64,000 nucleotides of DNA from positions 23,812 through 87,811 of the forward strand of contig CAAEFC010000040.1 of the NCBI GenBank assembly GCA_900755065.1. The letters run 5' to 3'. Every line of letters starts with the position of its first letter. Position 1 is the first letter of the stretch. This document shows positions 1-64,000 of the stretch, one piece after another. Under the pieces are notes generated by a model that was not told the origin of the DNA, did no database searches, and saw only the letters and a program-made list of their open reading frames with translations. The position numbers and the translations under genes were made by a program. The DNA comes from Bacilli bacterium (GTDB lineage: Bacteria; Bacillota_I; Bacilli_A; RFN20; CAG-449).

Positions 1-1785
1 CAGGCCTACGAAACCGGCCAGGGATCGATCACGATCCGTTCCAAGTGCCGGATCGAAGAACTTCACAACGGCAAAAAGCGAATCGTCGTGACGGAAATCC
101 CGTATCAGGTCAACAAAGCGGCGATGATCGAATCGATGGGAAAACTGGTTCACGAGAAGATCGTCGACGGAATCACCGATATCCGCGATGAATCCAACAA
201 AGAAGGAATCCGCGTCGTCATCGAAGTCCGGAAAGACGTCGTCGCGGAAGTGATTCTGAATCAACTTTACAAACTCACGCAGTTGCAGATCAGTTACGGC
301 ATCATCATGCTCGCGCTTCACAACGGCGAGCCGAAAATCATGCCGATCACCGAAGTGCTGAAAGACTATTTCGATTTTCAGTGCGAAGTCATCGAGCGGA
401 GAACGCGCTTTGATCTGAATAAGGCGTTGGACCGGTTGCACTTGCTGGAAGGATTGCTGATCGCCATCGACAACATCGACGAAGTGGTGCATACGATCCG
501 CAGTTCCAAAACCAACGAAATCGCCAAAGCCGCATTGATGGAAAGATTCAGCCTTTCGGAAGTGCAGACCAAAGCGATTCTGGATATGCGTCTCGCCCGG
601 CTGACCGGCCTGGAACGGGATTCGATCGTCAACGAAATCGCTCAGTTGAAACTCGCCGTCGCCGAATATCAGGCGATTCTCAACGATCATCAGAAAGTCG
701 TGGACGTCGTCGTCAAAGAACTGGAAGAAATCAAGCAGAAGTACGGCGACGAACGGAGAACCGAAATATCCGACGACACCTCGATGATCGACGACGAGGA
801 TCTGATTCCGGAAGAGGACATCATCATCACGATCACGTCGGGAGGATACATCAAACGGCAGGATCCGGATTCTTTCCGCAGTCAGAAGCGGGGAGGAAAA
901 GGCGTCAAGGGCATGTCGACCCACGAGGACGATCTGGTCGAACAGATCGTCTATTCCAAAACCCATGCGGATCTTTTGATTTTCACCAATCTGGGAAAGG
1001 TTTACCGGATTCGGGGATACAAGGTACCTGCGGCGGCGAAAACGTCGAAAGGAACGCCTTACGTCAATCTCTTCGATTTTGAAAAAGACGAAAAGATCCG
1101 TTCGATTCTCACCTTTGACCATTATGTCGAAGGGCAGCATCTCTTCTTCGCCACGCGCGACGGCTTAGTCAAGCGGACGACGATCGAGGAATTCAAACTG
1201 ATCCGTCAGAATGGCAAGAAAGCGATCACGATGCGGGAGGGCGACGAACTCGTCGATGTCAAACTGACGACCGGCCATTCGATCGTCTGTCTTTCCTGCG
1301 ACAACGGGCGCATGGTGAAATTCATGGAGCAGGACGTCCGGGCGATGGGAAGAACCGCCGCGGGAGTCAAGGGAATGAACACCGACGGAGGAAAAATCGT
1401 CGGACTCACCACTGCCGACGAGGGCGAACTGATCTTCGTCATCTCCGAACACGGCTACGGAAAACTTTCCAGACTGGAAGATTACCGGCTCACCAAGCGC
1501 GGATCCAAAGGCGTCGTGACGATGAACATGACGGAGAAAACCGGGAACATCATCACGACGAAATCCGTTTCGGGCGACGAGGACATCATGGTCATCACGA
1601 TCGGCGGTATTTTAATCCGCACGTCGTTAAAAGAAGTCAACGTCGTCGGAAGAAACACGCAGGGCGTGAAGATCATCCGGATCAAAGACAACGAAAAGGT
1701 TTCTTCGATCGCCGTCGTCAAAGGCGATTCTTTCGAAGAGGAAGAAGCGGAAGAGATTTCGCCGGAAAGCGGCGAACAGGCATAA
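1..1785 (+). CDS. gyrA: DNA gyrase subunit A, C-terminal part (5' end outside window)
   Basis: Frame 1 is open from base 1 (QAYETGQGSITIRSKCRIEE...) and continues into tracked ORF 88..1785. It has a GyrA-box-like SQKRGGKGVKG, repeated beta-pinwheel blades and an acidic C-terminal tail. Confidence 0.93.
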   Translation, partial: QAYETGQGSITIRSKCRIEELHNGKKRIVVTEIPYQVNKAAMIESMGKLVHEKIVDGITDIRDESNKEGIRVVIEVRKDVVAEVILNQLYKLTQLQISYGIIMLALHNGEPKIMPITEVLKDYFDFQCEVIERRTRFDLNKALDRLHLLEGLLIAIDNIDEVVHTIRSSKTNEIAKAALMERFSLSEVQTKAILDMRLARLTGLERDSIVNEIAQLKLAVAEYQAILNDHQKVVDVVVKELEEIKQKYGDERRTEISDDTSMIDDEDLIPEEDIIITITSGGYIKRQDPDSFRSQKRGGKGVKGMSTHEDDLVEQIVYSKTHADLLIFTNLGKVYRIRGYKVPAAAKTSKGTPYVNLFDFEKDEKIRSILTFDHYVEGQHLFFATRDGLVKRTTIEEFKLIRQNGKKAITMREGDELVDVKLTTGHSIVCLSCDNGRMVKFMEQDVRAMGRTAAGVKGMNTDGGKIVGLTTADEGELIFVISEHGYGKLSRLEDYRLTKRGSKGVVTMNMTEKTGNIITTKSVSGDEDIMVITIGGILIRTSLKEVNVVGRNTQGVKIIRIKDNEKVSSIAVVKGDSFEEEEAEEISPESGEQA

Positions 1786-1790
1786 AAAAA

Positions 1791-1820
1791 CAGGCGATCG
1801 GTTTCGGTTGCCTGCTTTTT
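1791..1820 (+). terminator. Rho-independent terminator after gyrA
   Basis: Stem CAGGC...GCCTG followed by CTTTTT, immediately after the gyrA stop codon. Confidence 0.6.
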
Positions 1821-1839
1821 AACAAACGGGATAAAAGAT

Positions 1840-2820
1840 ATGAAAGTCTATTTAAGCAAAAAATTCAGAACGAATTTTTATCACATTCATTCGCGGTTGC
1901 ATCGGGACTTTTCGAGCCTGTACTATTTGCAGGGGACTGATGTCGTGACCAATATCGAACAGTATTTCGATTTCGCTCATTTCGTGGATATCTACGCCAA
2001 AAGCGAGATTGCCTACGTCAAGGAACATCTGAAAAAGAAGGTCATCGTCAACTATTTCGTCCGGAAACTGCCGAAGTTCAGCGGAATCAGCGACGTCCGC
2101 ATTCCTTTTGAAGACAAGAGAATCCTGAACAAATGCGATCTGATTCTCGTCTCCTGTCAGGCGGACAAGATGATTCTGATCGCCAACGAAGTCCGGACGC
2201 CGATCGAGATTCTTACTCCGGCTCTAAGCGAGGAGAGATACAGCAAAATGAGTCCGTTGGAAAGGGGTTCTTTCGCCCAATACGCCGGACTTCTGAAAGA
2301 CGAACAGACGGCTTTCGCGGTGGTGAATTACCGGAACGTTCAGGATATTCAGGACCTGATCGCTCTGGCGGAATCGATGAAAAATCTGAGTTTTTATGTT
2401 TTCGGACCGAAAGTCAAAGTTTTTTCCACTTCCGGGAAAATCAGCAAGATGATCAAAAAAGCGCCGAAAAATCTGCATTTCAAAGCCTATGTTTCCGAAG
2501 ATATCTTCAAATCGGCGGTCGTGACTTCCAAGGTATTCATCGTGACGAGAGAAGCGGAACTGGAAATCATCAACATTCTGGAAGCGATGATCGCCAAAAC
2601 GCAAGTCGTTACGTTCAACAACCATTTTACCGGAGACGTACTGATCGACGACGTCAACTGCATCGTCGCCTGTTCGCCCGAACAGATGGCGGAGAAAATT
2701 CAGAGCGTGCTCGACGGAAAAGCCGGCACGGTCGAGGAAGCCTGGCGGGAAGCCCGGGAATACGATTACGATTCGCGGGGGAAGATTCTGAAAGAAATCG
2801 TCAAGAATTGTATTGAATAA
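1840..2820 (+). CDS. Hypothetical protein, possibly glycosyltransferase-like (GT-B C-terminal half)
   Basis: 326-aa ORF. Its C-terminal half (EAELEIINILEAMIAKTQVVTFNN...) resembles the E-x7-E / LEAMA-G-PVV region of GT1/GT4 enzymes. The overlapping alternative-frame and antisense ORFs look spurious. Confidence 0.5.
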   Translation: MKVYLSKKFRTNFYHIHSRLHRDFSSLYYLQGTDVVTNIEQYFDFAHFVDIYAKSEIAYVKEHLKKKVIVNYFVRKLPKFSGISDVRIPFEDKRILNKCDLILVSCQADKMILIANEVRTPIEILTPALSEERYSKMSPLERGSFAQYAGLLKDEQTAFAVVNYRNVQDIQDLIALAESMKNLSFYVFGPKVKVFSTSGKISKMIKKAPKNLHFKAYVSEDIFKSAVVTSKVFIVTREAELEIINILEAMIAKTQVVTFNNHFTGDVLIDDVNCIVACSPEQMAEKIQSVLDGKAGTVEEAWREAREYDYDSRGKILKEIVKNCIE

Positions 2821-2869
2821 AATTCCTTCGCGGAATAAAATAGAGATGTCCGAAGACGGGCAATAAAAC

Positions 2870-3062
2870 CGGTTTTTTCTGTTCAGAGAGCCTTTGGCTG
2901 GTGAAAAAAGGCGATAAAAGCGGTTTATTCCGGCCCCGAGGAAGAAGGTAGTGCTTCCGTCGACTGCGTTAAAGTCATTCGAGGCGGCGAAGAACCGCGA
3001 ATGAGGGTGGCACCGCGAGAAATTCGCCCCTTGGTAGGATTTTACCAGGGGGCTTTTATTTG
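2870..3062 (+). promoter_or_regulatory. T-box leader (tRNA-sensing riboswitch) controlling serS
   Basis: AGAGAG at 2885-2890 and GGCTGGTGAAA-type distal stem I elements. Canonical T-box sequence AATGAGGGTGGCACCGCG at 3000-3017. Terminator hairpin GCCCCTTGGTA/TACCAGGGGGC plus T-run at 3026-3060, directly upstream of serS. Confidence 0.85.
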
Positions 3063-3076
3063 TAAAGGAGAGAAAA

Positions 3077-4357
3077 ATGCTGGATATCAAGTTTGTCAGA
3101 GAAAATCCGGAAACGGTCAAAGAAAACATCAGAAAAAAATTTCAGGACGAGAAACTTCATCTCGTCGATGAAGTCATCGCGCTAGACGAAAAACTGCGTG
3201 CGCTGAAATCCGAAGGCGGCGATCTCCGCGCGGAACGGAATGCGACCAGTCAGAAGATCGGGGCATTGATGCGCGAGAAGAAAAAGGACGAAGCCGAGGC
3301 GATGAAGAAAAGAGTCGTCGAAATCAACGAGCGGCTGGTCGGCATCGAGAAAGACGAAGCCCTGTTCGCAGAAGAATTGAAAAAACGGATGATGGTGATT
3401 CCCAATATCCTCGATCCGGAAGTTCCGATCGGAAAAGACGACAGCGAAAATGTGGAAAGAGAACGCTTTATCGAACCGAAGAAGTTTGATTTCGAGATTC
3501 CTTATCATCTCGATATTTTGGAGAAACTGCACGGCATCGATCTGGATTCGGCCCGAAAGGTCGCCGGGAACGGCTTCTACTATTTAACCGGGAACATCGC
3601 CCGTCTTCACGAGGCGGTCATCGCTTATGCCAGAGATTTCATGATCGACAAGGGCTTCACCTACGTGATTCCTCCTTTCATGATCCGGAGCAATGTCGTC
3701 ACCGGCGTGATGTCTTTCGCGGAAATGGATCAGATGATGTACAAAATCGAAGGAGAAGACCTGTTTCTGATCGGAACCAGCGAACATTCGATGATCGGCC
3801 GTTTCATCGATACGATCAACGAGAAGAGCAAATTGCCGTATACGCTGACATCGTATTCGCCTTGTTTCCGGAAAGAGAAAGGCGCGCACGGCATCGAAGA
3901 GAGGGGAATCTATCGGATTCACCAGTTTGAAAAGCAGGAGATGATCGTCGTTTGCGAACCGGATCAATCCAAAGCGTGGTTCGACAAACTGTGGAGTTAC
4001 ACCGTCGAACTCTTTACTTCGATGAAAATACCGGTCCGCACGCTGGAATGCTGCTCCGGCGATCTCGCGGATCTGAAAGTGCGTTCGATCGACGTCGAGG
4101 CGTGGTCGCCGCGTCAGAACAAGTACTTTGAAGTGGGTTCCTGCTCGAATCTCGGAGACGCGCAGGCGAGAAGACTGGGTATCCGGATCAAAGGCGAAAA
4201 GGGAAATTATTTCGCGCATACGCTGAACAATACCGTCGTCGCTCCGCCGAGAATGCTGATCGCGATTCTGGAAAACTTTCTGCACGAAGACGGGTCGGTC
4301 GATATTCCGGAAGTGCTCTGGTCCTATATGGGCGGAACGCGCGTTCTGAAACCGTAG
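3077..4357 (+). CDS. serS: Seryl-tRNA synthetase
   Basis: 426 aa. N-terminal coiled-coil arm (MLDIKFVRENPE...) and a class II catalytic core (FRKEKGAHG..., RIHQFEKQE, GSCSNLGDAQARRL). Preceded by a GGAG ribosome-binding site (RBS) and the T-box leader. Confidence 0.95.
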   Translation: MLDIKFVRENPETVKENIRKKFQDEKLHLVDEVIALDEKLRALKSEGGDLRAERNATSQKIGALMREKKKDEAEAMKKRVVEINERLVGIEKDEALFAEELKKRMMVIPNILDPEVPIGKDDSENVERERFIEPKKFDFEIPYHLDILEKLHGIDLDSARKVAGNGFYYLTGNIARLHEAVIAYARDFMIDKGFTYVIPPFMIRSNVVTGVMSFAEMDQMMYKIEGEDLFLIGTSEHSMIGRFIDTINEKSKLPYTLTSYSPCFRKEKGAHGIEERGIYRIHQFEKQEMIVVCEPDQSKAWFDKLWSYTVELFTSMKIPVRTLECCSGDLADLKVRSIDVEAWSPRQNKYFEVGSCSNLGDAQARRLGIRIKGEKGNYFAHTLNNTVVAPPRMLIAILENFLHEDGSVDIPEVLWSYMGGTRVLKP

Positions 4358-4365
4358 AGAATGAA

Positions 4366-4390
4366 AGTCCGTTCAAAAACGGGCTTTTTC
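4366..4390 (+). terminator. Rho-independent terminator after serS
   Basis: AGTCCGTT / AACGGGCT stem followed by a T5 run, 9 nt after the serS stop. Confidence 0.65.
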
Positions 4391-4464
4391 TTTCGGTTTA
4401 TCGGTCAAATTCAACGAATTTATGCGAAAGAAGTGATGATTTCCGTTTACCTATGCTATAATAG

Positions 4465-4551
4465 AAGTGCCATCGCGATGCAAGCAGGCGAAACAGGTCA
4501 GGATCGGGAGATAGCAGCCTTAAACCGCGCTTGCCTGTGCGGTGGTTTTTT
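4465..4551 (+). ncRNA. ffs: Small (4.5S-type) signal recognition particle RNA
   Basis: Extended -10 promoter TGCTATAAT at 4454-4462. Domain IV signature CAGGTCAGGATCGGGAGATAGCAGCC at 4494-4519 (compare E. coli 4.5S CAGGUCAGGUCCGGAAGGAAGCAGCC). The 5' and 3' ends can pair and the RNA ends in a T6 run at 4546-4551. Boundaries are approximate. Confidence 0.75.
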
Positions 4552-4558
4552 AAAAACG

Positions 4559-5062
4559 ATGAACGAAGATACGAAATGGATGAAAATGGCTTTGAAAGAA
4601 GCCGAGAAAGCGGCGAAGATCGACGAAGTTCCCGTCGGCTGTATTCTCGTGCGCGATGGAAAAGCGATCGCGCGGGGGCATAACACGAGAGAAAAAGAGC
4701 ATTTCGTCGCCGCGCATGCGGAAATCAATGCGATCCGGAAAGCGGAAAAAAAGGTCGGGGACTGGCAATTGAACGATTGTGTACTTTACGTCACATTAGA
4801 ACCCTGCCCGATGTGCGCCGGGGCGATTTATCAGTCGCGGATACGGAAAGTGGTTTTCGGCGCGCCCGATCGGAAACAAGGCGCTTTGGGTTCCTGCATG
4901 AACCTGTACGAAGTGCAGAGTCTCAATCACTTCCCGGAAGTCGAAAGCGGCGTGCTGAAAGAAGAATGCGCGGAAATGCTGACGACCTTCTTTCGGGAAA
5001 AGCGCAAAAAAAGGATAAAAAATGAGATTATTCAAACAATAAGCATCGGTGAAAGCGAATGA
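4559..5062 (+). CDS. tadA: tRNA-specific adenosine deaminase
   Basis: Homology starts at MNEDTKWMKMALKEAEKAAKIDEVPVGCILV. Zinc motifs HAE (AAHAEINAI) and PCPMC are present. The tracked ORF start at 4361 would read through the SRP RNA, so the start is set to the ATG at 4559. Confidence 0.88.
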   Translation: MNEDTKWMKMALKEAEKAAKIDEVPVGCILVRDGKAIARGHNTREKEHFVAAHAEINAIRKAEKKVGDWQLNDCVLYVTLEPCPMCAGAIYQSRIRKVVFGAPDRKQGALGSCMNLYEVQSLNHFPEVESGVLKEECAEMLTTFFREKRKKRIKNEIIQTISIGESE

Positions 5063-5463
5063 AATTTTTTCAGACCGTCCGAAAAGCGATGCAATATGCG
5101 GGAATGCTCTTTTTTTTATTTCTATTCAGCACGATCATCACCTCTTTCGTCTACTATCAGCACCGCGTCGATCGTCTGGACGACCTTCGCAACGTCGAAA
5201 TCTTTCAGAGCGAAGAAGTCCTTTCTTTCCGTTGCTACGGGGATCGGCAGTTGAATATCGAAGTGGAATACCGGGAAGAAAAATCGCCGGCGTACGTGAT
5301 GATGGTTGCGTATTACTATTTCGATCGGTATGCGGAGCCGGTGCAACTCTTCGATTTTACCGACGGCTTTCTTCTGACCGTCGATTCAAACGGTATTCTA
5401 ATCCTTTCCGTTTACGAAAAGGAGAATGTCGATAAAACGCATTTTTTGTCGATTGAACGGTAA
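5059..5463 (+). CDS. Hypothetical membrane-anchored protein
   Basis: 134 aa. Its start overlaps the tadA stop (ATGA). One N-terminal hydrophobic helix (AGMLFFLFLFSTIITSFVYY). No recognisable domain. Confidence 0.55.
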   Translation: MKFFQTVRKAMQYAGMLFFLFLFSTIITSFVYYQHRVDRLDDLRNVEIFQSEEVLSFRCYGDRQLNIEVEYREEKSPAYVMMVAYYYFDRYAEPVQLFDFTDGFLLTVDSNGILILSVYEKENVDKTHFLSIER

Positions 5464-5803
5464 AGCCGATTTTGAACTTTCTTGTCGGCTTCAACCGTTT
5501 TCAAACGCGGCATATCCTCTTTTTCCGCATGAATTTGGAAATTATGATTTATTTTTGTTTCAAAAAGCAAAGTACTAAAAAATTACTAAGAAAAAAATCT
5601 GAAAACCAGGAAAATCCATCTCAAAAAATTACATCGATATTTTTTCAGAATTCGGTTGATTTTTCTGATTGGCGAATGGTAATATAGGGGCACACTCCCA
5701 TCAAGCAGAATAATAGCTTTGGAGATGTTTAAAAGGTAAGAAAATCTATTTTTCTTTGCGCCATTTTCAGGATTACGGCGAAAATCAGACGGAGGTTAAG
5801 GGT

Positions 5804-7981
5804 ATGAAAGTGATTAAACGCAGCGGTGTGGAAACCAAATTCGATGTGAACAAGATCATCTTGGCGATTTCAAAAGCCAATCAGAGTACTGAACCGGAGC
5901 ATCGGATTTCCGATGAAGAGATTCGGAGAATCTCCGAAAATATCGCCGCGCAGTGCAAAAAACTTCGGAAATCGATGAACGTCGAAGAGATTCAGGATCT
6001 CGTCGAAAACGAACTGATGAGCGAAGGCACGCACGAATTGGCGAAGAATTACATTACTTATCGGTACAGTCGCGCCCTTGTGCGGAAAGCGAATACGACC
6101 GACGCGCAGATCATGAGTCTGATCGAATGCAACAACGAAGAAGTCAAGCAGGAGAATTCCAACAAGAATCCGACCGTCAATTCGGTGCAGAGGGATTATA
6201 TGGCTGGCGAGGTCAGCAAAGACATCACCAAACGGTTTCTTTTGCCGGAAGACGTCGTGGAAGCCCACGAAGAGGGAATCATTCACTTTCACGACGCCGA
6301 CTATTTCGCCCAGCATATGCACAATTGCGATCTGGTCAATCTGGAAGATATGCTTCAAAACGGGACCGTCATTTCCGGGACGCTGATCGAAAAGCCGAAG
6401 AGTTTTTCCACCGCCTGCAACATTGCCACGCAGATCATCGCGCAGGTAGCGTCGAGCCAATACGGCGGGCAGTCGATTTCACTGTCCCACCTGGCGCCTT
6501 TCGTGCAGGTGAGCCGCGATCGGATCACCAAAGAGGTGCAGGAAGAAAGCCGTCTGACGGGACTCGAACTGAGCGAAGAGCAGATCGGCATCATCGTCGA
6601 ACGGCGTCTTCGCGATGAGATCAAGAAAGGCGTTCAGACCATTCAGTATCAGGTGGTTACGCTGATGACGACCAACGGACAGGCTCCGTTCGTGACCGTG
6701 TTCATGTATCTCAACGAAGTCAAAGATCCGAAAGTGCGCGAAGATCTCGCCCTCATCATCGAAGAGTGCCTGAATCAGCGCTACGAGGGCGTCAAAAACG
6801 AACAGGGCGTCTGGATCACGCCGGCGTTCCCGAAACTGATCTACGTTCTGGAAGAAGACAATATCCGCGAAGATTCCAAATACTGGTATCTGACGAAACT
6901 GGCTGCGAAAGTGACGGCCAAGAGAATGGTCCCGGATTACATTTCCGAGAAGAAGATGCTCGAATACAAGATCGACAAAAACGGAAACGGAAATTGCTAT
7001 CCGTGCATGGGGTGCCGGAGTTTCCTGACGCCTTATGTGGACGAAAACGGGAAACCGAAGTATTACGGTCGTTTCAATCAGGGCGTGGTAACGATCAATC
7101 TGGTCGACATCGCCTGTTCCTCGAATCGGGATCACGATAAATTCTGGAAGATTTTCGACGACCGCATGAATCTCTGCCATCGGGCGCTTCAAGCCCGGCA
7201 CAACCGGCTGAAAGGCACGCTTTCCGATGTCGCGCCGATCCTCTGGCAGTACGGAGCGATCGCGCGCTTAAAGAAAGGCGAAAAGATCGATAAACTTCTT
7301 TACGGCGGCTATTCCACGATCTCTTTGGGATACGCCGGTCTCTGGGAAACCGTTTACTATATGACCGGAAAGAAGATGACCGAGCCGGAGGGAACGGAAT
7401 TCGGTCTGAAAATCATGGAAAAACTCAATGAATATACGGGGAAATGGAAGAAAGCGGAGAACATCGACTACTCCCTTTACGGAACGCCGTTGGAAAGCAC
7501 GACGTATAAATTCGCCCGGTGCCTGAAAAAACGTTTCGGCATCATCGAAGGCGTCACGGACAAGAACTACATCACCAACAGTTATCACATTCACGTTACC
7601 GAACCGATCAATGCGTTTGAAAAACTGATCTTTGAGTCCAGATTCCAGAAACTCTCTCCGGGCGGCGCGATCAGTTACGTCGAAGTGCCGAACATGCAGA
7701 ACAACATCGAAGCGGTTCTCGAAGTGATCAAATGCATTTACGAGAACATCATGTACGCCGAACTGAATACCAAGAGCGATTACTGCCAATGCTGCGGCTA
7801 CGACGGGGAAATTCTGATCGTCAAGGACGAAGACGGAAAACTGGTCTGGGAATGTCCGCGGTGCGGAAACCGCGATCAGTCGAAACTCAACGTCGCGCGA
7901 AGAACCTGCGGCTATATCGGCACTCAGTTCTGGAATCAGGGCCGGACCGAAGAAATCAAGGAAAGAGTGCTTCACCTTTGA
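5804..7981 (+). CDS. nrdD: Anaerobic ribonucleoside-triphosphate reductase (class III)
   Basis: ATP-cone N-terminus (MKVIKRSGVETKFDVNKI), C-terminal zinc ribbon (CQCCGYDGE...CPRCGN) and a glycyl-radical motif RRTCGYIG. GGAGG RBS upstream of the ATG at 5804. Confidence 0.95.
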   Translation: MKVIKRSGVETKFDVNKIILAISKANQSTEPEHRISDEEIRRISENIAAQCKKLRKSMNVEEIQDLVENELMSEGTHELAKNYITYRYSRALVRKANTTDAQIMSLIECNNEEVKQENSNKNPTVNSVQRDYMAGEVSKDITKRFLLPEDVVEAHEEGIIHFHDADYFAQHMHNCDLVNLEDMLQNGTVISGTLIEKPKSFSTACNIATQIIAQVASSQYGGQSISLSHLAPFVQVSRDRITKEVQEESRLTGLELSEEQIGIIVERRLRDEIKKGVQTIQYQVVTLMTTNGQAPFVTVFMYLNEVKDPKVREDLALIIEECLNQRYEGVKNEQGVWITPAFPKLIYVLEEDNIREDSKYWYLTKLAAKVTAKRMVPDYISEKKMLEYKIDKNGNGNCYPCMGCRSFLTPYVDENGKPKYYGRFNQGVVTINLVDIACSSNRDHDKFWKIFDDRMNLCHRALQARHNRLKGTLSDVAPILWQYGAIARLKKGEKIDKLLYGGYSTISLGYAGLWETVYYMTGKKMTEPEGTEFGLKIMEKLNEYTGKWKKAENIDYSLYGTPLESTTYKFARCLKKRFGIIEGVTDKNYITNSYHIHVTEPINAFEKLIFESRFQKLSPGGAISYVEVPNMQNNIEAVLEVIKCIYENIMYAELNTKSDYCQCCGYDGEILIVKDEDGKLVWECPRCGNRDQSKLNVARRTCGYIGTQFWNQGRTEEIKERVLHL

Positions 7982-7982
7982 T

Positions 7983-8522
7983 ATGAAATTCGGCGAAATC
8001 AAAAACTGCGATATCGCGAATGGTCTCGGCGTCCGTGTCTCCTTGTTCGTCTCCGGTTGCACGCATCATTGCGAAGGGTGTTTCAATCAGGTCAGTTGGG
8101 ATTTCGATTACGGCGAAGAGTTTACCGATGAAGTTCAGGAGCATATTCTGGAATGGATGCGTCCTTCGTTTATCGCCGGGCTGACGCTTTTAGGCGGAGA
8201 GCCGATGGAACCGTCCAACCAGAAAGCGTTGCTTCCGTTTCTGAAAAAAGTCAAAGCAAGGTATCCGAAAAAAAATATCTGGCTCTATTCCGGATATCTT
8301 TTTGAACGCGACATTCTGGGAACCTCCCGGATTCATTCCCCGACGACCGATGAACTGATCGCTTTGATCGATGTCCTCGTCGACGGAGAATTCGTTCTGG
8401 AAAAGAAGGACATCGCCTTGAAATTCCGCGGTTCTTCCAACCAGCGGATCATCGACGTGAAAGCATCTTTGAAAAGAGGGGAGACTGTTTTGGTTGAATC
8501 TTTGATGAAAGACTCTTTATAA
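7983..8522 (+). CDS. nrdG: Anaerobic ribonucleotide reductase activating protein (radical SAM)
   Basis: CTHHCEGCFN radical-SAM CxxxCxxC motif. Starts 2 nt after the nrdD stop. Confidence 0.93.
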   Translation: MKFGEIKNCDIANGLGVRVSLFVSGCTHHCEGCFNQVSWDFDYGEEFTDEVQEHILEWMRPSFIAGLTLLGGEPMEPSNQKALLPFLKKVKARYPKKNIWLYSGYLFERDILGTSRIHSPTTDELIALIDVLVDGEFVLEKKDIALKFRGSSNQRIIDVKASLKRGETVLVESLMKDSL

Positions 8523-8550
8523 TGAAGATAATCGAAAGGATCTTTGATTT

Positions 8551-10062
8551 ATGAGAAAACTGTTGAAATTCATCGGAGTCTTGATCGCGTTCGTTCTCGT
8601 CGTGGTGCTGGCTTTGGGGATCACATTGGTCTGTTGCCTGTACGATACAAGCGATAAAACGCCGGAAGAAATCCGCGCGAACGCGTATCCGGTCGAATAT
8701 CTCGCCGAAAGGGAACTCTTCCGCTCGGTCAAAGACATCGCTTCGACAAGTTCGGTCGATTTCTCGCTGGATTCGACGGCATTGAACGAAATCGTCTATG
8801 CGGTCGTCTCGGGACTGAATGTGGATCCGGTGAAGATCGAAGGCGCCTATTGTCAGATCGACGAAGAAGGTGCCGTTACGGCGGAAATACCGGTTTCCGT
8901 GTTCGGGTTCAAGTCCTGTCTGAAAGCCAAAGTCGATTTTAACGAAAACGAAGAAACCCTCTCCCTTCGGATCGTCGATGCGAAAGTCGGTAAAGTATCC
9001 TTGACCTATTCGCTGTTCAAAGACATTCTGAAAGCCAATCTTTCGGCCGGGCAGATCGAAGAACAACTGAAACAGATCGGATTCGAGACGACGGTCGATC
9101 TGGAAAATCTGACTTTCACGATCGGTAAATCGAGTCTGGTCGGATTCCTGACGGATCAGGTCGAAACGGGAAGCGAATCGGTTTATACGGTCTTGCTCGA
9201 CGATATCTTCAATGATCGGAACATTTCGTACCGATGCGGAGACGATTCGCGAATCGGGTTCAGCGTCGACGTTTCCGATTTTGCCTACGATGTCGTCCGT
9301 GACGGAGAAATCCTTTATCCGATCGATTATGAATTTGCCAGAGAAAGCGCGCGGAATCACGAGGCGTTCAGCGAAGAAAATGCGCCGGCGCTATTGAATT
9401 ATTATGTTTTGGGATATGACCGTTTGCCGGAGGAATACGTTTCTATCATCGATCGTCTGGAACTGGACAAGAATTATCCGGGCGTGAAGAACCGCGACGA
9501 ACTGGACGCCGGCGAATTGATTCTGGAACAGACGGCGGCGATGGATTTGAATCAGGTCATTCTGAACCGGGAAATGGATGTTTACATCACCGAGGATCAT
9601 TTCGATCAGTTTTTCTCGACCAGTGAGATCATCGGACAAAGTTATGTTCTCTCGTTTGAAGATCAGATTGTCTTCATTTCCTGCGAGAGCCTGATGATGG
9701 ATATCGAGCGCAACCAAATGAAACTGTCCGTCGTCCTGTCGGTCAACGGAAAAAGGTTGATTGCCGGCCTGACTTTTGACAGTGAAGACAATCCGGATTC
9801 CTACATCGAAGGAACGTTGGTCGATGTCTCTTTCGGAAAAGACATTTTCAATCCGGATCTGTACGACGATCTGCTGAGTTCGGTCAACGACCTGATCGAT
9901 CTGAACTGGCTGACGATTCACCCGTCTGAAAGGACGGTGCTCGTGGATCTGACGGCGGTTTTCGCGGAAAACGAATTGATCGCTCAGTTGATCGCGATGA
10001 ACTTCAACTGCCATTCTTCTTTCACCGAAGACGGAAGATTGCTGATGACGTACTCGATGTAA
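8551..10062 (+). CDS. Hypothetical membrane-anchored protein
   Basis: 503 aa with an N-terminal transmembrane (TM) helix (LKFIGVLIAFVLVVVLALGITLVCCL) and an acidic extracytoplasmic body. No recognisable domain. Confidence 0.6.
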   Translation: MRKLLKFIGVLIAFVLVVVLALGITLVCCLYDTSDKTPEEIRANAYPVEYLAERELFRSVKDIASTSSVDFSLDSTALNEIVYAVVSGLNVDPVKIEGAYCQIDEEGAVTAEIPVSVFGFKSCLKAKVDFNENEETLSLRIVDAKVGKVSLTYSLFKDILKANLSAGQIEEQLKQIGFETTVDLENLTFTIGKSSLVGFLTDQVETGSESVYTVLLDDIFNDRNISYRCGDDSRIGFSVDVSDFAYDVVRDGEILYPIDYEFARESARNHEAFSEENAPALLNYYVLGYDRLPEEYVSIIDRLELDKNYPGVKNRDELDAGELILEQTAAMDLNQVILNREMDVYITEDHFDQFFSTSEIIGQSYVLSFEDQIVFISCESLMMDIERNQMKLSVVLSVNGKRLIAGLTFDSEDNPDSYIEGTLVDVSFGKDIFNPDLYDDLLSSVNDLIDLNWLTIHPSERTVLVDLTAVFAENELIAQLIAMNFNCHSSFTEDGRLLMTYSM

Positions 10063-10082
10063 GGAATTCGTGAAAAAGGAAA

Positions 10083-10113
10083 AAGACGGGTTTTAGATAT
10101 CCGTCTTTTCTTT
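10083..10113 (+). terminator. Rho-independent terminator
   Basis: AAGACGG / CCGTCTT stem followed by a T-rich tail, downstream of ORF 8551..10062. Confidence 0.6.
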
Positions 10114-10278
10114 GACGAACTCGGCGCAGGAATGGATTCCGAAAGGGATTCAATGAAAAAATGCGCGCGCCTGACTTCTTTTTCGCAAAAAACGCTTGCT
10201 CTTGATTCCTATCTTTGCTATGATTAACACGCTTACTTTAAACCCACAGGAGGTTTAAGGCGGAAGGAGATTAAGCTA

Positions 10279-12119
<1,841 letters not shown>

Positions 12120-12171
12120 AAAATCCGAAAGGAAACGAAACAGGATTCCGGACGGAGAAAAGAAAAAAGAC

Positions 12172-12206
12172 ACAGCAGAGAGACTGTGCCTTTTTTAGAT
12201 TGACCG
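12172..12206. terminator. Bidirectional terminator between convergent metG and the ABC permease gene
   Basis: A-run, CACAG...CTGTG(CC) stem, then a T6 run. It can work on both strands. Confidence 0.55.
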
Positions 12207-12252
12207 TTAAACCGAATTTTTGGTTCGCGTCCGATTCGGAAAAGAGAAAGAT

Positions 12253-13062
12253 TTATTCGATTTCGATTTTTTTATCGAGAATGTAAATCGTCAGGAAATA
12301 GAAACCGAACATTTCGACGATCAACAGGATAAAGGACCATACGGAAAAGAGCGAAGCCGACAAATTTTCCACAGCCTCCGGTTGAACGTTTCTCAGATTG
12401 ATGGCCAGCAGTTTAGCGTCTGTATCGATAGCAATCAGAATTTGAATCGGATCGAAGATCTCTTCAAGAACGGACAGAATGATGCCGATACCGATATAGA
12501 TGACGATCGCGAATAAAAATCGTTTGTTTCGGGTAATTCCCGTATTGGCCGCGGCGAAGACGAACTGAATCAGAACGAGTCCGGCGAGAACTTCCACCAG
12601 ATCATAAAGAGAAGAGAGGAAAAACGCGAGAGGGTTGTGAAACAGCATCTCAAATTCCGACGAAACGCTGTTTAAAAGAGACGAGGCTGTATCCGGACTG
12701 ATAAACGCGGTAACTAAGAGCAAGGCGATGAAAATACTGACGGCGAATCCGATGATATAGATGAACAAAGTGAGAATTTTACTGAGAATCAGTTCGTGCG
12801 ATGAAATGGGAATCGAGTGCGTCAGATAACCTTGTTTTCCGTAAACCGAAGTATTGCTGATCCGGAGAACATAGACGAGGTACAGAACGGCGATTGCCAG
12901 AATCGACCCGGAAAAGAGAATCGTCATCAGGCTTAAAAAAACCTGATTTTGCATTGAAACCGATAATCCGAGAAGAAATCCGAGAACGATAATGATTCCG
13001 TACAAGGAACAAAATTCCTTCCAGGTGTCTAAGAAATTGTGCTTTAAAAGTCTGCCAAACAT
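12253..13062 (-). CDS. ABC-2-type transporter permease
   Basis: 269 aa with multiple hydrophobic helices. Overlaps the upstream ATPase gene by 19 nt. Confidence 0.7.
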   Translation of the reverse strand: MFGRLLKHNFLDTWKEFCSLYGIIIVLGFLLGLSVSMQNQVFLSLMTILFSGSILAIAVLYLVYVLRISNTSVYGKQGYLTHSIPISSHELILSKILTLFIYIIGFAVSIFIALLLVTAFISPDTASSLLNSVSSEFEMLFHNPLAFFLSSLYDLVEVLAGLVLIQFVFAAANTGITRNKRFLFAIVIYIGIGIILSVLEEIFDPIQILIAIDTDAKLLAINLRNVQPEAVENLSASLFSVWSFILLIVEMFGFYFLTIYILDKKIEIE

Positions 13063-13760
13063 TTGAAATCCTCCCTGAATAATTCATCGATCGTCTTTCC
13101 GGTTTCTGAAACCGTATCGCGGACGTTTCCGAATCGGACGATGTTTCCTTTCTTGATAAAAAGAAAGTCGTCGAGTATTCTTTCGGCATCTGCGATGAGA
13201 TGCGTGGAAATCAGAATGGTCGCAGACGGATTGTAGTTTTGAAGAATCAAATCGAAAATCACGTCGCGCGCGGCAGGATCGACGCCGGCGATCGGTTCGT
13301 CGAAGATGTAGAGCAAGGCATTTCGAGATAAGGTCAAAATCAGTTGCAGTTTTTCCCGGTTTCCTTTGGATAAAGCCTTGAATCGTCTGTCTAACGGAAT
13401 ATCCAGTTTATCGATTAAGCGTAGCGCCTTGCTTCTGTCGAAATCCTTGAAGAAATCTCCGTAATAAGAAACGGCGTATTTAACCGTCCAGGTCGGCGCG
13501 ATGAAGTCGGTATCGGGAAGATAAGAGATGATTTCTTTGGTTTTCGGACCGATTTTATTTCCGTTTACCGTAATTTCGCCTTGATAGTTATGAATCAAAC
13601 CGGTGAGGATTTTGATTAACGTCGTCTTTCCCGCGCCGTTCGGACCTAAAAGACCGATGACCCTTCCGGGAGAGATTTGCAGATTGATGCCGTTCAAGGC
13701 GATATTGCCTTTGCCGTAAGTTTTCGTCAGATTGTGGATATTGATTAAAGTTCCGTCCAT
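13044..13760 (-). CDS. ABC transporter ATP-binding protein
   Basis: Walker A GPNGAGKTT, signature LSKGNREKL, Walker B LYIFDEP. Confidence 0.9.
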   Translation of the reverse strand: MDGTLINIHNLTKTYGKGNIALNGINLQISPGRVIGLLGPNGAGKTTLIKILTGLIHNYQGEITVNGNKIGPKTKEIISYLPDTDFIAPTWTVKYAVSYYGDFFKDFDRSKALRLIDKLDIPLDRRFKALSKGNREKLQLILTLSRNALLYIFDEPIAGVDPAARDVIFDLILQNYNPSATILISTHLIADAERILDDFLFIKKGNIVRFGNVRDTVSETGKTIDELFREDFKCLADF

Positions 13761-13878
13761 ATACGACTCCTTTTGTACCCTCTATTCTATCGGAAATCCG
13801 AAGAAATATGAAATAAAATAATGAAAAAATCAGGATTTATTCTATAATGGATAGAAAGGAAAGAGGCAGAACGAAGGT

Positions 13879-15318
13879 ATGTCGAAGAAACTGAATAAAG
13901 AAATCGTATTCAACGCGGTGTGCGAAAACCTTTCTTACGATGGGAAAGGCTGTATCAAATACGACCACCATGTCGGTTTTTTTTCGAATCTTCTGCAAGG
14001 AGAGGAAGGCGAATTCGTCATGACGCATTATAATTCCAATCGGTTTTACGGGTATATGCGCAAAATGACGAAGATTTCTCCGGAAAGGGTCGAACCGGTT
14101 TGCCCGTATTTCTCTTCTTGCGGCGGTTGTTCTTTGCAACATATGAATAATGCGGCACAGTTGAAATTCAAGAAAACACAGGTAGAGGAATGCCTCAGAC
14201 GCATCGGAGGTTTCAAGGATGTCGTCGTGGACGATACAGTCGGCATGGAAAATCCTTTTCACTATCGGAATAAGGTTCAGGTTCCGGTAAGAAAGGGGAA
14301 AAACGGAAAAATTCTGACAGGTTTTTTCAAGGAAAACTCGCACGATATCGTTGAAATCGACAGTTGTTGCATCGAAAACGAAGATGCCGAAAAGATCGTC
14401 AAGACAATTAAAACCTTAATGGAAGAAATGAAAATTGAACCGTACGATGAAGAAACGGATCGAGGAATCATAAGGCACATTCTGGTTCGGACGAGTTTTC
14501 ATTTTCCGGAAGCGATGGTCGTTTTGGTTTGCCGGGAGAATTCGATTCCGAACGAGAAAGAATTTATACGGAATCTGGTGGAAAGAGAGCCTGAAATCGT
14601 TACAGTGATAAAGAACATCAACCCGCGTCGGACAAATGTCATACTCGGAGAAAAGGAGAGGGTTTTATACGGGAAAGGCTATATTCAGGATGAATTATGC
14701 GGCGTTCGTTTCCATATATCCGCGAAGTCTTTTTATCAGGTCAACCCGATTCAGACGGAAAGATTATATCGAACGGCTATCGAATATTCGGAACTTACAG
14801 GATCTGAAAAAGTACTGGATGCGTACTGCGGGATCGGTACGATCGGAATGATTGCTTCGCCCTATGCCGAATCGGTCGTCGGAGTGGAAATCGTCTCGGA
14901 AGCGGTTGAAGACGCTGAGAAAAACGCGGCAAGAAACCGAATCGGCAATATTTCGTTTGCATGTCAGGATGCCGGCGAATTCCTTTTGGAGCGGGCCCGA
15001 ATGGGCGAGAGGTTCGATGTCGTCATCATGGATCCGCCGAGAAAAGGATCGGATGAGGCTTTTCTGTCTTCGTTAATTCAGACAAAGCCGAGAAAAATCG
15101 TCTATATCTCGTGCAATCCTTCTACATTGGCGAGAGATTTAAAATACCTTTCTTCCGGGTACGAAATCAAAAAGGTTACGCCCTTCGATATGTTTGCGCA
15201 GACCTATCACGTGGAGACGGTAGTTCTTTTGTCTAAGAAAGTTCCGAACGATTATTTGGAAGTAAGTGTCGAATTGGACGATGATTTTCTAACGAAAGCG
15301 GAAGCCAAAGGTATCTAA
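13879..15318 (+). CDS. rlmCD: 23S rRNA (uracil-C5)-methyltransferase, RumA/RlmCD family (ends at an in-frame TAA; see next feature)
   Basis: Fe-S cysteine cluster CPYFSSCGGCSLQH, SAM motif DAYCGIGTIG, catalytic YISCNPSTLARD, then HVETVVLLSK. Confidence 0.9.
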   Translation: MSKKLNKEIVFNAVCENLSYDGKGCIKYDHHVGFFSNLLQGEEGEFVMTHYNSNRFYGYMRKMTKISPERVEPVCPYFSSCGGCSLQHMNNAAQLKFKKTQVEECLRRIGGFKDVVVDDTVGMENPFHYRNKVQVPVRKGKNGKILTGFFKENSHDIVEIDSCCIENEDAEKIVKTIKTLMEEMKIEPYDEETDRGIIRHILVRTSFHFPEAMVVLVCRENSIPNEKEFIRNLVEREPEIVTVIKNINPRRTNVILGEKERVLYGKGYIQDELCGVRFHISAKSFYQVNPIQTERLYRTAIEYSELTGSEKVLDAYCGIGTIGMIASPYAESVVGVEIVSEAVEDAEKNAARNRIGNISFACQDAGEFLLERARMGERFDVVIMDPPRKGSDEAFLSSLIQTKPRKIVYISCNPSTLARDLKYLSSGYEIKKVTPFDMFAQTYHVETVVLLSKKVPNDYLEVSVELDDDFLTKAEAKGI

Positions 15319-15519
15319 GACCAGATAAAACAATATATTTATGAAAAATATAAAATTAAGGTTTCAAGTTTGTATATTGCACAAGTAAAGGATTCTTGTG
15401 GAATAAAAGAGCGGGAAAACTATAACCACTCAAAGAGAAGCGATGGTAAGCAACCGCAAGTTCCAGATAATAAAAGGAAACTGATTTTAGAAGCATTAGA
15501 GTTTTATAAAATGATATAA
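15319..15519 (+). other. In-frame continuation of rlmCD beyond the TAA at 15316-15318 (C-terminal tail module cut off by a nonsense codon)
   Basis: The same frame stays open for 66 codons: DQIKQYIYEKYKIKVSSLYIAQVKDSCGIKERENYNHSKRSDGKQPQVPDNKRKLILEALEFYKMI*. From memory this matches the tail on long RumA-type proteins of gut Firmicutes (...ATYEQIK.YV....GLKVSSLYISQVKRKCG...NYN.SK...QP.CP.EKE..I.EAL..F.MI). The TAA sits where that tail has Tyr. Confidence 0.6.
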
Positions 15520-15545
15520 TCCTGACTTTTTATAGTTAAGGAAAG

Positions 15546-15594
15546 AAAAAAGTAGAAAAAGATCCGGATAATTCAAGCATTTTTCTACTTTTTC
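15546..15594 (+). terminator. Strong hairpin terminator after the rlmCD tail
   Basis: AAAAAGTAGAAAAA ... TTTTTCTACTTTTT, a roughly 13-bp perfect stem with a T-rich 3' side. Confidence 0.65.
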
Positions 15595-15662
15595 GTTTAA
15601 AAGAAAATGTAGTCTTTTTTTCAGAATTTTTAGAAAATATTTTTAGATAATTTAATCACTTT

Positions 15663-16055
15663 TTTACATACGCATTTGATAAAGCCCGCGAGGATAAGAA
15701 TAGATCAAGGACATTGAACGCTTATAAGGACATGGGGAAGGAACCTGAGTTCTACGACAGCGAGAACTTCTTCATCGTTTATTTACCTAACCTCAACTAC
15801 AATGACGAAATAAATGACCAAATAAATGACCAAATAACTGAGTTGGGTTTATCCATCATAAGGATGGTGAAGAGCAACCCCGGGATAAAGGCCGATAAAA
15901 TCTATGAAATCCTATCCGCTAACGATAAAGGAATTACGTTGAATATGGTAAGAAACTCAATACGAAGAGAATTAGGCAAGTATATCGAATTGAGAGGCTC
16001 CAGGAAAACGGGAGGCTATTATTTGAAAGACAGAGATTGCCAAACAGGCGAGTAA
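15663..16055 (+). pseudogene. C-terminal fragment of an AlbA_2/HATPase_c_4-type HTH regulator (RecG-like annotation family)
   Basis: ...SRTLNAYKDMGKEPEFYDSENFFIVYLP... followed by a winged-helix-like tail (KIYEILSANDKGITLNMVRNSIRRELGKYIELRGSRKTGGYYL). The frame is open upstream without the ATPase part and there is no ATG/RBS. Assignment is from memory of the family. Confidence 0.4.
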
Positions 16056-16662
16056 CATAAGATCTTCTATTGCTTGCGAACAATCATAATAGGAATCGAG
16101 AATTGTCGTGATAAAATCTTGACCATAGAAAAAAACATTCATTTTATTTTTCAATCTCAATCGGAGATTTTCTCATCTTAACGTTGCCGAATCAAAACTA
16201 TCCGACCTTGATACAATCTTGGCAGATGCCCTTGACGGGATTGACGCCGATATTCTATTTATTGTCAGCAAAACCTCAGACATTATGGCATCAGGAAATT
16301 ATGCAAAATCTACTGCGTGACCGATTTGGAGGTCTATGTCAATCTCAAAAAGCATGTCAAGTTCATAAGGCATTCCGATCCGGGAGTAAGCATTCTATGA
16401 AAGGCGAAGAAGCGCGAATATATGGGTTATCGGCGTTGGATTGCCAGGCTCAACTCTAGCGCAGATTTTAGAAAAGAACGAAGATTTACGATGTAGAACC
16501 GTGGACTGCCTCAATAAGATTCCTGTGTTTACGATCAACTGGCGATCATTAGAAGCTGAATGTGATCGAAAAAAATCAAAAGCAAAGTTTTCCATTAAAA
16601 TTAAGGGAAACCATTGTTTGGCATACCTGCTATAATGAATTTGAAAGAATGAGGGTATAGCC

Positions 16663-17496
16663 ATGCAAGAAAAATTCTCGATTTGGTCGTCGTACTGGAT
16701 TGATCTTTCTCCGGAAGAAGCCGTGTTGGAAATGGAAAAATGCGGGATCGAATATTCTGAATTATCGGACGAACACGGACTGACATTATTACAAAGAGAT
16801 GAAAACGAAAGAAAAACGGGGGAACTTTTTAAACAATTTTCAGAACAACATCATGTATCCTTCCCGCAGGGCCACTTGTGGTTAGGAATTCATCTTTGCG
16901 ACGAAAAAAAAGAGACGATACCGATTTTGAAACGGTGGATCAATTTATTTGAAGCCATCGGCATTCAAAAAATGGTACTGCATTTGGATATTCTTTCGGA
17001 TCGGAAAGATCTTTCCGTACAGGAAAAAATGGATTTGAACGTGAACGCTTTGAGGCAATTAAAAGAGTTTTTAAGCGATAAAGAAATTACCATCTGCTTA
17101 GAAAATCTTTATGACCTTTTCAGCGATATCGATCCTCTGCTTGCGATCATTCGTCAACTAAATGACAGGCATTATGGAATTTGCCTGGATACAGGGCATC
17201 TGAATTGTTTCGGGAACAAAGACCAGGAAGCCTTTATTCTTCGTGCAGGTTCTTTACTTCAAGCCTTGCATATTGCAGATAACGAAGGCACTCATGATCA
17301 GCATCTGATGCCGTTTGGGAAAGGAACGGTAAATTTTCAGAAAGTATTTGCTGCCTTGAAAAAACAAGGCTATGACGGCTTGTATAACTATGAGATTCCG
17401 GGAGAACGCTCTATTCCGTTGGAACTTCGCGCGATCAAACTCGAATACATCAAAAAAGCGTTTCAATGGATGTGTGAAAATTATAAAAATTTCTAA
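16663..17496 (+). CDS. Sugar phosphate isomerase/epimerase (xylose isomerase-like TIM barrel)
   Basis: 277 aa with motifs MVLHLD, CLENL, GICLDTGHLN and HIADNEGTHDQHLMPFGKGTVNF, typical of the AP_endonuc_2/TIM-barrel family. TATAAT at about 16630 and a GAGGG RBS. Confidence 0.7.
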   Translation: MQEKFSIWSSYWIDLSPEEAVLEMEKCGIEYSELSDEHGLTLLQRDENERKTGELFKQFSEQHHVSFPQGHLWLGIHLCDEKKETIPILKRWINLFEAIGIQKMVLHLDILSDRKDLSVQEKMDLNVNALRQLKEFLSDKEITICLENLYDLFSDIDPLLAIIRQLNDRHYGICLDTGHLNCFGNKDQEAFILRAGSLLQALHIADNEGTHDQHLMPFGKGTVNFQKVFAALKKQGYDGLYNYEIPGERSIPLELRAIKLEYIKKAFQWMCENYKNF

Positions 17497-18215
17497 TGTC
17501 TTTCCGGAGAGTCAAAAGTCTCGCAGAATCTCCCGTGAAAACTCGGTTCAATGTTCTGAATATGTAAGTGCGTGATATCGCTGTATCTTAAAAGGCGGAA
17601 CTGTACGATGCCCTTTTCTCTTTCCTCGCTGACAATGGTAGTAATACCGGTCGGCTGACATTCGAATTGCTGACAGAGAACCACATAAGGAATGTTCAGA
17701 AGATGTGAAAGCAGAACGGACATCATCCCGAAATGGCAGAAGAAAATCAGTGTTTTTTCGTTCGAATTCACCGCATCATAACGCCTTCCGTTCCGGATAT
17801 ATCCGTTTTTTTCGAGAACCCGATCAAAAGAAGAAACGACATTTTCGTAAGCAGATCGAATATCCGCGGACTTCATCCAAGGATGATTGAAATAGGCGTC
17901 ATTGAATAAGTCCCGTTCTTCATAAAAATAGCGCGGATAAAAATCCCAGTTCAGTACTTCTTCCGAGCAATAGGATACCTTGACGGGATGGACGAATTCC
18001 TGCAACCAATCCGCTATTTTCAAATCCGTTTTCGGATGATATTTCAAGAATGCTTCCGCAGTTAATTTCGCGCGCGGCAACGGAGAAGAGTAAATTTCGT
18101 CAAAAGGTAGATTTCGGTGATACAATCCGAGAGCGTCGGCTTCCAGAAATCCTTTTTCGGTCAGCGTGTTTTTTTCGTAATCCGGTTCGGCGTGGCGTAT
18201 AATTAAAATTTTCAT
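17493..18215 (-). CDS. Histidine phosphatase family protein (phosphoglycerate mutase-like)
   Basis: MKILIIRHAEPDY catalytic RH motif and a downstream CHFG histidine. 240 aa. Confidence 0.8.
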   Translation of the reverse strand: MKILIIRHAEPDYEKNTLTEKGFLEADALGLYHRNLPFDEIYSSPLPRAKLTAEAFLKYHPKTDLKIADWLQEFVHPVKVSYCSEEVLNWDFYPRYFYEERDLFNDAYFNHPWMKSADIRSAYENVVSSFDRVLEKNGYIRNGRRYDAVNSNEKTLIFFCHFGMMSVLLSHLLNIPYVVLCQQFECQPTGITTIVSEEREKGIVQFRLLRYSDITHLHIQNIEPSFHGRFCETFDSPERH

Positions 18216-18399
18216 ATCCTTACTCCTGTCTCTTAATTATAAATCGAATGAAATAAAAAAGTCTCAGAGAAATGATATTATTTTTAATGAAAAAGGGCCG
18301 CCAAGCAGCCCGCCTATGGGTTCAAAAAATTTTTATTTGAACTCGTAATGTTGTACAAGGTATGTACAACTTTATTTTATTTCTGAATCGGTAATTTTG

Positions 18400-18428
18400 T
18401 TGCTTAATTCTGTTGTATCCCCTATAAT
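18400..18428 (+). promoter_or_regulatory. Sigma-A-type promoter of the BREX-like operon
   Basis: TTGCTT (18400-18405), 17-nt spacer, TATAAT (18423-18428). AAGGAG RBS 8 nt before the ATG at 18450. Confidence 0.6.
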
Positions 18429-18449
18429 GATTTTAGAAGGAGTCATACT

Positions 18450-19916
18450 ATGGGCATAATTGGGCATAATAAAGTATTATGCGGTTTTGATATCGTACGA
18501 GCAAGAAAACGCAATAAAGCTCAAGAATCAATCGACTGCCCTAACGAGCTTAAGGCATTGCTACTCAAAGAATTTTCGTATGGGATACGTATCGATTCCG
18601 CAATCGATATTATAAAACTCAAAAATTCTGCCGAGAGGTTCAAGGTAACTTTGCCTGAAAATGAGGAATTGTTAAAAGCGCAAATTTTGGCTGGTGGCAT
18701 ATCGTTCGAAGGCAAAATATACTTTTATTCTGACAAAGTTTATTACGGGCTAATACAAAAAATAAAAGATGTTTTTGCGGAAGGTTTTTCCGTAGTTTAT
18801 TACGAGGAATTATTCAGTAAGAACTTTGATTGGTTTGACGAAAATCATATATCGTCATGGGAATTGCTTCGGGAATTTCTTGATGGAAAAGGCGGCGATT
18901 TGTTCATCAGTAAAAATTTTTTGCGTAAAGGGACAGAGCGAATCAATGAAGCCGACGCTGTGGAAAAGGAATTAGAGAGCGTTTGGGGCGATAAACCGAT
19001 TCATACATACGACGAAATGTACGAACTCTTGCCGTATATCCCGAGCGAAAAGATAAAGCTTTATCTTTCGTATTGTCAAAAATTCGTATGGTCAACATAC
19101 GAAACATTTGCGTGGATCGATAAGGTGATTATTTCTGAAGAGGAGAAGAAAGCTATTATCGATTATGCTGAAAGCGAGTGTAAACTGAATGGACATGCGT
19201 CTATTGCAAATGTACCGCTCGGTAATATCGAGGAAGAGAACTATCAAATTTCTATTACGGCTATCTATGATGCCGTGTACCGCATTGTACTAAGTGACAG
19301 ATTTTCTATAAACGGCAAGATTCTTACAAAAAACGATGCGGCAATAGATGCGCTTACACTTGCAAAATCTTATTGCGCCGATAAAGAGGAATGTACATTT
19401 AAGAGCCTTAACGATTATGTTATTTCCATAAATGGAGCGGAAAACAGACAAATAACTTTCCGCGCCGCATACGAGCAAATGATAAGAATCGACAAGCAGA
19501 ATTTTGTGGCTGATTACAAAGTGTATTTTGAAGTCGATACTATTGATGAGCTTTTTAAGCAAATGATAAAAGGCGATTTTGCATCTATAAAGAGCATTGC
19601 CACATTTATTATGTTCCCCGATTGTGGATATGCATGGACATATTATTTGTTGGAGAGTTTTTGTTATCGGTTTAGTAAGAAGTATCGTTTGGAAGTGATA
19701 GGTTTCAATGATAAGAATGCAGGCATTATTGCAAAAAAAGAAGTGAACTTATCATACGTTGATATGCTTGCCGTTACTGCGTTACGTTCGGGATTGGAAT
19801 TAAGGACAGATATTATCGGCGAATATTTATACAATAACGGTTATATTGCAAGAAAAAGGGAAACTATCCTCAATAATACCTTAGAAAGAGCAAAACAAAT
19901 GAAGGGGGGCAGATAA
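18450..19916 (+). CDS. Hypothetical protein, first gene of the BREX-like operon
   Basis: 488 aa with no motif I can recognise. Its stop is directly abutted by the brxP start (TAAATG). Confidence 0.7.
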   Translation: MGIIGHNKVLCGFDIVRARKRNKAQESIDCPNELKALLLKEFSYGIRIDSAIDIIKLKNSAERFKVTLPENEELLKAQILAGGISFEGKIYFYSDKVYYGLIQKIKDVFAEGFSVVYYEELFSKNFDWFDENHISSWELLREFLDGKGGDLFISKNFLRKGTERINEADAVEKELESVWGDKPIHTYDEMYELLPYIPSEKIKLYLSYCQKFVWSTYETFAWIDKVIISEEEKKAIIDYAESECKLNGHASIANVPLGNIEEENYQISITAIYDAVYRIVLSDRFSINGKILTKNDAAIDALTLAKSYCADKEECTFKSLNDYVISINGAENRQITFRAAYEQMIRIDKQNFVADYKVYFEVDTIDELFKQMIKGDFASIKSIATFIMFPDCGYAWTYYLLESFCYRFSKKYRLEVIGFNDKNAGIIAKKEVNLSYVDMLAVTALRSGLELRTDIIGEYLYNNGYIARKRETILNNTLERAKQMKGGR

Positions 19917-22238
19917 ATGTATTCGTATACTTTTGACGAAGAAACGGGTGGCATTTTGCTCAATTCCTCGCCTACGGGTTTTTCCAAGGAACCGCGCCCG
20001 GTGTACGCAAGTGAAATGGACTTACTTGGATTTTCCGTGTTTTGGGAATATGAACATCAAAACGATACACCTTATATGTGGGTGGAATCCAACGCATATT
20101 GGTATAAGGGACAAATAATTGCACGGATCAAGGGTGGAGATTTATATCATGCGCCGATTTTGACGCCCGTAACCGACGATAATGGCAAAGTAGTATTTAG
20201 TAGGGATTCGGGCGCACTGCAACCTATGAATATCCCACTCATGTGCAAGAAAAACAAAGAACTTCTTACTACATTGGAAAAGACAACTGTGCAAAAAATC
20301 GTGCGTGTGTACGAAAAATACAAGGATAAGCTCGATATTTTTCATGTGGCATTTTCGGGTGGCAAAGATAGTTCAGTATTGCTTGATTTGGTAAAAAAAG
20401 CATTACCAAAAGATAGTTTTGTCGTCATTTTTGGCGATACTGGAATGGAGTTCCCAGATACTTACAAAGCGGTGGATTACGCCGAATCGCAGTGCGAAAA
20501 GGAGGATCCACCCATAGCATTTTACAGAGCGCGTTCTCACTTTGATCCGGAAGAATCGTGGAAATTATTCGGCCCGCCTGCAAGAGTATTGCGGTGGTGT
20601 TGCAGTGTGCATAAAAGTACGCCACAGACTCTTAAAATGAGGGAGATTACAGGCAAAAATAATTATACAGGGCTGGACTTTGTTGGAGTGCGTCGAGAAG
20701 AAAGCTTGGCGAGAAGTACTTATGAATATGAGGACTTCGGAAAAAAGCAGAAGGGGCAATACAGCCACAATCCTATATTAGAGTGGACTTCGGCAGAAGT
20801 TTGGATGTATATTTTTGCAAACAAAATATATATCAACGAAGCTTATAAAAAAGGCAATTCCCGTGCTGGATGTTTGTTTTGTCCTATGGGTGGTGGACGG
20901 AATGATTATATTCAATATCAATCATATCCATATGAAGTAGGTAAATTTATTAGCTTAATAAAAACCATGAATGCGCGAAATAAGGGAGATAATGTTGCCT
21001 TATGCTCCTATGTGTCAAATGGCGGATGGAATGCTCGAAAAAACGGAAGAGATCTAACTATTAGTGAAGAGCATTATCGCGAAGAGATTAAAGATGATAA
21101 ATTGATAATCTCTGTTTCTAATCCACATACAGATTGGCAAGAATGGATAAAAACAGTAGGCCCACTGCCTTTTGAATATCAGATTGTTAATCTCAATAAT
21201 GGATATAAAGTCATTTGCGATGTTGCAATAATAAAGGATTTTCCAAAAGAAGTTAAACGATTTAAGCAGGTATTTAAAAAGTCCGCTCATTGCCTTTCAT
21301 GCAGAGTATGCGAAACTAATTGCGGGAATGGATGCATATCTTTTAATGAAAAATTATCAATAAATAATTGTATTCACTGCGGGCGTTGCCATGAAATTGA
21401 TGATGGCTGTCTTGCATATCATTCTTTAAAATTGTCCGGAGGTGGAACTATGAAAACAGGCAGTATTAATTCTTTTGCAAACCATGCGCCGAAAAACGAT
21501 TGGATACAGGTTTTTTTTGATTTGGGCGATGAGTTTTGGGATGAAAATCCTTTAGGATTAGGGCCGAACCAATTACCAATGTTTAAGCGTTTTTTAAGAG
21601 AGTGCGGAATTATTGATTCTAAGAATAAAACCTCCGAATTATTCATTATTCTAAAAAAATTAGGTTGGCGAGATAATACTACTTGGGGAATAATGACCGT
21701 AAATTTGTCGTATAATCCACAATTTCGTTGGTATATACAAAATATGGACATCGACATATTTTATGAACGATATAGAATAAGCGATATGCTTGTATCGTAC
21801 GGCGTTAGCAAAGATGATGCAACATCAATTATTAATGCATTTAAAAGATTTACGGACCTTCCATTGGGAACCGAACTTAATTGGGGTTATACTGAAGAGA
21901 AAAGAAGACAAATTGATACATTGTGTAGAACTAAGTGTATAATCTCCGACAATCGAGTTGTCCTATATGCGCTATATAAATTCGTAGAAAAGTGCAATTT
22001 GGAAGATAGGGAATTCCACTTATCGTATCTTTTAGATGAGAAAGTAGAACGCGATGGAGTAAGCCCGGCGAGAATGTTCGGTATTTATGACGAAGAAGAG
22101 TGGAAATCCATACTATTGGGGCTGGCTTCTCGTTATCCCGAATTTATCAATGCAACATTTACTAATGACTTAAAAACCATTTCACTCAAAGATAAATCGT
22201 CTGTGGACGTGTTGGAACTATTTAGGGAGGAACTTTAA
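19917..22238 (+). CDS. brxP: BREX type 4 BrxP-like protein: PAPS reductase/PP-loop ATP pyrophosphatase domain plus ferredoxin-like Cys cluster
   Basis: PP-loop FHVAFSGGKDSSVLLDL. RWCCSVHK motif as in the PAPS reductase/DndC family. CLFCPMGGG. Double CxxCxxCxxxC-type cluster CLSCRVCETNCGNGC...CIHCGRCHEIDDGC. 773 aa. Confidence 0.8.
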   Translation: MYSYTFDEETGGILLNSSPTGFSKEPRPVYASEMDLLGFSVFWEYEHQNDTPYMWVESNAYWYKGQIIARIKGGDLYHAPILTPVTDDNGKVVFSRDSGALQPMNIPLMCKKNKELLTTLEKTTVQKIVRVYEKYKDKLDIFHVAFSGGKDSSVLLDLVKKALPKDSFVVIFGDTGMEFPDTYKAVDYAESQCEKEDPPIAFYRARSHFDPEESWKLFGPPARVLRWCCSVHKSTPQTLKMREITGKNNYTGLDFVGVRREESLARSTYEYEDFGKKQKGQYSHNPILEWTSAEVWMYIFANKIYINEAYKKGNSRAGCLFCPMGGGRNDYIQYQSYPYEVGKFISLIKTMNARNKGDNVALCSYVSNGGWNARKNGRDLTISEEHYREEIKDDKLIISVSNPHTDWQEWIKTVGPLPFEYQIVNLNNGYKVICDVAIIKDFPKEVKRFKQVFKKSAHCLSCRVCETNCGNGCISFNEKLSINNCIHCGRCHEIDDGCLAYHSLKLSGGGTMKTGSINSFANHAPKNDWIQVFFDLGDEFWDENPLGLGPNQLPMFKRFLRECGIIDSKNKTSELFIILKKLGWRDNTTWGIMTVNLSYNPQFRWYIQNMDIDIFYERYRISDMLVSYGVSKDDATSIINAFKRFTDLPLGTELNWGYTEEKRRQIDTLCRTKCIISDNRVVLYALYKFVEKCNLEDREFHLSYLLDEKVERDGVSPARMFGIYDEEEWKSILLGLASRYPEFINATFTNDLKTISLKDKSSVDVLELFREEL

Positions 22239-22240
22239 TC

Positions 22241-25200
22241 ATGAATGCTAGAAAATATTGCGAGTATTTCAATATCAACGAAACCTACTTTCCGTGTATC
22301 GATGAGTCGGCTATAAATGCCGGCGTGGATTGGCAGGCTACCTATCCGCACGAAACGTTTATCAAATTATTGAAAACCACCGAGAATATGTTAGGCGGCG
22401 CAACCAAACGTTCAGTTTGGATTCACGGAGCATACGGCACGGGTAAAAGTCAGTGCGCTTACGCACTCAAAAAAATATTGGAATCTCCAGAAGGTGAAGT
22501 GCGTTCGTATTGGGATAAGTTCGAGCCGTTAAAACGAGAGATGCCGCTTTTGGAAAAACTAATTGGGCATAAAGAAAAAGGCATCGTCGCGGCATATCGC
22601 TACGCCTCGGGAAGTATCAATTCACCGCAACAGTTATTTTTGGCGATACAAGAAAGCATCAAGCAATCTCTGGAAGAGCAAGGCGTGGAATATAAAGGAG
22701 AACGTACGCTGAAAGAGAGCGTCATTGCTTGGCTCTCTCAACCCGCACAAAATGCATTTGTAAACACGTTACTCAACAAACCTGAATGGGAATCTTTGTT
22801 TGCACAGTCCACTGCCGATGAAATTATCAATTCCTTGCGTAAAAATGGTGACGTATCGTCACTTATGGATAATGTTTTCCGTATGGCGGCAAAAGAGGGC
22901 ATTACCGCACTTTCGCTGGATGCGGAAAAATTGCGTGAGTGGATAAAAGACATTATTGACACTAACAGCACAAAGATTGTTTTGGTTTGGGATGAATTCA
23001 GCGACTTTTTCCGTTTGAACAAAAATTCGTTGGGCGAGTTTCAAAAAATTGTCTCTATTTGCGAAGAAGCACCATTCTATCTTATTGTTGTAACTCACCC
23101 CATTACTTCTATTAGCAGTAACGATGATTCTTGGAAAATCGTTCAACAGCGTTTCGACAGAGTGGAAATAGAATTGCCCGAAAATATTGCGTTTGAACTT
23201 ATAGGACATGCTTTCAGCGTAAAGGATTCTGCCAAAGATGAATGGAACACAATGACGAGCGGCTTAGATGCGACTATTCCCAATTCTACTACGGCAGTTA
23301 TGAAAGCGGCGAATATTAAGGATAGGTCGGTTATCAAACGCATACTGCCCATTCAACCGATTGCCGCGCTGGTACTCAAAAAAATTGCAAATGCTTTTCA
23401 GTCGAACCAAAGAAGCATGTTCGACTTTATCAAGACAAAACACGATACCGACGTCAAGGCTTTCCAGTGGTTTATTGGGGAGTATAGCCCAATGGACGAA
23501 CAGCCACTTTTGACGGTGGATATGCTTTGGGACTTCTTTTATGTAAAAGGTAGGGAATATCTTACGTCCGATATAAAATTGATATTGGATACTTTTTCAC
23601 AACAAACTTCGCTTACCGAGAAAGAAAAGAAAGTTCTCAAAACGGTTCTTATTATGCAGGCAATAGACCTGCGTCTGGGCGGTACGCTCCCCATTATGAA
23701 ACCTACTGATCAAAATCTCGACTATGCGTTTGAGGGAATAGCGGAATATGAAACTTCTGCGAAACATATAGCAAAAGGGTTAGAAAATAAAGGGATTCTC
23801 ATAAGCACGCCGATATGTGACGGAAAGAGAGCATTTGGCGCGGCTGTTTTAGCAGGTGATAATACCAAAATAGAAGCGTCTAAAAAGGAGATTCGGAAAA
23901 AGAGCACGACAAGCAATCTAGTATCAGAAGGGGATTTGCTTCCTACGGCGATTTCTCTTACACCGGCATTAAAGCTTCGTTATGCAAAAGATGATAGCGG
24001 GGCACTACCTATTGTTACGGTTTCCGACTTTACCAAGATAATGGATACGCTCAAAAATAAGGACGCGGCATGGCGTTTCTATTCGGTTCTTGCGGTAGCA
24101 AAGGATGAGGACGAGGCGCAGAATTTCCGCACGTTAATCAAAAGAACGATTGCAAACGAGGAATATAAAAATATAATCGTTATCGACGCGCTTTCTTCGC
24201 CGCTCGGGTTGGAATTGTTCGAGCAGTACGTCGATTATTCCGCAATGGCAATGTATTACCAAGGTAATAACAATCAGCAAGCCAAAGAAAATTCCAACAA
24301 GGCAAAGAGCATTTTGAATAGAACGTGGAAGGACAAAATCCACGATGGGCAATTCTATGTGTATACAAACGCCAATCAAGATGGCGAAAGAGCAATCGGT
24401 GCAAACAACGTTCATGTTATTTTGCAGACAATAGTGCTCAAAAAATTTGGCCACATTTTCGATTTTACGAAAGGTCTGACCGAAACGCAATTAAAACTTA
24501 CCACACCGAAGAAGGTTTCTCGTTATGGTATGGGTGGATTGGATATCAACGGTTTGATCAGAGGTTGCGAAAAAAGCGTTCTCGGTTTGGTGTGGGGGAG
24601 AGAGAAGTATTGGGAAGTTTCCGAACTGCAAACTGCGCATATTGTAGTTATCAAACAAGCGGTTGACAAGCTGATTGAAGATGCATTTGCCGAGCGCGGG
24701 CAAATTTCCATTGGTGAAGTTTACGATTATTTACAAGACGAATTCGGATTTTCGCCTTGTAATTTGTCGGCATTTGTGACGGGGTTTTTATTAAAAGAAT
24801 ACAATTCCGATCCGTATCGTTGTATCGATTCTGAAGGCTATCCCGATACAATGACCCCCGATAAGTTGGCCGAGATGATAGGTAACTATATCGGGAAATC
24901 ACCAAAGCCTACGTATATCGTTAAGATGACTCCTTCGGAAAAGGTATTCTACGAAGCGACGGCAAAAGCATGGACGATACCTGCAACCTCATGCTCTTCT
25001 CCGAGTCAAGTGGCAACGCAACTTGAAAGCAAAATGCAGTCTTTCGGGTATCCTACGTGGAGTTTGGAGTATGTTGATGACATTGGTATTTACGATATCG
25101 TAAAAAAATACATAGCTTTAGTGCAAAGCGACGGCAAAGGTACGCACAATATAGCAATTGAAATCGGCAACATTTTTATGAACAGGCCTACGCGTATCGA

Positions 25201-26380
25201 CGGATTAAAAATGTTGTTTACCGCAGATAAGTACAAAGAGGGTATGACGGTATTCCTTAAGCAATATAGAGAAGGGAAGCTTATACAGCTTGCCGAAGAA
25301 ATCGGTGCAAAAGATATCGTTTTGTCGGATGTCCGTAAACTTTTCAGCGTGAAGCATTCGGCTATGTGGATTGAGGATACGGGAAAGACCGAAATCGATA
25401 AACTTATCGTAGAGTATGACGTTATCAAGCAAACGAATGGCATTTTGAACGTGGTTTGCAACACAAAAGAAAAGGCATTTAACGCTTGGCGCGAAGTTTT
25501 GAAATTCGTAGGTTTCTCTTGCGACGCATTAAAATCAAAAAGACCGAATTTAGATAAATTGCTTTCGTATCTTCTAAAAATTATGAATAGAGAAGATATG
25601 TTGCCTGAGATGATGAAAGAGTTTCTTTTTGAACTCAATGCGCGCAGAAGCGAGATTTGCGAAATTCTCAATAACAAGCTTGCCGTGTTTGAAGAGCTAT
25701 ATGGCGTATATTTAGAGGATTTTTCCATTACAGAGAAGGAAGAAATCCAGAATTCCATCAATAAGGAAATTTTTACCGATACGGCAACTACTAGCAATCA
25801 AACCGTAAAACAAGTGGCGGAGACATACCGCAAGAATCAAATCAAAACGCAACTCTTCAATCAGTGGAAAGAGTTGACGAGAACAAAAAATCCGAGAGAA
25901 TGGTCGAGTAGATACGGTACGCCGATTTTGTGTTTGGTGGATGCCGCATTATATGCTGAAGCAAAACTTGCATTTACAACATTAAACAGTACTTATCAAT
26001 CCGATTCTGATATCCATAAGGCATTGGAATTTTTGACGAAGTCGAAGGCGTTTTTCGATATGATACAAGATGCGTCTAAGCGCGACGAAGCTTTTATGCG
26101 GGTGGTTGACGGCTCTTATACCGTACTTCTTTCTAATCCTAATGTTGTAAGGCAGGCGTTGGAAAGCCTTCCCGTAGATGTGTATGACTGGTATGACAGT
26201 CCTGTTGTGAAGCAAAAAATTCAGCAAATGGCTGATGCGGAATATTATGCTGGCGGTAGCGATAAGGCGGTAGAACTTATAAGAAAAATGAGTGACTCCG
26301 AACTGAAAAAACATCTTATAGAACTTGTGCAAAAAGATACAGAACTTGGGATGAAGATAATTTCGAATGAGGATAAGTAA
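22241..26380 (+). CDS. brxC: BREX BrxC/PglY-like large P-loop ATPase
   Basis: 1379 aa. Walker A IHGAYGTGKSQ near the N-terminus, Walker B IVLVWDEFSDF. Size and position (after brxP, before pglZ) fit the BrxC/DUF499 family. Confidence 0.8.
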   Translation: MNARKYCEYFNINETYFPCIDESAINAGVDWQATYPHETFIKLLKTTENMLGGATKRSVWIHGAYGTGKSQCAYALKKILESPEGEVRSYWDKFEPLKREMPLLEKLIGHKEKGIVAAYRYASGSINSPQQLFLAIQESIKQSLEEQGVEYKGERTLKESVIAWLSQPAQNAFVNTLLNKPEWESLFAQSTADEIINSLRKNGDVSSLMDNVFRMAAKEGITALSLDAEKLREWIKDIIDTNSTKIVLVWDEFSDFFRLNKNSLGEFQKIVSICEEAPFYLIVVTHPITSISSNDDSWKIVQQRFDRVEIELPENIAFELIGHAFSVKDSAKDEWNTMTSGLDATIPNSTTAVMKAANIKDRSVIKRILPIQPIAALVLKKIANAFQSNQRSMFDFIKTKHDTDVKAFQWFIGEYSPMDEQPLLTVDMLWDFFYVKGREYLTSDIKLILDTFSQQTSLTEKEKKVLKTVLIMQAIDLRLGGTLPIMKPTDQNLDYAFEGIAEYETSAKHIAKGLENKGILISTPICDGKRAFGAAVLAGDNTKIEASKKEIRKKSTTSNLVSEGDLLPTAISLTPALKLRYAKDDSGALPIVTVSDFTKIMDTLKNKDAAWRFYSVLAVAKDEDEAQNFRTLIKRTIANEEYKNIIVIDALSSPLGLELFEQYVDYSAMAMYYQGNNNQQAKENSNKAKSILNRTWKDKIHDGQFYVYTNANQDGERAIGANNVHVILQTIVLKKFGHIFDFTKGLTETQLKLTTPKKVSRYGMGGLDINGLIRGCEKSVLGLVWGREKYWEVSELQTAHIVVIKQAVDKLIEDAFAERGQISIGEVYDYLQDEFGFSPCNLSAFVTGFLLKEYNSDPYRCIDSEGYPDTMTPDKLAEMIGNYIGKSPKPTYIVKMTPSEKVFYEATAKAWTIPATSCSSPSQVATQLESKMQSFGYPTWSLEYVDDIGIYDIVKKYIALVQSDGKGTHNIAIEIGNIFMNRPTRIDGLKMLFTADKYKEGMTVFLKQYREGKLIQLAEEIGAKDIVLSDVRKLFSVKHSAMWIEDTGKTEIDKLIVEYDVIKQTNGILNVVCNTKEKAFNAWREVLKFVGFSCDALKSKRPNLDKLLSYLLKIMNREDMLPEMMKEFLFELNARRSEICEILNNKLAVFEELYGVYLEDFSITEKEEIQNSINKEIFTDTATTSNQTVKQVAETYRKNQIKTQLFNQWKELTRTKNPREWSSRYGTPILCLVDAALYAEAKLAFTTLNSTYQSDSDIHKALEFLTKSKAFFDMIQDASKRDEAFMRVVDGSYTVLLSNPNVVRQALESLPVDVYDWYDSPVVKQKIQQMADAEYYAGGSDKAVELIRKMSDSELKKHLIELVQKDTELGMKIISNEDK

Positions 26381-28637
26381 CATGCTCGACGTAAGTGTAA
26401 GAAATTATTTATCGAATGCAAAAGGTGCGCCATTCTTTTTTGTTGTCGGAGATGGCGGATATATCGCTATTTTAGATGAACTGAAACGAAATGGTGTAAG
26501 CGTTATTCGTATAAGCGATTTTTGCCATAAACCCGATAAGTTTCCCAATCTCGACGATATGGTGGACAATTTCCGCATGGGCGATGTGGATTACAAAACG
26601 AATAGATTTGTAGTAGTGGGATTGGGTGAGTATCTTGCTTTGCGCGGAGAAGCGGAAGCCTTGAAAGTATTGCGCGAATTAAAAAGCACTACGCTGGGGA
26701 CGGCAAGGGTTATACTGCTTTTGCGTTGTGTCGGCGTTCAGGTTGAGGAAATTGTAAGAGAAGATATCCGCGCAAAGTCACGTGTTTACATAAGCAATTC
26801 AATTGATAATAATATAACTGTTGTAAACATAGGAATCGAACAAAGCGAAGGACTTGTAAAAGAAGTCGGGGTGCAGTCGCTATTGTATGCTATGGAAAAC
26901 GGCGAAACAGGTAAGTTGTTTGTTAAAACCAACCTTATATTGGATAATTCCATGTTACCTGTAAATAAAATAGACGACGCCTATTTCGCCATTAAAACTT
27001 TGGTACAAGGATTTTCTTTGCCGAAGTCTTTGGGCGATGATGAGCAATGGAATAGGCTGATGGGCGATTTGAAAAAATATAGCTACTCGTTCACTAATTT
27101 TTTTGCAGATAAAGATTTTCATTTGGATTCGGATGCGGACTTTATTGAAAAAGCGTTTGGGCTTACTTATAGTAAATGGATTTTCTTCATATATTTGAAG
27201 CTCAATTATACTAAATTAAGTAATCCGTATCTGCGCTTTGTTATTGAAAGAGTATCTGATTTCAAAGAACTGAAAACAGAAACGCTGAATGCGATAATCT
27301 CCGTTGAACATACGGACAAAGATTTTTATTCTCTTTATGCAGGACGGAAAAAGCTATTAAAAGATATCACCGAGTCCGATATCGCTATCTTTATTCGGCA
27401 AAACGAAATATATCCAGATGAAAGCATATATAAATTAACGGACAATACGTCCACGGAACGAAAAGCGATCATTCGTTGGGTATCACAGCATGGGCTTATT
27501 AAAGAGTTAGAGCAAATATATCCCGCATTATTTTTGTATTTGCAAAAGTATACATTTTCATGTGGCAAGAATGCTGATAAGTTTACCGATTATTTCGAAC
27601 GTTATAAACAACAAAAAATTTCCAATAGCCTTGATTATGGATTTGAAGAATGTGCAAAAAAGAGTTCAAGCCTATATGCGGGATTGCAAACACGTGCCAA
27701 TGCTCTTATGAATATAGGAGATAAAAAATCGACTTTTTTGATTTGGGTTGACGCTCTCGGTGTAGAATATTTAGCTTATATACAAGCTCTTGCCAAACAA
27801 AAAGGTCTTTCTATAAACATCGAAATTGCGAGAAGCGATTTACCGACGATAACAAGTATAAATAGAGGGTTCTACGACGAGTGGGGAGAAAATAAAGATA
27901 AGGAACAACATCTTGACGATATCAAACATCATGATTGCGGTGGATTCGATTATCGCAAAGATAAATTACCTGTTTATCTTGCAAGCGAATTGGACGTTAT
28001 AGAAAATGTTTTGAATTATGCCGCGACAGAACTTGCCTTTCGCAAGTATAAGCGAGTTGTTATTGCAAGCGACCACGGAGCATCCAGGCTTGCTGTTTTA
28101 GGTCAGCATGGCGAAAAATACGAAACAGATACGAAAGGCGAACATTCGGGACGTTGTTGCAAATATTTCGACGATTATGATATATCCAATTCAGTTGCAG
28201 AAAACGGATATATCGTTTTAACGGATTATGGAAGATTCAAAGGAAGTCGCGAAGCCAACGTAGAAGTGCATGGCGGATGTACTTTGGAAGAAACAGTAGT
28301 TCCCATTATCACACTTTCGTTGAAGAATCAGACAGATGTTCAAATTATTATCATGAAACCCGAGGAACTTGTTGTGGATAGAAAGAACGGCGTTCAAATT
28401 TCCGTTTATATTTCTAATGTGGAATATTCCAAGGCGGTTCACATGGAAATCAAAAAGAAAGTTTATGATGGCGAACAAACAGACAATACCCATTACACGT
28501 TTGCCTTAAATGATATTAAGCGTTCGGGAGAGTATGAGGCGAGCATATTCGATGGCTCAAATTTAATCGGGCGTGTAAAATTGCATATAAAAGGTGCAGT
28601 CGGTTCAACAAAATCCGATTTTGATGAGCTTTTCTAA
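26367..28637 (+). CDS. pglZ: BREX PglZ-domain protein (alkaline phosphatase superfamily)
   Basis: LIWVDALGVEYLAY...LPTITSINR and VVIASDHGASRL motifs of the PglZ fold. Overlaps brxC by 14 nt; an alternative ATG at 26382 has a GAGGA RBS. Confidence 0.85.
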   Translation: MRISNMLDVSVRNYLSNAKGAPFFFVVGDGGYIAILDELKRNGVSVIRISDFCHKPDKFPNLDDMVDNFRMGDVDYKTNRFVVVGLGEYLALRGEAEALKVLRELKSTTLGTARVILLLRCVGVQVEEIVREDIRAKSRVYISNSIDNNITVVNIGIEQSEGLVKEVGVQSLLYAMENGETGKLFVKTNLILDNSMLPVNKIDDAYFAIKTLVQGFSLPKSLGDDEQWNRLMGDLKKYSYSFTNFFADKDFHLDSDADFIEKAFGLTYSKWIFFIYLKLNYTKLSNPYLRFVIERVSDFKELKTETLNAIISVEHTDKDFYSLYAGRKKLLKDITESDIAIFIRQNEIYPDESIYKLTDNTSTERKAIIRWVSQHGLIKELEQIYPALFLYLQKYTFSCGKNADKFTDYFERYKQQKISNSLDYGFEECAKKSSSLYAGLQTRANALMNIGDKKSTFLIWVDALGVEYLAYIQALAKQKGLSINIEIARSDLPTITSINRGFYDEWGENKDKEQHLDDIKHHDCGGFDYRKDKLPVYLASELDVIENVLNYAATELAFRKYKRVVIASDHGASRLAVLGQHGEKYETDTKGEHSGRCCKYFDDYDISNSVAENGYIVLTDYGRFKGSREANVEVHGGCTLEETVVPIITLSLKNQTDVQIIIMKPEELVVDRKNGVQISVYISNVEYSKAVHMEIKKKVYDGEQTDNTHYTFALNDIKRSGEYEASIFDGSNLIGRVKLHIKGAVGSTKSDFDELF

Positions 28638-28649
28638 GGAGATGAGAGT

Positions 28650-30140
28650 ATGGATTATTTCGATAAATTAAGAGACTGTTTTGATGAAATGGTCGTATAC
28701 AAGGACCTAAAAAAGACAAATTTCTTTTCGGCTTTAAGTTTGCCGGCATTTATGCGCGATTGGTTGCTCAGAAAGTTCGAAGATGAAGAAGGAAATTTTG
28801 ATAAAGACGAATTGGCGCGTTTTGTAAAGAAATTCATTCCACGAAAAGAAGATTGGAATGCCATTAAAAACCGTGTTATCGTTGAGGGGCAAAAGACCAA
28901 ATTTTTAGCCAAAGTCTCCGTTAATATAGACATTCGCACTGGGGAAGTTTCGTTTGCGTTGCCTGAGTTTGGATTGGGTTTCAAGGAAACCATTATCGAA
29001 AGCGATGTATGGGATGAGTGCAAAGAGGACCTTGTAAAAGGTAGAGATGTATGGGGAATGATAGAGCTTGGCTATCGTGCGCCCGATGCATTTGACATTG
29101 AATTCGAATACGAAAAGAGTAAATCAAAAGCTCGAGCTTCAAAAGATGGAAAAATTAAATTGCTTTCTTTTAGAAATTTCTGCCCATATGAAATTGATAT
29201 TGAACAATATAAAGAGGCTCGTAAGGAATTTACTACGGAAGAGTGGATGAATGTTATCTTGGGAGCGGTGGATTACAATGCAGATGGCTACAAGACGGAA
29301 GAAGAAAAACTTACCATGTTGACTCGTCTGCTGCCGTTTGTTGAAAAGCGTCTTAATTTAATAGAACTTGCACCTAAGGGTACGGGTAAATCCTATCTAT
29401 TTGGCAATGTAAGTAGGTATGGTTGGCTTTCCAGCGGCGGAATTATGAGTCGTGCAAAAATGTTTTACGATCAAAGTAAGCGACGCGAAGGTTTGCTTTC
29501 GGGTAGTGATTTTGTTACATTAGATGAAGTGCAAACAATATCATTTACAGATACCGATGAAATGCGAGCCGCATTAAAGGGCTATTTGGAACAGGGAACT
29601 TTTACTGTAGGCGATTATAAAGGTGTGGCGGAAGCCGGCGTTGTATTGTGTGGTAACATCAGAAAAGAAATCATGGACGCGGACGGGTATAGCAATATGT
29701 TTGAGGAGCTGCCTGTTGTGTTTCATGAGTCTGCTTTGATTGAGCGTTTTCACGGTTTTATAAAAGGCTGGAATATACCGAGAATGAACGATGATTTGAA
29801 AGTGGCGGGTTGGGCATTGAATTCGGAGTATTTCTGTTCGATTATTCATGAGCTTAGGAGCGATTTGACATATCGTACAGTGGTGGACGATTTGATCGTA
29901 GTCCCAGATTCTGCCGACACTAGAGATACGGAAGCGGTAAAGAGAATTGCTACGGCATATTTGAAATTATTGTTTCCGCATGTGCAAAATTCAAAAGATA
30001 TATCCGCATATGATTTCAAGAGATATTGTTTATCGAGAGCTATAAAAATGCGCGATACGATTCGGTATCAGTTGGGCCTGCTTGATAAAGAATATGCGGG
30101 GAAAGATTTGCCAGCATTTATGGTTTCTAAGGATGATTAA
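28650..30140 (+). CDS. brxL: BREX BrxL-like AAA+ ATPase (Lon-related family, short ~500-aa form)
   Basis: BrxL-type N-terminus (VVYKDLKKT...LPAFMRDWLLRKF...), Walker A ELAPKGTGKSYLF, Walker B SDFVTLDEVQ. 496 aa. Confidence 0.75.
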   Translation: MDYFDKLRDCFDEMVVYKDLKKTNFFSALSLPAFMRDWLLRKFEDEEGNFDKDELARFVKKFIPRKEDWNAIKNRVIVEGQKTKFLAKVSVNIDIRTGEVSFALPEFGLGFKETIIESDVWDECKEDLVKGRDVWGMIELGYRAPDAFDIEFEYEKSKSKARASKDGKIKLLSFRNFCPYEIDIEQYKEARKEFTTEEWMNVILGAVDYNADGYKTEEEKLTMLTRLLPFVEKRLNLIELAPKGTGKSYLFGNVSRYGWLSSGGIMSRAKMFYDQSKRREGLLSGSDFVTLDEVQTISFTDTDEMRAALKGYLEQGTFTVGDYKGVAEAGVVLCGNIRKEIMDADGYSNMFEELPVVFHESALIERFHGFIKGWNIPRMNDDLKVAGWALNSEYFCSIIHELRSDLTYRTVVDDLIVVPDSADTRDTEAVKRIATAYLKLLFPHVQNSKDISAYDFKRYCLSRAIKMRDTIRYQLGLLDKEYAGKDLPAFMVSKDD

Positions 30141-30142
30141 GT

Positions 30143-30346
30143 ATGAACACTGAAAAGAAATTTTGCTATGTTTGCAGGAAAGAATTGTCAAAAAACGAAA
30201 TAGGATTAACAAAAAAACTGATTGACAAAAAAGCGAATAAGTTTTATTGTTTGACATGTCTTGCGGAATATTTAGAAGTAACAGAAGAGGAGTTGCTTGC
30301 AAAAATCGAAGAGTTCAAAGAAGAGGGCTGTACGCTGTTTAAGTAA
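30143..30346 (+). CDS. Small zinc-ribbon protein (67 aa)
   Basis: Two CxxC pairs (CYVCRKE ... CLTCLAE). Starts 2 nt after the brxL stop and ends 2 nt before the desulfurase start. Confidence 0.6.
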   Translation: MNTEKKFCYVCRKELSKNEIGLTKKLIDKKANKFYCLTCLAEYLEVTEEELLAKIEEFKEEGCTLFK

Positions 30347-30348
30347 TT

Positions 30349-31491
30349 ATGAAGCAAATGATTTACGCCGATAATGCCGCTACAACAAGGCTTGATAGCG
30401 ACGCATATAAAGCAATGTCAAAGATATTGCAAAATGAATATGGCAACCCTTCTCAGCCATATTCCTTTTCTCGTACCGCAAAAAGGTTGATTGCACAAGC
30501 AAGGGAGACGATTGCAGAGTGTATCAATGCATCGCCTGATGAAATATTTTTCACTTCGGGTGGAACAGAAGGCGATAATTGGGGATTGGAAGGAGTGGCA
30601 TTTTCTAATCCCTATAAGAAGATTATCACTTCACAAATCGAACATCATGCTATTTTGAGAACTTGCGAGTTTTTGGAAAAACAGAATTTTCCTATCGCTT
30701 ATCTTCCGGTTACAAAAGACGGGACAGTTTTGCCCGATACATTAAGTGCGCAGATATCTGATACAACTTCGCTAGTTTCCATAATGCTTGCCAATAATGA
30801 AGTCGGAACCATTCAGCCGATAAAAGAGCTTGCCAAAATTGCGCATTCTCACGGAGCATTGTTTCATACCGATGCGGTACAAGCAGTAGGACACATTCCC
30901 GTTGATGTTAAAGGACTAGGTGTGGATATGCTAACTGCTTCTGCGCATAAGTTTAATGGACCGAAAGGAATTGGTTTTCTTTATATAAAGCATGGAATTC
31001 ATATTCTACCATATATGCATGGCGGAGCGCAAGAGAAGGGGCTTCGCGCTGGTACGGAAAATGTTGCGTCCATTGTCGGAATGAGTGTTGCATTAAAGAA
31101 TAATATAAAGAATCAAATTAATAATGACAATTTATATCGTGAAGAGCAATTCTTTTTATCTCGATTGGAACAATGCGGAATTATTCTCGGTAGGGATTTT
31201 TTATGGAATGGGAGTAATGAATTTGGTAAACATTTGCCGGGACTGATTAGTTTGTCTTTCAGAGGGAAAGACGGCGAATCGATTATGCATAGAATGGACT
31301 TAAAAGGTATTGCAATTTCTACCGGGGCGGCATGTGATTCCATTAATACACAGGTTTCGCATGTTATTAAGGCAATACATGTTCCAAATGAGTTTGCGTT
31401 AGGAACAATTCGTATATCTTTTGGAAACAATACAACGCATGACGAAGTCGAGGCAATAGCATATGCATTGAGCGATATTGTGTCAAAATGA
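30349..31491 (+). CDS. Cysteine desulfurase (NifS/IscS class, PLP-dependent)
   Basis: HTDAVQAVGH, PLP-lysine motif SAHKFNGPKGIG and catalytic cysteine loop STGAACDS. 380 aa. AT-rich like the rest of the island. Confidence 0.88.
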   Translation: MKQMIYADNAATTRLDSDAYKAMSKILQNEYGNPSQPYSFSRTAKRLIAQARETIAECINASPDEIFFTSGGTEGDNWGLEGVAFSNPYKKIITSQIEHHAILRTCEFLEKQNFPIAYLPVTKDGTVLPDTLSAQISDTTSLVSIMLANNEVGTIQPIKELAKIAHSHGALFHTDAVQAVGHIPVDVKGLGVDMLTASAHKFNGPKGIGFLYIKHGIHILPYMHGGAQEKGLRAGTENVASIVGMSVALKNNIKNQINNDNLYREEQFFLSRLEQCGIILGRDFLWNGSNEFGKHLPGLISLSFRGKDGESIMHRMDLKGIAISTGAACDSINTQVSHVIKAIHVPNEFALGTIRISFGNNTTHDEVEAIAYALSDIVSK

Positions 31492-31492
31492 G

Positions 31493-32566
31493 ATGGTAAA
31501 TATGAACGAATTGGCAAAAACATCATATACGGAAGTTCTTCATATTATCAAAGCGGCGAGAGAAAGTGCATTTAGCAAAGTAAATGAAGAACTTATTTTG
31601 ATGTATCGGGATATCGGTAAATATATCAGCGAGAAGTCGAAAGACGCCAAGTACGGTGAAAAATATGTAGACGGGCTTGCGGATTTCTTTGCAAGGGAAT
31701 ACCCAGAATTAAAGGGCTTTACACGACGCGGACTGTATCGTATGCGATAGTTTTACAAACTTTATAAAGATGACGAAAAAGTGTCACCGCTGGTGACAAA
31801 ATTGAGTTGGTCGAATCATTTGAAGATTATGTCGGCTTGTAAATCGCAAGAGGAACGCTATTTCTATATGGCACTCTGCGTCAAAGAAAGATATAGCGCG
31901 CGTGAGCTTGCGCGGCAAATCGATAGCGGATATTACGAGCGAAATATACTATCGCAAAAGCCGACTACGCTTGCAATAGCGGAAGCTAAGGAAAAAGCTG
32001 GTAATATCTTTTTGACACCTACACGCTTGATTTTCTCGATTTGTCCGAAACGGTTTTGGAACAAGATCTGCAAAAATCGATTATCCGCAATTTGAAAAAC
32101 TTTGTGTTTGAAGTCTGCAAAGACTTTACGTTTATAGGCGAAAGAATATAGGCTGCAAGTCAGCAATCACGATTATTATGTGGACTTACTTATCTATCAC
32201 AGAGGACTGTCGTGCTTGGTTGCGTTTGAGTTGAAGATAGGCGAATTTAAGCCGGAATATGTCGGCAAAAGAGGACTTTATTTGAAAGCATTGGATAGGG
32301 AGATAAAAAAGGAAAACGAAAATCCGAGCGTTGGTATTATCCTTTACGCCAAGAAAGACGATGAAGTTGTCGAATTTGCTTTAAGCCGTAGTTTATCGCC
32401 AACAACGGTATCCGAATATAAATTGAAACTGATTGATAAGCAATTGTTACAAAACAAATTAAAAGAGTATGTCCTACTTGTAGACAGCCAAGACAACATA
32501 TATGGATTAATCTATAAACAATATCTGCCGAAAAGAAAAAACGAAAGCATAGAAAACATACAATAA
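31493..32566 (+). pseudogene. Decayed DUF1016/YhcG-type PDDEXK nuclease gene
   Basis: Family-typical N-terminus (...YGEKYVDGLADFFAREYPELKGFTRRGLYRMR) is interrupted by an in-frame TAG at 31748-31750, where the family has Gln (MRQFY). It continues FYKLY...LSWSNHLKIM. There are at least two frameshifts (about 32010 and about 32140) before the PDDEXK core VDLLIYHRGLSCLVAFELKIGEFKPEYVGK. Confidence 0.7.
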
Positions 32567-32920
32567 ACGATTTCTACCACGGCAATAAACTCTATAAGGA
32601 AAAGTACGGTTTTATCGAAATAGGTAATCCCAAATATTACAAGAAAGACAACGACTATTTTGTTGTGCCTGAATTCGTGTTGCGTAAATCTACGCCGAAG
32701 GATTGCATCATAGCGTGTAACGGAGAGCAAATAGATATGTTCGCGCTTGCGGAAGGGGGACATTTCCGAACGCGCGATGCAGATGATCCTAAAAAGTTTA
32801 TGAGAATAAAAGATTATTGAAATTATACATACTTCTGGAGATAACAGCAAGTAGCTCAAAAATAAGTATAGGCATATCGGCGAGCTGTGCGAAGAATACG
32901 GTTAGGGTTTGGTATTGGAT

Positions 32921-33229
32921 ATGTTTTATGAAACGGAAAATAAAGCGTGTTTTCGAGATTGGAATTGGGAAGAGTATAAGTTCAAGAACGACGGGAGTTG
33001 GCACGAGTTAGATGACGTAGTGGATTATAACATCGGACGCAGATATTTTCGGCAAACATATTTGGAAAGTGTCAATGCGGATGAGGTTTATGGCGTGAAG
33101 AATGCGAGATACTTTAATAAAGGCAATCCACAGATACACTTGTTCGATCCGAGAACAGGGAAAACTATATCACGTTTACTTATTGGGGAACTATTACATT
33201 TGACTTGGAATGCCGACGAAGATAGATAA
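32921..33229 (+). CDS. Hypothetical protein
   Basis: About 102-aa ORF from the ATG at 32921 (tracked ORF starts at a TTG at 32909). No recognisable domain. Followed by a hairpin (CGTACGA/TCGTGCG) plus a T-run at about 33296-33325. Confidence 0.4.
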   Translation: MFYETENKACFRDWNWEEYKFKNDGSWHELDDVVDYNIGRRYFRQTYLESVNADEVYGVKNARYFNKGNPQIHLFDPRTGKTISRLLIGELLHLTWNADEDR

Positions 33230-33505
33230 TACGAATTGCAGCTGATAGACAAATTTACAAGCAAATAACAGATATAAAATATGCAAGCCAGAGGGCCGTA
33301 CGATTGATTTCGTGCGTTTTTTTGCTTTTAAATTTTTTTCAATAAGAAGTGGTGTCTATGTGCAATGGTAGACTTGTAGGTGATCTTAAAATTCTTGTAA
33401 CAAGAAACAGATAACGGAGGAATAATGGAACAAACACTATTAAAACAATTCACGTTTATCAAATACTATTGCATAAAAAAAGAAATATTATCTGATTTAT
33501 GGTAA

Positions 33506-33693
33506 CGAAAAGATGTAGCAAAGTTTATTGCGATAGTCAAGGGCTATACCGAAGTAATCGAGCTTACATCCGAAATCCCGAACAGCTTTATAGTCAAGAC
33601 TTTCATAGGTGTGCCCCCAGAGTAGATGGAAAGCGTAAACAAGAAGTGAAGATTATTTATAAGCTTGTAGGTGCGATGAAGATACCGCAGTAA
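33506..33693 (+). pseudogene. C-terminal remnant (DUF4368-like) of a large serine recombinase, frameshifted
   Basis: Frame 2 reads RKDVAKFIAIVKGYTEVIELTSEIPNSFIVKTFIGVPPE*. Frame 1 continues RVDGKRKQEVKIIYKLVGAMKIPQ*. The frames join at a C5 run (33614-33618). The pattern resembles the ...FL.LVRKYTD..ELT...L..FI.KI.VH....DGKR.Q.I.I.Y.FVG tail of TndX/TnpX-type recombinases. No catalytic domain lies upstream. Confidence 0.45.
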
Positions 33694-33706
33694 CAAATAA
33701 GTGTGT

Positions 33707-33749
33707 AATTGCCTTGGGGGATAAAATAAAAAACTCCCCAAGGGCAATT
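33707..33749. repeat. 13-bp perfect inverted repeat just after the recombinase remnant
   Basis: AATTGCCTTGGGG, 16-nt spacer, CCCCAAGGGCAATT. No T-run follows, so it is not a classical terminator. Confidence 0.6.
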
Positions 33750-33948
33750 AACACAATGAGAATATCTATGCAAACGGCGTTGCTTGAGAGTAATGTAAAA
33801 CAAGGTCGTATCCCTTGCAAAGAACTGCTTTGTGCTTTATCGATCAAAGCAGTTTTTTTAAACGAACGAAATGGATTATGAACGATTAGAATTGAATGGG
33901 TTCCACTGTGTAAAAAAATGAGGTATAATTAAAAAAGGTGGGAAGAAC

Positions 33949-34302
33949 ATGAAAAGAAACAGAAAAATCGCAAATATACTTTTTTACTTATCAATTGCCG
34001 TTTATGCACTGACGACGATCTACTTCTTGACTGTATATATACAGAATTATCTGGACGGATGCAATAAAGTCGGCGAAAGCAATCCATGGGCCGGATTATT
34101 GGTTGTGGTTATAGTTTATATGATCGTAGGCACCATTGCCTATTCACTTGAATTTATATTGAATCTTATCGCCCTGATATTGGCGAATGTGAAAAGAGGA
34201 GAAAATAAGTTTTACGGAATCCGCTTTATTGTAATGGGCTTGGCAGGCTTTTTGACCGAGGCGCTAATCTATCTGATCACGAATTTCTGTATTGTACCAT
34301 AA
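33949..34302 (+). CDS. Small integral membrane protein
   Basis: 117 aa with 3-4 hydrophobic helices, a GGTGGG RBS and a TATAAT at about 33924. Confidence 0.5.
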   Translation: MKRNRKIANILFYLSIAVYALTTIYFLTVYIQNYLDGCNKVGESNPWAGLLVVVIVYMIVGTIAYSLEFILNLIALILANVKRGENKFYGIRFIVMGLAGFLTEALIYLITNFCIVP

Positions 34303-34448
34303 GCCAAAATTGTTTGAGTTTTTGCCGGGAAACGGACCTGAATTTTCGCTTTAAAAAAGTATAGTGTTCCATTTTTCAAGAGTAAAATCCGAAACAGCAA
34401 ACAACAAGAATTCAATATCGTGCTATAATTGAATCGGAGGTTTTGAAA

Positions 34449-35069
34449 ATGGCAAAGGTTTTAATTCTTAACGGAAGTCCGCATCCGAAAGGGTGTACGG
34501 CACGAGCGTTGAAAGAAGTGGAAAAAGTATTGCAAGAAGAAGGAATGGAGACAGAAACCATACAGGTGGGAAGTCAACCTGTGCGCGGATGCATCGCCTG
34601 TAAATCCTGTTACCGAAACGGGAAATGCGTGTTTGATGATCTGGTCAATCAAATCGCACCAAAATTTGAAAAAGCAGACGGGCTCCTTGTCGGATCGCCG
34701 GTTTATTACGCATCGGCGAACGGAACATTGATATCGTTTCTCGACCGGCTGTTTTACAGCACGCACTTCGATAAGGCTTTTAAAGTCGGAGCAGCGGTCG
34801 TTTCGGCCCGGAGAGGCGGTTGCAGCGCGACATACGACGAACTGAACAAATATTTTACGATCAGTCAGATGATGGTGGTTTCCAGTCAATACTGGAATCA
34901 GGTTCACGGAAACACACCGGAAGAAGTAGAGAAGGATTCAGAAGGTTTGCAAACCATGCGAACGCTAGGACGGAATATGGCGTTTTTAATCAAGGCCATC
35001 GATCTCGGCAAAGAAAAATACGGCCTTCCTAAGCGGGAAAAGAAAATCTCGACGAATTTTATCCATTGA
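34449..35069 (+). CDS. Flavodoxin-fold NADPH-dependent FMN reductase / iron-sulfur flavoprotein
   Basis: MAKVLILNGSPHPKGCT...CIACKSC...GSPVYYASANG, typical of the FMN_red family. GGAGG RBS 8 nt before the ATG at 34449. Confidence 0.75.
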   Translation: MAKVLILNGSPHPKGCTARALKEVEKVLQEEGMETETIQVGSQPVRGCIACKSCYRNGKCVFDDLVNQIAPKFEKADGLLVGSPVYYASANGTLISFLDRLFYSTHFDKAFKVGAAVVSARRGGCSATYDELNKYFTISQMMVVSSQYWNQVHGNTPEEVEKDSEGLQTMRTLGRNMAFLIKAIDLGKEKYGLPKREKKISTNFIH

Positions 35070-35146
35070 GAAAATTTTTTGGGAAATATCGCTTGTGATT
35101 GCGATTAGATAGATGAAGGGAACTTTTTGCAAAACTGAAATTTTGT

Positions 35147-35175
35147 TTGATTTGCCCTATAACTTCAGTTATAGT
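35147..35175 (+). promoter_or_regulatory. Promoter of the rpsF-ssb-rpsR operon
   Basis: TTGATT (35147-35152), 17 nt, TATAGT (35170-35175). A structured leader of about 70 nt follows. Confidence 0.55.
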
Positions 35176-35249
35176 AAGGATGAGTGTGAAGGCTCATTGA
35201 CTCTCTGCTACCAAGAAGTAGCCAGAAAAGACCATAGGGAGGTGTAAGT

Positions 35250-35534
35250 ATGAAAAAGTACGAAATCATGTATATCCTGAAGGCCGATCTTGATGATGCG
35301 AATCGGAATGAACTGATTGGCAAACTCAACAACATTCTCACCGTCGACGGAGGAACCGTCGATAATGTCAACGAATGGGGATTGAGAGATTTGGCTTATG
35401 AGATCAAAAAAGAGATCAAGGGATATTATGTCGTTGTCGATGCAACGGTTGCCAATGTCGGCGTGATCAACGAATTCAACCGGATTGCCAGGATCAACAC
35501 AAATGTCATTCGTCATTTAGTTATTGCAAAATAA
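35250..35534 (+). CDS. rpsF: 30S ribosomal protein S6
   Basis: MKKYEIMYILKADLDD...WGLRDLAYEIKK. GGGAGG RBS. Confidence 0.95.
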   Translation: MKKYEIMYILKADLDDANRNELIGKLNNILTVDGGTVDNVNEWGLRDLAYEIKKEIKGYYVVVDATVANVGVINEFNRIARINTNVIRHLVIAK

Positions 35535-35556
35535 CCTTCGATCGGAGGAAAAGAAA

Positions 35557-36018
35557 ATGATAAATCGTGTAGTTTTAGTCGGTCGTCTGACCAGAGATTC
35601 GGAATTGAGAAGAACCCCGAGCGGAGCATCAGTTGCCTCCTTCACAATTGCAGTTGATAACCGCGCAAAGGGACCGAACGGAGAAAAGAGTGCTTCGTTT
35701 ATTCCGTGTACCGTATGGAATCAGCAAGCGGAAAACGTGAACCGTTTTACGCATAAAGGCTCCTTGGTCGGCGTAGAAGGCAGATTGAATCAGCGCACCT
35801 ACGACTCGAAAGACGGACGTCGCGTCAGCGTGATCGAAGTGATCTGCGATTCGGTACAGTTTCTCGAAAGAAGAGAAGATTCTTCCGCGCCGCAGGTGGT
35901 GGAGCCGGGAACCGGCGATTACGGCTATCAGCCGGATCCGTTACCGGTCGAACCGACTCATCCGGAAAATAAAAACGTGTCTTCTATCGACGTTACGGAC
36001 GATGATTTGCCGTTTTAG
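35557..36018 (+). CDS. ssb: Single-stranded DNA-binding protein
   Basis: MINRVVLVGRLTRDSELRRTPSGASVASFTIAV OB fold and an acidic C-terminal tip DDDLPF. GGAGG RBS before the ATG at 35557. Confidence 0.95.
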   Translation: MINRVVLVGRLTRDSELRRTPSGASVASFTIAVDNRAKGPNGEKSASFIPCTVWNQQAENVNRFTHKGSLVGVEGRLNQRTYDSKDGRRVSVIEVICDSVQFLERREDSSAPQVVEPGTGDYGYQPDPLPVEPTHPENKNVSSIDVTDDDLPF

Positions 36019-36060
36019 GCAAACGATGTTTCCCGAAGGGGAAATAGAAAGGGTAGAAAA

Positions 36061-36288
36061 ATGGGATTTAAAAAAGTAAGACCTAGAAAAAAGGTATGTA
36101 TTTTCTGCAAAAACAAGAATCAGGCTATTGATTACAAAGATGTGGAATTGCTGAAAAAATTTATCTCTCCGAACGGAAAGATATCTCCTCGGCGCGTGAC
36201 CGGGACCTGTGCCAAACACCAGAGATCGGTGGAACAGGCCATTAAAAACGCGCGCTTCATGGCATTGCTTCCATACGTAGCGGATTAA
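36061..36288 (+). CDS. rpsR: 30S ribosomal protein S18
   Basis: [43 protein letters not shown]. Confidence 0.95.
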
Positions 36289-36295
36289 CGAAACG

Positions 36296-36330
36296 ATCGT
36301 CGCCGGGCAAACCGGCGATGATTTTTTTTG
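36296..36330 (+). terminator. Rho-independent terminator after rpsR
   Basis: ATCGTCGCCGG / CCGGCGATGAT stem followed by T8. Confidence 0.75.
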
Positions 36331-36454
36331 CCGAAAAAATAAAAAATGCCGTCGTTTCGGTTCGTTCACCCGAAGTTTTTCGGCGCATCGAAAAAAGATT
36401 TACTATATATTACTTGAAATATATAGTATAATAAACGTTAAGAGGTGAGCCCGA

Positions 36455-38440
36455 ATGCAAAAATTGCTGAAAAAATCGATGGTACTCGCGTTTTGGCTGT
36501 TCTTTTTTCAGTTAGCCGCGGTTACTTCGCTTTTTATCCTGTTTATGATCGAGAAGAGCGATCTGCTGTTTCAGATCCTCACGGGCGTTTTGTGCGCTTC
36601 CTTATTCATCGATCTTTGTTTTGTCTGGATCGTTTTGGCCAGAATTTCAAAATCGAAACTGAAAAACGATGTTGCGACGGTCGAAATCATCGGCGACGAC
36701 ATTCAGGACGTATACAGTTTTGCGCAGATCGGGTTGGTTCTGATCGACGATAAAGACGACGTCATCTGGGTCAACGATTGGTTCAGCGACGAGCAGATCA
36801 ATATCGTCGACACGAATATTTTCGTATGGAAAGAGGAATTGCGGAAACTGAAAAACGGAGAAGATCTGGTCAAGGTACAGCACAACAACCGCATTTACGA
36901 AGTTAAGTTTCTGAAAGACGCGAATCTCTTTATTTTCAAGGACATCACGGAATTCAATGCGATCACGCTTTTCTCGAAGGCGCACGCGCCGGCAATCGGT
37001 ATTATTTCTATCGACAACTATCAGGATATCGTCGCCCTGGTGGACGACGTCAAAGCAAACGAAATGCTTTCTTTGATTCAGAAGAGCATCATCGGATATG
37101 CCAAAAAGTACAACGTCTTCATCAAGAAGTACCGGGCGGACAGTTATTTGATGATTTCCAATTACGAACAGTACGAAAAAATGCTCGACGATCACTTTTC
37201 GATCCTGAACGAAGTTCGGGAAGAGAATGTCGGAGAAGATTATGAACTGACGCTTTCGATCGGTTTTGCCTTAGGCATCGACGATATGGTCAAACTCAAC
37301 GACCAGGCGACTTCGGCTTTGGACGTCGCTCTGTCCCGCGGCGGCGATCAGGTCGTCATTTCGCCTTACGGAGAAAATCTGATTTTCATCGGCGGAAAAA
37401 CCGAAGCGAAAGTCAAACGGAACAGAGTCAAAATCCGGGTGCTTTCCCGCTCGATCGAAACGCTGATCAAAGATTCTTCCAACGTTCTGATCATGGGACA
37501 TAAAGACATGGATATGGACGCGCTGGGATCGGCGCTTGGCTTGTATTTTTTCGTTCAGGAATGCGGGAAAGAAGTCAAAATCGTCTATGACGAAAAACTG
37601 GTTGAGGACAAAGCGAGAAAAGCCTTTAAAAAATCGTTTACCGGTCCGGAAATCAAAAAGATGACGATTTCTTCCAAAGCGGCTTTGGAAGAGCAGAAGT
37701 ACACCACTTTGCTGATTCTCACCGACGTTCACCGGCCATCCATCACGATGAATCCGAAGATCGTGGAATCGGCGGTCAAAGTCGCCATCGTCGATCACCA
37801 CCGACGCGGAGAAGAGTTTGTCGAGAAACCGGCGTTTTCGCATATCGAACCGTCGGCTTCCAGTGCTTCGGAACTGGTCGCCGAACTGATTCGGTATAAC
37901 GAAAAGCGGATGATCATTCCGCCTCGCATCGCGACGATGATGTTAAGCGGCATCTTGCTCGATACCAACTACTATCGGAATAAAACGGGACCGAGAACTT
38001 ACGACGCTTCGCTGATTCTCAAAGAATTCGGCGCCGATAATCCGACTGCGGATTCGTTCCTGAAAGAAGAATTTGAAGAGTATGCGCTGAAAATGAAAAT
38101 CATGGCGACGGCAAAGACGCCGTATTTCGGAATCATCGTCTGTCAGGCAGACGACGAAGACATCATCGAGCGCTCGACGTTAGCGATTTGTGCGCAGGAA
38201 GCCCTTCAAATCAAGGGAATCAACGCTTGTTTCGTCGTCGGACGAATCGAGCAGAAAAAGGTCGGAATATCCGCGAGAAGCGACGGAAGCATCAATGTTC
38301 AGTTGCTGATGGAAAAAATCGGCGGCGGCGGTCATTTCGCCAGCGCGGCGACGCAATTCGACAACAAGAGCATCAAAGACGTATATGAAATCTTGCTGAA
38401 AACATTCGATCTGTATCTGAATGACGCAAGAGCATCGTAG
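36455..38440 (+). CDS. gdpP: Cyclic-di-AMP phosphodiesterase GdpP (TM-PAS-degenerate GGDEF-DHH/DHHA1)
   Basis: Two N-terminal TM helices, DHH motifs (LIMGHKDMDMDALGSA, VAIVDHHRRG) and the DHHA1 motif GGGGHFASAA. Conserved position upstream of rplI-dnaB. Confidence 0.88.
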   Translation: MQKLLKKSMVLAFWLFFFQLAAVTSLFILFMIEKSDLLFQILTGVLCASLFIDLCFVWIVLARISKSKLKNDVATVEIIGDDIQDVYSFAQIGLVLIDDKDDVIWVNDWFSDEQINIVDTNIFVWKEELRKLKNGEDLVKVQHNNRIYEVKFLKDANLFIFKDITEFNAITLFSKAHAPAIGIISIDNYQDIVALVDDVKANEMLSLIQKSIIGYAKKYNVFIKKYRADSYLMISNYEQYEKMLDDHFSILNEVREENVGEDYELTLSIGFALGIDDMVKLNDQATSALDVALSRGGDQVVISPYGENLIFIGGKTEAKVKRNRVKIRVLSRSIETLIKDSSNVLIMGHKDMDMDALGSALGLYFFVQECGKEVKIVYDEKLVEDKARKAFKKSFTGPEIKKMTISSKAALEEQKYTTLLILTDVHRPSITMNPKIVESAVKVAIVDHHRRGEEFVEKPAFSHIEPSASSASELVAELIRYNEKRMIIPPRIATMMLSGILLDTNYYRNKTGPRTYDASLILKEFGADNPTADSFLKEEFEEYALKMKIMATAKTPYFGIIVCQADDEDIIERSTLAICAQEALQIKGINACFVVGRIEQKKVGISARSDGSINVQLLMEKIGGGGHFASAATQFDNKSIKDVYEILLKTFDLYLNDARAS

Positions 38441-38452
38441 GAGGTAGAAAAG

Positions 38453-38899
38453 ATGAAAATCATTTTATTGCAGGACGTAAAGTCGGTCGGAAAGAAAAAT
38501 CAGATCGTCGAAGTCTCCGACGGTTATGCGCAGAATTACCTGATTCCGCGCCGTTTGGCGGTAAAATCGACCGCGGCGGGTCTGGAAGTCAGAGACCGGC
38601 AGATTCAGAACGAAAAGGAAGAATGGGCCAAAAAGAAGGCGCAGGCGGAAGAGACAGCCGAAAAGATGAAAGAGATCGTCCTCGAATTTACGGCGCCGTC
38701 GAGCAAAGACGGAAGAATGATGGGAACCATTTCTCAGAAACAGGTGGTGGAAGCGCTGAAAGAAAAGTATCAGATCGCCGTCGACAAGCGAAAATTCGTC
38801 GACAAATACGCGATCAACGCGTTCGGTTACACCAACCTGAAAATCGAATTGTTCAAGGACGTAACGGCGACGATCAGAGTACACGTCAGCGAAAAATAG
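38453..38899 (+). CDS. rplI: 50S ribosomal protein L9
   Basis: MKIILLQDVKSVGKKNQIVEVSDGYAQNYLIPRRLA. Confidence 0.95.
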   Translation: MKIILLQDVKSVGKKNQIVEVSDGYAQNYLIPRRLAVKSTAAGLEVRDRQIQNEKEEWAKKKAQAEETAEKMKEIVLEFTAPSSKDGRMMGTISQKQVVEALKEKYQIAVDKRKFVDKYAINAFGYTNLKIELFKDVTATIRVHVSEK

Positions 38900-38911
38900 T
38901 CGGGAAGTTTT

Positions 38912-40315
38912 ATGGCTGAAATCGAATTTTACAACAATACATACGAGGCGGAAAAAGCAGTTCTCGGCGCGATGCTCTGCTCCAAAAACGCAAGAGACGA
39001 AATTGCTTCCACGCTGGAAGACAAGGATTTCGTTCATCCCAAGCACCAATTGATTTTTCAGGCGGTTTCCGCTTTGGTTACGTTGGGCTATGAAGTCGAT
39101 ATTCCCGTCGTCGTCACGCAACTCGATACGGCGATGAAAGTGCTCGATAAAGTCGGAGGAATCGAATACCTTTACGAATTGACGGATTCCTACATCGGCG
39201 ACAGCAACGCGTTTTTCCATGTCCGGATTATCAAGGACGCTTCGTTGGCACGGCGTTTAATCGCAACGATGCAGAGTTGCATCGACGGAATGAAAAAGGA
39301 AAAGATTCAGGACGTGTCGCAGTATATCGCCGAATGCGAAAACAAAGTTCTCGCCGTCACGCAAGCCCGGAGAGTCGCGGAATTCGTAACGGCGCAGGAA
39401 GTCGTCAATCAGGTGACGTATAAACTGAAAATCGAGAAGAACGAAGAAAAAACCAATAAGTACTGCATCGGCATCCCTACCGGATACGAAAGCCTCGACC
39501 GGTATACGCAAGGCTGGCAAAAAGGCAACTTCATCATTCTCGCGGCGCGTCCGAGCGTGGGAAAAACCGCGTTGGCCATCAATCTGATTTTCAATGCGGC
39601 GAATCTGACCAATCGCCCTGTGGCTTTCTTTTCGTTGGAAATGGACGCGGAATCGATTTGCCGAAGGCTGATTTCTTCGGTGGCGGGGATCAATTCCACC
39701 TTTTTGTCTTCGGGCAATCTGCAACCCGACGATTGGCTCGCGTTGGACGTTGCCAGCACGAAATTGAAAAAAACGCAGATTTTCATCGACGATACCGCGT
39801 CGATTCGATTAAACGATATCCGGACAAAGTCCAAAAAATTAAAGGCGTCTCATCCCGATCTGGCAGCAATCTTCATCGACTATCTCGGGCTCATCACGAC
39901 GAATGCAAAACTCGGAGAAGTATCGAGAGCGAACGAAGTCGGGGAGATTTCCCGTTCGATCAAGGCGTTGGCGCGCGAACTCGATCTTCCGATCATCTGT
40001 CTGAGCCAGTTGTCCAGAGCAAACGAAAAGAGCGCCAGACAGCCGATTCTTTCCGATTTGCGGGATTCCGGTTCGATCGAACAAGATGCCGATCAGGTTC
40101 TTTTCATACACAGAGACGATTACCAGAAACCGGAAAAACAGCAGGAAGAGGCCAAGAACAATGAAAACGCGGATAGCGACGGCGCTTATGATGTCTCCAA
40201 GCCGACGAAGATCATCATTGCCAAAAACCGAAACGGAAAAACCGGGACGATTGAATTGCAGTTTTTGATGAACATCGGAAAGTTCATCGAAGTAGGCGGA
40301 GAAAACAAACAATGA
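38912..40315 (+). CDS. dnaB: Replicative DNA helicase
   Basis: N-terminal AEKAVLGAML, Walker A ILAARPSVGKTA, and LSQLSRANEK / RDSGSIEQDAD motifs. Confidence 0.95.
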   Translation: MAEIEFYNNTYEAEKAVLGAMLCSKNARDEIASTLEDKDFVHPKHQLIFQAVSALVTLGYEVDIPVVVTQLDTAMKVLDKVGGIEYLYELTDSYIGDSNAFFHVRIIKDASLARRLIATMQSCIDGMKKEKIQDVSQYIAECENKVLAVTQARRVAEFVTAQEVVNQVTYKLKIEKNEEKTNKYCIGIPTGYESLDRYTQGWQKGNFIILAARPSVGKTALAINLIFNAANLTNRPVAFFSLEMDAESICRRLISSVAGINSTFLSSGNLQPDDWLALDVASTKLKKTQIFIDDTASIRLNDIRTKSKKLKASHPDLAAIFIDYLGLITTNAKLGEVSRANEVGEISRSIKALARELDLPIICLSQLSRANEKSARQPILSDLRDSGSIEQDADQVLFIHRDDYQKPEKQQEEAKNNENADSDGAYDVSKPTKIIIAKNRNGKTGTIELQFLMNIGKFIEVGGENKQ

Positions 40316-41115
40316 AGTATTCTATTTTTGAGTCGGGATCGAAAGGCAACTGCACCCTGATCGAATCGGAGGGGAGATATCTTCTCATCGATGCGGGAAT
40401 TTCCAAAAAAAAATTGAAAGCGAAACTGGAACAGATCGGTAAGACGATGGAAGACATCAATCATGTGCTGATCACGCATAATCACAGCGATCACATTTCC
40501 GGAATCGATGCGTTTCCCAAAGAAATGCTTTATTCTACCTACGAAGTACTTTATTCTATCTATAAAGTGCTTTATCCTACCTATGCGACTCTTCCGGATA
40601 TTCCTTTGGCGAATCAGTTGATTCCCTATCAGACTTACCGCATCAACGGCTTCGACGTTCTGGTCATTCCGACTTCGCACGATACAGACGGCTCTGTCGG
40701 TTTTTCGATCGGAGACGGAAAAGAGACATTGGTTTATGTGACGGATACCGGTTATCTTTACGAAAAATCCGTCGACTTGATCGGGAATGCCGATTATTAC
40801 ATCTTTGAATCCAATCACAATGTCAAGGCGTTGATCGAAAGCGATCGGCCGCAGTCGCTGAAAAAACGAATTATGGGCGATTACGGTCATCTTTCCAACG
40901 AGGACAGCGCAAACTATCTGTGCGATGTGGTCGGAGAGAAAACCAGAGAGATCGTACTGGCGCACCTGTCGGAAGAGGTCAACAGTCCGGAACTCGCTCT
41001 GGCGGATCTGATGAAAGTTTTCAAAAAGCGCGGCGTGGATTTCGATCGGTTTCGGATCCGATGCGCCAGTCAGACGGAAACCGTCTCCGGCGGAGAGGAT
41101 TTCGTTCGGATATGA
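40312..41115 (+). CDS. MBL-fold metallo-hydrolase (YycJ-like)
   Basis: HNHSDH metal-binding motif and a DTG...HLS pattern. Overlaps the dnaB stop and the rlmH start. Confidence 0.8.
   Translation: MKYSIFESGSKGNCTLIESEGRYLLIDAGISKKKLKAKLEQIGKTMEDINHVLITHNHSDHISGIDAFPKEMLYSTYEVLYSIYKVLYPTYATLPDIPLANQLIPYQTYRINGFDVLVIPTSHDTDGSVGFSIGDGKETLVYVTDTGYLYEKSVDLIGNADYYIFESNHNVKALIESDRPQSLKKRIMGDYGHLSNEDSANYLCDVVGEKTREIVLAHLSEEVNSPELALADLMKVFKKRGVDFDRFRIRCASQTETVSGGEDFVRI
40527..40589 (+). repeat. Imperfect 21-bp x3 in-frame tandem repeat inside the MBL-fold gene
   Basis: CTTTATTCTACCTACGAAGTA / CTTTATTCTATCTATAAAGTG / CTTTATCCTACCTATGCGACT, encoding LYSTYEV-LYSIYKV-LYPTYAT. Confidence 0.85.
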
Positions 41116-41588
41116 TCCGCGTCAGAATTCTCGCCGTAGGAAAAGTCAAGGAGAGTTTTCATCGGGAAGAAATCACTGAATATGTCAAAAGACTGAGCCG
41201 GTATTGCAAACTTTCCGTTACGGAAATCGAGGAAGAGAAAATCCGCGATTCCGGTGAAACCTCTGTTTGGCAGGCGTTGGAAAAAGAAGGGGAAAATCTG
41301 CTGAATCAGATCGGGAAAGACGATTATGTCGTTCTTCTTGACCTTCGGGGGAAGGAAATGACAAGCGAAGAGTTTGCCGCGCGGATGGAGGAACTGACGA
41401 GTCGGGGAAAAAGCATCGTCTTTGTCATCGGTTCCTCGTACGGCCTGTCCGATGCGCTTCGCAAACGGAGCGATCTATCCCTGTGCCTGTCGAGAATGAC
41501 GTTCACGCACCCGATGGCGCGCGTACTGATTCTGGAACAGATTTACCGCAGTTTTAAGATCAACGCGAACGAAACGTATCACAAATAG
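41112..41588 (+). CDS. rlmH: 23S rRNA (pseudouridine1915-N3)-methyltransferase
   Basis: MIRVRILAVGKVKE...SPOUT fold...IGSSYGLS...LSLSRMTFTHPMARVLILEQIYRSF. ATG at 41112 overlaps the upstream stop (ATGA). Confidence 0.9.
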   Translation: MIRVRILAVGKVKESFHREEITEYVKRLSRYCKLSVTEIEEEKIRDSGETSVWQALEKEGENLLNQIGKDDYVVLLDLRGKEMTSEEFAARMEELTSRGKSIVFVIGSSYGLSDALRKRSDLSLCLSRMTFTHPMARVLILEQIYRSFKINANETYHK

Positions 41589-41599
41589 GAAGAGAGAAT

Positions 41600-44500
41600 A
41601 TGGAACAGACAAAAGGATTCAAGGAAAACAAGTATTATCAGAAAATCGTTTCTTCGGAACCGTATCGCGCGGTCGTCCGCTTTTTGAATCGCGGCAATGT
41701 TAAATTTGTTCTATTCCTGTACCTGATCAGTTTCTTTCTGTTCGGCATTACGCTGATCAACAATTCTTTTACCATTCCGGTCAACGGCGATTTTGTCTTA
41801 CAGGAGATTCCGTTTTATTTCAACGGCTTCGACGATTGGTGGAGTTATCTGACCTCGGGGAAATTCGTCCTGTGGGACGAAAATACCAATCTGGGCGTCA
41901 ACAATATCGGTTCCAACAGTTTTTATTATCTGTTAGACATCTTCTTCCTTCCTACGCTTTTGGTTCCGCGTTCTCTGGTGCCGCAGATGCAGGCGTTCCT
42001 GATCATGAGCAAAATGGTTCTTTCGGGATATCTGATGAAACGGCTTCTGGAACTCTTCAAGGTCAGTAACGAGACATCCGAGATGATCGGCGTGGCGTAC
42101 GCTTTTTCCGGGTGGTCGCTGTATTATCTATGGTTCAATCATTTTCTGGAAATCACGATCCTTCTGCCGTTAGTGATGTACGGAATCGAAGTCCTTCTAA
42201 GGACGCGGAAGCCGGCGAAACTGATCCTTTCGCTCTTTCTTTCGGCGATGACCAATTATTTCTTTTTCATCATGATTTGTTTCTGTACCGTGATTTACGC
42301 GGTTTTCCGTTACTTTCAGTTATGGTCGGGATACAGCAAGAGAGAAAGAGGCGAAATCATCGGTCTTGGAATCGCCGCGTATGCGGTAGGCATCGTTCTT
42401 TCTCTCATCGTTCTGCTTCCGGCTTTTTCGGTGGCTTTGAATTCGTCGAGAGCCTCTTCGTCTTCTTACACCGAAGTGGTCAGGCAAAGCATTCAGGCTA
42501 TCTGGACTTCCTTGAAAAACGGCGATTTTTCCTTAGTCCTTCACAATGTCAAGGCGCTGATTTCCAATCTGTTCTATTTTACCAAAGGAAGCAGTTCCAG
42601 CACGTCGATCATCAGCAATATCGCCCGCGTTTACCTGTATCCGCTGGTGAGTTTTTTCTATCCGACGGTATCCTGCAACGATCATATTCTCATCAATAAC
42701 ACCGGTTACGACAATGCGTTGAGTTCGTTGTTTTTGTATACGCCGGTGATGCTCATGATCATTCCTTCGATTTTGCAGAGTTTCCGTCAGAAGAAGATCT
42801 CTCACATCGTCGGAACAATCGGAATGCTGGTTTTGATTTTTACTCCTTTTGCGTATTATTGTTTTTCGGGATTCACGAACATCGCTTACGGAAGGTGGCA
42901 ATTGTTCCCGGTCGTCTGCATGTTTCTCTATGCCGGAATCAGTTTCGATCGCCGCGAAAAGATGAAACCTTGGTTTCTGGATATTTCATTCGTCGTCTGT
43001 CTCGGCATGGAAATCCTGCTTCTCTATCTTTGCAAGAATCTGCAAGGGACGAGTTCGGTTCAGGACATGGACGTCGACGCGACCAATGTGGTTTATGCGC
43101 AGATGGCGTATCTGGTTGTCTTGTTCGCTTATATGCGGTGGAAGTTCAGAAACCGCGAATTGGCGGGAACGCTGAAATGGGTAATCGCGGTAGAAGCGAT
43201 CGTCTCCTGCAATTTGCTTCTGGGTTTTTCGATCAATCTCGGCGGAGACGAATTGTACGTCGGATTCTTCGGAACTTCTTCTTACGACGAACTTTACGGA
43301 GGAAGAGAAAGCCTGAAAGCCGAACAGAAACTGCTTGAACAAATCAAAAAAGAAGACGAGTCCTACTACCGGATATACAATACTTCTCTATCGCGGAACA
43401 GCAACAATCTGGGCATGGTGGAAAATTACAACGGATTAGGCTCCTTTCACTCCATTTACGGTTACGAACTGAACGATTTCCTGCAATGGACGCACTTCAC
43501 CTACGATTGCGGAAACGGAAGTTGGTCGATGGGCGACCACGAAAAAAAGATCAATCTGGAAAACTTTCTCAACGTCAAGTATTACATTCTGAATCAGGAC
43601 GATACCAACGTTCCTTTCGGACTGACGAAAATTCTCGAAGAAGACGGAAAAGCGGTTTATCGGAACGACAATTTCGTTCCTCTGGGATTCAATTTCGATT
43701 CGATCGTCAGTGCCGATTATATTTCGGGATTGATGCAAAGCACTTATTACAACAGTTACTATCTCAGTTTGTCGTCGTATACGGGTTATGTGCCGAAATT
43801 GGAATATTTGCTCACCGATCAGGCGATTCTTTACGAAGAAGACGCTACGCGGATTATCGAACAGTATCCGGATTTGAATTACAGCGATAGCATCGATTTC
43901 AGTAATTATTTTCGCGGAGTCATTTCTACGCGGACGATTTCCAACAGCGATGTAACCATTCACGCGGCGAAATGGGACGACGGGCCGGGCGGAACAGGCG
44001 CTTTCCTCAATGAATGGGACGAATACAACGGATACACTTCGGCTCGTGCGACGGCGTTGAAATGGAATTCGGAACTGATCGTTAATCTGACTTCTCCTCT
44101 TGCTCCGGACGCTTCCACGCGCGGAGGGGCATACATTACGCTGACGGAACGAATGGGGGAAAACTTAATCATTACGTTATACGATCAGGAGGGAAATGAA
44201 ATCTGTTCTGATCGGCATATGACGCATTATTACGATAAGTCAGGGGATAAAAAGTATGAGCGCGGTTTCTACGTCGACCGTCCGGTTTACAAAATCGTGG
44301 TAACCGTCAAGGACACGTTCAAATCCACTGCGGTTTTAGCCAAGCCGAACGCGACGGTGCAATATTACGACAGTTATCTCGAATCGATCGAAAAGCAGAA
44401 GCAATGCGCTTTCACCAATATTACGCGCGAGACGAACCGATACAGTTTCAACAGCAGTCAGAGTGAAAACAAAGTAGCGGTTCTAACGATTCCTTATGAT

Positions 44501-44767
44501 ACCGGCTGGACGTTGACGAGGATCGACAAAGACGGAAACGAAGAGGAAATCGAAATGTTCAAAGGACAGGGCGGATTCCTATCGTTTATCAACGAAAAGG
44601 GCGACTATCGGTATCGTCTGGATTATCTGACGCCGTATCTGTACGAAGGCTGTCTCGGATTCATCGCCGGAAGCATGCTTTTCGCAGGAATGTACTATTC
44701 GCTTCACATCGTGCGCGACGATAAGGAATTCATCGCCCGGGCGACGCGGGGAATGACGAAGAATTAA
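41600..44767 (+). CDS. Large polytopic membrane protein, YfhO-family-like (putative glycan/teichoic-acid glycosylation protein)
   Basis: 1055 aa. About 14 hydrophobic helices in the first 520 aa, a large extracytoplasmic domain and a terminal TM helix. The N-terminal pattern (QEIPFY...W...NLG.NNIGSNSFYYL...F) resembles YfhO. Confidence 0.6.
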   Translation: MEQTKGFKENKYYQKIVSSEPYRAVVRFLNRGNVKFVLFLYLISFFLFGITLINNSFTIPVNGDFVLQEIPFYFNGFDDWWSYLTSGKFVLWDENTNLGVNNIGSNSFYYLLDIFFLPTLLVPRSLVPQMQAFLIMSKMVLSGYLMKRLLELFKVSNETSEMIGVAYAFSGWSLYYLWFNHFLEITILLPLVMYGIEVLLRTRKPAKLILSLFLSAMTNYFFFIMICFCTVIYAVFRYFQLWSGYSKRERGEIIGLGIAAYAVGIVLSLIVLLPAFSVALNSSRASSSSYTEVVRQSIQAIWTSLKNGDFSLVLHNVKALISNLFYFTKGSSSSTSIISNIARVYLYPLVSFFYPTVSCNDHILINNTGYDNALSSLFLYTPVMLMIIPSILQSFRQKKISHIVGTIGMLVLIFTPFAYYCFSGFTNIAYGRWQLFPVVCMFLYAGISFDRREKMKPWFLDISFVVCLGMEILLLYLCKNLQGTSSVQDMDVDATNVVYAQMAYLVVLFAYMRWKFRNRELAGTLKWVIAVEAIVSCNLLLGFSINLGGDELYVGFFGTSSYDELYGGRESLKAEQKLLEQIKKEDESYYRIYNTSLSRNSNNLGMVENYNGLGSFHSIYGYELNDFLQWTHFTYDCGNGSWSMGDHEKKINLENFLNVKYYILNQDDTNVPFGLTKILEEDGKAVYRNDNFVPLGFNFDSIVSADYISGLMQSTYYNSYYLSLSSYTGYVPKLEYLLTDQAILYEEDATRIIEQYPDLNYSDSIDFSNYFRGVISTRTISNSDVTIHAAKWDDGPGGTGAFLNEWDEYNGYTSARATALKWNSELIVNLTSPLAPDASTRGGAYITLTERMGENLIITLYDQEGNEICSDRHMTHYYDKSGDKKYERGFYVDRPVYKIVVTVKDTFKSTAVLAKPNATVQYYDSYLESIEKQKQCAFTNITRETNRYSFNSSQSENKVAVLTIPYDTGWTLTRIDKDGNEEEIEMFKGQGGFLSFINEKGDYRYRLDYLTPYLYEGCLGFIAGSMLFAGMYYSLHIVRDDKEFIARATRGMTKN

Positions 44768-45519
44768 AGGGTTTCCAGAATAATCATCAGGCAGAAGCCG
44801 AGAATGAAGGCCCAGACTCCGTAAAGAGGCTGGCCTTCTTTTTTCGATCCGGGAATCAGTTCGTCGATGGTGATGTAAATCATCGCGCCGCCGGCAAAAG
44901 AAAGAAGCCATGGCAGCAGGAAGTCGATATTGACGGAAAGAAACAATCCGATCAGGCCGAAAATCGGTTCGACGATTCCGGAAAGAACCCCGAGCAGAAA
45001 AGATTTTCCCTTCGACAGTCCGGATTCGTAAAGCGTCAGAGATACGGCAAGCGATTCGGGAATGTTCTGCAAGGCAATGCCGATCGTCAGGCTGATCGCA
45101 CTAAGAAGATAAGTCGGATCAGAAGAGCAGAGGCTCAGAGAGTAACTTAATCCGATCGCCAGACCTTCCGGGATATTGTGCGTGGTGACGGCGGTAAAAA
45201 ATTTGACGTTTCCTTTCTTTTTTCCGGAGCGGGAGAGTCCGAAATCGAGAAAAAACAGAAAGAACGAGCCGAGAAGAATCCCGGATACGACGGGTATAAA
45301 AGAAAGACGGTATTGGGAGGCACTGCTGTCGATGGCCGGAATAATCAGACCAAAAATCGAAGCGCTGAACATAATTCCGGAAGTAAAGCCGAAAATCATG
45401 TTGGAAACGCGTTCTTTTAAATTTCTTTTCAGAAGAAAAACCATTCCCGACCCCAGCGCGGTCGCGAAAAAGATCGCGGTTAAAGAGAGAAAAGCCAGAT
45501 GATAGGCGTTCATTCGCAC
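44764..45519 (-). CDS. ZIP family metal (zinc) transporter
   Basis: HNIPEGLAIG and QNIPESLAV signature helices. 251 aa. Confidence 0.88.
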   Translation of the reverse strand: MRMNAYHLAFLSLTAIFFATALGSGMVFLLKRNLKERVSNMIFGFTSGIMFSASIFGLIIPAIDSSASQYRLSFIPVVSGILLGSFFLFFLDFGLSRSGKKKGNVKFFTAVTTHNIPEGLAIGLSYSLSLCSSDPTYLLSAISLTIGIALQNIPESLAVSLTLYESGLSKGKSFLLGVLSGIVEPIFGLIGLFLSVNIDFLLPWLLSFAGGAMIYITIDELIPGSKKEGQPLYGVWAFILGFCLMIILETL

Positions 45520-45644
45520 ACCTCCACAGTATAATATGTAAATGGAAAAAAGGTGCGACCGAATGCGGATCGGAAATCAAAAAAAGGGCCGCCTATCGCC
45601 GATCAACGATGTCAAAAAAAGGGCGGTTTTTCCTGGAAAAGGCG

Positions 45645-45674
45645 ATAAAAAAATCCGCAGGGAACCGAGCGGAT
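45645..45674 (-). terminator. Rho-independent terminator after rsmI (minus strand)
   Basis: On the minus strand, ATCCGC...GCGGAT stem followed by T7, directly after the rsmI stop. Confidence 0.65.
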
Positions 45675-45680
45675 CGGGCA

Positions 45681-46538
45681 TCAGATATTCTTTTTATTCC
45701 ATTGAACAGCGAGTTGATAAACGCGGTTTTTTTTCAGCGCATAGGTTTCGCTGATCTTTTTTACGGCGTCGCTGAAACGCATTCCTGCTTCGATTTCCTG
45801 CTTGATGAGCGAAAGAATTTCTTCGTCGCTCAAAGTCGGCTGAACGGAATTACCTTCGACGACGACGACCATTTCGCCTTTGACAGAGGAAAAATCGAAG
45901 TCAACGAATTCGCTGAGCGAACCGCGCAGGTATTCTTCGTAGAGTTTGGTGATTTCCCGGGCAATGCAGGCTTTTCGGTCTCCGAGTACATGAAAGAGGT
46001 TCTGCATCGTCGAAGCGATGCGATGCGGCGCTTCATAAAAAATCATCGTTTCCGTTTTGTCTTTGACTTTTTCGATTTCCCGGATCCGTTCGCTTTCTTT
46101 CGCCGGAAGAAATCCGTGAAAATAGAAATGGTCGGTGCAAAGCCCCGAACCGATCAAAGCGGGGATGAAGGCGTTAGCGCCGTTGATGATCGAAACGGCG
46201 ATGTCGTTTTCGATGCAATGCCGGATAAGGATCGCGCCGGGATCGGAAATTCCGGGATAGCCCGCGTCGCTGGTCAAAGCGGCTTTTTTATTCGTTTTCA
46301 GCATTGCGACGATCTTTTCGCTCGCCTGCTGTTCATTGTGCTGATGACAGGAAACGAAGGGTTTCTCGATACCGAAGGATTTTAGCAAGAGCGCGGTCGT
46401 CCGGGTGTCTTCGCTGCAAATGAAATCGACGCTTTTCAAAACGTCGACGGCGCGCGGGGAAAGTTCGGCAAGATTTCCGATCGGCGTGGCGACGACGTAG
46501 AGAACGGCTTCTTCAAAATTGGACCGGATTCGCTGCAT
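45681..46538 (-). CDS. rsmI: 16S rRNA (cytidine1402-2'-O)-methyltransferase
   Basis: Homology begins at MQRIRSNFEEAVLYVVATPIGNLAELSPRA. The tracked 399-aa ORF has a basic, low-complexity extension that overlaps yaaT, so the start is set to the ATG at 46538, overlapping the yaaT stop. Confidence 0.9.
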   Translation of the reverse strand: MQRIRSNFEEAVLYVVATPIGNLAELSPRAVDVLKSVDFICSEDTRTTALLLKSFGIEKPFVSCHQHNEQQASEKIVAMLKTNKKAALTSDAGYPGISDPGAILIRHCIENDIAVSIINGANAFIPALIGSGLCTDHFYFHGFLPAKESERIREIEKVKDKTETMIFYEAPHRIASTMQNLFHVLGDRKACIAREITKLYEEYLRGSLSEFVDFDFSSVKGEMVVVVEGNSVQPTLSDEEILSLIKQEIEAGMRFSDAVKKISETYALKKNRVYQLAVQWNKKNI

Positions 46539-47383
46539 CAGTGATCCTTTCCGCCGCTTAAAGGCGTTTCTTTGCTGACGATCGCGTCCTTGATCGCGTC
46601 GTAATCGACGTTGACCGCGCTGTTTTTGTTTTCCAGGCGGACGACGCGGGTGATGACGTTGATCGAAGCGATGCGGTAAATCAGCCCTTCGTAGGAAACT
46701 TTCGTTCCGATCCGCGGCAAATCCTTCTGCAAGTCGGTGTACGTGTCGTTTTCGTATTTGAGGCAACACATCAGTTTTCCGCATTGACCGGATAGTTTCG
46801 GTATATTCAGGGCGAGCATCTGATTCTTCGCCATCGTGATCGTGATGCCGTCGAATTCGTTGAGGAACGTGGCACAGCAAAGTTTGAGGCCGCAGACGCC
46901 GATTCCGCCGATCATTTTAGCCTTATCGCGCGAACCGATTTGACGAAGTTCGATCCGGCAACGGAGTTGGGAAGCGAGATCTTTCAGCAATTCGCGGAAG
47001 TCGACGCGGGATTCTGCCAGATAATAGATGATCACTTTGGTGCAATCGAACAGATATTCGGCGGCGATGACTTTCATGTCGAGATTGAGACGGTCGGCTT
47101 TTTCCTGAGCGATGCGGATCGCCTGTTCGCCTTTGACGAGATTCTGCTGATGAATCCGGTAGTCGGTTTCATCTCCTTTTCGGAGAACAGGCGGGTATTC
47201 TTCGGGAGAAAACTGCGCCTTTTCGATCGGATCCGAAGACACTTTGCCGATTTCGATTCCTCTCGTCGTTTCGCAAAGGACCAGATCGCCTTTCCTGTAA
47301 TCTTCGTTTCCAACGCGAAAATAAAAGGTCTTTCCCATTGAAAGCAGGGTGACGGCCAATAATCTGACTTCTTTATTTCCCAT
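46538..47383 (-). CDS. yaaT: PSP1-domain protein YaaT/RicT
   Basis: GKTFYFRVGNEDYRKGDLVLCETTRGIEIGKV...GGIGVCGLKLCCATFL PSP1 motif. Conserved position between holB and rsmI. Confidence 0.88.
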   Translation of the reverse strand: MGNKEVRLLAVTLLSMGKTFYFRVGNEDYRKGDLVLCETTRGIEIGKVSSDPIEKAQFSPEEYPPVLRKGDETDYRIHQQNLVKGEQAIRIAQEKADRLNLDMKVIAAEYLFDCTKVIIYYLAESRVDFRELLKDLASQLRCRIELRQIGSRDKAKMIGGIGVCGLKLCCATFLNEFDGITITMAKNQMLALNIPKLSGQCGKLMCCLKYENDTYTDLQKDLPRIGTKVSYEGLIYRIASINVITRVVRLENKNSAVNVDYDAIKDAIVSKETPLSGGKDH

Positions 47384-48368
47384 CGGTAATTCCTCCTTTG
47401 ATCATCGAAATAAAAAGATGCTCCAATAACAGACTGATCGAAACATTTGATTCAATTTTACCACGCGCGAGCATGATTTCCGAATAAATTTGATCGACAT
47501 TCTCAATCTTTTTCGCCAATCGGGTCAAAACGGGGGAATAAATTTCCAAAGTCGCCTTCTGATTGTTCCGGATATACAGGATATCCTTGAAAACCAACGA
47601 CAGCAGATCGATGAAAAGTCGCGCCTGCTCTTTCGTCTTGATCCGGGAAATCAATTCGCTTTGCGCGTAAAAAAGCCCTTTGTAAAACGATTCGTCGAGC
47701 GCGTCGAGCGCGTCGGAAAGGCATTCCTTGGCTGTTTTGTACTTTTCGTCTTCCAACGTGGCAAGAATCGTTTCCGTGTGATTGTACAGCGCGGAAAGAA
47801 TCTCCGCGTCGTCGATTGAAACGCCTTTTTCCGCCAGTTCTTCGCGAAGCGCCTCTTTTCCGGAAGGCAGCAGGTTGAGAATCTGGCAACGGGAAAGAAT
47901 CGTCGGCAGAAGGCGGGAATCGTTTCGGGTAGTAATGAACGCGTAGACGTTTTCGTAAGGTTCTTCCAGCGTTTTTAAAAGCGCGTTCAACGTTTCCTTG
48001 TTGGAATTTTCCAGACAGTGAATCACGTAAATTTTTTTACCGCTTCGCTCCATGCAGGAAGAGGAAAGAAACGCCTGTAATTCTTCGATGTCGGAGACTT
48101 TCAGCGTGCGTTTTTCGCCGTCCAGAAGCATGAAGTCGGAGTAATTGCCCTCTTCAAAACGGAGGCAGTTCAGACAGGACGAACAAGCCAGCGGAGACGC
48201 ATTCTCGCAAACCAGAGATTTTGCCAGAAATCTTGCGGTTTCCAGAACCGGCGCGCCCTCGTTTCCTTTGATCAGATACGTCTGGGCGATCTTCTTGTTT
48301 CGGACGGCGTTGGAGAAGATGCGAAAGACGAGAGGCTGTCGGGTTTCGAGATACGTTTTGAAATCCAT
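47373..48368 (-). CDS. holB: DNA polymerase III subunit delta'
   Basis: AAA+-like N-terminus with a zinc module (CENASPLACSSCLNC) and LKTLEEP / ILSRCQ motifs. Confidence 0.88.
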   Translation of the reverse strand: MDFKTYLETRQPLVFRIFSNAVRNKKIAQTYLIKGNEGAPVLETARFLAKSLVCENASPLACSSCLNCLRFEEGNYSDFMLLDGEKRTLKVSDIEELQAFLSSSCMERSGKKIYVIHCLENSNKETLNALLKTLEEPYENVYAFITTRNDSRLLPTILSRCQILNLLPSGKEALREELAEKGVSIDDAEILSALYNHTETILATLEDEKYKTAKECLSDALDALDESFYKGLFYAQSELISRIKTKEQARLFIDLLSLVFKDILYIRNNQKATLEIYSPVLTRLAKKIENVDQIYSEIMLARGKIESNVSISLLLEHLFISMIKGGITDGK

Positions 48369-48369
48369 T

Positions 48370-48996
48370 TCATTTCCTCAGCATTTCCGCGATCTTTTTG
48401 AAAACAACGGCGGAGACTTCTTCTAGCGGACGGGAGGCGTCGACCACGAAATAACGCTCCGGAAAACGGCGGCTCAGTTCAAGATACCCGCTTCGGACTT
48501 GATTGTGGAAGGAAATTTTCTCCATGTCGAGGCGGTTGACCTCGCGATCTTTGTTCCGGTTGATCCGTTCCAGACCCAGAACAGGGTCGATGTCGAAGAG
48601 CACCGTCAGATCGGGAAAAGTCCCTTCCGTCGCATAGGAATTGACTTCGAGAATCCGATCCACGCCTAAGCCGCGGGCAACGCCCTGATAGGCTAACGAG
48701 GAATCCAGATACCGGTCGCAGAAGACGATCTTGCCTTCTTGCAAACTCGGCCAGATTTTTTCCACGAGGTGCTGTCTCCGGCTCGCGGCGTAGAGCAGGG
48801 CTTCCGTCCGGGGGTCCATTTCGGTGTTGTCCGGATCGAGGATGACGTTTCGGATCTGTTCGCTGATTTTCGTCCCGCCCGGCTCGCGGGTCATCACGAC
48901 GGAATGACCTTCGCTTTCGAGTCTGGCTTTCACGATCTGCATCGCCGAAGTTTTTCCGCTTCCTTCCGGTCCTTCGATAGTAACGAATAATGACAT
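48370..48996 (-). CDS. tmk: Thymidylate kinase
   Basis: FVTIEGPEGSGKTS P-loop and DRY motif. Confidence 0.94.
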   Translation of the reverse strand: MSLFVTIEGPEGSGKTSAMQIVKARLESEGHSVVMTREPGGTKISEQIRNVILDPDNTEMDPRTEALLYAASRRQHLVEKIWPSLQEGKIVFCDRYLDSSLAYQGVARGLGVDRILEVNSYATEGTFPDLTVLFDIDPVLGLERINRNKDREVNRLDMEKISFHNQVRSGYLELSRRFPERYFVVDASRPLEEVSAVVFKKIAEMLRK

Positions 48997-49012
48997 ACTT
49001 CTGTTCCTCTTT

Positions 49013-49618
49013 TCAACTTTCTTTTTTCAGCACGTTTCTTCCTTCCAAAGCGCGGCTCAGCGTCAGTTCGTCGGCGTAATCGAGTTGCGCGCCCATCGGT
49101 AAACCGTAAGCCAGACGGGAAACCGTGACAGGATAAGAAGAAAGGAGTTTGGACAGGAAAAGCGCGGTGGTTTCTCCTTCGATCGTCGGATCGGTGGCTA
49201 GAATCACTTCGCGGATCGTTCCCTGTTCGACCCTTTTTAAAAGACTGTCGATGTGAAGGTCGTGAATTCCGATCCCTTTGGACGGATTCAGCGAACCGTT
49301 AAGAATGTGATACAGGCCGTGATACGATTTCAGTTTTTCAAACGCCAGCGCGTCTTTAAAGTAACTGACCACGACCAGCAGATGCTCGTCGCGTTCGACG
49401 TCGGAACAGAAAGGGCAGATTTGATTTTCGGCGTAAGAATGGCAGACCGGACAGGTGCTGATGTTCTTGACGCCGTCAAAAGCGTCGATCATTTCACCGA
49501 TCGTCTCTTCTTTCATTTCCAGAATCTGATACGCCATTCTTTCTGCGGATTTGATGCCGACTCCGGGGAGTTTTCTCAGACTGTTGATCAACTTGGTGAT
49601 CGTTTCAAATTGTTCCAT
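49013..49618 (-). CDS. recR: Recombination protein RecR
   Basis: LPGVGIKSAERMA HhH motif, zinc finger CPVCHS...CPFC and a Toprim domain. Confidence 0.95.
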   Translation of the reverse strand: MEQFETITKLINSLRKLPGVGIKSAERMAYQILEMKEETIGEMIDAFDGVKNISTCPVCHSYAENQICPFCSDVERDEHLLVVVSYFKDALAFEKLKSYHGLYHILNGSLNPSKGIGIHDLHIDSLLKRVEQGTIREVILATDPTIEGETTALFLSKLLSSYPVTVSRLAYGLPMGAQLDYADELTLSRALEGRNVLKKES

Positions 49619-49619
49619 A

Positions 49620-49922
49620 TCAGAAAGGCATTCTCATTCCGTTCGTCATTTTCGCCTGAATTTTTTCGTTTTCTTCGTCGATCATCTCGTTGGCTTCGTT
49701 GACGGCGAGACGGATCATCTCTTCCAGCATTTCTTTTTCTTCCGGATCGATCGCTTCCGGATCGATCGTAATCTTTTCGATCTTGCGGTTTCCGTAAATC
49801 GACAGGTGTACCGCGCCTCCGGAAGAATCCAGTTCAAAAAGTTTCTCGTTCAGTTCTTTTTGGGCTTTCGCCATTTCTTTCTGCATTTTCTGCGCCTGTT
49901 GCATCAGCAAATTGATATTCAT
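49620..49922 (-). CDS. ybaB: Nucleoid-associated protein YbaB/EbfC
   Basis: MNINLLMQQAQKMQKEMAKAQKEL... 100 aa, between dnaX and recR. Confidence 0.93.
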   Translation of the reverse strand: MNINLLMQQAQKMQKEMAKAQKELNEKLFELDSSGGAVHLSIYGNRKIEKITIDPEAIDPEEKEMLEEMIRLAVNEANEMIDEENEKIQAKMTNGMRMPF

Positions 49923-49931
49923 CGTGTCCTC

Positions 49932-51563
49932 CTAATAGTGTATGTCGACCGGATAAATTTCCGGCAGTTTGTTGGCTTGTCTCAGATTCGAGAATTTCTG
50001 AACTCGCTCGATGCTTTCCTGCATGGTCAGGACCAGCACCAGGTAGTTCTTTCCGGTAATCTTTTCCACCAATTGCGAAAATCCCTTTTGATTCTCTTTG
50101 ATCCGGATCAGATTGGCGACGGATACGAAATTCGTTTCCAGCACCAGAATATTCCGGCTGATGATGCGCGGCGCGCATTTTTTCAATGCGTTCGCGTATT
50201 TCCCGATTTCCGCGTCGTCGAGCCAGTCGTCGATCTTTTTCCATTTTTCCAGAACGTCGTTTTTTTCGACCTTGTTGCCCTGCATCATCAGGTTGATCGT
50301 GTCTTCTTCGTTCAGGAAATAGGATTCTCCTTCTTCTTTCAGGGGAGCGATCGGAAACGTTTGCTTTTTCACAGGCGGATCGATCGGCTTTTCTTCCTTT
50401 TTCTTTTCTGGTTTCGGAATCGAAACGGTTTTTTCTTCTTCCGCCTCATTCGGTTTTTCCTCTTTCTTCGCTTCGGTTTTTTCCGAAGAAGAAGCGCAGT
50501 AAGAGGCGAGTTTGATCAGGCTGACTTCAAAGAGAGACTGGGGATTTCCTGCAAAACGGAATTGCGCGGAAGTCTCGATCAGAACGTCGAGCATTCGATC
50601 GAGATGATCTCTTGCGATTGGAAGAGAACGCGCGGTCTCTACGTCGATGACTTTGAGTATCGAAGCATCTTTCGTCGTCCGGTAGATCAGCAAGTCTTTG
50701 GCGATTTCGATCAGATCGGCAGTCAGACGGCGGACATCGACGCCCCGTCCGATCAGGGAATTCAATTTTTCGGAACCATTCAGAATATCGCCCGCTTCGA
50801 TGAAGCGAACCAATTCGATCCGATCTTCGAGGGAAGAAAGCGAGAAGAGATCCTGCACATCATCGGTCCGGATGGTATCGCCGCAGTAGGCGATGGCCTG
50901 ATCCAGAAGCGAGAGGGAATCCCTGACGCCGCCGTCGGAAAGAGAAACGATCAGTTTCAGCGCGTTTTCCTCGTATGAAATCTTTTCCTGATTCAGAACC
51001 CGTTTCATATTGGCGAGAATCTCGTTGTTTCCGACTTTGGAAAAATCGTATCGTTGCACGCGGGAAAGGATCGTCGGCATCAGTTTGAACGGCTCTGTGG
51101 TTGCCAGAATGAAGACGACATTGGCCGGCGGTTCCTCTAAGGTCTTTAAAAGGGCGTTGAACGCTTCCGAAGTCATCATGTGCACTTCGTCGATGATGTA
51201 TACTTTGTATTTTCCGCGGATCGGAGCGTACTTCACTTTGTTGATCAGATCGCGGATGTCGTCGATTCCCCGATTGCTGGCAGCGTCGATTTCGATGACG
51301 TCGGGATGGGTTCCTTCGCCGATAGCGAGGCAATTGGCGCAGCGGTTGCACTGATGACCGAATCCCTCCTGACAGTTCAGGGCTTTGGCGAACAGACGGG
51401 CCATCGAGGTTTTTCCCGTTCCTCTCGGACCGCAGAAAAGATACGCATGCGCGATCTTGTTTTCCTTGATCGCGTTGGACAGCGTTTTTACGATGTGTTT
51501 TTGCCCGTACACTTCGTCGAAAGTGCTGGGACGGTAGGTCCTGTAAAGCGCTTTGTAAGACAT
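49932..51563 (-). CDS. dnaX: DNA polymerase III subunits gamma/tau
   Basis: MSYKALYRTYRP..., Walker A GPRGTGKTS, zinc module CQEGFGHQCNRCANC and SRVQ sensor. ATG at 51563 with a GGTGA RBS (the tracked start at 51575 is a TTG). Confidence 0.94.
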   Translation of the reverse strand: MSYKALYRTYRPSTFDEVYGQKHIVKTLSNAIKENKIAHAYLFCGPRGTGKTSMARLFAKALNCQEGFGHQCNRCANCLAIGEGTHPDVIEIDAASNRGIDDIRDLINKVKYAPIRGKYKVYIIDEVHMMTSEAFNALLKTLEEPPANVVFILATTEPFKLMPTILSRVQRYDFSKVGNNEILANMKRVLNQEKISYEENALKLIVSLSDGGVRDSLSLLDQAIAYCGDTIRTDDVQDLFSLSSLEDRIELVRFIEAGDILNGSEKLNSLIGRGVDVRRLTADLIEIAKDLLIYRTTKDASILKVIDVETARSLPIARDHLDRMLDVLIETSAQFRFAGNPQSLFEVSLIKLASYCASSSEKTEAKKEEKPNEAEEEKTVSIPKPEKKKEEKPIDPPVKKQTFPIAPLKEEGESYFLNEEDTINLMMQGNKVEKNDVLEKWKKIDDWLDDAEIGKYANALKKCAPRIISRNILVLETNFVSVANLIRIKENQKGFSQLVEKITGKNYLVLVLTMQESIERVQKFSNLRQANKLPEIYPVDIHY

Positions 51564-51658
51564 TTGAATCACCAACTATCATTATAAACGGAAAGAGGAT
51601 TTTTTTAAACTCTGAAAGTGATTTTTAAGGAAATCTCCCGTCGGGAAAAGGAAGAAAA

Positions 51659-52756
51659 TCAGGCGTTGAAAATCATGACGCTGATCCGGTATTCTTCTTC
51701 TACCGAGCCGGCGTGATGGGCTTTCAAATCGTCTTTCTGAAAAGCGAAGCCGTATTCCGAAACGGAAGTCGCCATGAATTCGCCGAGAAAGTCCTCAAAC
51801 AGAGGGTGATTGTTTCCGAAGCCGAAGAGGTTTTCGCTGAGGATTTCTTGCTTGGATTTTAAGACGAAAAGGTCGCCGTAATATTTTCGGAAAAGAAGCG
51901 GAAACCGATCGAGACAATCCTCTTTGACGTGGAAAAAAACGGAACGCGAATCCAATGAAGGAATCGATTTCAGACAGGAAGCGAAATCTTCGTGTTCGAA
52001 GACGTCGAAACACTTGCTGTCCACCAGAGAATGATCTGCGAGAACGATGATCAGATTGTCGGGATTGGCTTTGACCAGCGTTTCGACTTTCCGGTTGATC
52101 TGTTTGATCTTGGCGCGGACCGCGTTATGCCCGGTTCCGTAACGGTGAATCAGCGAATCCGGCTCCGGCCAGTAGCAATAGCAGAAATGCGGGTCAGGAT
52201 TTTTCATCAGGTGATCCGCGCGAATAAAAAAATCGTTGAAACTGACCGCGGTGCCGTTTCGGATCGGAACAGGATAAAGCGATTCGCAATGAATCGAACG
52301 GTTCTCAGCGATCTGATCGAGAATCGAAATGTAAGGGCAGTACGTCTCAGACAAAAGAGGTCCCTTCACTTTCACGCGGGAAACCGGTTCGACGTTGGTG
52401 AACATTTCCACGATGATGTCCGGAGCCTTGAAATACTGTTGCCAGCCCAGATAACCGGTTTGGTTGGGATATTGCGCGGAAAGCAAGGCGTTCGTCGCCG
52501 CGACGGTCGTCGGAGGGAAAACCGAAGAAATCTCGAAAGCAATGTGTTTTCTGAGAAAATCCCGCGCGTTCAGATGCTTCTCGATTATCGAGGTTCCCAT
52601 TCCGTCAAAAAGCATCAGAACCACTTTGTCGTATTTCTTCCGGTTGAGGATCGCGTCGAGTGCGGGGAGGGTGGGATTGAGGTGCGTTCCGGTAAAATAC
52701 GCCAGCAGGGAATTGGAGAGATTCACTAAATTGTTTTTTTCGTCGAATCTGTACAT
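51659..52756 (-). CDS. Alkaline phosphatase superfamily protein (nucleotide pyrophosphatase/phosphodiesterase-like), no signal peptide
   Basis: MLFDGMGTSI, VFPPTTVAATN (nucleophile Thr region) and VLADHS motifs. The start is set to MYRFDE at 52756 so that it does not overlap the upstream gene. Confidence 0.7.
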   Translation of the reverse strand: MYRFDEKNNLVNLSNSLLAYFTGTHLNPTLPALDAILNRKKYDKVVLMLFDGMGTSIIEKHLNARDFLRKHIAFEISSVFPPTTVAATNALLSAQYPNQTGYLGWQQYFKAPDIIVEMFTNVEPVSRVKVKGPLLSETYCPYISILDQIAENRSIHCESLYPVPIRNGTAVSFNDFFIRADHLMKNPDPHFCYCYWPEPDSLIHRYGTGHNAVRAKIKQINRKVETLVKANPDNLIIVLADHSLVDSKCFDVFEHEDFASCLKSIPSLDSRSVFFHVKEDCLDRFPLLFRKYYGDLFVLKSKQEILSENLFGFGNNHPLFEDFLGEFMATSVSEYGFAFQKDDLKAHHAGSVEEEYRISVMIFNA

Positions 52757-52760
52757 TTTG

Positions 52761-53957
52761 CTATTTCCGATAGATGACATATCCCTCATAGGAAGAGGCG
52801 ATGATCTGATTGTTTTCATCGAGGACGTGCAGGGCGAAAGACAGTTCAAAACCGTCTTCCGGCTCGATCAGCATCTGACCGTTCTCATCATAATAATACC
52901 CGTAGAAGTCGTAAGAAAAACGATACCCTTGATAGTCGGTGATCAACTCGATATTGCCGGTAACTTCTTTTCCGTACCAATAGGCGACTAACGACGACAG
53001 GGCTTCGGCCGCGTCGGGCGTTTTTGAAGAGAAGACGTGAACTCCCAGCGTCGAATAGTCTTCGTCGAAAGCGACTTCCCATTGGGTGTCGACGAATTCA
53101 TAATTCGCGGTAAAACCGGCTTTTCGGATCAGGTTGTGAAGGTTTAACGCGCCGGGAATTCCGTCAATGACGAATTCTTCATCGGAAGCGTAATTGGCTC
53201 CGATTGTGCCGAACACGTCGAGCAGGGAATCGTTTTTATACAGAGCAACCGAAGATTTTGCCCCCAGAAAAACCGGAGAAATCCGATCGGCTTTTTGCCT
53301 TAATGCTTCGGAGGCGTAGGAATGAACGATCAGATAAGCGGTGTGTGGTTCGATCGTACCGTCGAGAACGATGCGATACTCTTCGCTTTTGATCGTGTCC
53401 AGACCGTTGCTGTACAATTCCAGCGTATAGCCCGTCAGCGAAACGGGTTCGTTCAAAGGATTGTACAGTTCGATCGCCTTATCGTTGTTGTTTCCCGCCG
53501 GGTGAAGATTTTTGTCGTAGCCGATGTTGAAAATTTCCGAAATAAACAAATCCTCTTGTTCCATGTTCTCCCAAGTGGGAATTTTTGCCAATTGCGTTAA
53601 AAAGGCCTCGGCGGTGTAGGCGAAAAGTTCGTTTTCGCTTAGCGCCTCTATCGATGCGCGTTCGTTTTCGTAGAGTTCCGCGACCTTTCTTTGCCCGTTC
53701 GGTCCGTAAAGAGTCAGATCGACGGAAGCATAGGCTTCTTCCAGTATTTCGACAGCCCTTTCAAGCGCTTCGGTGGAAGAAGACGAAGAAAAAAGCGAAT
53801 CCGAAGATGAATCCGGATCACTTTGACTCGAAACGGAACCTGAGGAGAAGTTTTCCTCCGAAGAACCGATCGAGGCATCCTTTTCTCCCTTTGCGCAGGA
53901 AACCGCGGTGAAAGCGAAGAGAAGGAACAGAATCAGCCGTTTGTTTTTCTTTTTCAT
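52761..53957 (-). CDS. Lipoprotein with a lamin-tail-domain (LTD)-like segment
   Basis: Signal peptide plus lipobox (LLFAFTAVSC), a Ser-rich linker and an LTD-like segment ISEIF...NNNDKAIELYNPLNEPVSLTGYTLELYSNG. Confidence 0.65.
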   Translation of the reverse strand: MKKKNKRLILFLLFAFTAVSCAKGEKDASIGSSEENFSSGSVSSQSDPDSSSDSLFSSSSSTEALERAVEILEEAYASVDLTLYGPNGQRKVAELYENERASIEALSENELFAYTAEAFLTQLAKIPTWENMEQEDLFISEIFNIGYDKNLHPAGNNNDKAIELYNPLNEPVSLTGYTLELYSNGLDTIKSEEYRIVLDGTIEPHTAYLIVHSYASEALRQKADRISPVFLGAKSSVALYKNDSLLDVFGTIGANYASDEEFVIDGIPGALNLHNLIRKAGFTANYEFVDTQWEVAFDEDYSTLGVHVFSSKTPDAAEALSSLVAYWYGKEVTGNIELITDYQGYRFSYDFYGYYYDENGQMLIEPEDGFELSFALHVLDENNQIIASSYEGYVIYRK

Positions 53958-54045
53958 AGCAACATATCCTCCATTAAAGTATAGCGGTTTTTCCTTTCAA
54001 AAGCAAAGACAGGCTTCCCGAAAGGTATTGGCAAAATGGAAACGA

Positions 54046-54948
54046 TCACTTCTCGCTGAGTTTTTGCTCGATTTCCTTGTCCGGCCAGTACCCCCAGGAT
54101 TCCGTGATGATGCCTTCTTCGACTTTAAAATTTTCCAACGCTTCAAAGGCGATCCGCTTTCCCGTCGGCGGAATTCCCATGCAGATTCCGGTATGGATTC
54201 CTTCGTAAAGAACGCGCGTAGCGACTTTGTTTCCTTCGGAAAAAAGGTCTGAAATCGTAACGCGCAGATCGGAAAACTGTTCGGCGACGATTTTTAAAAT
54301 GCCGACGGCGTCAAGGTTGCTTCTGGCCGCGGCAGGACTGTGATCGACATATCGTTCGGAAAGACAGTGTAAGATAAAGTCATAGTTCCGACGTTCATAA
54401 CCTTCTTCAAAAAAGCGGGAAACCACCTCTTTCGGAGAAAGACAATAGGTGAACGCGCAGATCTCCTGCTTTGTTCCCTGATAGAGACCTTCTCCTTCAT
54501 ATGTCCGGATAAAGCCCGATCGTTCCAAGACTTTTATGGAAGCGAGATTGTCCCGAAGGCAAATGCCCTTTATCCGGGTGATGCCGATTTTTTTCATGAT
54601 GACGGGCAGAAAAGCGCGGACGGCTTCGGTAGCATAGCCTTTTCGGGTGTATCGGGAACCGATGTGATAGCCGATTTCCCATTGACCGTCGTCGAACTTT
54701 ACAGCCTGAACATAGCCGACACAGACGCCGTCTTTCCGCAAAACGGGATAGACGAGCGGCCCGTTTTGCCCCTCGTAAAGGCGGATCAGATGCCGGATCG
54801 TTTCTTCGGCTTCTCCGATCGTTAGGAACACTTCGTCCGGCGTAAAGCGGCGCGTATCTTCGTCGAGGGAATTCCGATGAACTTCTTCGGCCATATCGGC
54901 GCGGAACTCCGTGATGATCAACCGTGCGGTTTCAATTCGCATTTTCAT
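54046..54948 (-). CDS. GNAT N-acetyltransferase fused to a SnoaL-like/ester-cyclase domain
   Basis: N-terminal RimJ/RimL-like GNAT (RLIITEFRADMAEEVH...GYHIGSRYTRKGYATEA). The C-terminal ~120 aa match the predicted ester cyclase pattern (YVDHSPAA...GIPPTGKRIAFEALENFKVEEGIITESWGY). The start is ambiguous (ATG at 54948 or 54942). Confidence 0.65.
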   Translation of the reverse strand: MKMRIETARLIITEFRADMAEEVHRNSLDEDTRRFTPDEVFLTIGEAEETIRHLIRLYEGQNGPLVYPVLRKDGVCVGYVQAVKFDDGQWEIGYHIGSRYTRKGYATEAVRAFLPVIMKKIGITRIKGICLRDNLASIKVLERSGFIRTYEGEGLYQGTKQEICAFTYCLSPKEVVSRFFEEGYERRNYDFILHCLSERYVDHSPAAARSNLDAVGILKIVAEQFSDLRVTISDLFSEGNKVATRVLYEGIHTGICMGIPPTGKRIAFEALENFKVEEGIITESWGYWPDKEIEQKLSEK

Positions 54949-55166
54949 CTTTCCTTTCTTTCTGTGTATTCCGATCTTTCTGTCGGACAAAATGATCATA
55001 ACATAATGCGCCGTTTCTGTCGATCACCGTTTTTCGGCAAAGAAGCGAATCTCCGATCGCGATCCGGGGACGGATTTTCCGACGTTTCTCGTTTCGGGAA
55101 ATCTTTGTATTTCTTTTTAAGCGTATTTTTGCTATGATTGAAGCGGCTGAAACAAGGAGATACGTT

Positions 55167-56258
55167 ATGGCGGATAAAATGTTGGAAAGATTGGAAGCGA
55201 TGCGCAAGAGAGTCGAGGATATCGACCGCCTTCTTTGCGATGAAAACATCGTCTCCGATGTCGCGAAACTGACCGATCTGAATAAAGAGAGAGCCTCTCT
55301 GATCGAACCGGTGGAGGAATATCTGCGATATAAAAAGTGGATGCAGGATTTAAGCGATGCCGAGATCATGGTCAACGAACCAGACGAAGAGATCAGCGCG
55401 TTTGCCAAAGAAAGCGTAAAAGAACTGGGCGAAAAAACACAGGAACTCTACGAAAAAATGAAAATCATGCTGCTTCCGAAAGACCCCGACGACGACAAGG
55501 ACATCGTCTGCGAGATCAAGGGCGCGGCCGGCGGAGACGAAGCGAACATCTTTGCCGGAGATCTGTTCCGCATGTACACGCGTTATGCGGAGAATCAGGG
55601 GTGGAAAATTCAGATCGTCGACGAATCGCCGTCCAATGCCGGCGGTTTCAGCAACATCTCTTTTATCGTCAGAGGAAAAAACGTCTATTCCAAACTGAAA
55701 TTTGAATCCGGCGCGCACCGCGTTCAGCGAATCCCTTCCACCGAGGCCAACGGCAGAATCCACACGTCCACCGCGACGGTCTTAATCATGCCGGAAGCGG
55801 AATCCGTCGATGTGGAAATCAATCCCGCCGATCTGAAAATCGACACCTACCGTTCCAGCGGTGCGGGCGGACAGAATGTCAACAAGACGGAGTCGGCCGT
55901 GCGCATTACGCACATTCCGACGGGAATCGTCGTCGCCTGTCAGGTGGAAAGAAGTCAGATTCAGAATCGGGAAATCGCGATGAATTTGCTGAAAACTCGG
56001 ATTCTGGCTTTGAAACAGCAGGAACAGGACGAAAGAATCGGCAACGAACGGAAACTGAAAGTCGGCACCGGCGAAAGAAGCGAAAAAATCCGGACGTACA
56101 ATTATCCGCAGAACCGGGTAACCGATCATCGCATTTCCTTCACGTTACAAAAACTGGACCGGGTGATGGAAGGCGACCTGGAAGAAATCATCGAAGCGTT
56201 GATCAATGCCGATCAGCAGGACAAAATGGAGCGGGAAGCAGAAAAATATGGCGATTAG
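55167..56258 (+). CDS. prfA: Peptide chain release factor 1
   Basis: PST tripeptide (RIPSTEANGRIHTS) and GGQ motif (SSGAGGQNVNK). AAGGAGA RBS before the ATG at 55167. Confidence 0.95.
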   Translation: MADKMLERLEAMRKRVEDIDRLLCDENIVSDVAKLTDLNKERASLIEPVEEYLRYKKWMQDLSDAEIMVNEPDEEISAFAKESVKELGEKTQELYEKMKIMLLPKDPDDDKDIVCEIKGAAGGDEANIFAGDLFRMYTRYAENQGWKIQIVDESPSNAGGFSNISFIVRGKNVYSKLKFESGAHRVQRIPSTEANGRIHTSTATVLIMPEAESVDVEINPADLKIDTYRSSGAGGQNVNKTESAVRITHIPTGIVVACQVERSQIQNREIAMNLLKTRILALKQQEQDERIGNERKLKVGTGERSEKIRTYNYPQNRVTDHRISFTLQKLDRVMEGDLEEIIEALINADQQDKMEREAEKYGD

Positions 56259-57090
56259 ACCGCTGAAAGAAGTGCTTTCCGATGCGTTAAGAAACCCTAC
56301 GGCCGATGCTTATCGCCGGGACGTCTATTACCTTGCACAAAAAATTTTCGGCCTGACGCTCAACGACATCTATTTAAAAGGAGAGATATCCGTGGAAGAT
56401 TCTCTTTTTTTGAAAGCGCTGGATCGCTACGAAAAAGGAGAACCGCTGTACTATATTCTGGGAAGCGCGCCTTTTCTGGGCAGAATGTTCTCCGTCGATC
56501 GTCGCGTGCTGATTCCGAGAAACGAAACCGAAGAACTGGTCGTAGAAGCCGGCGAAGCGATCCGGAAAGCCAAGATGAAAAATCCGGACATCGTCGATGT
56601 CGGAACCGGAAGCGGGTGCATCGCCGTAACGTTGAGCCTGGAATTTCCTGATGCGCATATCGACGCGACGGATCTTTCTTCGGAGGCCTTGACTCTGGCG
56701 AAAGAAAACAACGATCGCCTCGGCGGAAAAGTCGATTTTTATCGGTCGGACGTACTGGAAGAAGTCATTCGGAGAAAGAAAAAATACGACGTTCTGATTT
56801 CCAATCCGCCGTATATCGCTCCGGGTTCGTTCGTCGCAGAATCCGTTCGGGATTACGAACCGGAAATCGCGCTTTTCGCCGAAGACAAGGGGCTTGCCGT
56901 TTATCGGAAAATCTTCGCGCAGATGCCCGAAGCGATGAAAGACAACGCGATGGCCTTTTTCGAGATTTCTCCGGAGCAGCAAGAAGATCTGACGGATATC
57001 GTGCGAAACGCGCTGCCGGATTATACCTATTCCTTTAAGCGGGATATCAACGGATATACGCGTTTTTTGATCGTAAAGCGAAAAGGATAG
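56248..57090 (+). CDS. prmC: Release factor glutamine N5-methyltransferase
   Basis: SAM motif VDVGTGSGCIA and NPPY motif (ISNPPYI). Overlaps the prfA stop. Confidence 0.92.
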   Translation: MAIRPLKEVLSDALRNPTADAYRRDVYYLAQKIFGLTLNDIYLKGEISVEDSLFLKALDRYEKGEPLYYILGSAPFLGRMFSVDRRVLIPRNETEELVVEAGEAIRKAKMKNPDIVDVGTGSGCIAVTLSLEFPDAHIDATDLSSEALTLAKENNDRLGGKVDFYRSDVLEEVIRRKKKYDVLISNPPYIAPGSFVAESVRDYEPEIALFAEDKGLAVYRKIFAQMPEAMKDNAMAFFEISPEQQEDLTDIVRNALPDYTYSFKRDINGYTRFLIVKRKG

Positions 57091-57265
57091 ACCTGTCGGA
57101 CAGCCGTTGAAAAGAACCGGGCAGACAAAATCATCAAGAAAAAAATGATCGGGAAAGTCTTTTTTCTGTCACTCTTAAAAAACGAAAAAGTTTTTGAAAC
57201 AATAGCAAAGAAAGGAATAAAATTCAGTTATTCGTCCAAGATGTTAGTGAAAGGAAGAGATTTTT

Positions 57266-57664
57266 ATGGATTTTAAATTCTTGACGACTTTACTTTCGGG
57301 CGGATTTCTGTTGGCTTCTGCCATCGGCGAAAGCGGTGCGACTTTCAAGTATCTCTATCAGATCAAAGCCAATTCATACAGTCCGAAAGACTCGCTGGCG
57401 ATCTATTACTACAAGGAAAAACTGATCGATAAATACGAAGAGATCGCTTTTTCGCTGAAAGAGGAATACCTTTCGGAAGCGCTTCGGACGAATATCAGTC
57501 AATTTCGTTTCGACGATCAATGCGTTCCGTCCTATCACAACGGCGTCCTCGTCCTGACTTTGGGAGAAGGCAAAGGCGGATTGGTGGAAGGGAGGTTACG
57601 TTACAATTCCTGCGACAACGGCGTTATCCGGGAAAAGGTCTTCATCTTCGATATATTTAAATAG
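57266..57664 (+). CDS. Hypothetical secreted/membrane-anchored protein
   Basis: 132 aa with an N-terminal hydrophobic segment (FLTTLLSGGFLLASAIG). No recognisable domain. Confidence 0.5.
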   Translation: MDFKFLTTLLSGGFLLASAIGESGATFKYLYQIKANSYSPKDSLAIYYYKEKLIDKYEEIAFSLKEEYLSEALRTNISQFRFDDQCVPSYHNGVLVLTLGEGKGGLVEGRLRYNSCDNGVIREKVFIFDIFK

Positions 57665-57712
57665 AATGCAAAAGGGAAAAGTGGTATAATCTTCCTGTAA
57701 GAAGGGGTGCGT

Positions 57713-58321
57713 ATGGAAACCAAAATCGTCGGCTTCGACGCGGAAGAACTGATTGAAGCGATCCGAAAAAGAAAGGTCGTCGCCTTTCCGACGGAGACCG
57801 TTTACGGTCTTGGTGTCATCGCGGATTCTCCGCGCGCTTACGAAAACCTGGTCGAAGTCAAGAAAAGAAGGCCGGATAAACCGTTTACGCTGATGCTGTC
57901 TTCGGCAGAAGAAATCGGGAAATACGCCGTGATCGACGAAAAAACGAAAAGAATCATCGATGAATTCATGCCGGGAGAAATCACGCTGCTCCTTCCGCCG
58001 AAAGAAGGCGTTGCGTCATGGATTCGGCTGGATTCACCCTATATCGGCGTTCGCGTCAGCGGAAGTCGGGAGGTTTCCCGAATGATCGCCCGGGTCGGCG
58101 CGCCGATGCTGGTGACCAGCGCGAATCTTTCCGGCGAAAAGACTTGCGCGGATTTTGAAAGTACAGAGGCGGTTTTTTCGGGAAAAGTCCCCTTTATCGT
58201 CAAAGGCGAAACTTTTTCCCGCCTGCCGTCGACCATCGTCATCGCGGAGAGTAAACTGACCTTAGTCAGACAAGGGAGCATTCCTTTTGAAGAAATTGAA
58301 AAAGTTTGGAGGACGGATTGA
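57713..58321 (+). CDS. tsaC: L-threonylcarbamoyladenylate synthase (YrdC/YwlC family)
   Basis: VVAFPTETVYGLG and SANLSGE motifs. ATG at 57713. Confidence 0.9.
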   Translation: METKIVGFDAEELIEAIRKRKVVAFPTETVYGLGVIADSPRAYENLVEVKKRRPDKPFTLMLSSAEEIGKYAVIDEKTKRIIDEFMPGEITLLLPPKEGVASWIRLDSPYIGVRVSGSREVSRMIARVGAPMLVTSANLSGEKTCADFESTEAVFSGKVPFIVKGETFSRLPSTIVIAESKLTLVRQGSIPFEEIEKVWRTD

Positions 58322-58322
58322 T

Positions 58323-58751
58323 ATGAAAATTGCATTTGGATCGGATCACGGGGGATATCTTTATAAAAAAGAACTGATCGCTTTTCTGAAAGAAAAAGGC
58401 TATGAAACGATCGATTGCGGGACCGACTCTCTGGATTCCTGCGACTATCCCGATTTTGCCTATGCGGTGGCTTCGCTGGTGGCCGATAAGAAAGCGGACA
58501 GAGGAATCGTCGTCTGCACGTCGGGGGAAGGCGTCGCTATCACCGCGAATAAAGTGCGCGGCATTCGTTGCGGGCTATGTTACAACGAAGAGGTCAGTTA
58601 TCTGATCCGTCAGCACAACGATTGCAATATGGTGGCGTTTTCCGCGAAATTCTTCCCGCTGGAAGAGGTGAAAAGGTGGGCGATGAATTTTCTGACGACG
58701 GAATTCGAGGGAGGAAGACACGCCCGTCGCGTGGATAAAATCGAACGATAA
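58323..58751 (+). CDS. rpiB: Ribose-5-phosphate isomerase B
   Basis: MKIAFGSDHGG...GIVVCTSGEGVAITANK...RH; ATG at 58323. Confidence 0.93.
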   Translation: MKIAFGSDHGGYLYKKELIAFLKEKGYETIDCGTDSLDSCDYPDFAYAVASLVADKKADRGIVVCTSGEGVAITANKVRGIRCGLCYNEEVSYLIRQHNDCNMVAFSAKFFPLEEVKRWAMNFLTTEFEGGRHARRVDKIER

Positions 58752-58818
58752 GCGCCTCGCCTCCTAAAATTTTTTTTCGCATTTTATTTTGGCAGGCATG
58801 ACTTCTTTTTAAGAAGAA

Positions 58819-60750
58819 TTATATCTTTTCCGCTTTTTTCAAAAACTTCCGGTCATACATCAAAGCGGCGTTGAGCACAACGAGAACCGAGCCGACATTA
58901 TGCACGATCGCGCCCGTAATCGGGTTTAGCAACCCCAAAGACGAAAGAACGATCGCGACAAAATTGATTGTCATGGACAGCGATATATTGAATTTTATCG
59001 TACGGACGGTCGATTTCGCCAATATGCATAAATACGGTAACTTTTCGATATCGTCGCTCATCAGCGCAATACTCGACGCCTCTACCGTAATATCGCTTCC
59101 GATACCGCGTAAAGCGATGCCGACGTCAGCCGTTTTTAACGCGGGCGCATCGTTTACGCCGTCGCCGATCATGCAGACTTTATAGCCTTTTTGTTCCAGG
59201 TCTTCAATCGCTTTTACTTTGCCTTCGGGCAATAAGTTCGCTTTGATTTTTGTGATACCGATTTGTTTCGCAAAATACTTCGCAGTCGTTTCATGATCGC
59301 CCGTAAGCAAAACGACCTCATAGCCGAGCGCTTTCAATTTGCGGACGGTTTCTTTTGCCGTAGGACGTAACGTATCCGAAAGTCCGATTGCCCCGATGAC
59401 ATTCTTTTCGTCGGCGATCAGAATCACCGCTTTTCCTTCGGATCGTAAGGCTTCCAGAATGTCGTTTTGTTCCGGACTCGGCGCAATGCCGTTTTCCTGT
59501 AAATACTTGCGGTTTCCGCATAAATATCTGACGTTGCGGAAGATTCCGCATACGCCTTTTCCTGCCTGCATTGCAAAGTCCGTTGCTTCCCTATATTCCA
59601 GATTCCGTTCTTTCGCATATTCGACGATTGCCTTACCGAGAGGGTGTTCGCTCCTTGCTTCTACCGAAGCAGCAACGCACAGCAATTCATTTTCAGACTG
59701 TGAGCTGAATGCAATCGTATTGCTGACTGTCAATTTTCCGAATGTCAGCGTTCCCGTTTTATCGAAGGCCACACAATTGGTTTTGCCCATATTTTCGAGT
59801 GCTTCTCCGGATTTGATCAGGACGCCGTACTTGGTCGCCTGACCGATCCCCGCCATGACCGAAGTCGGCGTTGCCAAAGCCAATGCGCAAGGGCAGAACA
59901 CAACGAGAACGGTTACGCCGCGCACAAGCGCAAGGTTGTTTTCGTTTCCCAAAACAAAGTATGTCACGATACTTGTAATGACCGCTATCAAGATGGCTAC
60001 GGGTACAAGCCACGTTGCCCATTTATCCGCGATGCGTTGCATCGGTGCTTTTTTGTTCTCGGCATCTTTCAGCAACTTTATCATTTTAGAAAGCGACGAA
60101 TTTTCACCGACTTGCGTTGCGACCATATCGATCGAGCCGTAACCGTTCATCGTGCCGCAGTAGACTTCATCGTTTACGCTTTTATCGACGGGTAGACTTT
60201 CACCTGTCAGGATCGCCTGATTGACCGAAGTCGTGCCGTCGATGATTTTACCGTCAACGGGTATGGTTTCGCCTGCAAGCACGCGTAATTTCATTCCCGT
60301 CTCGATTTCGGTTATATCGACTGTTTTTTCCGTAACGGTTCCGTTTTCATCGATCAGGAGACGTCCTTTTTGAGGTGCGAGACGGATTAAACTGTTTAAG
60401 CCTTTTTTGGCACGCTCCGTCGTTTTATCTTCCAATATGGCCCCGATAGCCATAATAAAAGCCACTTCGCCGGCCGCAAAAATTTCGCCGATGCAGATCG
60501 AAGCGATCATGGCAACCGTTATCAGCAAAGCGCTGGACACCCAATGTTGCTTGACTAGCCGCGATACGGCAAGATACAAAAGCGGATAGCCCGATATTAC
60601 TATCGTTATCCAAGCGGGGTCTAAAAACGGACTGATATCCAGATCGACCCAATTTTTGACGATCAGAAGGGCAAGACTTCCGAATAGAAAGAGGCCTGAT
60701 ACGAGGGTCATTTTGAATCCGCTGAAAAAATCTGAAATCCTTTTGAACAT
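58819..60750 (-). CDS. Heavy-metal-translocating P1B-type ATPase without an N-terminal HMA domain
   Basis: CPC (VFCPCALALATP), DKTGTLT and GDGVNDAP motifs. The start is set to MFKRIS at 60750, which has an AAGGAGG RBS. Confidence 0.9.
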   Translation of the reverse strand: MFKRISDFFSGFKMTLVSGLFLFGSLALLIVKNWVDLDISPFLDPAWITIVISGYPLLYLAVSRLVKQHWVSSALLITVAMIASICIGEIFAAGEVAFIMAIGAILEDKTTERAKKGLNSLIRLAPQKGRLLIDENGTVTEKTVDITEIETGMKLRVLAGETIPVDGKIIDGTTSVNQAILTGESLPVDKSVNDEVYCGTMNGYGSIDMVATQVGENSSLSKMIKLLKDAENKKAPMQRIADKWATWLVPVAILIAVITSIVTYFVLGNENNLALVRGVTVLVVFCPCALALATPTSVMAGIGQATKYGVLIKSGEALENMGKTNCVAFDKTGTLTFGKLTVSNTIAFSSQSENELLCVAASVEARSEHPLGKAIVEYAKERNLEYREATDFAMQAGKGVCGIFRNVRYLCGNRKYLQENGIAPSPEQNDILEALRSEGKAVILIADEKNVIGAIGLSDTLRPTAKETVRKLKALGYEVVLLTGDHETTAKYFAKQIGITKIKANLLPEGKVKAIEDLEQKGYKVCMIGDGVNDAPALKTADVGIALRGIGSDITVEASSIALMSDDIEKLPYLCILAKSTVRTIKFNISLSMTINFVAIVLSSLGLLNPITGAIVHNVGSVLVVLNAALMYDRKFLKKAEKI

Positions 60751-60800
60751 CAAAACCTCCTTGATTTGCTTTTCAAAAAAACATATACTATATTTGTTTC

Positions 60801-60815
60801 CGAACATATTGTTCG
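60801..60815. promoter_or_regulatory. Perfect palindrome, candidate TetR operator in the divergent ATPase/tetR intergenic region
   Basis: CGAACATATTGTTCG (6-bp arms around TAT), located between the ATPase start (60750) and the tetR start (60916). Confidence 0.45.
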
Positions 60816-60915
60816 ATTTTAGTATAACATAAGAAAAAGGAAGAGGACCGATCAGTTTTTCCGCTTTATCCGTTAGCGGACAAAAACGAAAAATTGTACC
60901 GGACAGGAGGTAAGG

Positions 60916-61470
60916 ATGGATAGACGAATACAAAAAACGAGAAAAGCCATTTTCAATGCTTTTGATGCATTGATCGCAAAACGGGATTATTCAAAGATTT
61001 CCGTTCAAGACATCATTGACGAAGCGAATATCGGAAGAAGTACTTTTTATGAACATTTTGAGACAAAAGACTACTTGCTGCGTGCCAAATGCACGGATTT
61101 ATTTGAACATATTTTTATTCCGGACGGAACAGAAAAGACGCATGCTTTTTCTGTTAATTCGTCTTTCCGGGAAAAAATAACGCATATTCTGTTTCATTTT
61201 CTTGACGACAAAAAAGTCATCAAGGGAATTTTGTCCAGCGAGAGCGGCCAGATTTTTTTACAGTATTTCCGGGTCTATCTGTCTGAGGCCATCCAAAAAG
61301 AGGATATTCACTTAAACGGAATACCGGACGAATTTCTGATCAATCACATCTCGGGATCTTTTATCGAAATGGTTACCTGGTGGGTGAAACGGAATTTCAA
61401 AGAAACTCCTTCCGAACTGGCACACTGCTTTTTTAAAGTACTTCCGTTCACGAATCTTTTAACGGAATAA
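60916..61470 (+). CDS. TetR/AcrR family transcriptional regulator
   Basis: N-terminal HTH ISVQDIIDEANIGRSTFYEHFETKDYL. 184 aa. Confidence 0.9.
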   Translation: MDRRIQKTRKAIFNAFDALIAKRDYSKISVQDIIDEANIGRSTFYEHFETKDYLLRAKCTDLFEHIFIPDGTEKTHAFSVNSSFREKITHILFHFLDDKKVIKGILSSESGQIFLQYFRVYLSEAIQKEDIHLNGIPDEFLINHISGSFIEMVTWWVKRNFKETPSELAHCFFKVLPFTNLLTE

Positions 61471-61708
61471 ACGGATTTGAGTTCGGGCAGGATCGGCATC
61501 GGCGCTGTTTTGAAATCGCTTGTTTCATCTTTTCCTTATACTATACCGAATGAATTTTTTTGCAGGCAGACTTTCTCAACGATCTGTAAAAAACGAGACC
61601 GCTGAATCTTTGAATAGCGAAGCGCGTACCTGTTTTGAAGACCTTTTTTCATTTTTTTGTATAAAAAATCCGTTTCTGCGAAAGATGATTATTGAGGTGA
61701 AAGAGAAA

Positions 61709-62374
61709 ATGAAAAAGCAAGAAAAAGTGAAATCGTGGCCGGTGGAAGCGAAGGCCGGGTTGGCATTGGTAATTACTTCGGCAGTGATCGTGGGAGGGGC
61801 GTTGATTCTCGGCAGCAGTTTCAACTCTCAGCATATCGATTCAAACGTCGGCAATATCCCGTCTTCTTCCGTAGACGGCAATTCCCAAAGCGAACCGAAC
61901 AGCGAAGTAACCAAGATCGAAACATTGGCGAAACCATTCACCGTCGAAGCGAAATGCGAACGGTATTTCTACGATATGGACGACGATTCTTCGATCCGGG
62001 TCAAAGCGATCGTGCCGGTTCCGAATAAGGAATCCGCTTATATGAAGAGCGTAGGCGTGGATTACGTCTACAACGGAAACGTGTTCGACATCACGGCATC
62101 GACCTCCGGCGTCGTAACCGAAAAAGTCAGCGATTCCATTTACGGAAATATGCTGGTTATCCAACATGATTCCGGCATCGAAACGATTTACGCTTCGCTT
62201 GGAACCGTTTTGGTCAGCGAAGGTGATTCGATCGAACAGGGACAGGTGATCGCCAAATCCGGCGAATCGTTGTATACCTCCGGTTTAGGTTCGTGCCTGC
62301 ACTTTGAAATCCTGAAAAGCGATACGTATCTCAATCCGGAAAAATCGTATACCGTCGAAGTCGCCAAATTATAA
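61709..62374 (+). CDS. M23/LytM family metallopeptidase, membrane-anchored
   Basis: TM anchor (AGLALVITSAVIVGGALIL). C-terminal M23 motifs (VIQHDSGIETIYASL, GQVIAKSG, LHFEILK). ATG at 61709 with a GAGGTGA RBS. Confidence 0.85.
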   Translation: MKKQEKVKSWPVEAKAGLALVITSAVIVGGALILGSSFNSQHIDSNVGNIPSSSVDGNSQSEPNSEVTKIETLAKPFTVEAKCERYFYDMDDDSSIRVKAIVPVPNKESAYMKSVGVDYVYNGNVFDITASTSGVVTEKVSDSIYGNMLVIQHDSGIETIYASLGTVLVSEGDSIEQGQVIAKSGESLYTSGLGSCLHFEILKSDTYLNPEKSYTVEVAKL

Positions 62375-62414
62375 TCGACGGCAAGACGAATCATCAGAAG
62401 ACGATGAAGGGATA

Positions 62415-62449
62415 AGGCAGCCAAACGGAAAAACCGGGCTGCCTTTTTT
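62415..62449 (+). terminator. Rho-independent terminator after the M23 peptidase gene
   Basis: AGGCAGCC / GGCTGCCT stem followed by T6. Confidence 0.75.
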
Positions 62450-62815
62450 GCTGTTCGATTTTTTGAAGGAAAAGCGGATTTTTTCAAAAAAAGAAACGAC
62501 TTCCTCAGATAGCATGCGATAGGAAAAAAAGAAAAATAGGATTGAAAAGTGACTTAGTTCTGTTTTTTTCTTTTACTTAAACATTATTTTGTTAATCAGA
62601 TTCTTGCAGGTTATGATGAAAGAGATCAGAAGATAAAAAATTTTAACAATTGTATAGGGTAGATATAAAAATTGTCAACCGAAAACGTGAATTGTGTCTG
62701 TTATTTAATATTTGATTTCGTGATTTTTTGAAATAAATAATTGTGCGATTTCGTGAAAAAACGATTAACTCTTTTAACGTTATGTGGTAAACTATCTGTC
62801 GAGGAGAGTTGTTGG

Positions 62816-64000
62816 ATGGAGCAAAAAATCGTTTTAAAAAGAAAAGTTTATAATAAGCTTGCAGAGTGGAAAGAAAAATATGCCCCCGATTATGCTTTAT
62901 TTTTGAAAGGGGCACGCCGCGTCGGAAAGACAACAATCGCCGAAGAATTCGGAGAGAAGGAATATAAATCCTTTATTACCATAAATTTTCAGCGTGCCAA
63001 TGAAGCGGTAAAAGATCTGTTCGTGGACGGATTGATGGATTTAGATTACTTTTTTAACGTAATACAAATGCAATATAAGGTCAAGTTGTATGTGCGAGAA
63101 TCGTTAATTATTCTGGATGAAATTCAATTGTTTCCTCAGGCAAGACAGGCATTGAAAACTTTACTTGAAGATAAACGATATGACTATATCGAAACGGGAT
63201 CATTAGCCGGAATAACTAAAAAAAGCAAAAAGGCAGAAATTCTTATTCCGTCAGAAGAGTACAGTGTGGACATGTATCCGCTTGACTTTGAAGAATTTTT
63301 ATGGGCAAACGGGGATACGTTCACAACGGAAATTATCAGAGAGCATTATCAGAAGGTGAAACCGTTCGGTCAAAAACTGAACAAAGAGATTTTGCGAAGA
63401 TTTCGCGAATATATGTGTGTGGGAGGAATGCCGCAGGCGGTAGTCGCTTTTGTGAATACAAAAGACTACGAACGAGTCGATTTCGCAAAGCGGGAAATAA
63501 TAGCATTATATCGCAACGATATAAAAGAGCAGGAGGAAGAGAATAGCGAATACGTAGGAAATATATTAGATAATATTCCTTCAGAGCTTGCAAAGCACGA
63601 TTCCGCTTCTAAAACAAACGAATTTCGCTTTACGCATATCAATAAAAATGCAAGATTAAGAGAATATAAAGGCCCGTTGCGTTGGCTTGATGAAGCGATG
63701 ATAATCAACGTTGCACGCAACACGACCGATCCTAGCCCTGCATTGACGTTAAGCCTGGATGACGAAAGATTTAAATGTTATATGATGGATACGGGGTTGT
63801 TGATAAATTTAAGTTTCGGGGACGGAAATTTTATCGATAATGATTTTTATAGTGCAATTTTGACGGATCGACTGCATATTAACGAAGGAATGTTTATAGA
63901 AAATATAATTGCTCAGTGCTTGCGGGCAAACGGACATAAAATCGTTTTTTATGTTGAATATAACGAACAGGGCAAATTGGCAACGGAAATAGACTTTTTG
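62816..64000 (+). CDS. AAA-family ATP-binding protein (AAA_14 + DUF4143 type), 3' end outside window
   Basis: Not in the supplied track because it has no stop in the window. Manual translation from the ATG at 62816 (GAGGAG RBS) is open for 395 codons to the window edge: MEQKIVLKRKVYNKLAEWKEKY...FLKGARRVGKTT (Walker A)...LIILDEIQ (Walker B). Confidence 0.8.
   Translation, partial: MEQKIVLKRKVYNKLAEWKEKYAPDYALFLKGARRVGKTTIAEEFGEKEYKSFITINFQRANEAVKDLFVDGLMDLDYFFNVIQMQYKVKLYVRESLIILDEIQLFPQARQALKTLLEDKRYDYIETGSLAGITKKSKKAEILIPSEEYSVDMYPLDFEEFLWANGDTFTTEIIREHYQKVKPFGQKLNKEILRRFREYMCVGGMPQAVVAFVNTKDYERVDFAKREIIALYRNDIKEQEEENSEYVGNILDNIPSELAKHDSASKTNEFRFTHINKNARLREYKGPLRWLDEAMIINVARNTTDPSPALTLSLDDERFKCYMMDTGLLINLSFGDGNFIDNDFYSAILTDRLHINEGMFIENIIAQCLRANGHKIVFYVEYNEQGKLATEIDFL

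What the first reader, a model, noticed from the sequence alone, without database searches (positions are those of the whole stretch)
18400..31491. Methyltransferase-less BREX type 4-like operon extended by three extra co-operonic genes
Seen in sequence: seven same-strand ORFs have junctions of 0-12 nt or overlaps (19916/19917 TAAATG, 22238/22241, 26380 vs 26367, 28637/28650, 30140/30143, 30346/30349). There is one sigma-A-like promoter upstream and no obvious internal terminator. Motifs identify the middle four genes as brxP (PP-loop SGGKDS), brxC/pglY (1379 aa, Walker A GAYGTGKSQ, Walker B LVWDEF), pglZ (WVDALG..., SDHGASR) and brxL (APKGTGKSY, LDEVQ). Established knowledge: the P-C-Z-L order is the BREX type 4 signature, defined by comparative genomics. 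As far as I know its mechanism and DNA modification have not been shown experimentally. No PglX-like or other DNA methyltransferase ORF occurs anywhere in the 15.2-34.4 kb island. Inference: the operon as found here has extra components (a 488-aa orphan, a zinc-ribbon protein and a cysteine desulfurase). It may therefore be a self-contained, sulfur-dependent variant of the system and a tractable model for type 4 BREX.
Basis: partly seen in the sequence, partly recalled or inferred. Interest (0 to 1): 0.85.

Follow-up and report, generated by a model that had tools for sequence, protein, structure and literature searches.

The report
Standard phosphorothioate (type 4) BREX operon
This is an intact but ordinary type 4 BREX phage-defence operon that most likely marks the cell's own DNA with sulfur; two of its three "extra" genes are already published, and the third belongs to a large unnamed family found next to almost every related system.

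Summary
The middle four are BrxP, BrxC, PglZ and BrxL of type 4 BREX by strong HMM hits.

- Yuan et al. (Nat Commun 2026; preprint 2024) showed type 4 BREX makes phosphorothioate DNA with BrxP, BrxC and a cysteine desulfurase.
- An NAR 2026 survey reported the desulfurase in 56% of type 4 loci, often with a small zinc-finger/HTH protein.

In my survey of 80 related loci:
- The upstream gene was present in 69 of 70 loci.
- The 67-aa gene was present in 62 of 63.
- The desulfurase was present in 44 of 56.
- All three were present together, in window order, in 41 of 52.

So the seven-gene layout is the norm for this clade.

The "488-aa orphan" is the core-only form of a large family (2,891 clusters at 50% identity):
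- It is a tandem winged-helix protein and the fastest-evolving component.
- Its closest relatives carry an extra 250–360-residue N-terminal extension.
- Two of five same-species contigs also carry a +1 frameshift in it.

I found no description of this family in the papers I could search; it is the one modest lead.

The parts
18400..18449 (+). Putative promoter and ribosome-binding site of the operon: TATAAT at 18423-18428 and GAAGGAG at 18437-18443, 7 nt before the ATG
   Evidence: Read directly from the sequence. Consensus-level only: promoter-like sites are not enriched over shuffles. The upstream gene is on the opposite strand, so transcription must begin in the 18216-18449 spacer. This spacer is unique to this lineage.
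18450..19916 (+). 'Gene 0': the core-only (488 aa) form of a conserved tandem winged-helix protein found directly upstream of brxP in type 4 BREX
   Evidence: It has no hit in Pfam, NCBIfam or PADLOC. It aligns only to residues 361-833 of the 833-aa homolog P0008 at 67% identity, and homology starts at about nt 18468-18495. Family members lie directly upstream of brxP in L001-L011 and L098, and upstream of a brxP remnant in L099, and in 69 of 70 survey loci. The AF2 model of P0008 has pLDDT 83.5, and Foldseek hits are tandem winged-helix arrays.
18985..18988 (+). G4 run inside gene 0 that is G5 in some same-species contigs, giving a +1 frameshift into 181-aa and 299-aa ORFs
   Evidence: L093 and L096 carry the extra G. 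L094, L095 and L097 match the window.
19917..22238 (+). brxP: PP-loop/PAPS-reductase-type sulfur-inserting enzyme with a Cys-rich ferredoxin-like segment and a C-terminal SspB/DUF4007-like region (the last per the literature)
   Evidence: PADLOC BrxP 9e-243 over residues 1-770, and Pfam PAPS_reduct 1.5e-30. Motifs SGGKDS147, RWCCSVHK226, CLSCRVCETNC459 and CIHCGRC485 are present. Weak Fer4 hits cover the Cys-rich segment. The domain interpretation comes from PMC12914056 and PMC12839542.
22241..26380 (+). brxC/pglY: SspC-like P-loop ATPase, 1379 aa
   Evidence: PADLOC BrxC PDLC02485 at E=0 over residues 4-1377, with weaker SspC hits. Walker A GAYGTGKSQ63 and Walker B LVWDEF248 are present.
26367..28637 (+). 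pglZ, type 4 form (alternative start at 26382)
   Evidence: NCBIfam NF033445 'BREX-4 system phosphatase PglZ' scores 497.7 bits against a cut-off of 140. PADLOC PglZ scores 6e-196. Pfam finds DUF7864, DUF7863 and DUF7862.
28650..30140 (+). brxL: short form with the N-terminal domain and AAA+ ATPase but no Lon protease domain
   Evidence: TIGR02688 scores 403.3 bits against a cut-off of 329.3. Pfam finds BrxL_N and BrxL_ATPase. PADLOC BrxL scores 8.6e-223.
30143..30346 (+). 67-aa zinc-ribbon plus HTH-like protein ('znr') with a fifth conserved Cys
   Evidence: The search found 1,092 homologs; the 120 listed are 72-99% identical to the query. It lies next to brxL in 62 of 63 survey loci. C8, C11, C36, C39 and C63 are at least 90% conserved. 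The AF2 model has pLDDT 78, and only weak HTH/wHTH fold matches were found. It matches the 'small zinc-finger protein' of PMC12839542.
30349..31491 (+). Cysteine desulfurase (NifS/IscS class, DndA/SspA-like), the dedicated sulfur donor
   Evidence: Pfam Aminotran_5 2.8e-79. PADLOC DndA 8e-125 and SspA 1e-124. The PLP lysine in SAHKF198 and the catalytic Cys in GAAC326 are present. It lies within 1.2 kb after brxL in 44 of 56 survey loci.
31478..32566 (+). Adjacent YhcG/DUF1016 PD-(D/E)XK nuclease gene (PADLOC candidate system PDC-S02), broken into three ORF fragments; probably a decayed neighbouring defence gene rather than part of the operon
   Evidence: Pfam finds DUF1016_N in two fragments and YhcG_C in the third. 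PADLOC PDC-S02 scores down to 1.8e-39. The same fragments occur in L093-L097.

Best explanation
Identity: window 18.4-31.5 kb is a complete, typical type 4 BREX operon of the phosphorothioate (PT) kind. It shows the seven-gene layout usual for its clade: gene 0, brxP, brxC, pglZ, brxL, a small Zn-ribbon/HTH gene, and a cysteine desulfurase.

Modification (inferred from published work on homologs):
1. The PLP-dependent desulfurase takes sulfur from L-cysteine as a persulfide on its catalytic Cys.
2. It passes the sulfur to BrxP, a PP-loop/PAPS-reductase-type enzyme with a Cys-rich Fe-S-like segment and an SspB-like DNA-binding tail.
3. BrxP, together with the SspC-like ATPase BrxC, installs PT at short sequence motifs on the host's own DNA.

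Restriction: PglZ and BrxL are not needed for modification in the published system. They presumably form the arm that acts on unmodified incoming DNA.

Gene 0: it encodes a fast-evolving tandem winged-helix protein with no enzymatic fold. I infer that it is a DNA- or partner-binding recognition/adaptor subunit working with BrxC and PglZ. In this species it has lost the N-terminal extension that its closest relatives have, leaving the complete conserved core. Some strains have also frameshifted it, so it is probably not essential here.
For: Identity of the four core genes:
- PADLOC BrxP 9e-243, BrxC E=0, PglZ 6e-196 and BrxL 8.6e-223.
- NCBIfam BREX-4 PglZ and TIGR02688 BrxL both score above their curated cut-offs.
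- Gene order and junctions are as described, and all catalytic motifs are intact.

Mechanism, from the literature:
- brxP, brxC and a cysteine desulfurase suffice for PT synthesis.
- brxZ, brxL and an unknown downstream gene are dispensable for PT synthesis (PMC12914056).
- The desulfurase and a Zn-finger/HTH protein are already linked to type 4 BREX (PMC12839542).

Layout is the norm:
- Gene 0 is present in 69 of 70 loci, and ends within 60 nt of brxP in 66 of them.
- The small Zn-ribbon gene is present in 62 of 63.
- The desulfurase is present in 44 of 56.
- All three are present in 41 of 52.
- The loci span many bacterial phyla and two archaeal genera.

Gene 0:
- The core-only form is natural. 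P0068 (465 aa) sits in intact operons, and 28 of 63 survey loci have a core-only form.
- The model is confident and matches only tandem winged-helix arrays.
- It is the fastest-evolving component, with median 25.6% identity to the window.
- Its pairwise distances track BrxC best (Spearman 0.84), then PglZ (0.76).
- The family has 2,891 representative clusters, with the core always at the C-terminus.
Against: - No PT chemistry, transcript or phage phenotype can be tested with these tools, so function rests on homology to systems in Bacteroides.
- Published evidence for anti-phage activity of type 4 BREX itself is thin.
- Gene 0's role is inference only. Foldseek E-values never reach 0.001, and the co-evolution signal is confounded by shared fast rates and saturation.
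- The locus shows signs of erosion: loss of gene 0's N-terminal extension, a +1 frameshift in 2 of the 5 same-species contigs compared, no small HTH_26 gene upstream, and a broken neighbouring nuclease gene.
- The 80 survey loci are the closest of 353 relatives. The linkage figures therefore describe this BrxP clade (40-68% identity), not all type 4 BREX.
Confidence: 0.85

Rival explanations
1. One reading: this is an unusual, self-contained, sulfur-dependent variant of type 4 BREX that has acquired three extra co-operonic genes.
For: PADLOC and the classical definition list only four genes, and gene 0 and the 67-aa protein hit no defence model. The seven genes are tightly packed on one strand.
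Against: The three extras are present together in 41 of 52 related loci, in the same order and with 0-20 nt junctions. The desulfurase and the Zn-finger protein are already published as type 4 components. Sulfur dependence is a property of all type 4 BREX systems.
Confidence: 0.04
2. The locus is eroding in this species. The modification half may still work, but defence is impaired or lost, and gene 0 is a pseudogene remnant.
For: The closest relatives of gene 0 (64-77% identity) all carry an extra 250-360-residue N-terminal extension, and no trace of it is left in the window. Two of the five same-species contigs compared add a +1 frameshift while BrxP stays 100% identical. The small HTH_26 gene seen in close relatives is absent. 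The adjacent YhcG/PDC-S02 nuclease gene is in three pieces.
Against: The deletion ends at the natural domain boundary, leaving a complete core like the natural short forms. The gene has a strong RBS and a TATAAT box. The other six ORFs are full length with intact motifs. The identical BrxP sequence is indexed in 54 blocks of the assembly collection, mostly on contigs longer than 50 kb, which suggests the locus is maintained.
Confidence: 0.15
3. Gene 0 and the 67-aa protein are simply transcriptional regulators of the operon (BrxR-like in role), not parts of the machinery.
For: Both are built from HTH or winged-helix modules. PMC12839542 likens the small protein to HTH regulators. An unknown gene downstream of brxL is dispensable for PT synthesis in B. 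salyersiae, but I could not confirm that it is homologous to the 67-aa gene.
Against: Gene 0 is far larger (470-1,580 aa) and more modular than a typical repressor, and it evolves faster than any other component. Many close relatives already carry a separate small HTH_26 gene upstream of it. The 67-aa protein behaves differently from gene 0: the 120 listed homologs are 72-99% identical, it has a fifth conserved Cys, and it stays with the desulfurase in a locus lacking pglZ and brxL (L044).
Confidence: 0.2
4. The cysteine desulfurase is a housekeeping NifS/IscS gene that merely lies next to the operon.
For: Its best NCBIfam hit is NifS (TIGR03402, 421 bits), and it is below the curated cut-off of every equivalog model, including DndA. 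Its pairwise distances are nearly uncoupled from the other components, with Spearman 0.10-0.32.
Against: It starts 2 nt after the 67-aa gene. A homolog sits in the same position in 44 of 56 loci across distant phyla. It lies inside the low-GC island. PMC12839542 reports the same linkage.
Confidence: 0.03

Closest known systems
Type 4 BREX (brxPCZL), as defined by comparative genomics and shown to make phosphorothioate DNA in Bacteroides salyersiae (PMC12914056)
   Same: It has the same four hallmark genes in the same order, no PglX methyltransferase, and a BrxP with a PAPS-reductase domain. The source is also the human gut.
   Different: The B. salyersiae operon carries mcrA between brxP and brxC and relied on a host SufS in the reconstruction. 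The window has no mcrA and encodes its own desulfurase. BrxL here is the short form without a Lon domain.
Type 4 BREX with cysteine desulfurase as a 'sixth core component' plus a small zinc-finger/HTH protein (PMC12839542, NAR 2026)
   Same: The desulfurase and the small Zn-ribbon protein lie directly after brxL, exactly the pairing that paper describes.
   Different: The text and supplements I could search do not list the upstream winged-helix gene as a component. In my sample the small Zn-ribbon gene (62 of 63) is more constant than the desulfurase (44 of 56).
SspABCD phosphorothioation module
   Same: Its parts correspond to those here: SspA to the desulfurase, SspD to the BrxP PAPS-reductase part, SspC to BrxC, and SspB (DUF4007) to the BrxP C-terminus according to the literature. 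PADLOC SspD, SspC and SspA models give secondary hits.
   Different: There is no separate sspB and no SspE or SspFGH partner. PglZ and BrxL are present instead. The BREX-specific models score far higher than the Ssp models.
BrxA / DUF4007 multi-HTH DNA-binding components of BREX
   Same: Like these, gene 0 is built only from HTH or winged-helix modules and sits at the 5' end of the operon.
   Different: No sequence or profile similarity was found: Pfam gives nothing even at E<=10, and hhalign against BrxP's C-terminal region gives probability below 1%. The SspB structure 6LB9 is not among the top 50 fold matches. Gene 0's core is much larger (~460 aa) and carries variable N-terminal extensions.

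Membership tests
BREX type 4 | BrxP: a PAPS-reductase/PP-loop protein in place of the PglX methyltransferase | tested here: met
   PADLOC BrxP 9.1e-243 over residues 1-770, Pfam PF01507 1.5e-30, and the SGGKDS motif.
BREX type 4 | BrxC/PglY large P-loop ATPase | tested here: met
   PADLOC BrxC PDLC02485 at E=0 over residues 4-1377, with Walker A and B present. Pfam DUF499 did not hit.
BREX type 4 | PglZ of the type 4 subfamily | tested here: met
   NCBIfam NF033445 scores 497.7 bits against a cut-off of 140. PADLOC PglZ scores 6e-196. Pfam PF08665 itself did not hit at E<=0.01.
BREX type 4 | BrxL | tested here: met
   TIGR02688 scores 403.3 bits against a cut-off of 329.3, and Pfam finds BrxL_N and BrxL_ATPase.
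BREX type 4 | P-C-Z-L order, contiguous on one strand, with no PglX or other DNA methyltransferase in the locus | tested here: met
   ORF map and junctions. Island ORFs were scanned with Pfam and PADLOC. The only methyltransferase nearby is an RNA uracil-5 type outside the island.
BREX type 4 | Phosphorothioate modification of host DNA at defined motifs | not testable with these tools
   This needs LC-MS/MS of PT dinucleotides or PT-specific sequencing. It is inferred from PMC12914056.
BREX type 4 | Protection against phage | not testable with these tools
   This needs phage challenge of the native or a heterologous host.
DndA (TIGR03235 equivalog) / IscS / NifS equivalogs | Score above the curated equivalog cut-off | tested here: not met
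   DndA scores 309.1 against a cut-off of 480, NifS 421.3 against 530.75, and IscS 307.3 against 643.2. I therefore file it only as a class V (NifS/IscS-like) cysteine desulfurase associated with PT systems.
Cysteine desulfurase (class V aminotransferase fold) | Aminotran_5 domain, a PLP-binding Lys and a catalytic Cys | tested here: met
   PF00266 scores 2.8e-79 over residues 5-369. SAHKF198 and GAAC326 are present.
SspABCD-SspE | A separate SspB (DUF4007) gene and an SspE or SspFGH restriction partner | tested here: not met
   There is no separate SspB-like ORF and no SspE/FGH hit in the island. Pfam DUF4007 does not hit BrxP's C-terminal region either, so the SspB-like fusion rests on the literature alone.
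BrxA / DUF4007 (for gene 0) | Detectable sequence, profile or fold similarity to DUF4007/BrxA | tested here: not met
   Pfam gives nothing at E<=10. hhalign against BrxP's C-terminal region gives probability 0.5%. A PDB profile search finds nothing. 6LB9 is not in the top 50 Foldseek hits.
BrxR (WYL-domain regulator; for gene 0) | wHTH-WYL-WCX architecture | tested here: not met
   There are no WYL or WCX hits in gene 0 or four homologs. A true WYL/WCX gene occurs separately in L008.

The most novel reading that the evidence does not exclude
The gene directly upstream of brxP encodes an unrecognised, near-universal seventh component of the main clade of type 4 BREX. It is a modular protein with a ~460-aa tandem winged-helix core and interchangeable N-terminal DNA-binding modules. 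It evolves faster than any other component and co-varies most closely with BrxC and PglZ. On this reading it would be the target-recognition or invader-sensing adaptor that sets where, or on what, the system acts. The window's core-only allele, frameshifted in some strains, would then be a natural knock-down series for testing this.
Probability: 0.35. Interest if true: 0.6.

Novelty: new member of a known kind. Interest (0 to 1): 0.3.

Why it matters
The locus itself adds little: it is one more gut-bacterial type 4 BREX system, and its chemistry and its desulfurase and Zn-finger accessories are already published. Its practical value is as a compact, self-sufficient seven-gene cassette that brings its own sulfur donor, so it could be moved into a heterologous host.

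The more useful outcome concerns the upstream gene. It belongs to a very large family (2,891 clusters at 50% identity) and is almost always attached to brxP. The accessible literature has no name or role for this family. What sets PT target motifs in type 4 BREX, and how foreign DNA is sensed, are open questions; Yuan et al. could not assign motif choice to BrxC. This family is therefore a concrete candidate to test.

Tried and rejected
- A surviving remnant of gene 0's missing N-terminus or of the HTH_26 gene upstream: tblastn and blastn found none. The 18216-18560 junction matches only same-species contigs.
- Gene 0 as a DUF4007/BrxA paralogue: rejected.
- A conserved Cys cluster in gene 0: four Cys are invariant among close homologs, but the window's Cys are each only 2-62% conserved across the 69 survey sequences. 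There is therefore no conserved metal or persulfide site.
- Enzymatic domains in the longest family members: only Sigma70_r4, Phage_int_SAM_1 and Sel1 were found.
- Foldseek of gene 0 against viral structures: nothing useful.
- Foldseek of the 67-aa protein: only weak HTH/wHTH matches at E of about 1.
- An mcrA-like gene between brxP and brxC in L077: the apparent gap is a run of N.
- The 'unknown' gene of Yuan et al. as gene 0: it lies downstream of brxL (HMPREF1532_02796), so it is not gene 0.
- Source organism: cluster look-ups returned no names. The source is a human-gut metagenome lineage with Bacillota-like gene order, and this is not resolved further.
- RNA elements: Rfam found none in 15-35 kb, and there are no tRNAs in the window.


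Full report
**Observation**

- The junctions are 0-12 nt, or a 14-nt overlap.
- Every quoted motif is present.
- The region lies in a low-GC island, about 0.35-0.43 from roughly 15 to 35 kb against about 0.45-0.52 in most of the flanks.
- The upstream neighbour is on the opposite strand, so transcription has to start in the 18216-18449 spacer.
- That spacer has a TATAAT box at 18423-18428 and a GAAGGAG RBS 7 nt before the ATG.
- The promoter is only a consensus match. Promoter-like sites are no commoner here than in shuffles, and there is no strong + strand terminator before 33.3 kb.

**Core genes**

PADLOC gives the following:
- BrxP: 9e-243
- BrxC: E=0
- PglZ: 6e-196
- BrxL: 8.6e-223

NCBIfam places PglZ in the BREX-4 PglZ family (497.7 bits against a cut-off of 140). 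It places BrxL in TIGR02688 (403.3 bits against a cut-off of 329.3). Pfam finds PAPS_reduct in BrxP and BrxL_N plus BrxL_ATPase in BrxL. It does not hit PF08665 or DUF499.

There is no DNA methyltransferase in the island. The only methyltransferase nearby (13879-15318) is an RNA uracil-5 type in the higher-GC flank. Membership of type 4 BREX is therefore met on every feature that sequence can test.

**What is already known**

- Yuan et al. (PMC12914056; preprint 2024) showed that type 4 BREX makes phosphorothioate DNA.
  - brxP, brxC and a cysteine desulfurase are the minimal set.
  - BrxP is effectively an SspD-SspB fusion, and BrxC is an SspC homolog.
  - brxZ, brxL and an unknown gene downstream of brxL are dispensable for modification.
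- The NAR 2026 survey (PMC12839542) found a cysteine desulfurase in 255 of 457 type 4 taxa and called it a potential sixth core component. [quoted passage not shown]

**The 488-aa 'orphan'**

- It has no hit in Pfam, NCBIfam or PADLOC, but 344 homologs were found, mostly 730-845 aa long.
- The window protein aligns only to residues 361-833 of the 833-aa homolog P0008, at 67% identity.
- Homology starts at about nt 18468-18495, and nothing resembling the missing N-terminus is left in the window.
- Family members sit directly upstream of brxP in the contigs holding P0008, P0085, P0033, P0068 and P0519, and upstream of a brxP remnant in the contig holding P0455.
- Natural core-only forms exist in intact operons, for example P0068 at 465 aa.
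- The window's homology begins at the same profile position as those forms (about position 357 of 826). That position falls in the low-confidence linker of the model.

The window therefore keeps the complete conserved core. What it has lost, relative to its closest relatives, is the variable N-terminal extension and the small HTH_26 gene.

**Survey**

A BrxP alignment found 353 relatives among GTDB species representatives, and the closest 80 were kept. Their BrxP identity to the window is 40-68%. They include Bacillota, Bacteroidota, Planctomycetota, Synergistota, Spirochaetota, Desulfobacterota, Verrucomicrobiota and two archaeal genera.

Six-frame ORFs were scored with a gene 0 profile and with the window proteins:

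| Feature | Loci with feature / loci with enough flanking DNA |
|---|---|
| Gene 0 upstream of brxP | 69 / 70 |
| Gene 0 ending within 60 nt of brxP | 66 / 70 |
| 67-aa gene next to brxL | 62 / 63 |
| Desulfurase within 1.2 kb after brxL | 44 / 56 |
| All three extras together | 41 / 52 |

- Gene 0 forms, in the 63 loci with at least 3 kb upstream: 28 core-only, 12 intermediate and 23 long.
- An HTH_26 gene precedes gene 0 in only 11 of 66 loci.

The seven-gene layout is therefore the norm for this clade, not an extension. These figures describe the clade nearest the query, not all type 4 systems.

**Nature of gene 0**

- The AF2 model of P0008 has mean pLDDT 83.5, with the core at about 90.
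- Foldseek against the PDB returns only tandem winged-helix arrays: UFL1/DDRGK1, SelB WH1-4, ESCRT-II, Dcc1, Stn1 and Rpc5. The best E-value is 2.7e-3, and no enzyme fold appears.
- The N-terminal extension gives weak matches to the integrase SAM-like (core-binding) domain.
- There is no detectable link to DUF4007/BrxA.
- Across 38 complete loci, gene 0 is the most divergent component by median identity to the window:

| Component | Median identity to the window (%) |
|---|---|
| Gene 0 | 25.6 |
| PglZ | 30.4 |
| BrxC | 33.6 |
| BrxP | 46.8 |
| Desulfurase | 55.1 |
| 67-aa protein | 61.7 |
| BrxL | 63.7 |

- Its pairwise distances correlate best with BrxC (Spearman 0.84) and then PglZ (0.76). 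The desulfurase is nearly uncoupled from every other component, at 0.10-0.32. This is suggestive only, because fast rates and saturation inflate such correlations.
- A full HMMER scan of 1.84 billion representatives finds 2,891 family clusters, 1,289 of them at E<=1e-30. The core is always at the C-terminus, and total length ranges from 470 to 1,580 aa.
- I found no mention of this gene in the text or held supplements of the two key papers, or in further literature searches. Figures could not be inspected.

**The 67-aa protein**

- The search found 1,092 homologs. The 120 listed are 72-99% identical to the query.
- C8, C11, C36 and C39 form a CxxC...CxxC zinc ribbon. A fifth Cys (C63) sits in a conserved EEFKxxGCxLF tail.
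- The model has pLDDT 78: a ribbon followed by helices. It gives only weak HTH/wHTH fold matches.
- In L044, which lacks pglZ and brxL, the gene stays with the desulfurase directly after brxC. That hints it belongs to the modification half.

**State of the locus in this species**

- The identical BrxP sequence is indexed in 54 blocks of the assembly collection, and the contigs examined include human-gut metagenome assemblies with the same flanks.
- Two of the five contigs compared (L093 and L096) have G5 instead of G4 at 18985-18988. This splits gene 0 into 181-aa and 299-aa ORFs.
- Directly downstream, a YhcG/DUF1016 PD-(D/E)XK nuclease gene (PADLOC candidate PDC-S02) is broken into three fragments.
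- The six other operon genes are intact.

**Verdict**

The core identification is correct, but the claim of a special extended variant with unknown chemistry is not supported. This is a typical member of a known system. The residual interest is the unnamed winged-helix family upstream of brxP.

Noticed in passing
window 18985-18988; L093 9068-9072; L096: A G4/G5 length polymorphism inside gene 0 frameshifts it in two of the five same-species contigs compared, while BrxP stays 100% identical. It could reflect relaxed selection or simple on/off variation.
   Followed up: partly
window 31478-32566: A YhcG/DUF1016 PD-(D/E)XK nuclease gene (PADLOC candidate single-gene system PDC-S02) lies directly after the desulfurase and is split into three ORF fragments. 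The same fragments occur in the same-species contigs L093-L097.
   Followed up: partly
window 30143-30346 (residue C63): Besides the four zinc-ribbon Cys, the 67-aa protein has a fifth Cys that is at least 90% conserved, in an EEFKxxGCxLF tail. Because it sits directly before the desulfurase, it could be a persulfide relay or partner-binding residue. This is untested.
   Followed up: partly
L044 (Selenomonadaceae MAG), about 8.5-17.9 kb: This locus has gene 0, brxP, brxC, the Zn-ribbon gene and the desulfurase, but no pglZ or brxL. It looks like a modification-only derivative, consistent with brxP, brxC and a desulfurase being sufficient for PT.
   Followed up: no
L099 655-12749: A 1,364-aa gene 0 homolog is followed by a 254-aa protein that equals only the C-terminal third of BrxP (56% identity to residues 516-769), then brxC, pglZ and brxL. 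The PAPS-reductase part is missing but gene 0 is kept.
   Followed up: partly
L002 14843-18816: In assembly GCA_947361425.1, brxC is cut short at 1,079 aa by a phage-integrase gene, and pglZ and brxL are gone. This is an example of insertional inactivation of the same system.
   Followed up: no
window 13879-15318: The only methyltransferase near the island is a tRNA/rRNA uracil-5 methyltransferase (PF05958, 2.9e-27) in the higher-GC flank. It should not be mistaken for a DNA-modification partner.
   Followed up: yes
38 complete survey loci: The desulfurase's pairwise distances are almost uncorrelated with those of the other six components (Spearman 0.10-0.32). This suggests it has been exchanged or recruited repeatedly rather than co-inherited with the operon.
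   Followed up: no

What the first reader, a model, noticed from the sequence alone, without database searches (positions are those of the whole stretch)
30143..31491. Island-encoded cysteine desulfurase plus 67-aa zinc-ribbon protein coupled to brxL: a DndA/DndC-like sulfur relay?
Seen: a NifS/IscS-class desulfurase (SAHK PLP lysine, STGAACDS catalytic Cys loop) starts 2 nt after a small 2x CxxC protein, which itself starts 2 nt after the brxL stop. Both share the AT-rich composition of the island, not that of the backbone. Established: in Dnd phosphorothioation a cysteine desulfurase (DndA or IscS) supplies persulfide sulfur to DndC, a PAPS-reductase-family PP-loop Fe-S protein. BrxP belongs to the same domain family. 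Inference: BrxP plus this desulfurase could install a sulfur-containing DNA mark (phosphorothioate or a thio-base) as the self mark in place of PglX methylation. The zinc-ribbon protein could be a DndE-like or sulfur-carrier accessory.
Basis: partly seen in the sequence, partly recalled or inferred. Interest (0 to 1): 0.78.

Follow-up and report, generated by a model that had tools for sequence, protein, structure and literature searches.

The report
Sulfur-donor genes of type-4 BREX
The two genes are the last members of a type-4 BREX anti-phage operon, a system already published as marking host DNA with phosphorothioate sulfur and as often carrying its own cysteine desulfurase and a small zinc-finger protein, so the finding is real but known.

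Summary
A 67-aa CxxC…CxxC protein (30143-30346) and a 380-aa NifS/IscS/DndA-class cysteine desulfurase (30349-31491; PLP Lys201, catalytic Cys329) each start 2 nt after the previous stop. They close a tightly packed low-GC operon: orf488-brxP-brxC-pglZ-brxL-ZnR-desulfurase, a type-4 BREX system.

The main inference is already published. Yuan et al. (Nat Commun 2026) showed that type-4 BREX makes phosphorothioate DNA, needing brxP, brxC and a cysteine desulfurase. [quoted passage not shown]

My own scan agrees and adds detail. Of 69 BrxL-anchored loci from many phyla, 66 have the zinc protein and 53 the desulfurase. The desulfurase never occurs without the zinc protein, while 13 loci keep the zinc protein alone.

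The DndE-like or sulfur-carrier guess is not supported. The zinc protein matches no DndE or carrier model. Relatives with the same five conserved cysteines lie beside alpha-galactosidase, PBP or PEPCK genes with no sulfur genes nearby. Its role is unresolved.

Novelty: already known. Interest is low.

The parts
18450..19916 (+). orf488, an unnamed first gene of the operon; its stop directly abuts the brxP ATG
   Evidence: No Pfam, NCBIfam, PADLOC, PHROG or PDB-sequence hit. Found directly upstream of brxP in 58 of 61 BrxL-anchored loci at 27-67% identity. The single-sequence AF2 model was uninformative (pLDDT 35).
19917..22238 (+). brxP: PP-loop PAPS-reductase-family enzyme (FSGGKDS), a Cys-rich ferredoxin-like region and a C-terminal DUF4007/SspB-like part; the predicted sulfur-inserting enzyme
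   Evidence: PADLOC BrxP 806 bits, with weaker SspD (42 bits) and DndC (32 bits) hits. Pfam PAPS_reduct 107 bits. Sequence.
22241..26380 (+). brxC/pglY ATPase (SspC-like)
   Evidence: PADLOC BrxC 1531 bits; SspC 62 bits.
26367..28637 (+). type-4 pglZ (brxZ)
   Evidence: NCBIfam BREX_PglZ_4 498 bits (cutoff 140). PADLOC PglZ 651 bits. Pfam DUF7864/7863/7862.
28650..30140 (+). brxL (short type-4 form: BrxL_N + ATPase domain)
   Evidence: TIGR02688 403 bits (cutoff 329). PADLOC BrxL 739 bits.
30143..30346 (+). ZnR: 67-aa zinc-knuckle plus three-helix protein with five conserved Cys (8, 11, 36, 39, 63) and an invariant C-terminal GC(T)LF tail; role unresolved
   Evidence: Sequence. Family size: 1093 clusters at 90% identity and 430 at 50%. 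Conservation. AF2 pLDDT 76 with a low-confidence tail. Present directly after brxL in 66 of 69 loci.
30349..31491 (+). Group-I (NifS/IscS/DndA/SspA-class) PLP-dependent cysteine desulfurase, the dedicated sulfur donor of the operon
   Evidence: Aminotran_5 267 bits; PADLOC DndA 415 and SspA 414 bits; NCBIfam NifS 421, DndA 309 and IscS 310 bits, all below their equivalog cutoffs. PDB relatives. H99, D175, Q178, S198, H200, K201, C329 and R355 are invariant in 42 operon-linked copies. Present in 53 of 69 loci.
31478..32566 (+). Adjacent decayed DUF1016/YhcG PD-(D/E)XK nuclease gene, split into three ORF fragments; a possible former backup effector, not part of the sulfur module
   Evidence: The fragments match phrog_22762 positions 3-82, 97-163 and 230-325. 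Pfam DUF1016_N and YhcG_C appear on the same fragments in sister contigs.

Best explanation
The two ORFs are the 3' end of a seven-gene type-4 BREX operon (orf488-brxP-brxC-pglZ-brxL-ZnR-desulfurase), carried on a low-GC acquired island in a Firmicutes-like chromosome.

**Desulfurase.** It is a group-I PLP enzyme. It is predicted to take sulfur from L-cysteine as a persulfide on Cys329 and pass it to BrxP. BrxP is a PP-loop ATP pyrophosphatase with an Fe-S-like cysteine cluster and an SspB-like DNA-binding part. [quoted passage not shown] This phosphorothioate is the self mark that PglX methylation provides in other BREX types. PglZ and BrxL serve the exclusion side. The operon-encoded desulfurase is an optional dedicated supply: related operons that lack it presumably use housekeeping IscS or SufS.

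**Zinc protein.** It is a near-universal small subunit of this BREX-4 clade. Most likely it is a zinc-stabilised, HTH-like binding or regulatory module rather than a catalytic sulfur carrier, but its role is not established.

**Shown here:** gene identities, active-site residues, operon packing and conserved linkage.
**Shown by others on homologous systems:** phosphorothioate formation needing brxP, brxC and a desulfurase.
**Inferred:** all of this for the present locus, and any role of the zinc protein.
For: - **Type-4 BREX identity.** Profile hits for all four core genes are above curated cutoffs where cutoffs exist.
- **Desulfurase.** Aminotran_5 267 bits and PADLOC DndA/SspA about 415 bits. 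The SAHK lysine and STGAAC cysteine align to solved NifS/IscS structures. The catalytic set is invariant in 42 operon-linked copies.
- **Operon packing.** Intergenic gaps are 0, 2, -14, 12, 2 and 2 nt.
- **Linkage.** All 10 places shown for two close ZnR homologues have brxP-brxC-pglZ-brxL-ZnR-desulfurase. Of 69 BrxL-anchored genome loci from Bacillota, Bacteroidota, Spirochaetota, Synergistota, Desulfobacterota, Planctomycetota, Verrucomicrobiota and methanogenic archaea, 66 have ZnR and 53 a full desulfurase.
- **Decay.** Two loci keep only desulfurase remnants (L046, L073), which fits dispensability.
- **Literature.** Phosphorothioate synthesis by type-4 BREX with brxP+brxC plus host SufS (PMC12914056). 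The desulfurase as a 'sixth core component' with a co-occurring zinc-finger protein (PMC12839542).
- **Foreign composition.** GC 0.39 against 0.48; GC3 about 0.35 against 0.50-0.67.
Against: - Nothing has been measured on this organism's DNA.
- The desulfurase scores below the NCBIfam equivalog cutoffs for DndA (309 against 480), NifS (421 against 531) and IscS (310 against 548). By sequence it is closer to NifS/IscS structures (up to 290 bits) than to solved SspA (187 bits) or DndA (175 bits). Its assignment to DNA modification therefore rests on gene context.
- I could not check whether the genome has another desulfurase, so a dual housekeeping role is not excluded.
- For the zinc protein no significant sequence or fold match exists: the best Foldseek E-value is about 1 against PDB and 0.6 against BFVD. 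The regulatory/binding assignment is therefore weak.
Confidence: 0.85

Rival explanations
1. The zinc protein is a sulfur-relay adaptor or carrier. Its invariant Cys63, in a flexible GCxLF tail, accepts the persulfide from a desulfurase (operon-encoded or housekeeping) and delivers it to BrxP. This is a sharpened form of the first reader's idea.
For: - Five Cys are at least 96% conserved in 98 diverse representatives, and the C-terminal G62-C63-x-L65-F66 is almost invariant.
- The tail (residues 61-67) is the lowest-confidence part of the AF2 model, and 65-67 fall below pLDDT 50.
- The desulfurase never occurs without ZnR: 53 of 53.
- One protein (P0355) fuses a BrxP-like PAPS-reductase N-terminus to a ZnR C-terminus.
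- The partial correlation of ZnR and desulfurase distances is 0.31.
Against: - ZnR is retained in 13 loci with no desulfurase and no substitute sulfur gene downstream.
- Relatives at 37-52% identity keep all five Cys and the tail. They lie after GH27 alpha-galactosidase (8 loci), PBP (2) or PEPCK (1) genes, with no BREX or desulfurase gene within 8 kb.
- The fusion is a singleton on one 3.7-kb metagenome contig.
- There is no similarity to TusA, ThiS, MoaD or rhodanese.
- Published reconstitution gave phosphorothioate with brxP, mcrA and brxC in a host supplying SufS (PMC12914056).
Confidence: 0.15
2. The zinc protein is a small zinc-stabilised HTH-like regulator or DNA-binding factor. It would control operon expression or help the complex engage DNA, and would not depend on sulfur chemistry.
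For: - There is a sub-threshold Pfam NirdL-like_HTH hit at residues 40-62 (E 3e-4; 20.7 bits against a cutoff of 27).
- The AF2 model is a zinc knuckle plus three helices.
- All the top (non-significant) Foldseek hits are HTH/wHTH domains: BirA N-terminus, DeoR, sigma region 4.
- JGI labels some members 'biotin operon repressor', and PMC12839542 notes similarity to HTH regulators.
- Family members occur in unrelated operons, as expected of a general binding module.
Against: - No match is statistically significant.
- Its median identity across loci (71%) is second only to BrxL (75%) and well above BrxP, BrxC and PglZ (44-56%). That is unusual for an operon-specific regulator.
- The invariant fifth Cys and tail have no explanation in this model.
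Confidence: 0.35
3. The zinc protein is a structural partner of BrxL or BrxC (the exclusion machinery), and the desulfurase merely sits downstream of it.
For: - ZnR always directly follows brxL, in 66 of 69 loci.
- ZnR and BrxL are the two most conserved proteins of the operon.
- ZnR distances correlate best with BrxC (r 0.74, partial 0.35) and BrxL (r 0.68).
- In L011 the BrxC-PglZ-BrxL-ZnR block is 70-94% identical to the window, while BrxP (65%) and the desulfirase (58%) are not closer than in other loci.
Against: - Adjacency alone would produce these co-inheritance patterns.
- The partial correlation with BrxL is 0.03.
- Pairs of loci are not independent, so the correlations carry no p-value.
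- No fusion to BrxL or BrxC was seen among the 150 representatives listed.
Confidence: 0.2
4. The desulfurase is a housekeeping NifS/IscS for Fe-S cluster or tRNA thiolation that only happens to lie next to the BREX operon.
For: - Its best NCBIfam hit is NifS (421 bits) and its closest solved structures are NifS/IscS-type.
- No other desulfurase lies in the window.
Against: - It sits in the same position in 53 of 69 BrxL-anchored loci across phyla.
- It shares the foreign GC3 of the operon: 0.33 against 0.50-0.67.
- It starts 2 nt after ZnR.
- No IscU/NifU/SufBCD-type ORF lies between the desulfurase and the backbone genes in this window or in its near-identical sister contigs.
- It scores below every housekeeping equivalog cutoff.
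Confidence: 0.05

Closest known systems
Type-4 BREX (brxP-brxC-pglZ-brxL) as a phosphorothioate system: Yuan et al., Nat Commun 2026 (PMC12914056); comparative survey in Nucleic Acids Res 2026, gkag035 (PMC12839542)
   Same: - Same four core genes in the same order, with no PglX methyltransferase.
- BrxP combines an SspD-like PAPS reductase with a DUF4007/SspB-like part, and BrxC is SspC-like.
- A DndA-like desulfurase and a small zinc-finger protein lie at the 3' end, exactly as the survey describes for 56% of taxa.
   Different: - The experimentally studied Bacteroides salyersiae operon carries mcrA and relies on host SufS. This locus has its own desulfurase and no mcrA.
- In the BrxL clade sampled here the zinc protein is more universal (96%) than the desulfurase (77%). 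The survey only says it 'often co-occurs' with the desulfurase.
- A conserved upstream orf488 is not mentioned in the parts of the survey I read.
SspABCD phosphorothioation module (SspA desulfurase, SspB, SspC ATPase, SspD PAPS reductase)
   Same: - One-to-one correspondence of functions: desulfurase = SspA, BrxP = SspD+SspB fusion, BrxC = SspC.
- PADLOC cross-hits support this: SspA 414, SspD 42 and SspC 62 bits.
   Different: - It is coupled to PglZ/BrxL rather than SspE/SspFGH.
- BrxP is one fused protein.
- ZnR and orf488 are not among the SspABCD components as the literature read here describes them (Ssp loci were not scanned).
- The solved SspA is only a moderate match (187 bits).
DndA/IscS-DndC sulfur transfer in DndABCDE
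   Same: A group-I cysteine desulfurase supplies persulfide sulfur to a PAPS-reductase-family PP-loop protein. The desulfurase is frequently missing from the operon and replaced by a housekeeping enzyme.
   Different: - BrxP hits DndC only weakly (32 bits). According to PMC12839542 it lacks the DndC-specific cysteine dyad and has extra alpha+beta and Cys-rich regions.
- There are no DndB, DndD or DndE homologues, and ZnR is not DndE-like.
- The desulfurase is below the DndA equivalog cutoff (309 against 480).

Membership tests
Type-4 BREX | brxP (PAPS-reductase-domain protein) present in place of the pglX methyltransferase | tested here: met
   PADLOC BrxP 806 bits over the full length; Pfam PAPS_reduct 107 bits. 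None of the seven operon proteins (18450-31491) hits a methyltransferase family.
Type-4 BREX | brxC/pglY ATPase, type-4 pglZ and brxL adjacent on the same strand | tested here: met
   BrxC 1531 bits. BREX_PglZ_4 498 bits against a cutoff of 140. BrxL TIGR02688 403 bits against a cutoff of 329. Gaps between genes are -14 to 12 nt.
Type-4 BREX | Phosphorothioate modification of host DNA and phage exclusion | not testable with these tools
   Shown only for homologous systems, in PMC12914056.
Group-I cysteine desulfurase (NifS/IscS/DndA/SspA class) | Class-V aminotransferase fold with a PLP-binding lysine in an S-x-H-K motif | tested here: met
   Aminotran_5 267 bits (cutoff 21.5). SAHK with K201 aligns to solved NifS/IscS structures and is invariant in 42 operon-linked copies.
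Group-I cysteine desulfurase (NifS/IscS/DndA/SspA class) | Catalytic cysteine in the mobile S-(S/T)-G-(S/A)-A-C loop | tested here: met
   STGAAC with C329, invariant in 42 copies.
DndA (NCBIfam equivalog TIGR03235) | Score at or above the curated equivalog cutoff | tested here: not met
   309 bits against a cutoff of 480. It is also below the NifS (421 against 531) and IscS (310 against 548) cutoffs. It is therefore filed as DndA/SspA-like by function and context, not as an equivalog.
DndA/SspA (functional definition) | Operonic linkage to a phosphorothioation PAPS-reductase gene, conserved across genomes | tested here: met
   Present in 53 of 69 BrxL-anchored loci and in all 10 close loci shown.
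DndE | Sequence similarity of the 67-aa protein to DndE | tested here: not met
   No PADLOC family hit at E<=0.001, and no DndE or related family in Pfam at E<=1.
Known sulfur carriers (TusA, ThiS/MoaD, rhodanese) | Sequence or fold similarity of the 67-aa protein | tested here: not met
   No such family in Pfam at E<=1. None among the 50 listed Foldseek hits against PDB.
HTH-type transcription regulators | Significant match of the 67-aa protein to an HTH family or fold | tested here: inconclusive
   NirdL-like_HTH scores 20.7 bits, below the cutoff of 27. The Foldseek top hits are HTH/wHTH domains, but with E>=1.

The most novel reading that the evidence does not exclude
The 67-aa five-cysteine protein is a true core subunit of this BREX-4 clade, more universal than the desulfurase. 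It would act as an adaptor whose invariant C-terminal GCxLF tail docks any cysteine desulfurase, operon-encoded or housekeeping, onto BrxP. The conserved unannotated orf488 would be a further unrecognised component. The BREX-4 modification machine would then have two more parts than the published brxP+brxC minimum.
Probability: 0.12. Interest if true: 0.55.

Novelty: already known. Interest (0 to 1): 0.22.

Why it matters
It matters little as a discovery. Phosphorothioation by type-4 BREX was published in January 2026, with a 2024 preprint. The operon-encoded desulfurase and its zinc-finger companion were described the same month.

Two points may help people working on BREX-4:
- The zinc protein follows brxL in 96% of sampled loci and persists without the desulfurase, so it should be included in reconstitution and deletion experiments.
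- An unannotated 488-aa gene is conserved upstream of brxP.

Both are open leads rather than results.

Tried and rejected
- **Plasmid search.** Megablast of 29500-32000 against plasmids gave no match.
- **PDB sequence search.** The zinc protein gave nothing below E 0.5.
- **Fold search.** Foldseek of its AF2 model against PDB and BFVD gave no hit at E<=0.001.
- **Fusion as a Rosetta stone.** P0355 (PAPS reductase + ZnR) is a singleton on one 3.7-kb contig, so I gave it little weight.
- **Mirror-tree.** Correlations among six operon proteins in 41 loci all fall between 0.56 and 0.93 and the pairs are not independent, so the result is inconclusive.
- **orf488 structure.** The single-sequence AF2 model had pLDDT 35 and is unusable.
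- **Promoter and terminator scan.** Over 17900-34600, promoter-like sites were at the shuffle mean. Terminator-like sites were about 2 sd above it, but none lies on the + strand between the desulfurase stop and 33297. No operon boundaries could be drawn.
- **Empty-site search.** Exact look-ups of the flanking rlmD and FMN-reductase genes returned only island-bearing contigs, or contigs that break at the junction.
- **Organism names.** They are withheld for window proteins. The host is inferred as Firmicutes-like from the rpsF-ssb-rpsR-gdpP-rplI-dnaB synteny.
- **Housekeeping rival.** Considered and rejected as the main explanation (see rivals).
Full report
**1. Observation**

The ORF list shows a run of seven same-strand ORFs with almost no spacing:
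- 18450-19916 (488 aa)
- 19917-22238 (773 aa)
- 22241-26380 (1379 aa)
- 26367-28637 (756 aa)
- 28650-30140 (496 aa)
- 30143-30346 (67 aa)
- 30349-31491 (380 aa)

The raw sequence confirms that each of the last two ATGs lies 2 nt after the preceding stop. The 67-aa product is MNTEKKFCYVCRKELSKNEIGLTKKLIDKKANKFYCLTCLAEYLEVTEEELLAKIEEFKEEGCTLFK. It has C8xxC11 and C36xxC39, plus a fifth cysteine, C63. The 380-aa product carries SAHK (Lys201) and STGAACDS (Cys329).

Composition supports the "island" remark. GC is 0.385 for the finding and 0.388 for 15319-34442, against 0.478-0.480 on either side. GC3 is 0.33-0.38 for the operon genes against 0.50-0.67 for metG, dnaB, nrdD and rlmD.

**2. What the genes are**

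Profile searches identify the four genes upstream of the finding as a type-4 BREX core:
- BrxP: PADLOC 806 bits, Pfam PAPS_reduct 107 bits, weaker SspD and DndC hits.
- BrxC: 1531 bits, with SspC cross-hits.
- PglZ: NCBIfam BREX_PglZ_4 498 bits against a cutoff of 140.
- BrxL: TIGR02688 403 bits against a cutoff of 329.

BrxP shows the FSGGKDS PP-loop and a Cys-rich ferredoxin-like stretch.

The 380-aa protein is a group-I cysteine desulfurase. It scores Aminotran_5 267 bits and PADLOC DndA 415 / SspA 414 bits. In NCBIfam it scores NifS 421, IscS 310 and DndA 309 bits, all below their equivalog cutoffs. Against solved structures it is nearest to NifS/IscS-type enzymes (up to 290 bits), with SspA at 187 bits and DndA at 175 bits. 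It is therefore DndA/SspA-like by class and context, not an equivalog of any named subfamily.

The 67-aa protein has no Pfam, NCBIfam or PADLOC family. Its only PHROG match is a marginal one to a family of unknown function (E 0.0016), and Pfam gives only a sub-threshold NirdL-like HTH match at residues 40-62.

The backbone genes point to a Firmicutes-type chromosome: nrdD, metG and rlmD on the left; FMN reductase, rpsF-ssb-rpsR, gdpP, rplI and dnaB on the right. The window holds no second desulfurase.

**3. Is the linkage conserved?**

Two close homologues of the 67-aa protein were looked up. All ten places shown carry brxP-brxC-pglZ-brxL-ZnR-desulfurase.

For a less biased test I anchored on BrxL. 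An alignment of 13 BrxL sequences retrieved 302 loci from species-representative genomes, of which the best 80 were kept (BrxL 71-94% identical). They come from Bacillota, Bacteroidota, Spirochaetota, Synergistota, Desulfobacterota, Planctomycetota, Verrucomicrobiota, Nitrospirota, Methanoregula, Methanospirillum and others.

I then ran tblastn with the seven window proteins:
- Of 69 loci with at least 1.7 kb downstream of brxL, 66 have the zinc protein directly after brxL and 53 a full-length desulfurase.
- The desulfurase never occurs without the zinc protein.
- 13 loci have the zinc protein alone; two of these (L046, L073) keep desulfurase remnants.
- Three loci have neither.

In the zinc-protein-only loci the next genes are unrelated: AbiE, a KAP NTPase, a Schlafen-like protein, IS200, alaS and so on.

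The desulfurase catalytic set (H99, D175, Q178, S198, H200, K201, C329, R355) is invariant in 42 operon-linked copies.

Median identity to the window proteins is BrxL 75%, ZnR 71%, BrxP 56%, desulfurase 54%, BrxC 52%, PglZ 44% and orf488 35%.

These 80 loci are the BrxL relatives closest to the window, so the percentages describe that clade, not all type-4 BREX.

**4. What is already published**

PMC12914056 (Nat Commun 2026; bioRxiv 2024) reports the following:
- BrxP is effectively an SspD-SspB fusion and BrxC an SspC homologue.
- Strains with type-4 BREX and no dnd or ssp genes contain phosphorothioate dinucleotides.
- Deleting brxC abolishes the dinucleotides.
- Cloning brxP, mcrA and brxC into Bacteroides thetaiotaomicron, which supplies SufS, produces them.

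PMC12839542 (Nucleic Acids Res 2026) reports, from 457 type-4 BREX taxa:
- A cysteine desulfurase "not previously associated with BREX" is present in 255 taxa (56%) and is proposed as a sixth core component resembling DndA.
- Its patchy distribution is attributed to substitution by housekeeping IscS, NifS or SufS.

The zinc protein's function is not addressed beyond that one sentence. I found no other paper on it.

**5. The zinc protein in more detail**

*Family and conservation.* The family is large: 1093 clusters at 90% identity, and 430 clusters at 50% identity with E<=0.001. Almost all members are stand-alone proteins of 63-70 aa. In 98 diverse representatives C8, C11, C36, C39 and C63 are each at least 96% conserved, as are K25, G62 and F66, so the C-terminal GC(T)LF is essentially invariant.

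*Structure.* AlphaFold2 with a 33-sequence alignment gives a moderately confident model (pLDDT 76). It has a short beta hairpin carrying the first CxxC and three helices (17-26, 37-43, 48-60), with the second CxxC at the start of helix 2. The tail (61-67) has low confidence. Foldseek finds nothing significant in PDB or BFVD. The weak top hits are HTH/wHTH domains.

*For a sulfur role:*
- the invariant fifth cysteine in a possibly mobile tail;
- the fact that the desulfurase is never found without this protein;
- one fusion protein, P0355, which joins a BrxP-like PAPS reductase to a C-terminal ZnR.

*Against a sulfur role:*
- the fusion is a singleton on a 3.7-kb contig;
- the protein persists in operons without a desulfurase;
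- a subfamily at 37-52% identity keeps all five cysteines and the tail but has no BREX or desulfurase gene within 8 kb in any of 27 metagenome loci. In the 14 loci whose flanks I examined, it lies directly after a GH27 alpha-galactosidase in eight, a penicillin-binding protein in two and PEPCK in one.

A mirror-tree comparison is inconclusive: ZnR against BrxC r 0.74, BrxL 0.68, PglZ 0.66, desulfurase 0.64 and BrxP 0.56. DndE-likeness was tested and not met.

My reading is that this is a general zinc-stabilised, HTH-like binding module that one subfamily has made a fixed part of BREX-4. Whether it binds DNA, BrxL/BrxC, or BrxP and the desulfurase is open.

**6. Mechanism, with what is shown and what is inferred**

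*Shown here:* gene identities, intact active sites, operon packing, conserved order, foreign composition.

*Shown by others for homologues:* phosphorothioate formation dependent on brxC and conferred by brxP+brxC (cloned with mcrA) with a host desulfurase.

*Inferred for this locus:* the desulfurase forms a Cys329 persulfide from L-cysteine and passes sulfur to BrxP. BrxP with BrxC then installs phosphorothioate as the self mark, and PglZ and BrxL act in exclusion. The desulfurase is a dedicated but dispensable supply.

Confidence is about 0.85 for this overall picture, and far lower for any specific role of the zinc protein.

**7. Novelty and score**

The system, the desulfurase association and the zinc-finger companion are all described, so the finding is "already known".

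The residual points are modest:
- the nested distribution (zinc protein 96%, desulfurase 77%, never the reverse);
- the fifth invariant cysteine;
- the non-BREX relatives;
- a conserved, unannotated orf488 upstream of brxP in 58 of 61 loci.

Interest 0.22.

Noticed in passing
window 18450-19916 (+): This 488-aa ORF has no hit in Pfam, NCBIfam, PADLOC, PHROGs or PDB sequences. Its stop abuts the brxP ATG, and it is found upstream of brxP in 58 of 61 BrxL-anchored loci from many phyla (27-67% identity). It looks like a conserved, unnamed first gene of this BREX-4 clade. In some sister strains it is split (181 + 299 aa in L092/L123).
   Followed up: partly
window 31478-32566 (+): Three consecutive ORF fragments (90, 104 and 128 aa) together match one DUF1016_N/YhcG_C PD-(D/E)XK nuclease (phrog_22762 positions 3-82, 97-163, 230-325). 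This is a decayed nuclease gene right after the desulfurase, fragmented in the sister contigs too.
   Followed up: partly
L096-L122 (metagenome loci), e.g. L097:7983-8186, L105:8010-8186, L119:7992-8177: A subfamily of the zinc protein at 37-52% identity keeps all five Cys and the GCxLF tail but has no BREX or desulfurase gene within 8 kb. In 8 loci it lies directly after a GH27 alpha-galactosidase, in 2 after a penicillin-binding protein and in 1 after PEPCK. The function of this widespread small protein family is unknown.
   Followed up: partly
L095:504-2222 (protein P0355): A single 572-aa protein fuses a BrxP-like PAPS reductase (without DUF4007) to a C-terminal copy of the zinc protein. 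The next gene has a faint radical-SAM hit. Only one 3.7-kb contig carries it.
   Followed up: partly
L011-L090: Type-4 BrxL is unusually conserved: 71-94% identity between Bacillota, Bacteroidota, Spirochaetota, Planctomycetota, Desulfobacterota and methanogenic archaea. BrxC and PglZ from the same loci are only 32-82% and 34-70% identical. This implies wide horizontal spread and strong constraint on BrxL.
   Followed up: no
window 15319-18449: The low-GC island also holds a xylose-isomerase-like TIM-barrel gene (AP_endonuc_2, 16663-17496, +) and a histidine-phosphatase gene (17493-18215, -), plus small unannotated ORFs. No integrase, transposase or tRNA gene marks the island borders, and ARAGORN finds no tRNA in the window.
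   Followed up: no
L124 and L125 (contigs ending about 290 bp after rlmD; the equivalent window position is about 15600): Several metagenome contigs with the identical rlmD gene break just past it, at the left edge of the island. This fits strain-level variation there. No empty-site contig was recovered.
   Followed up: partly
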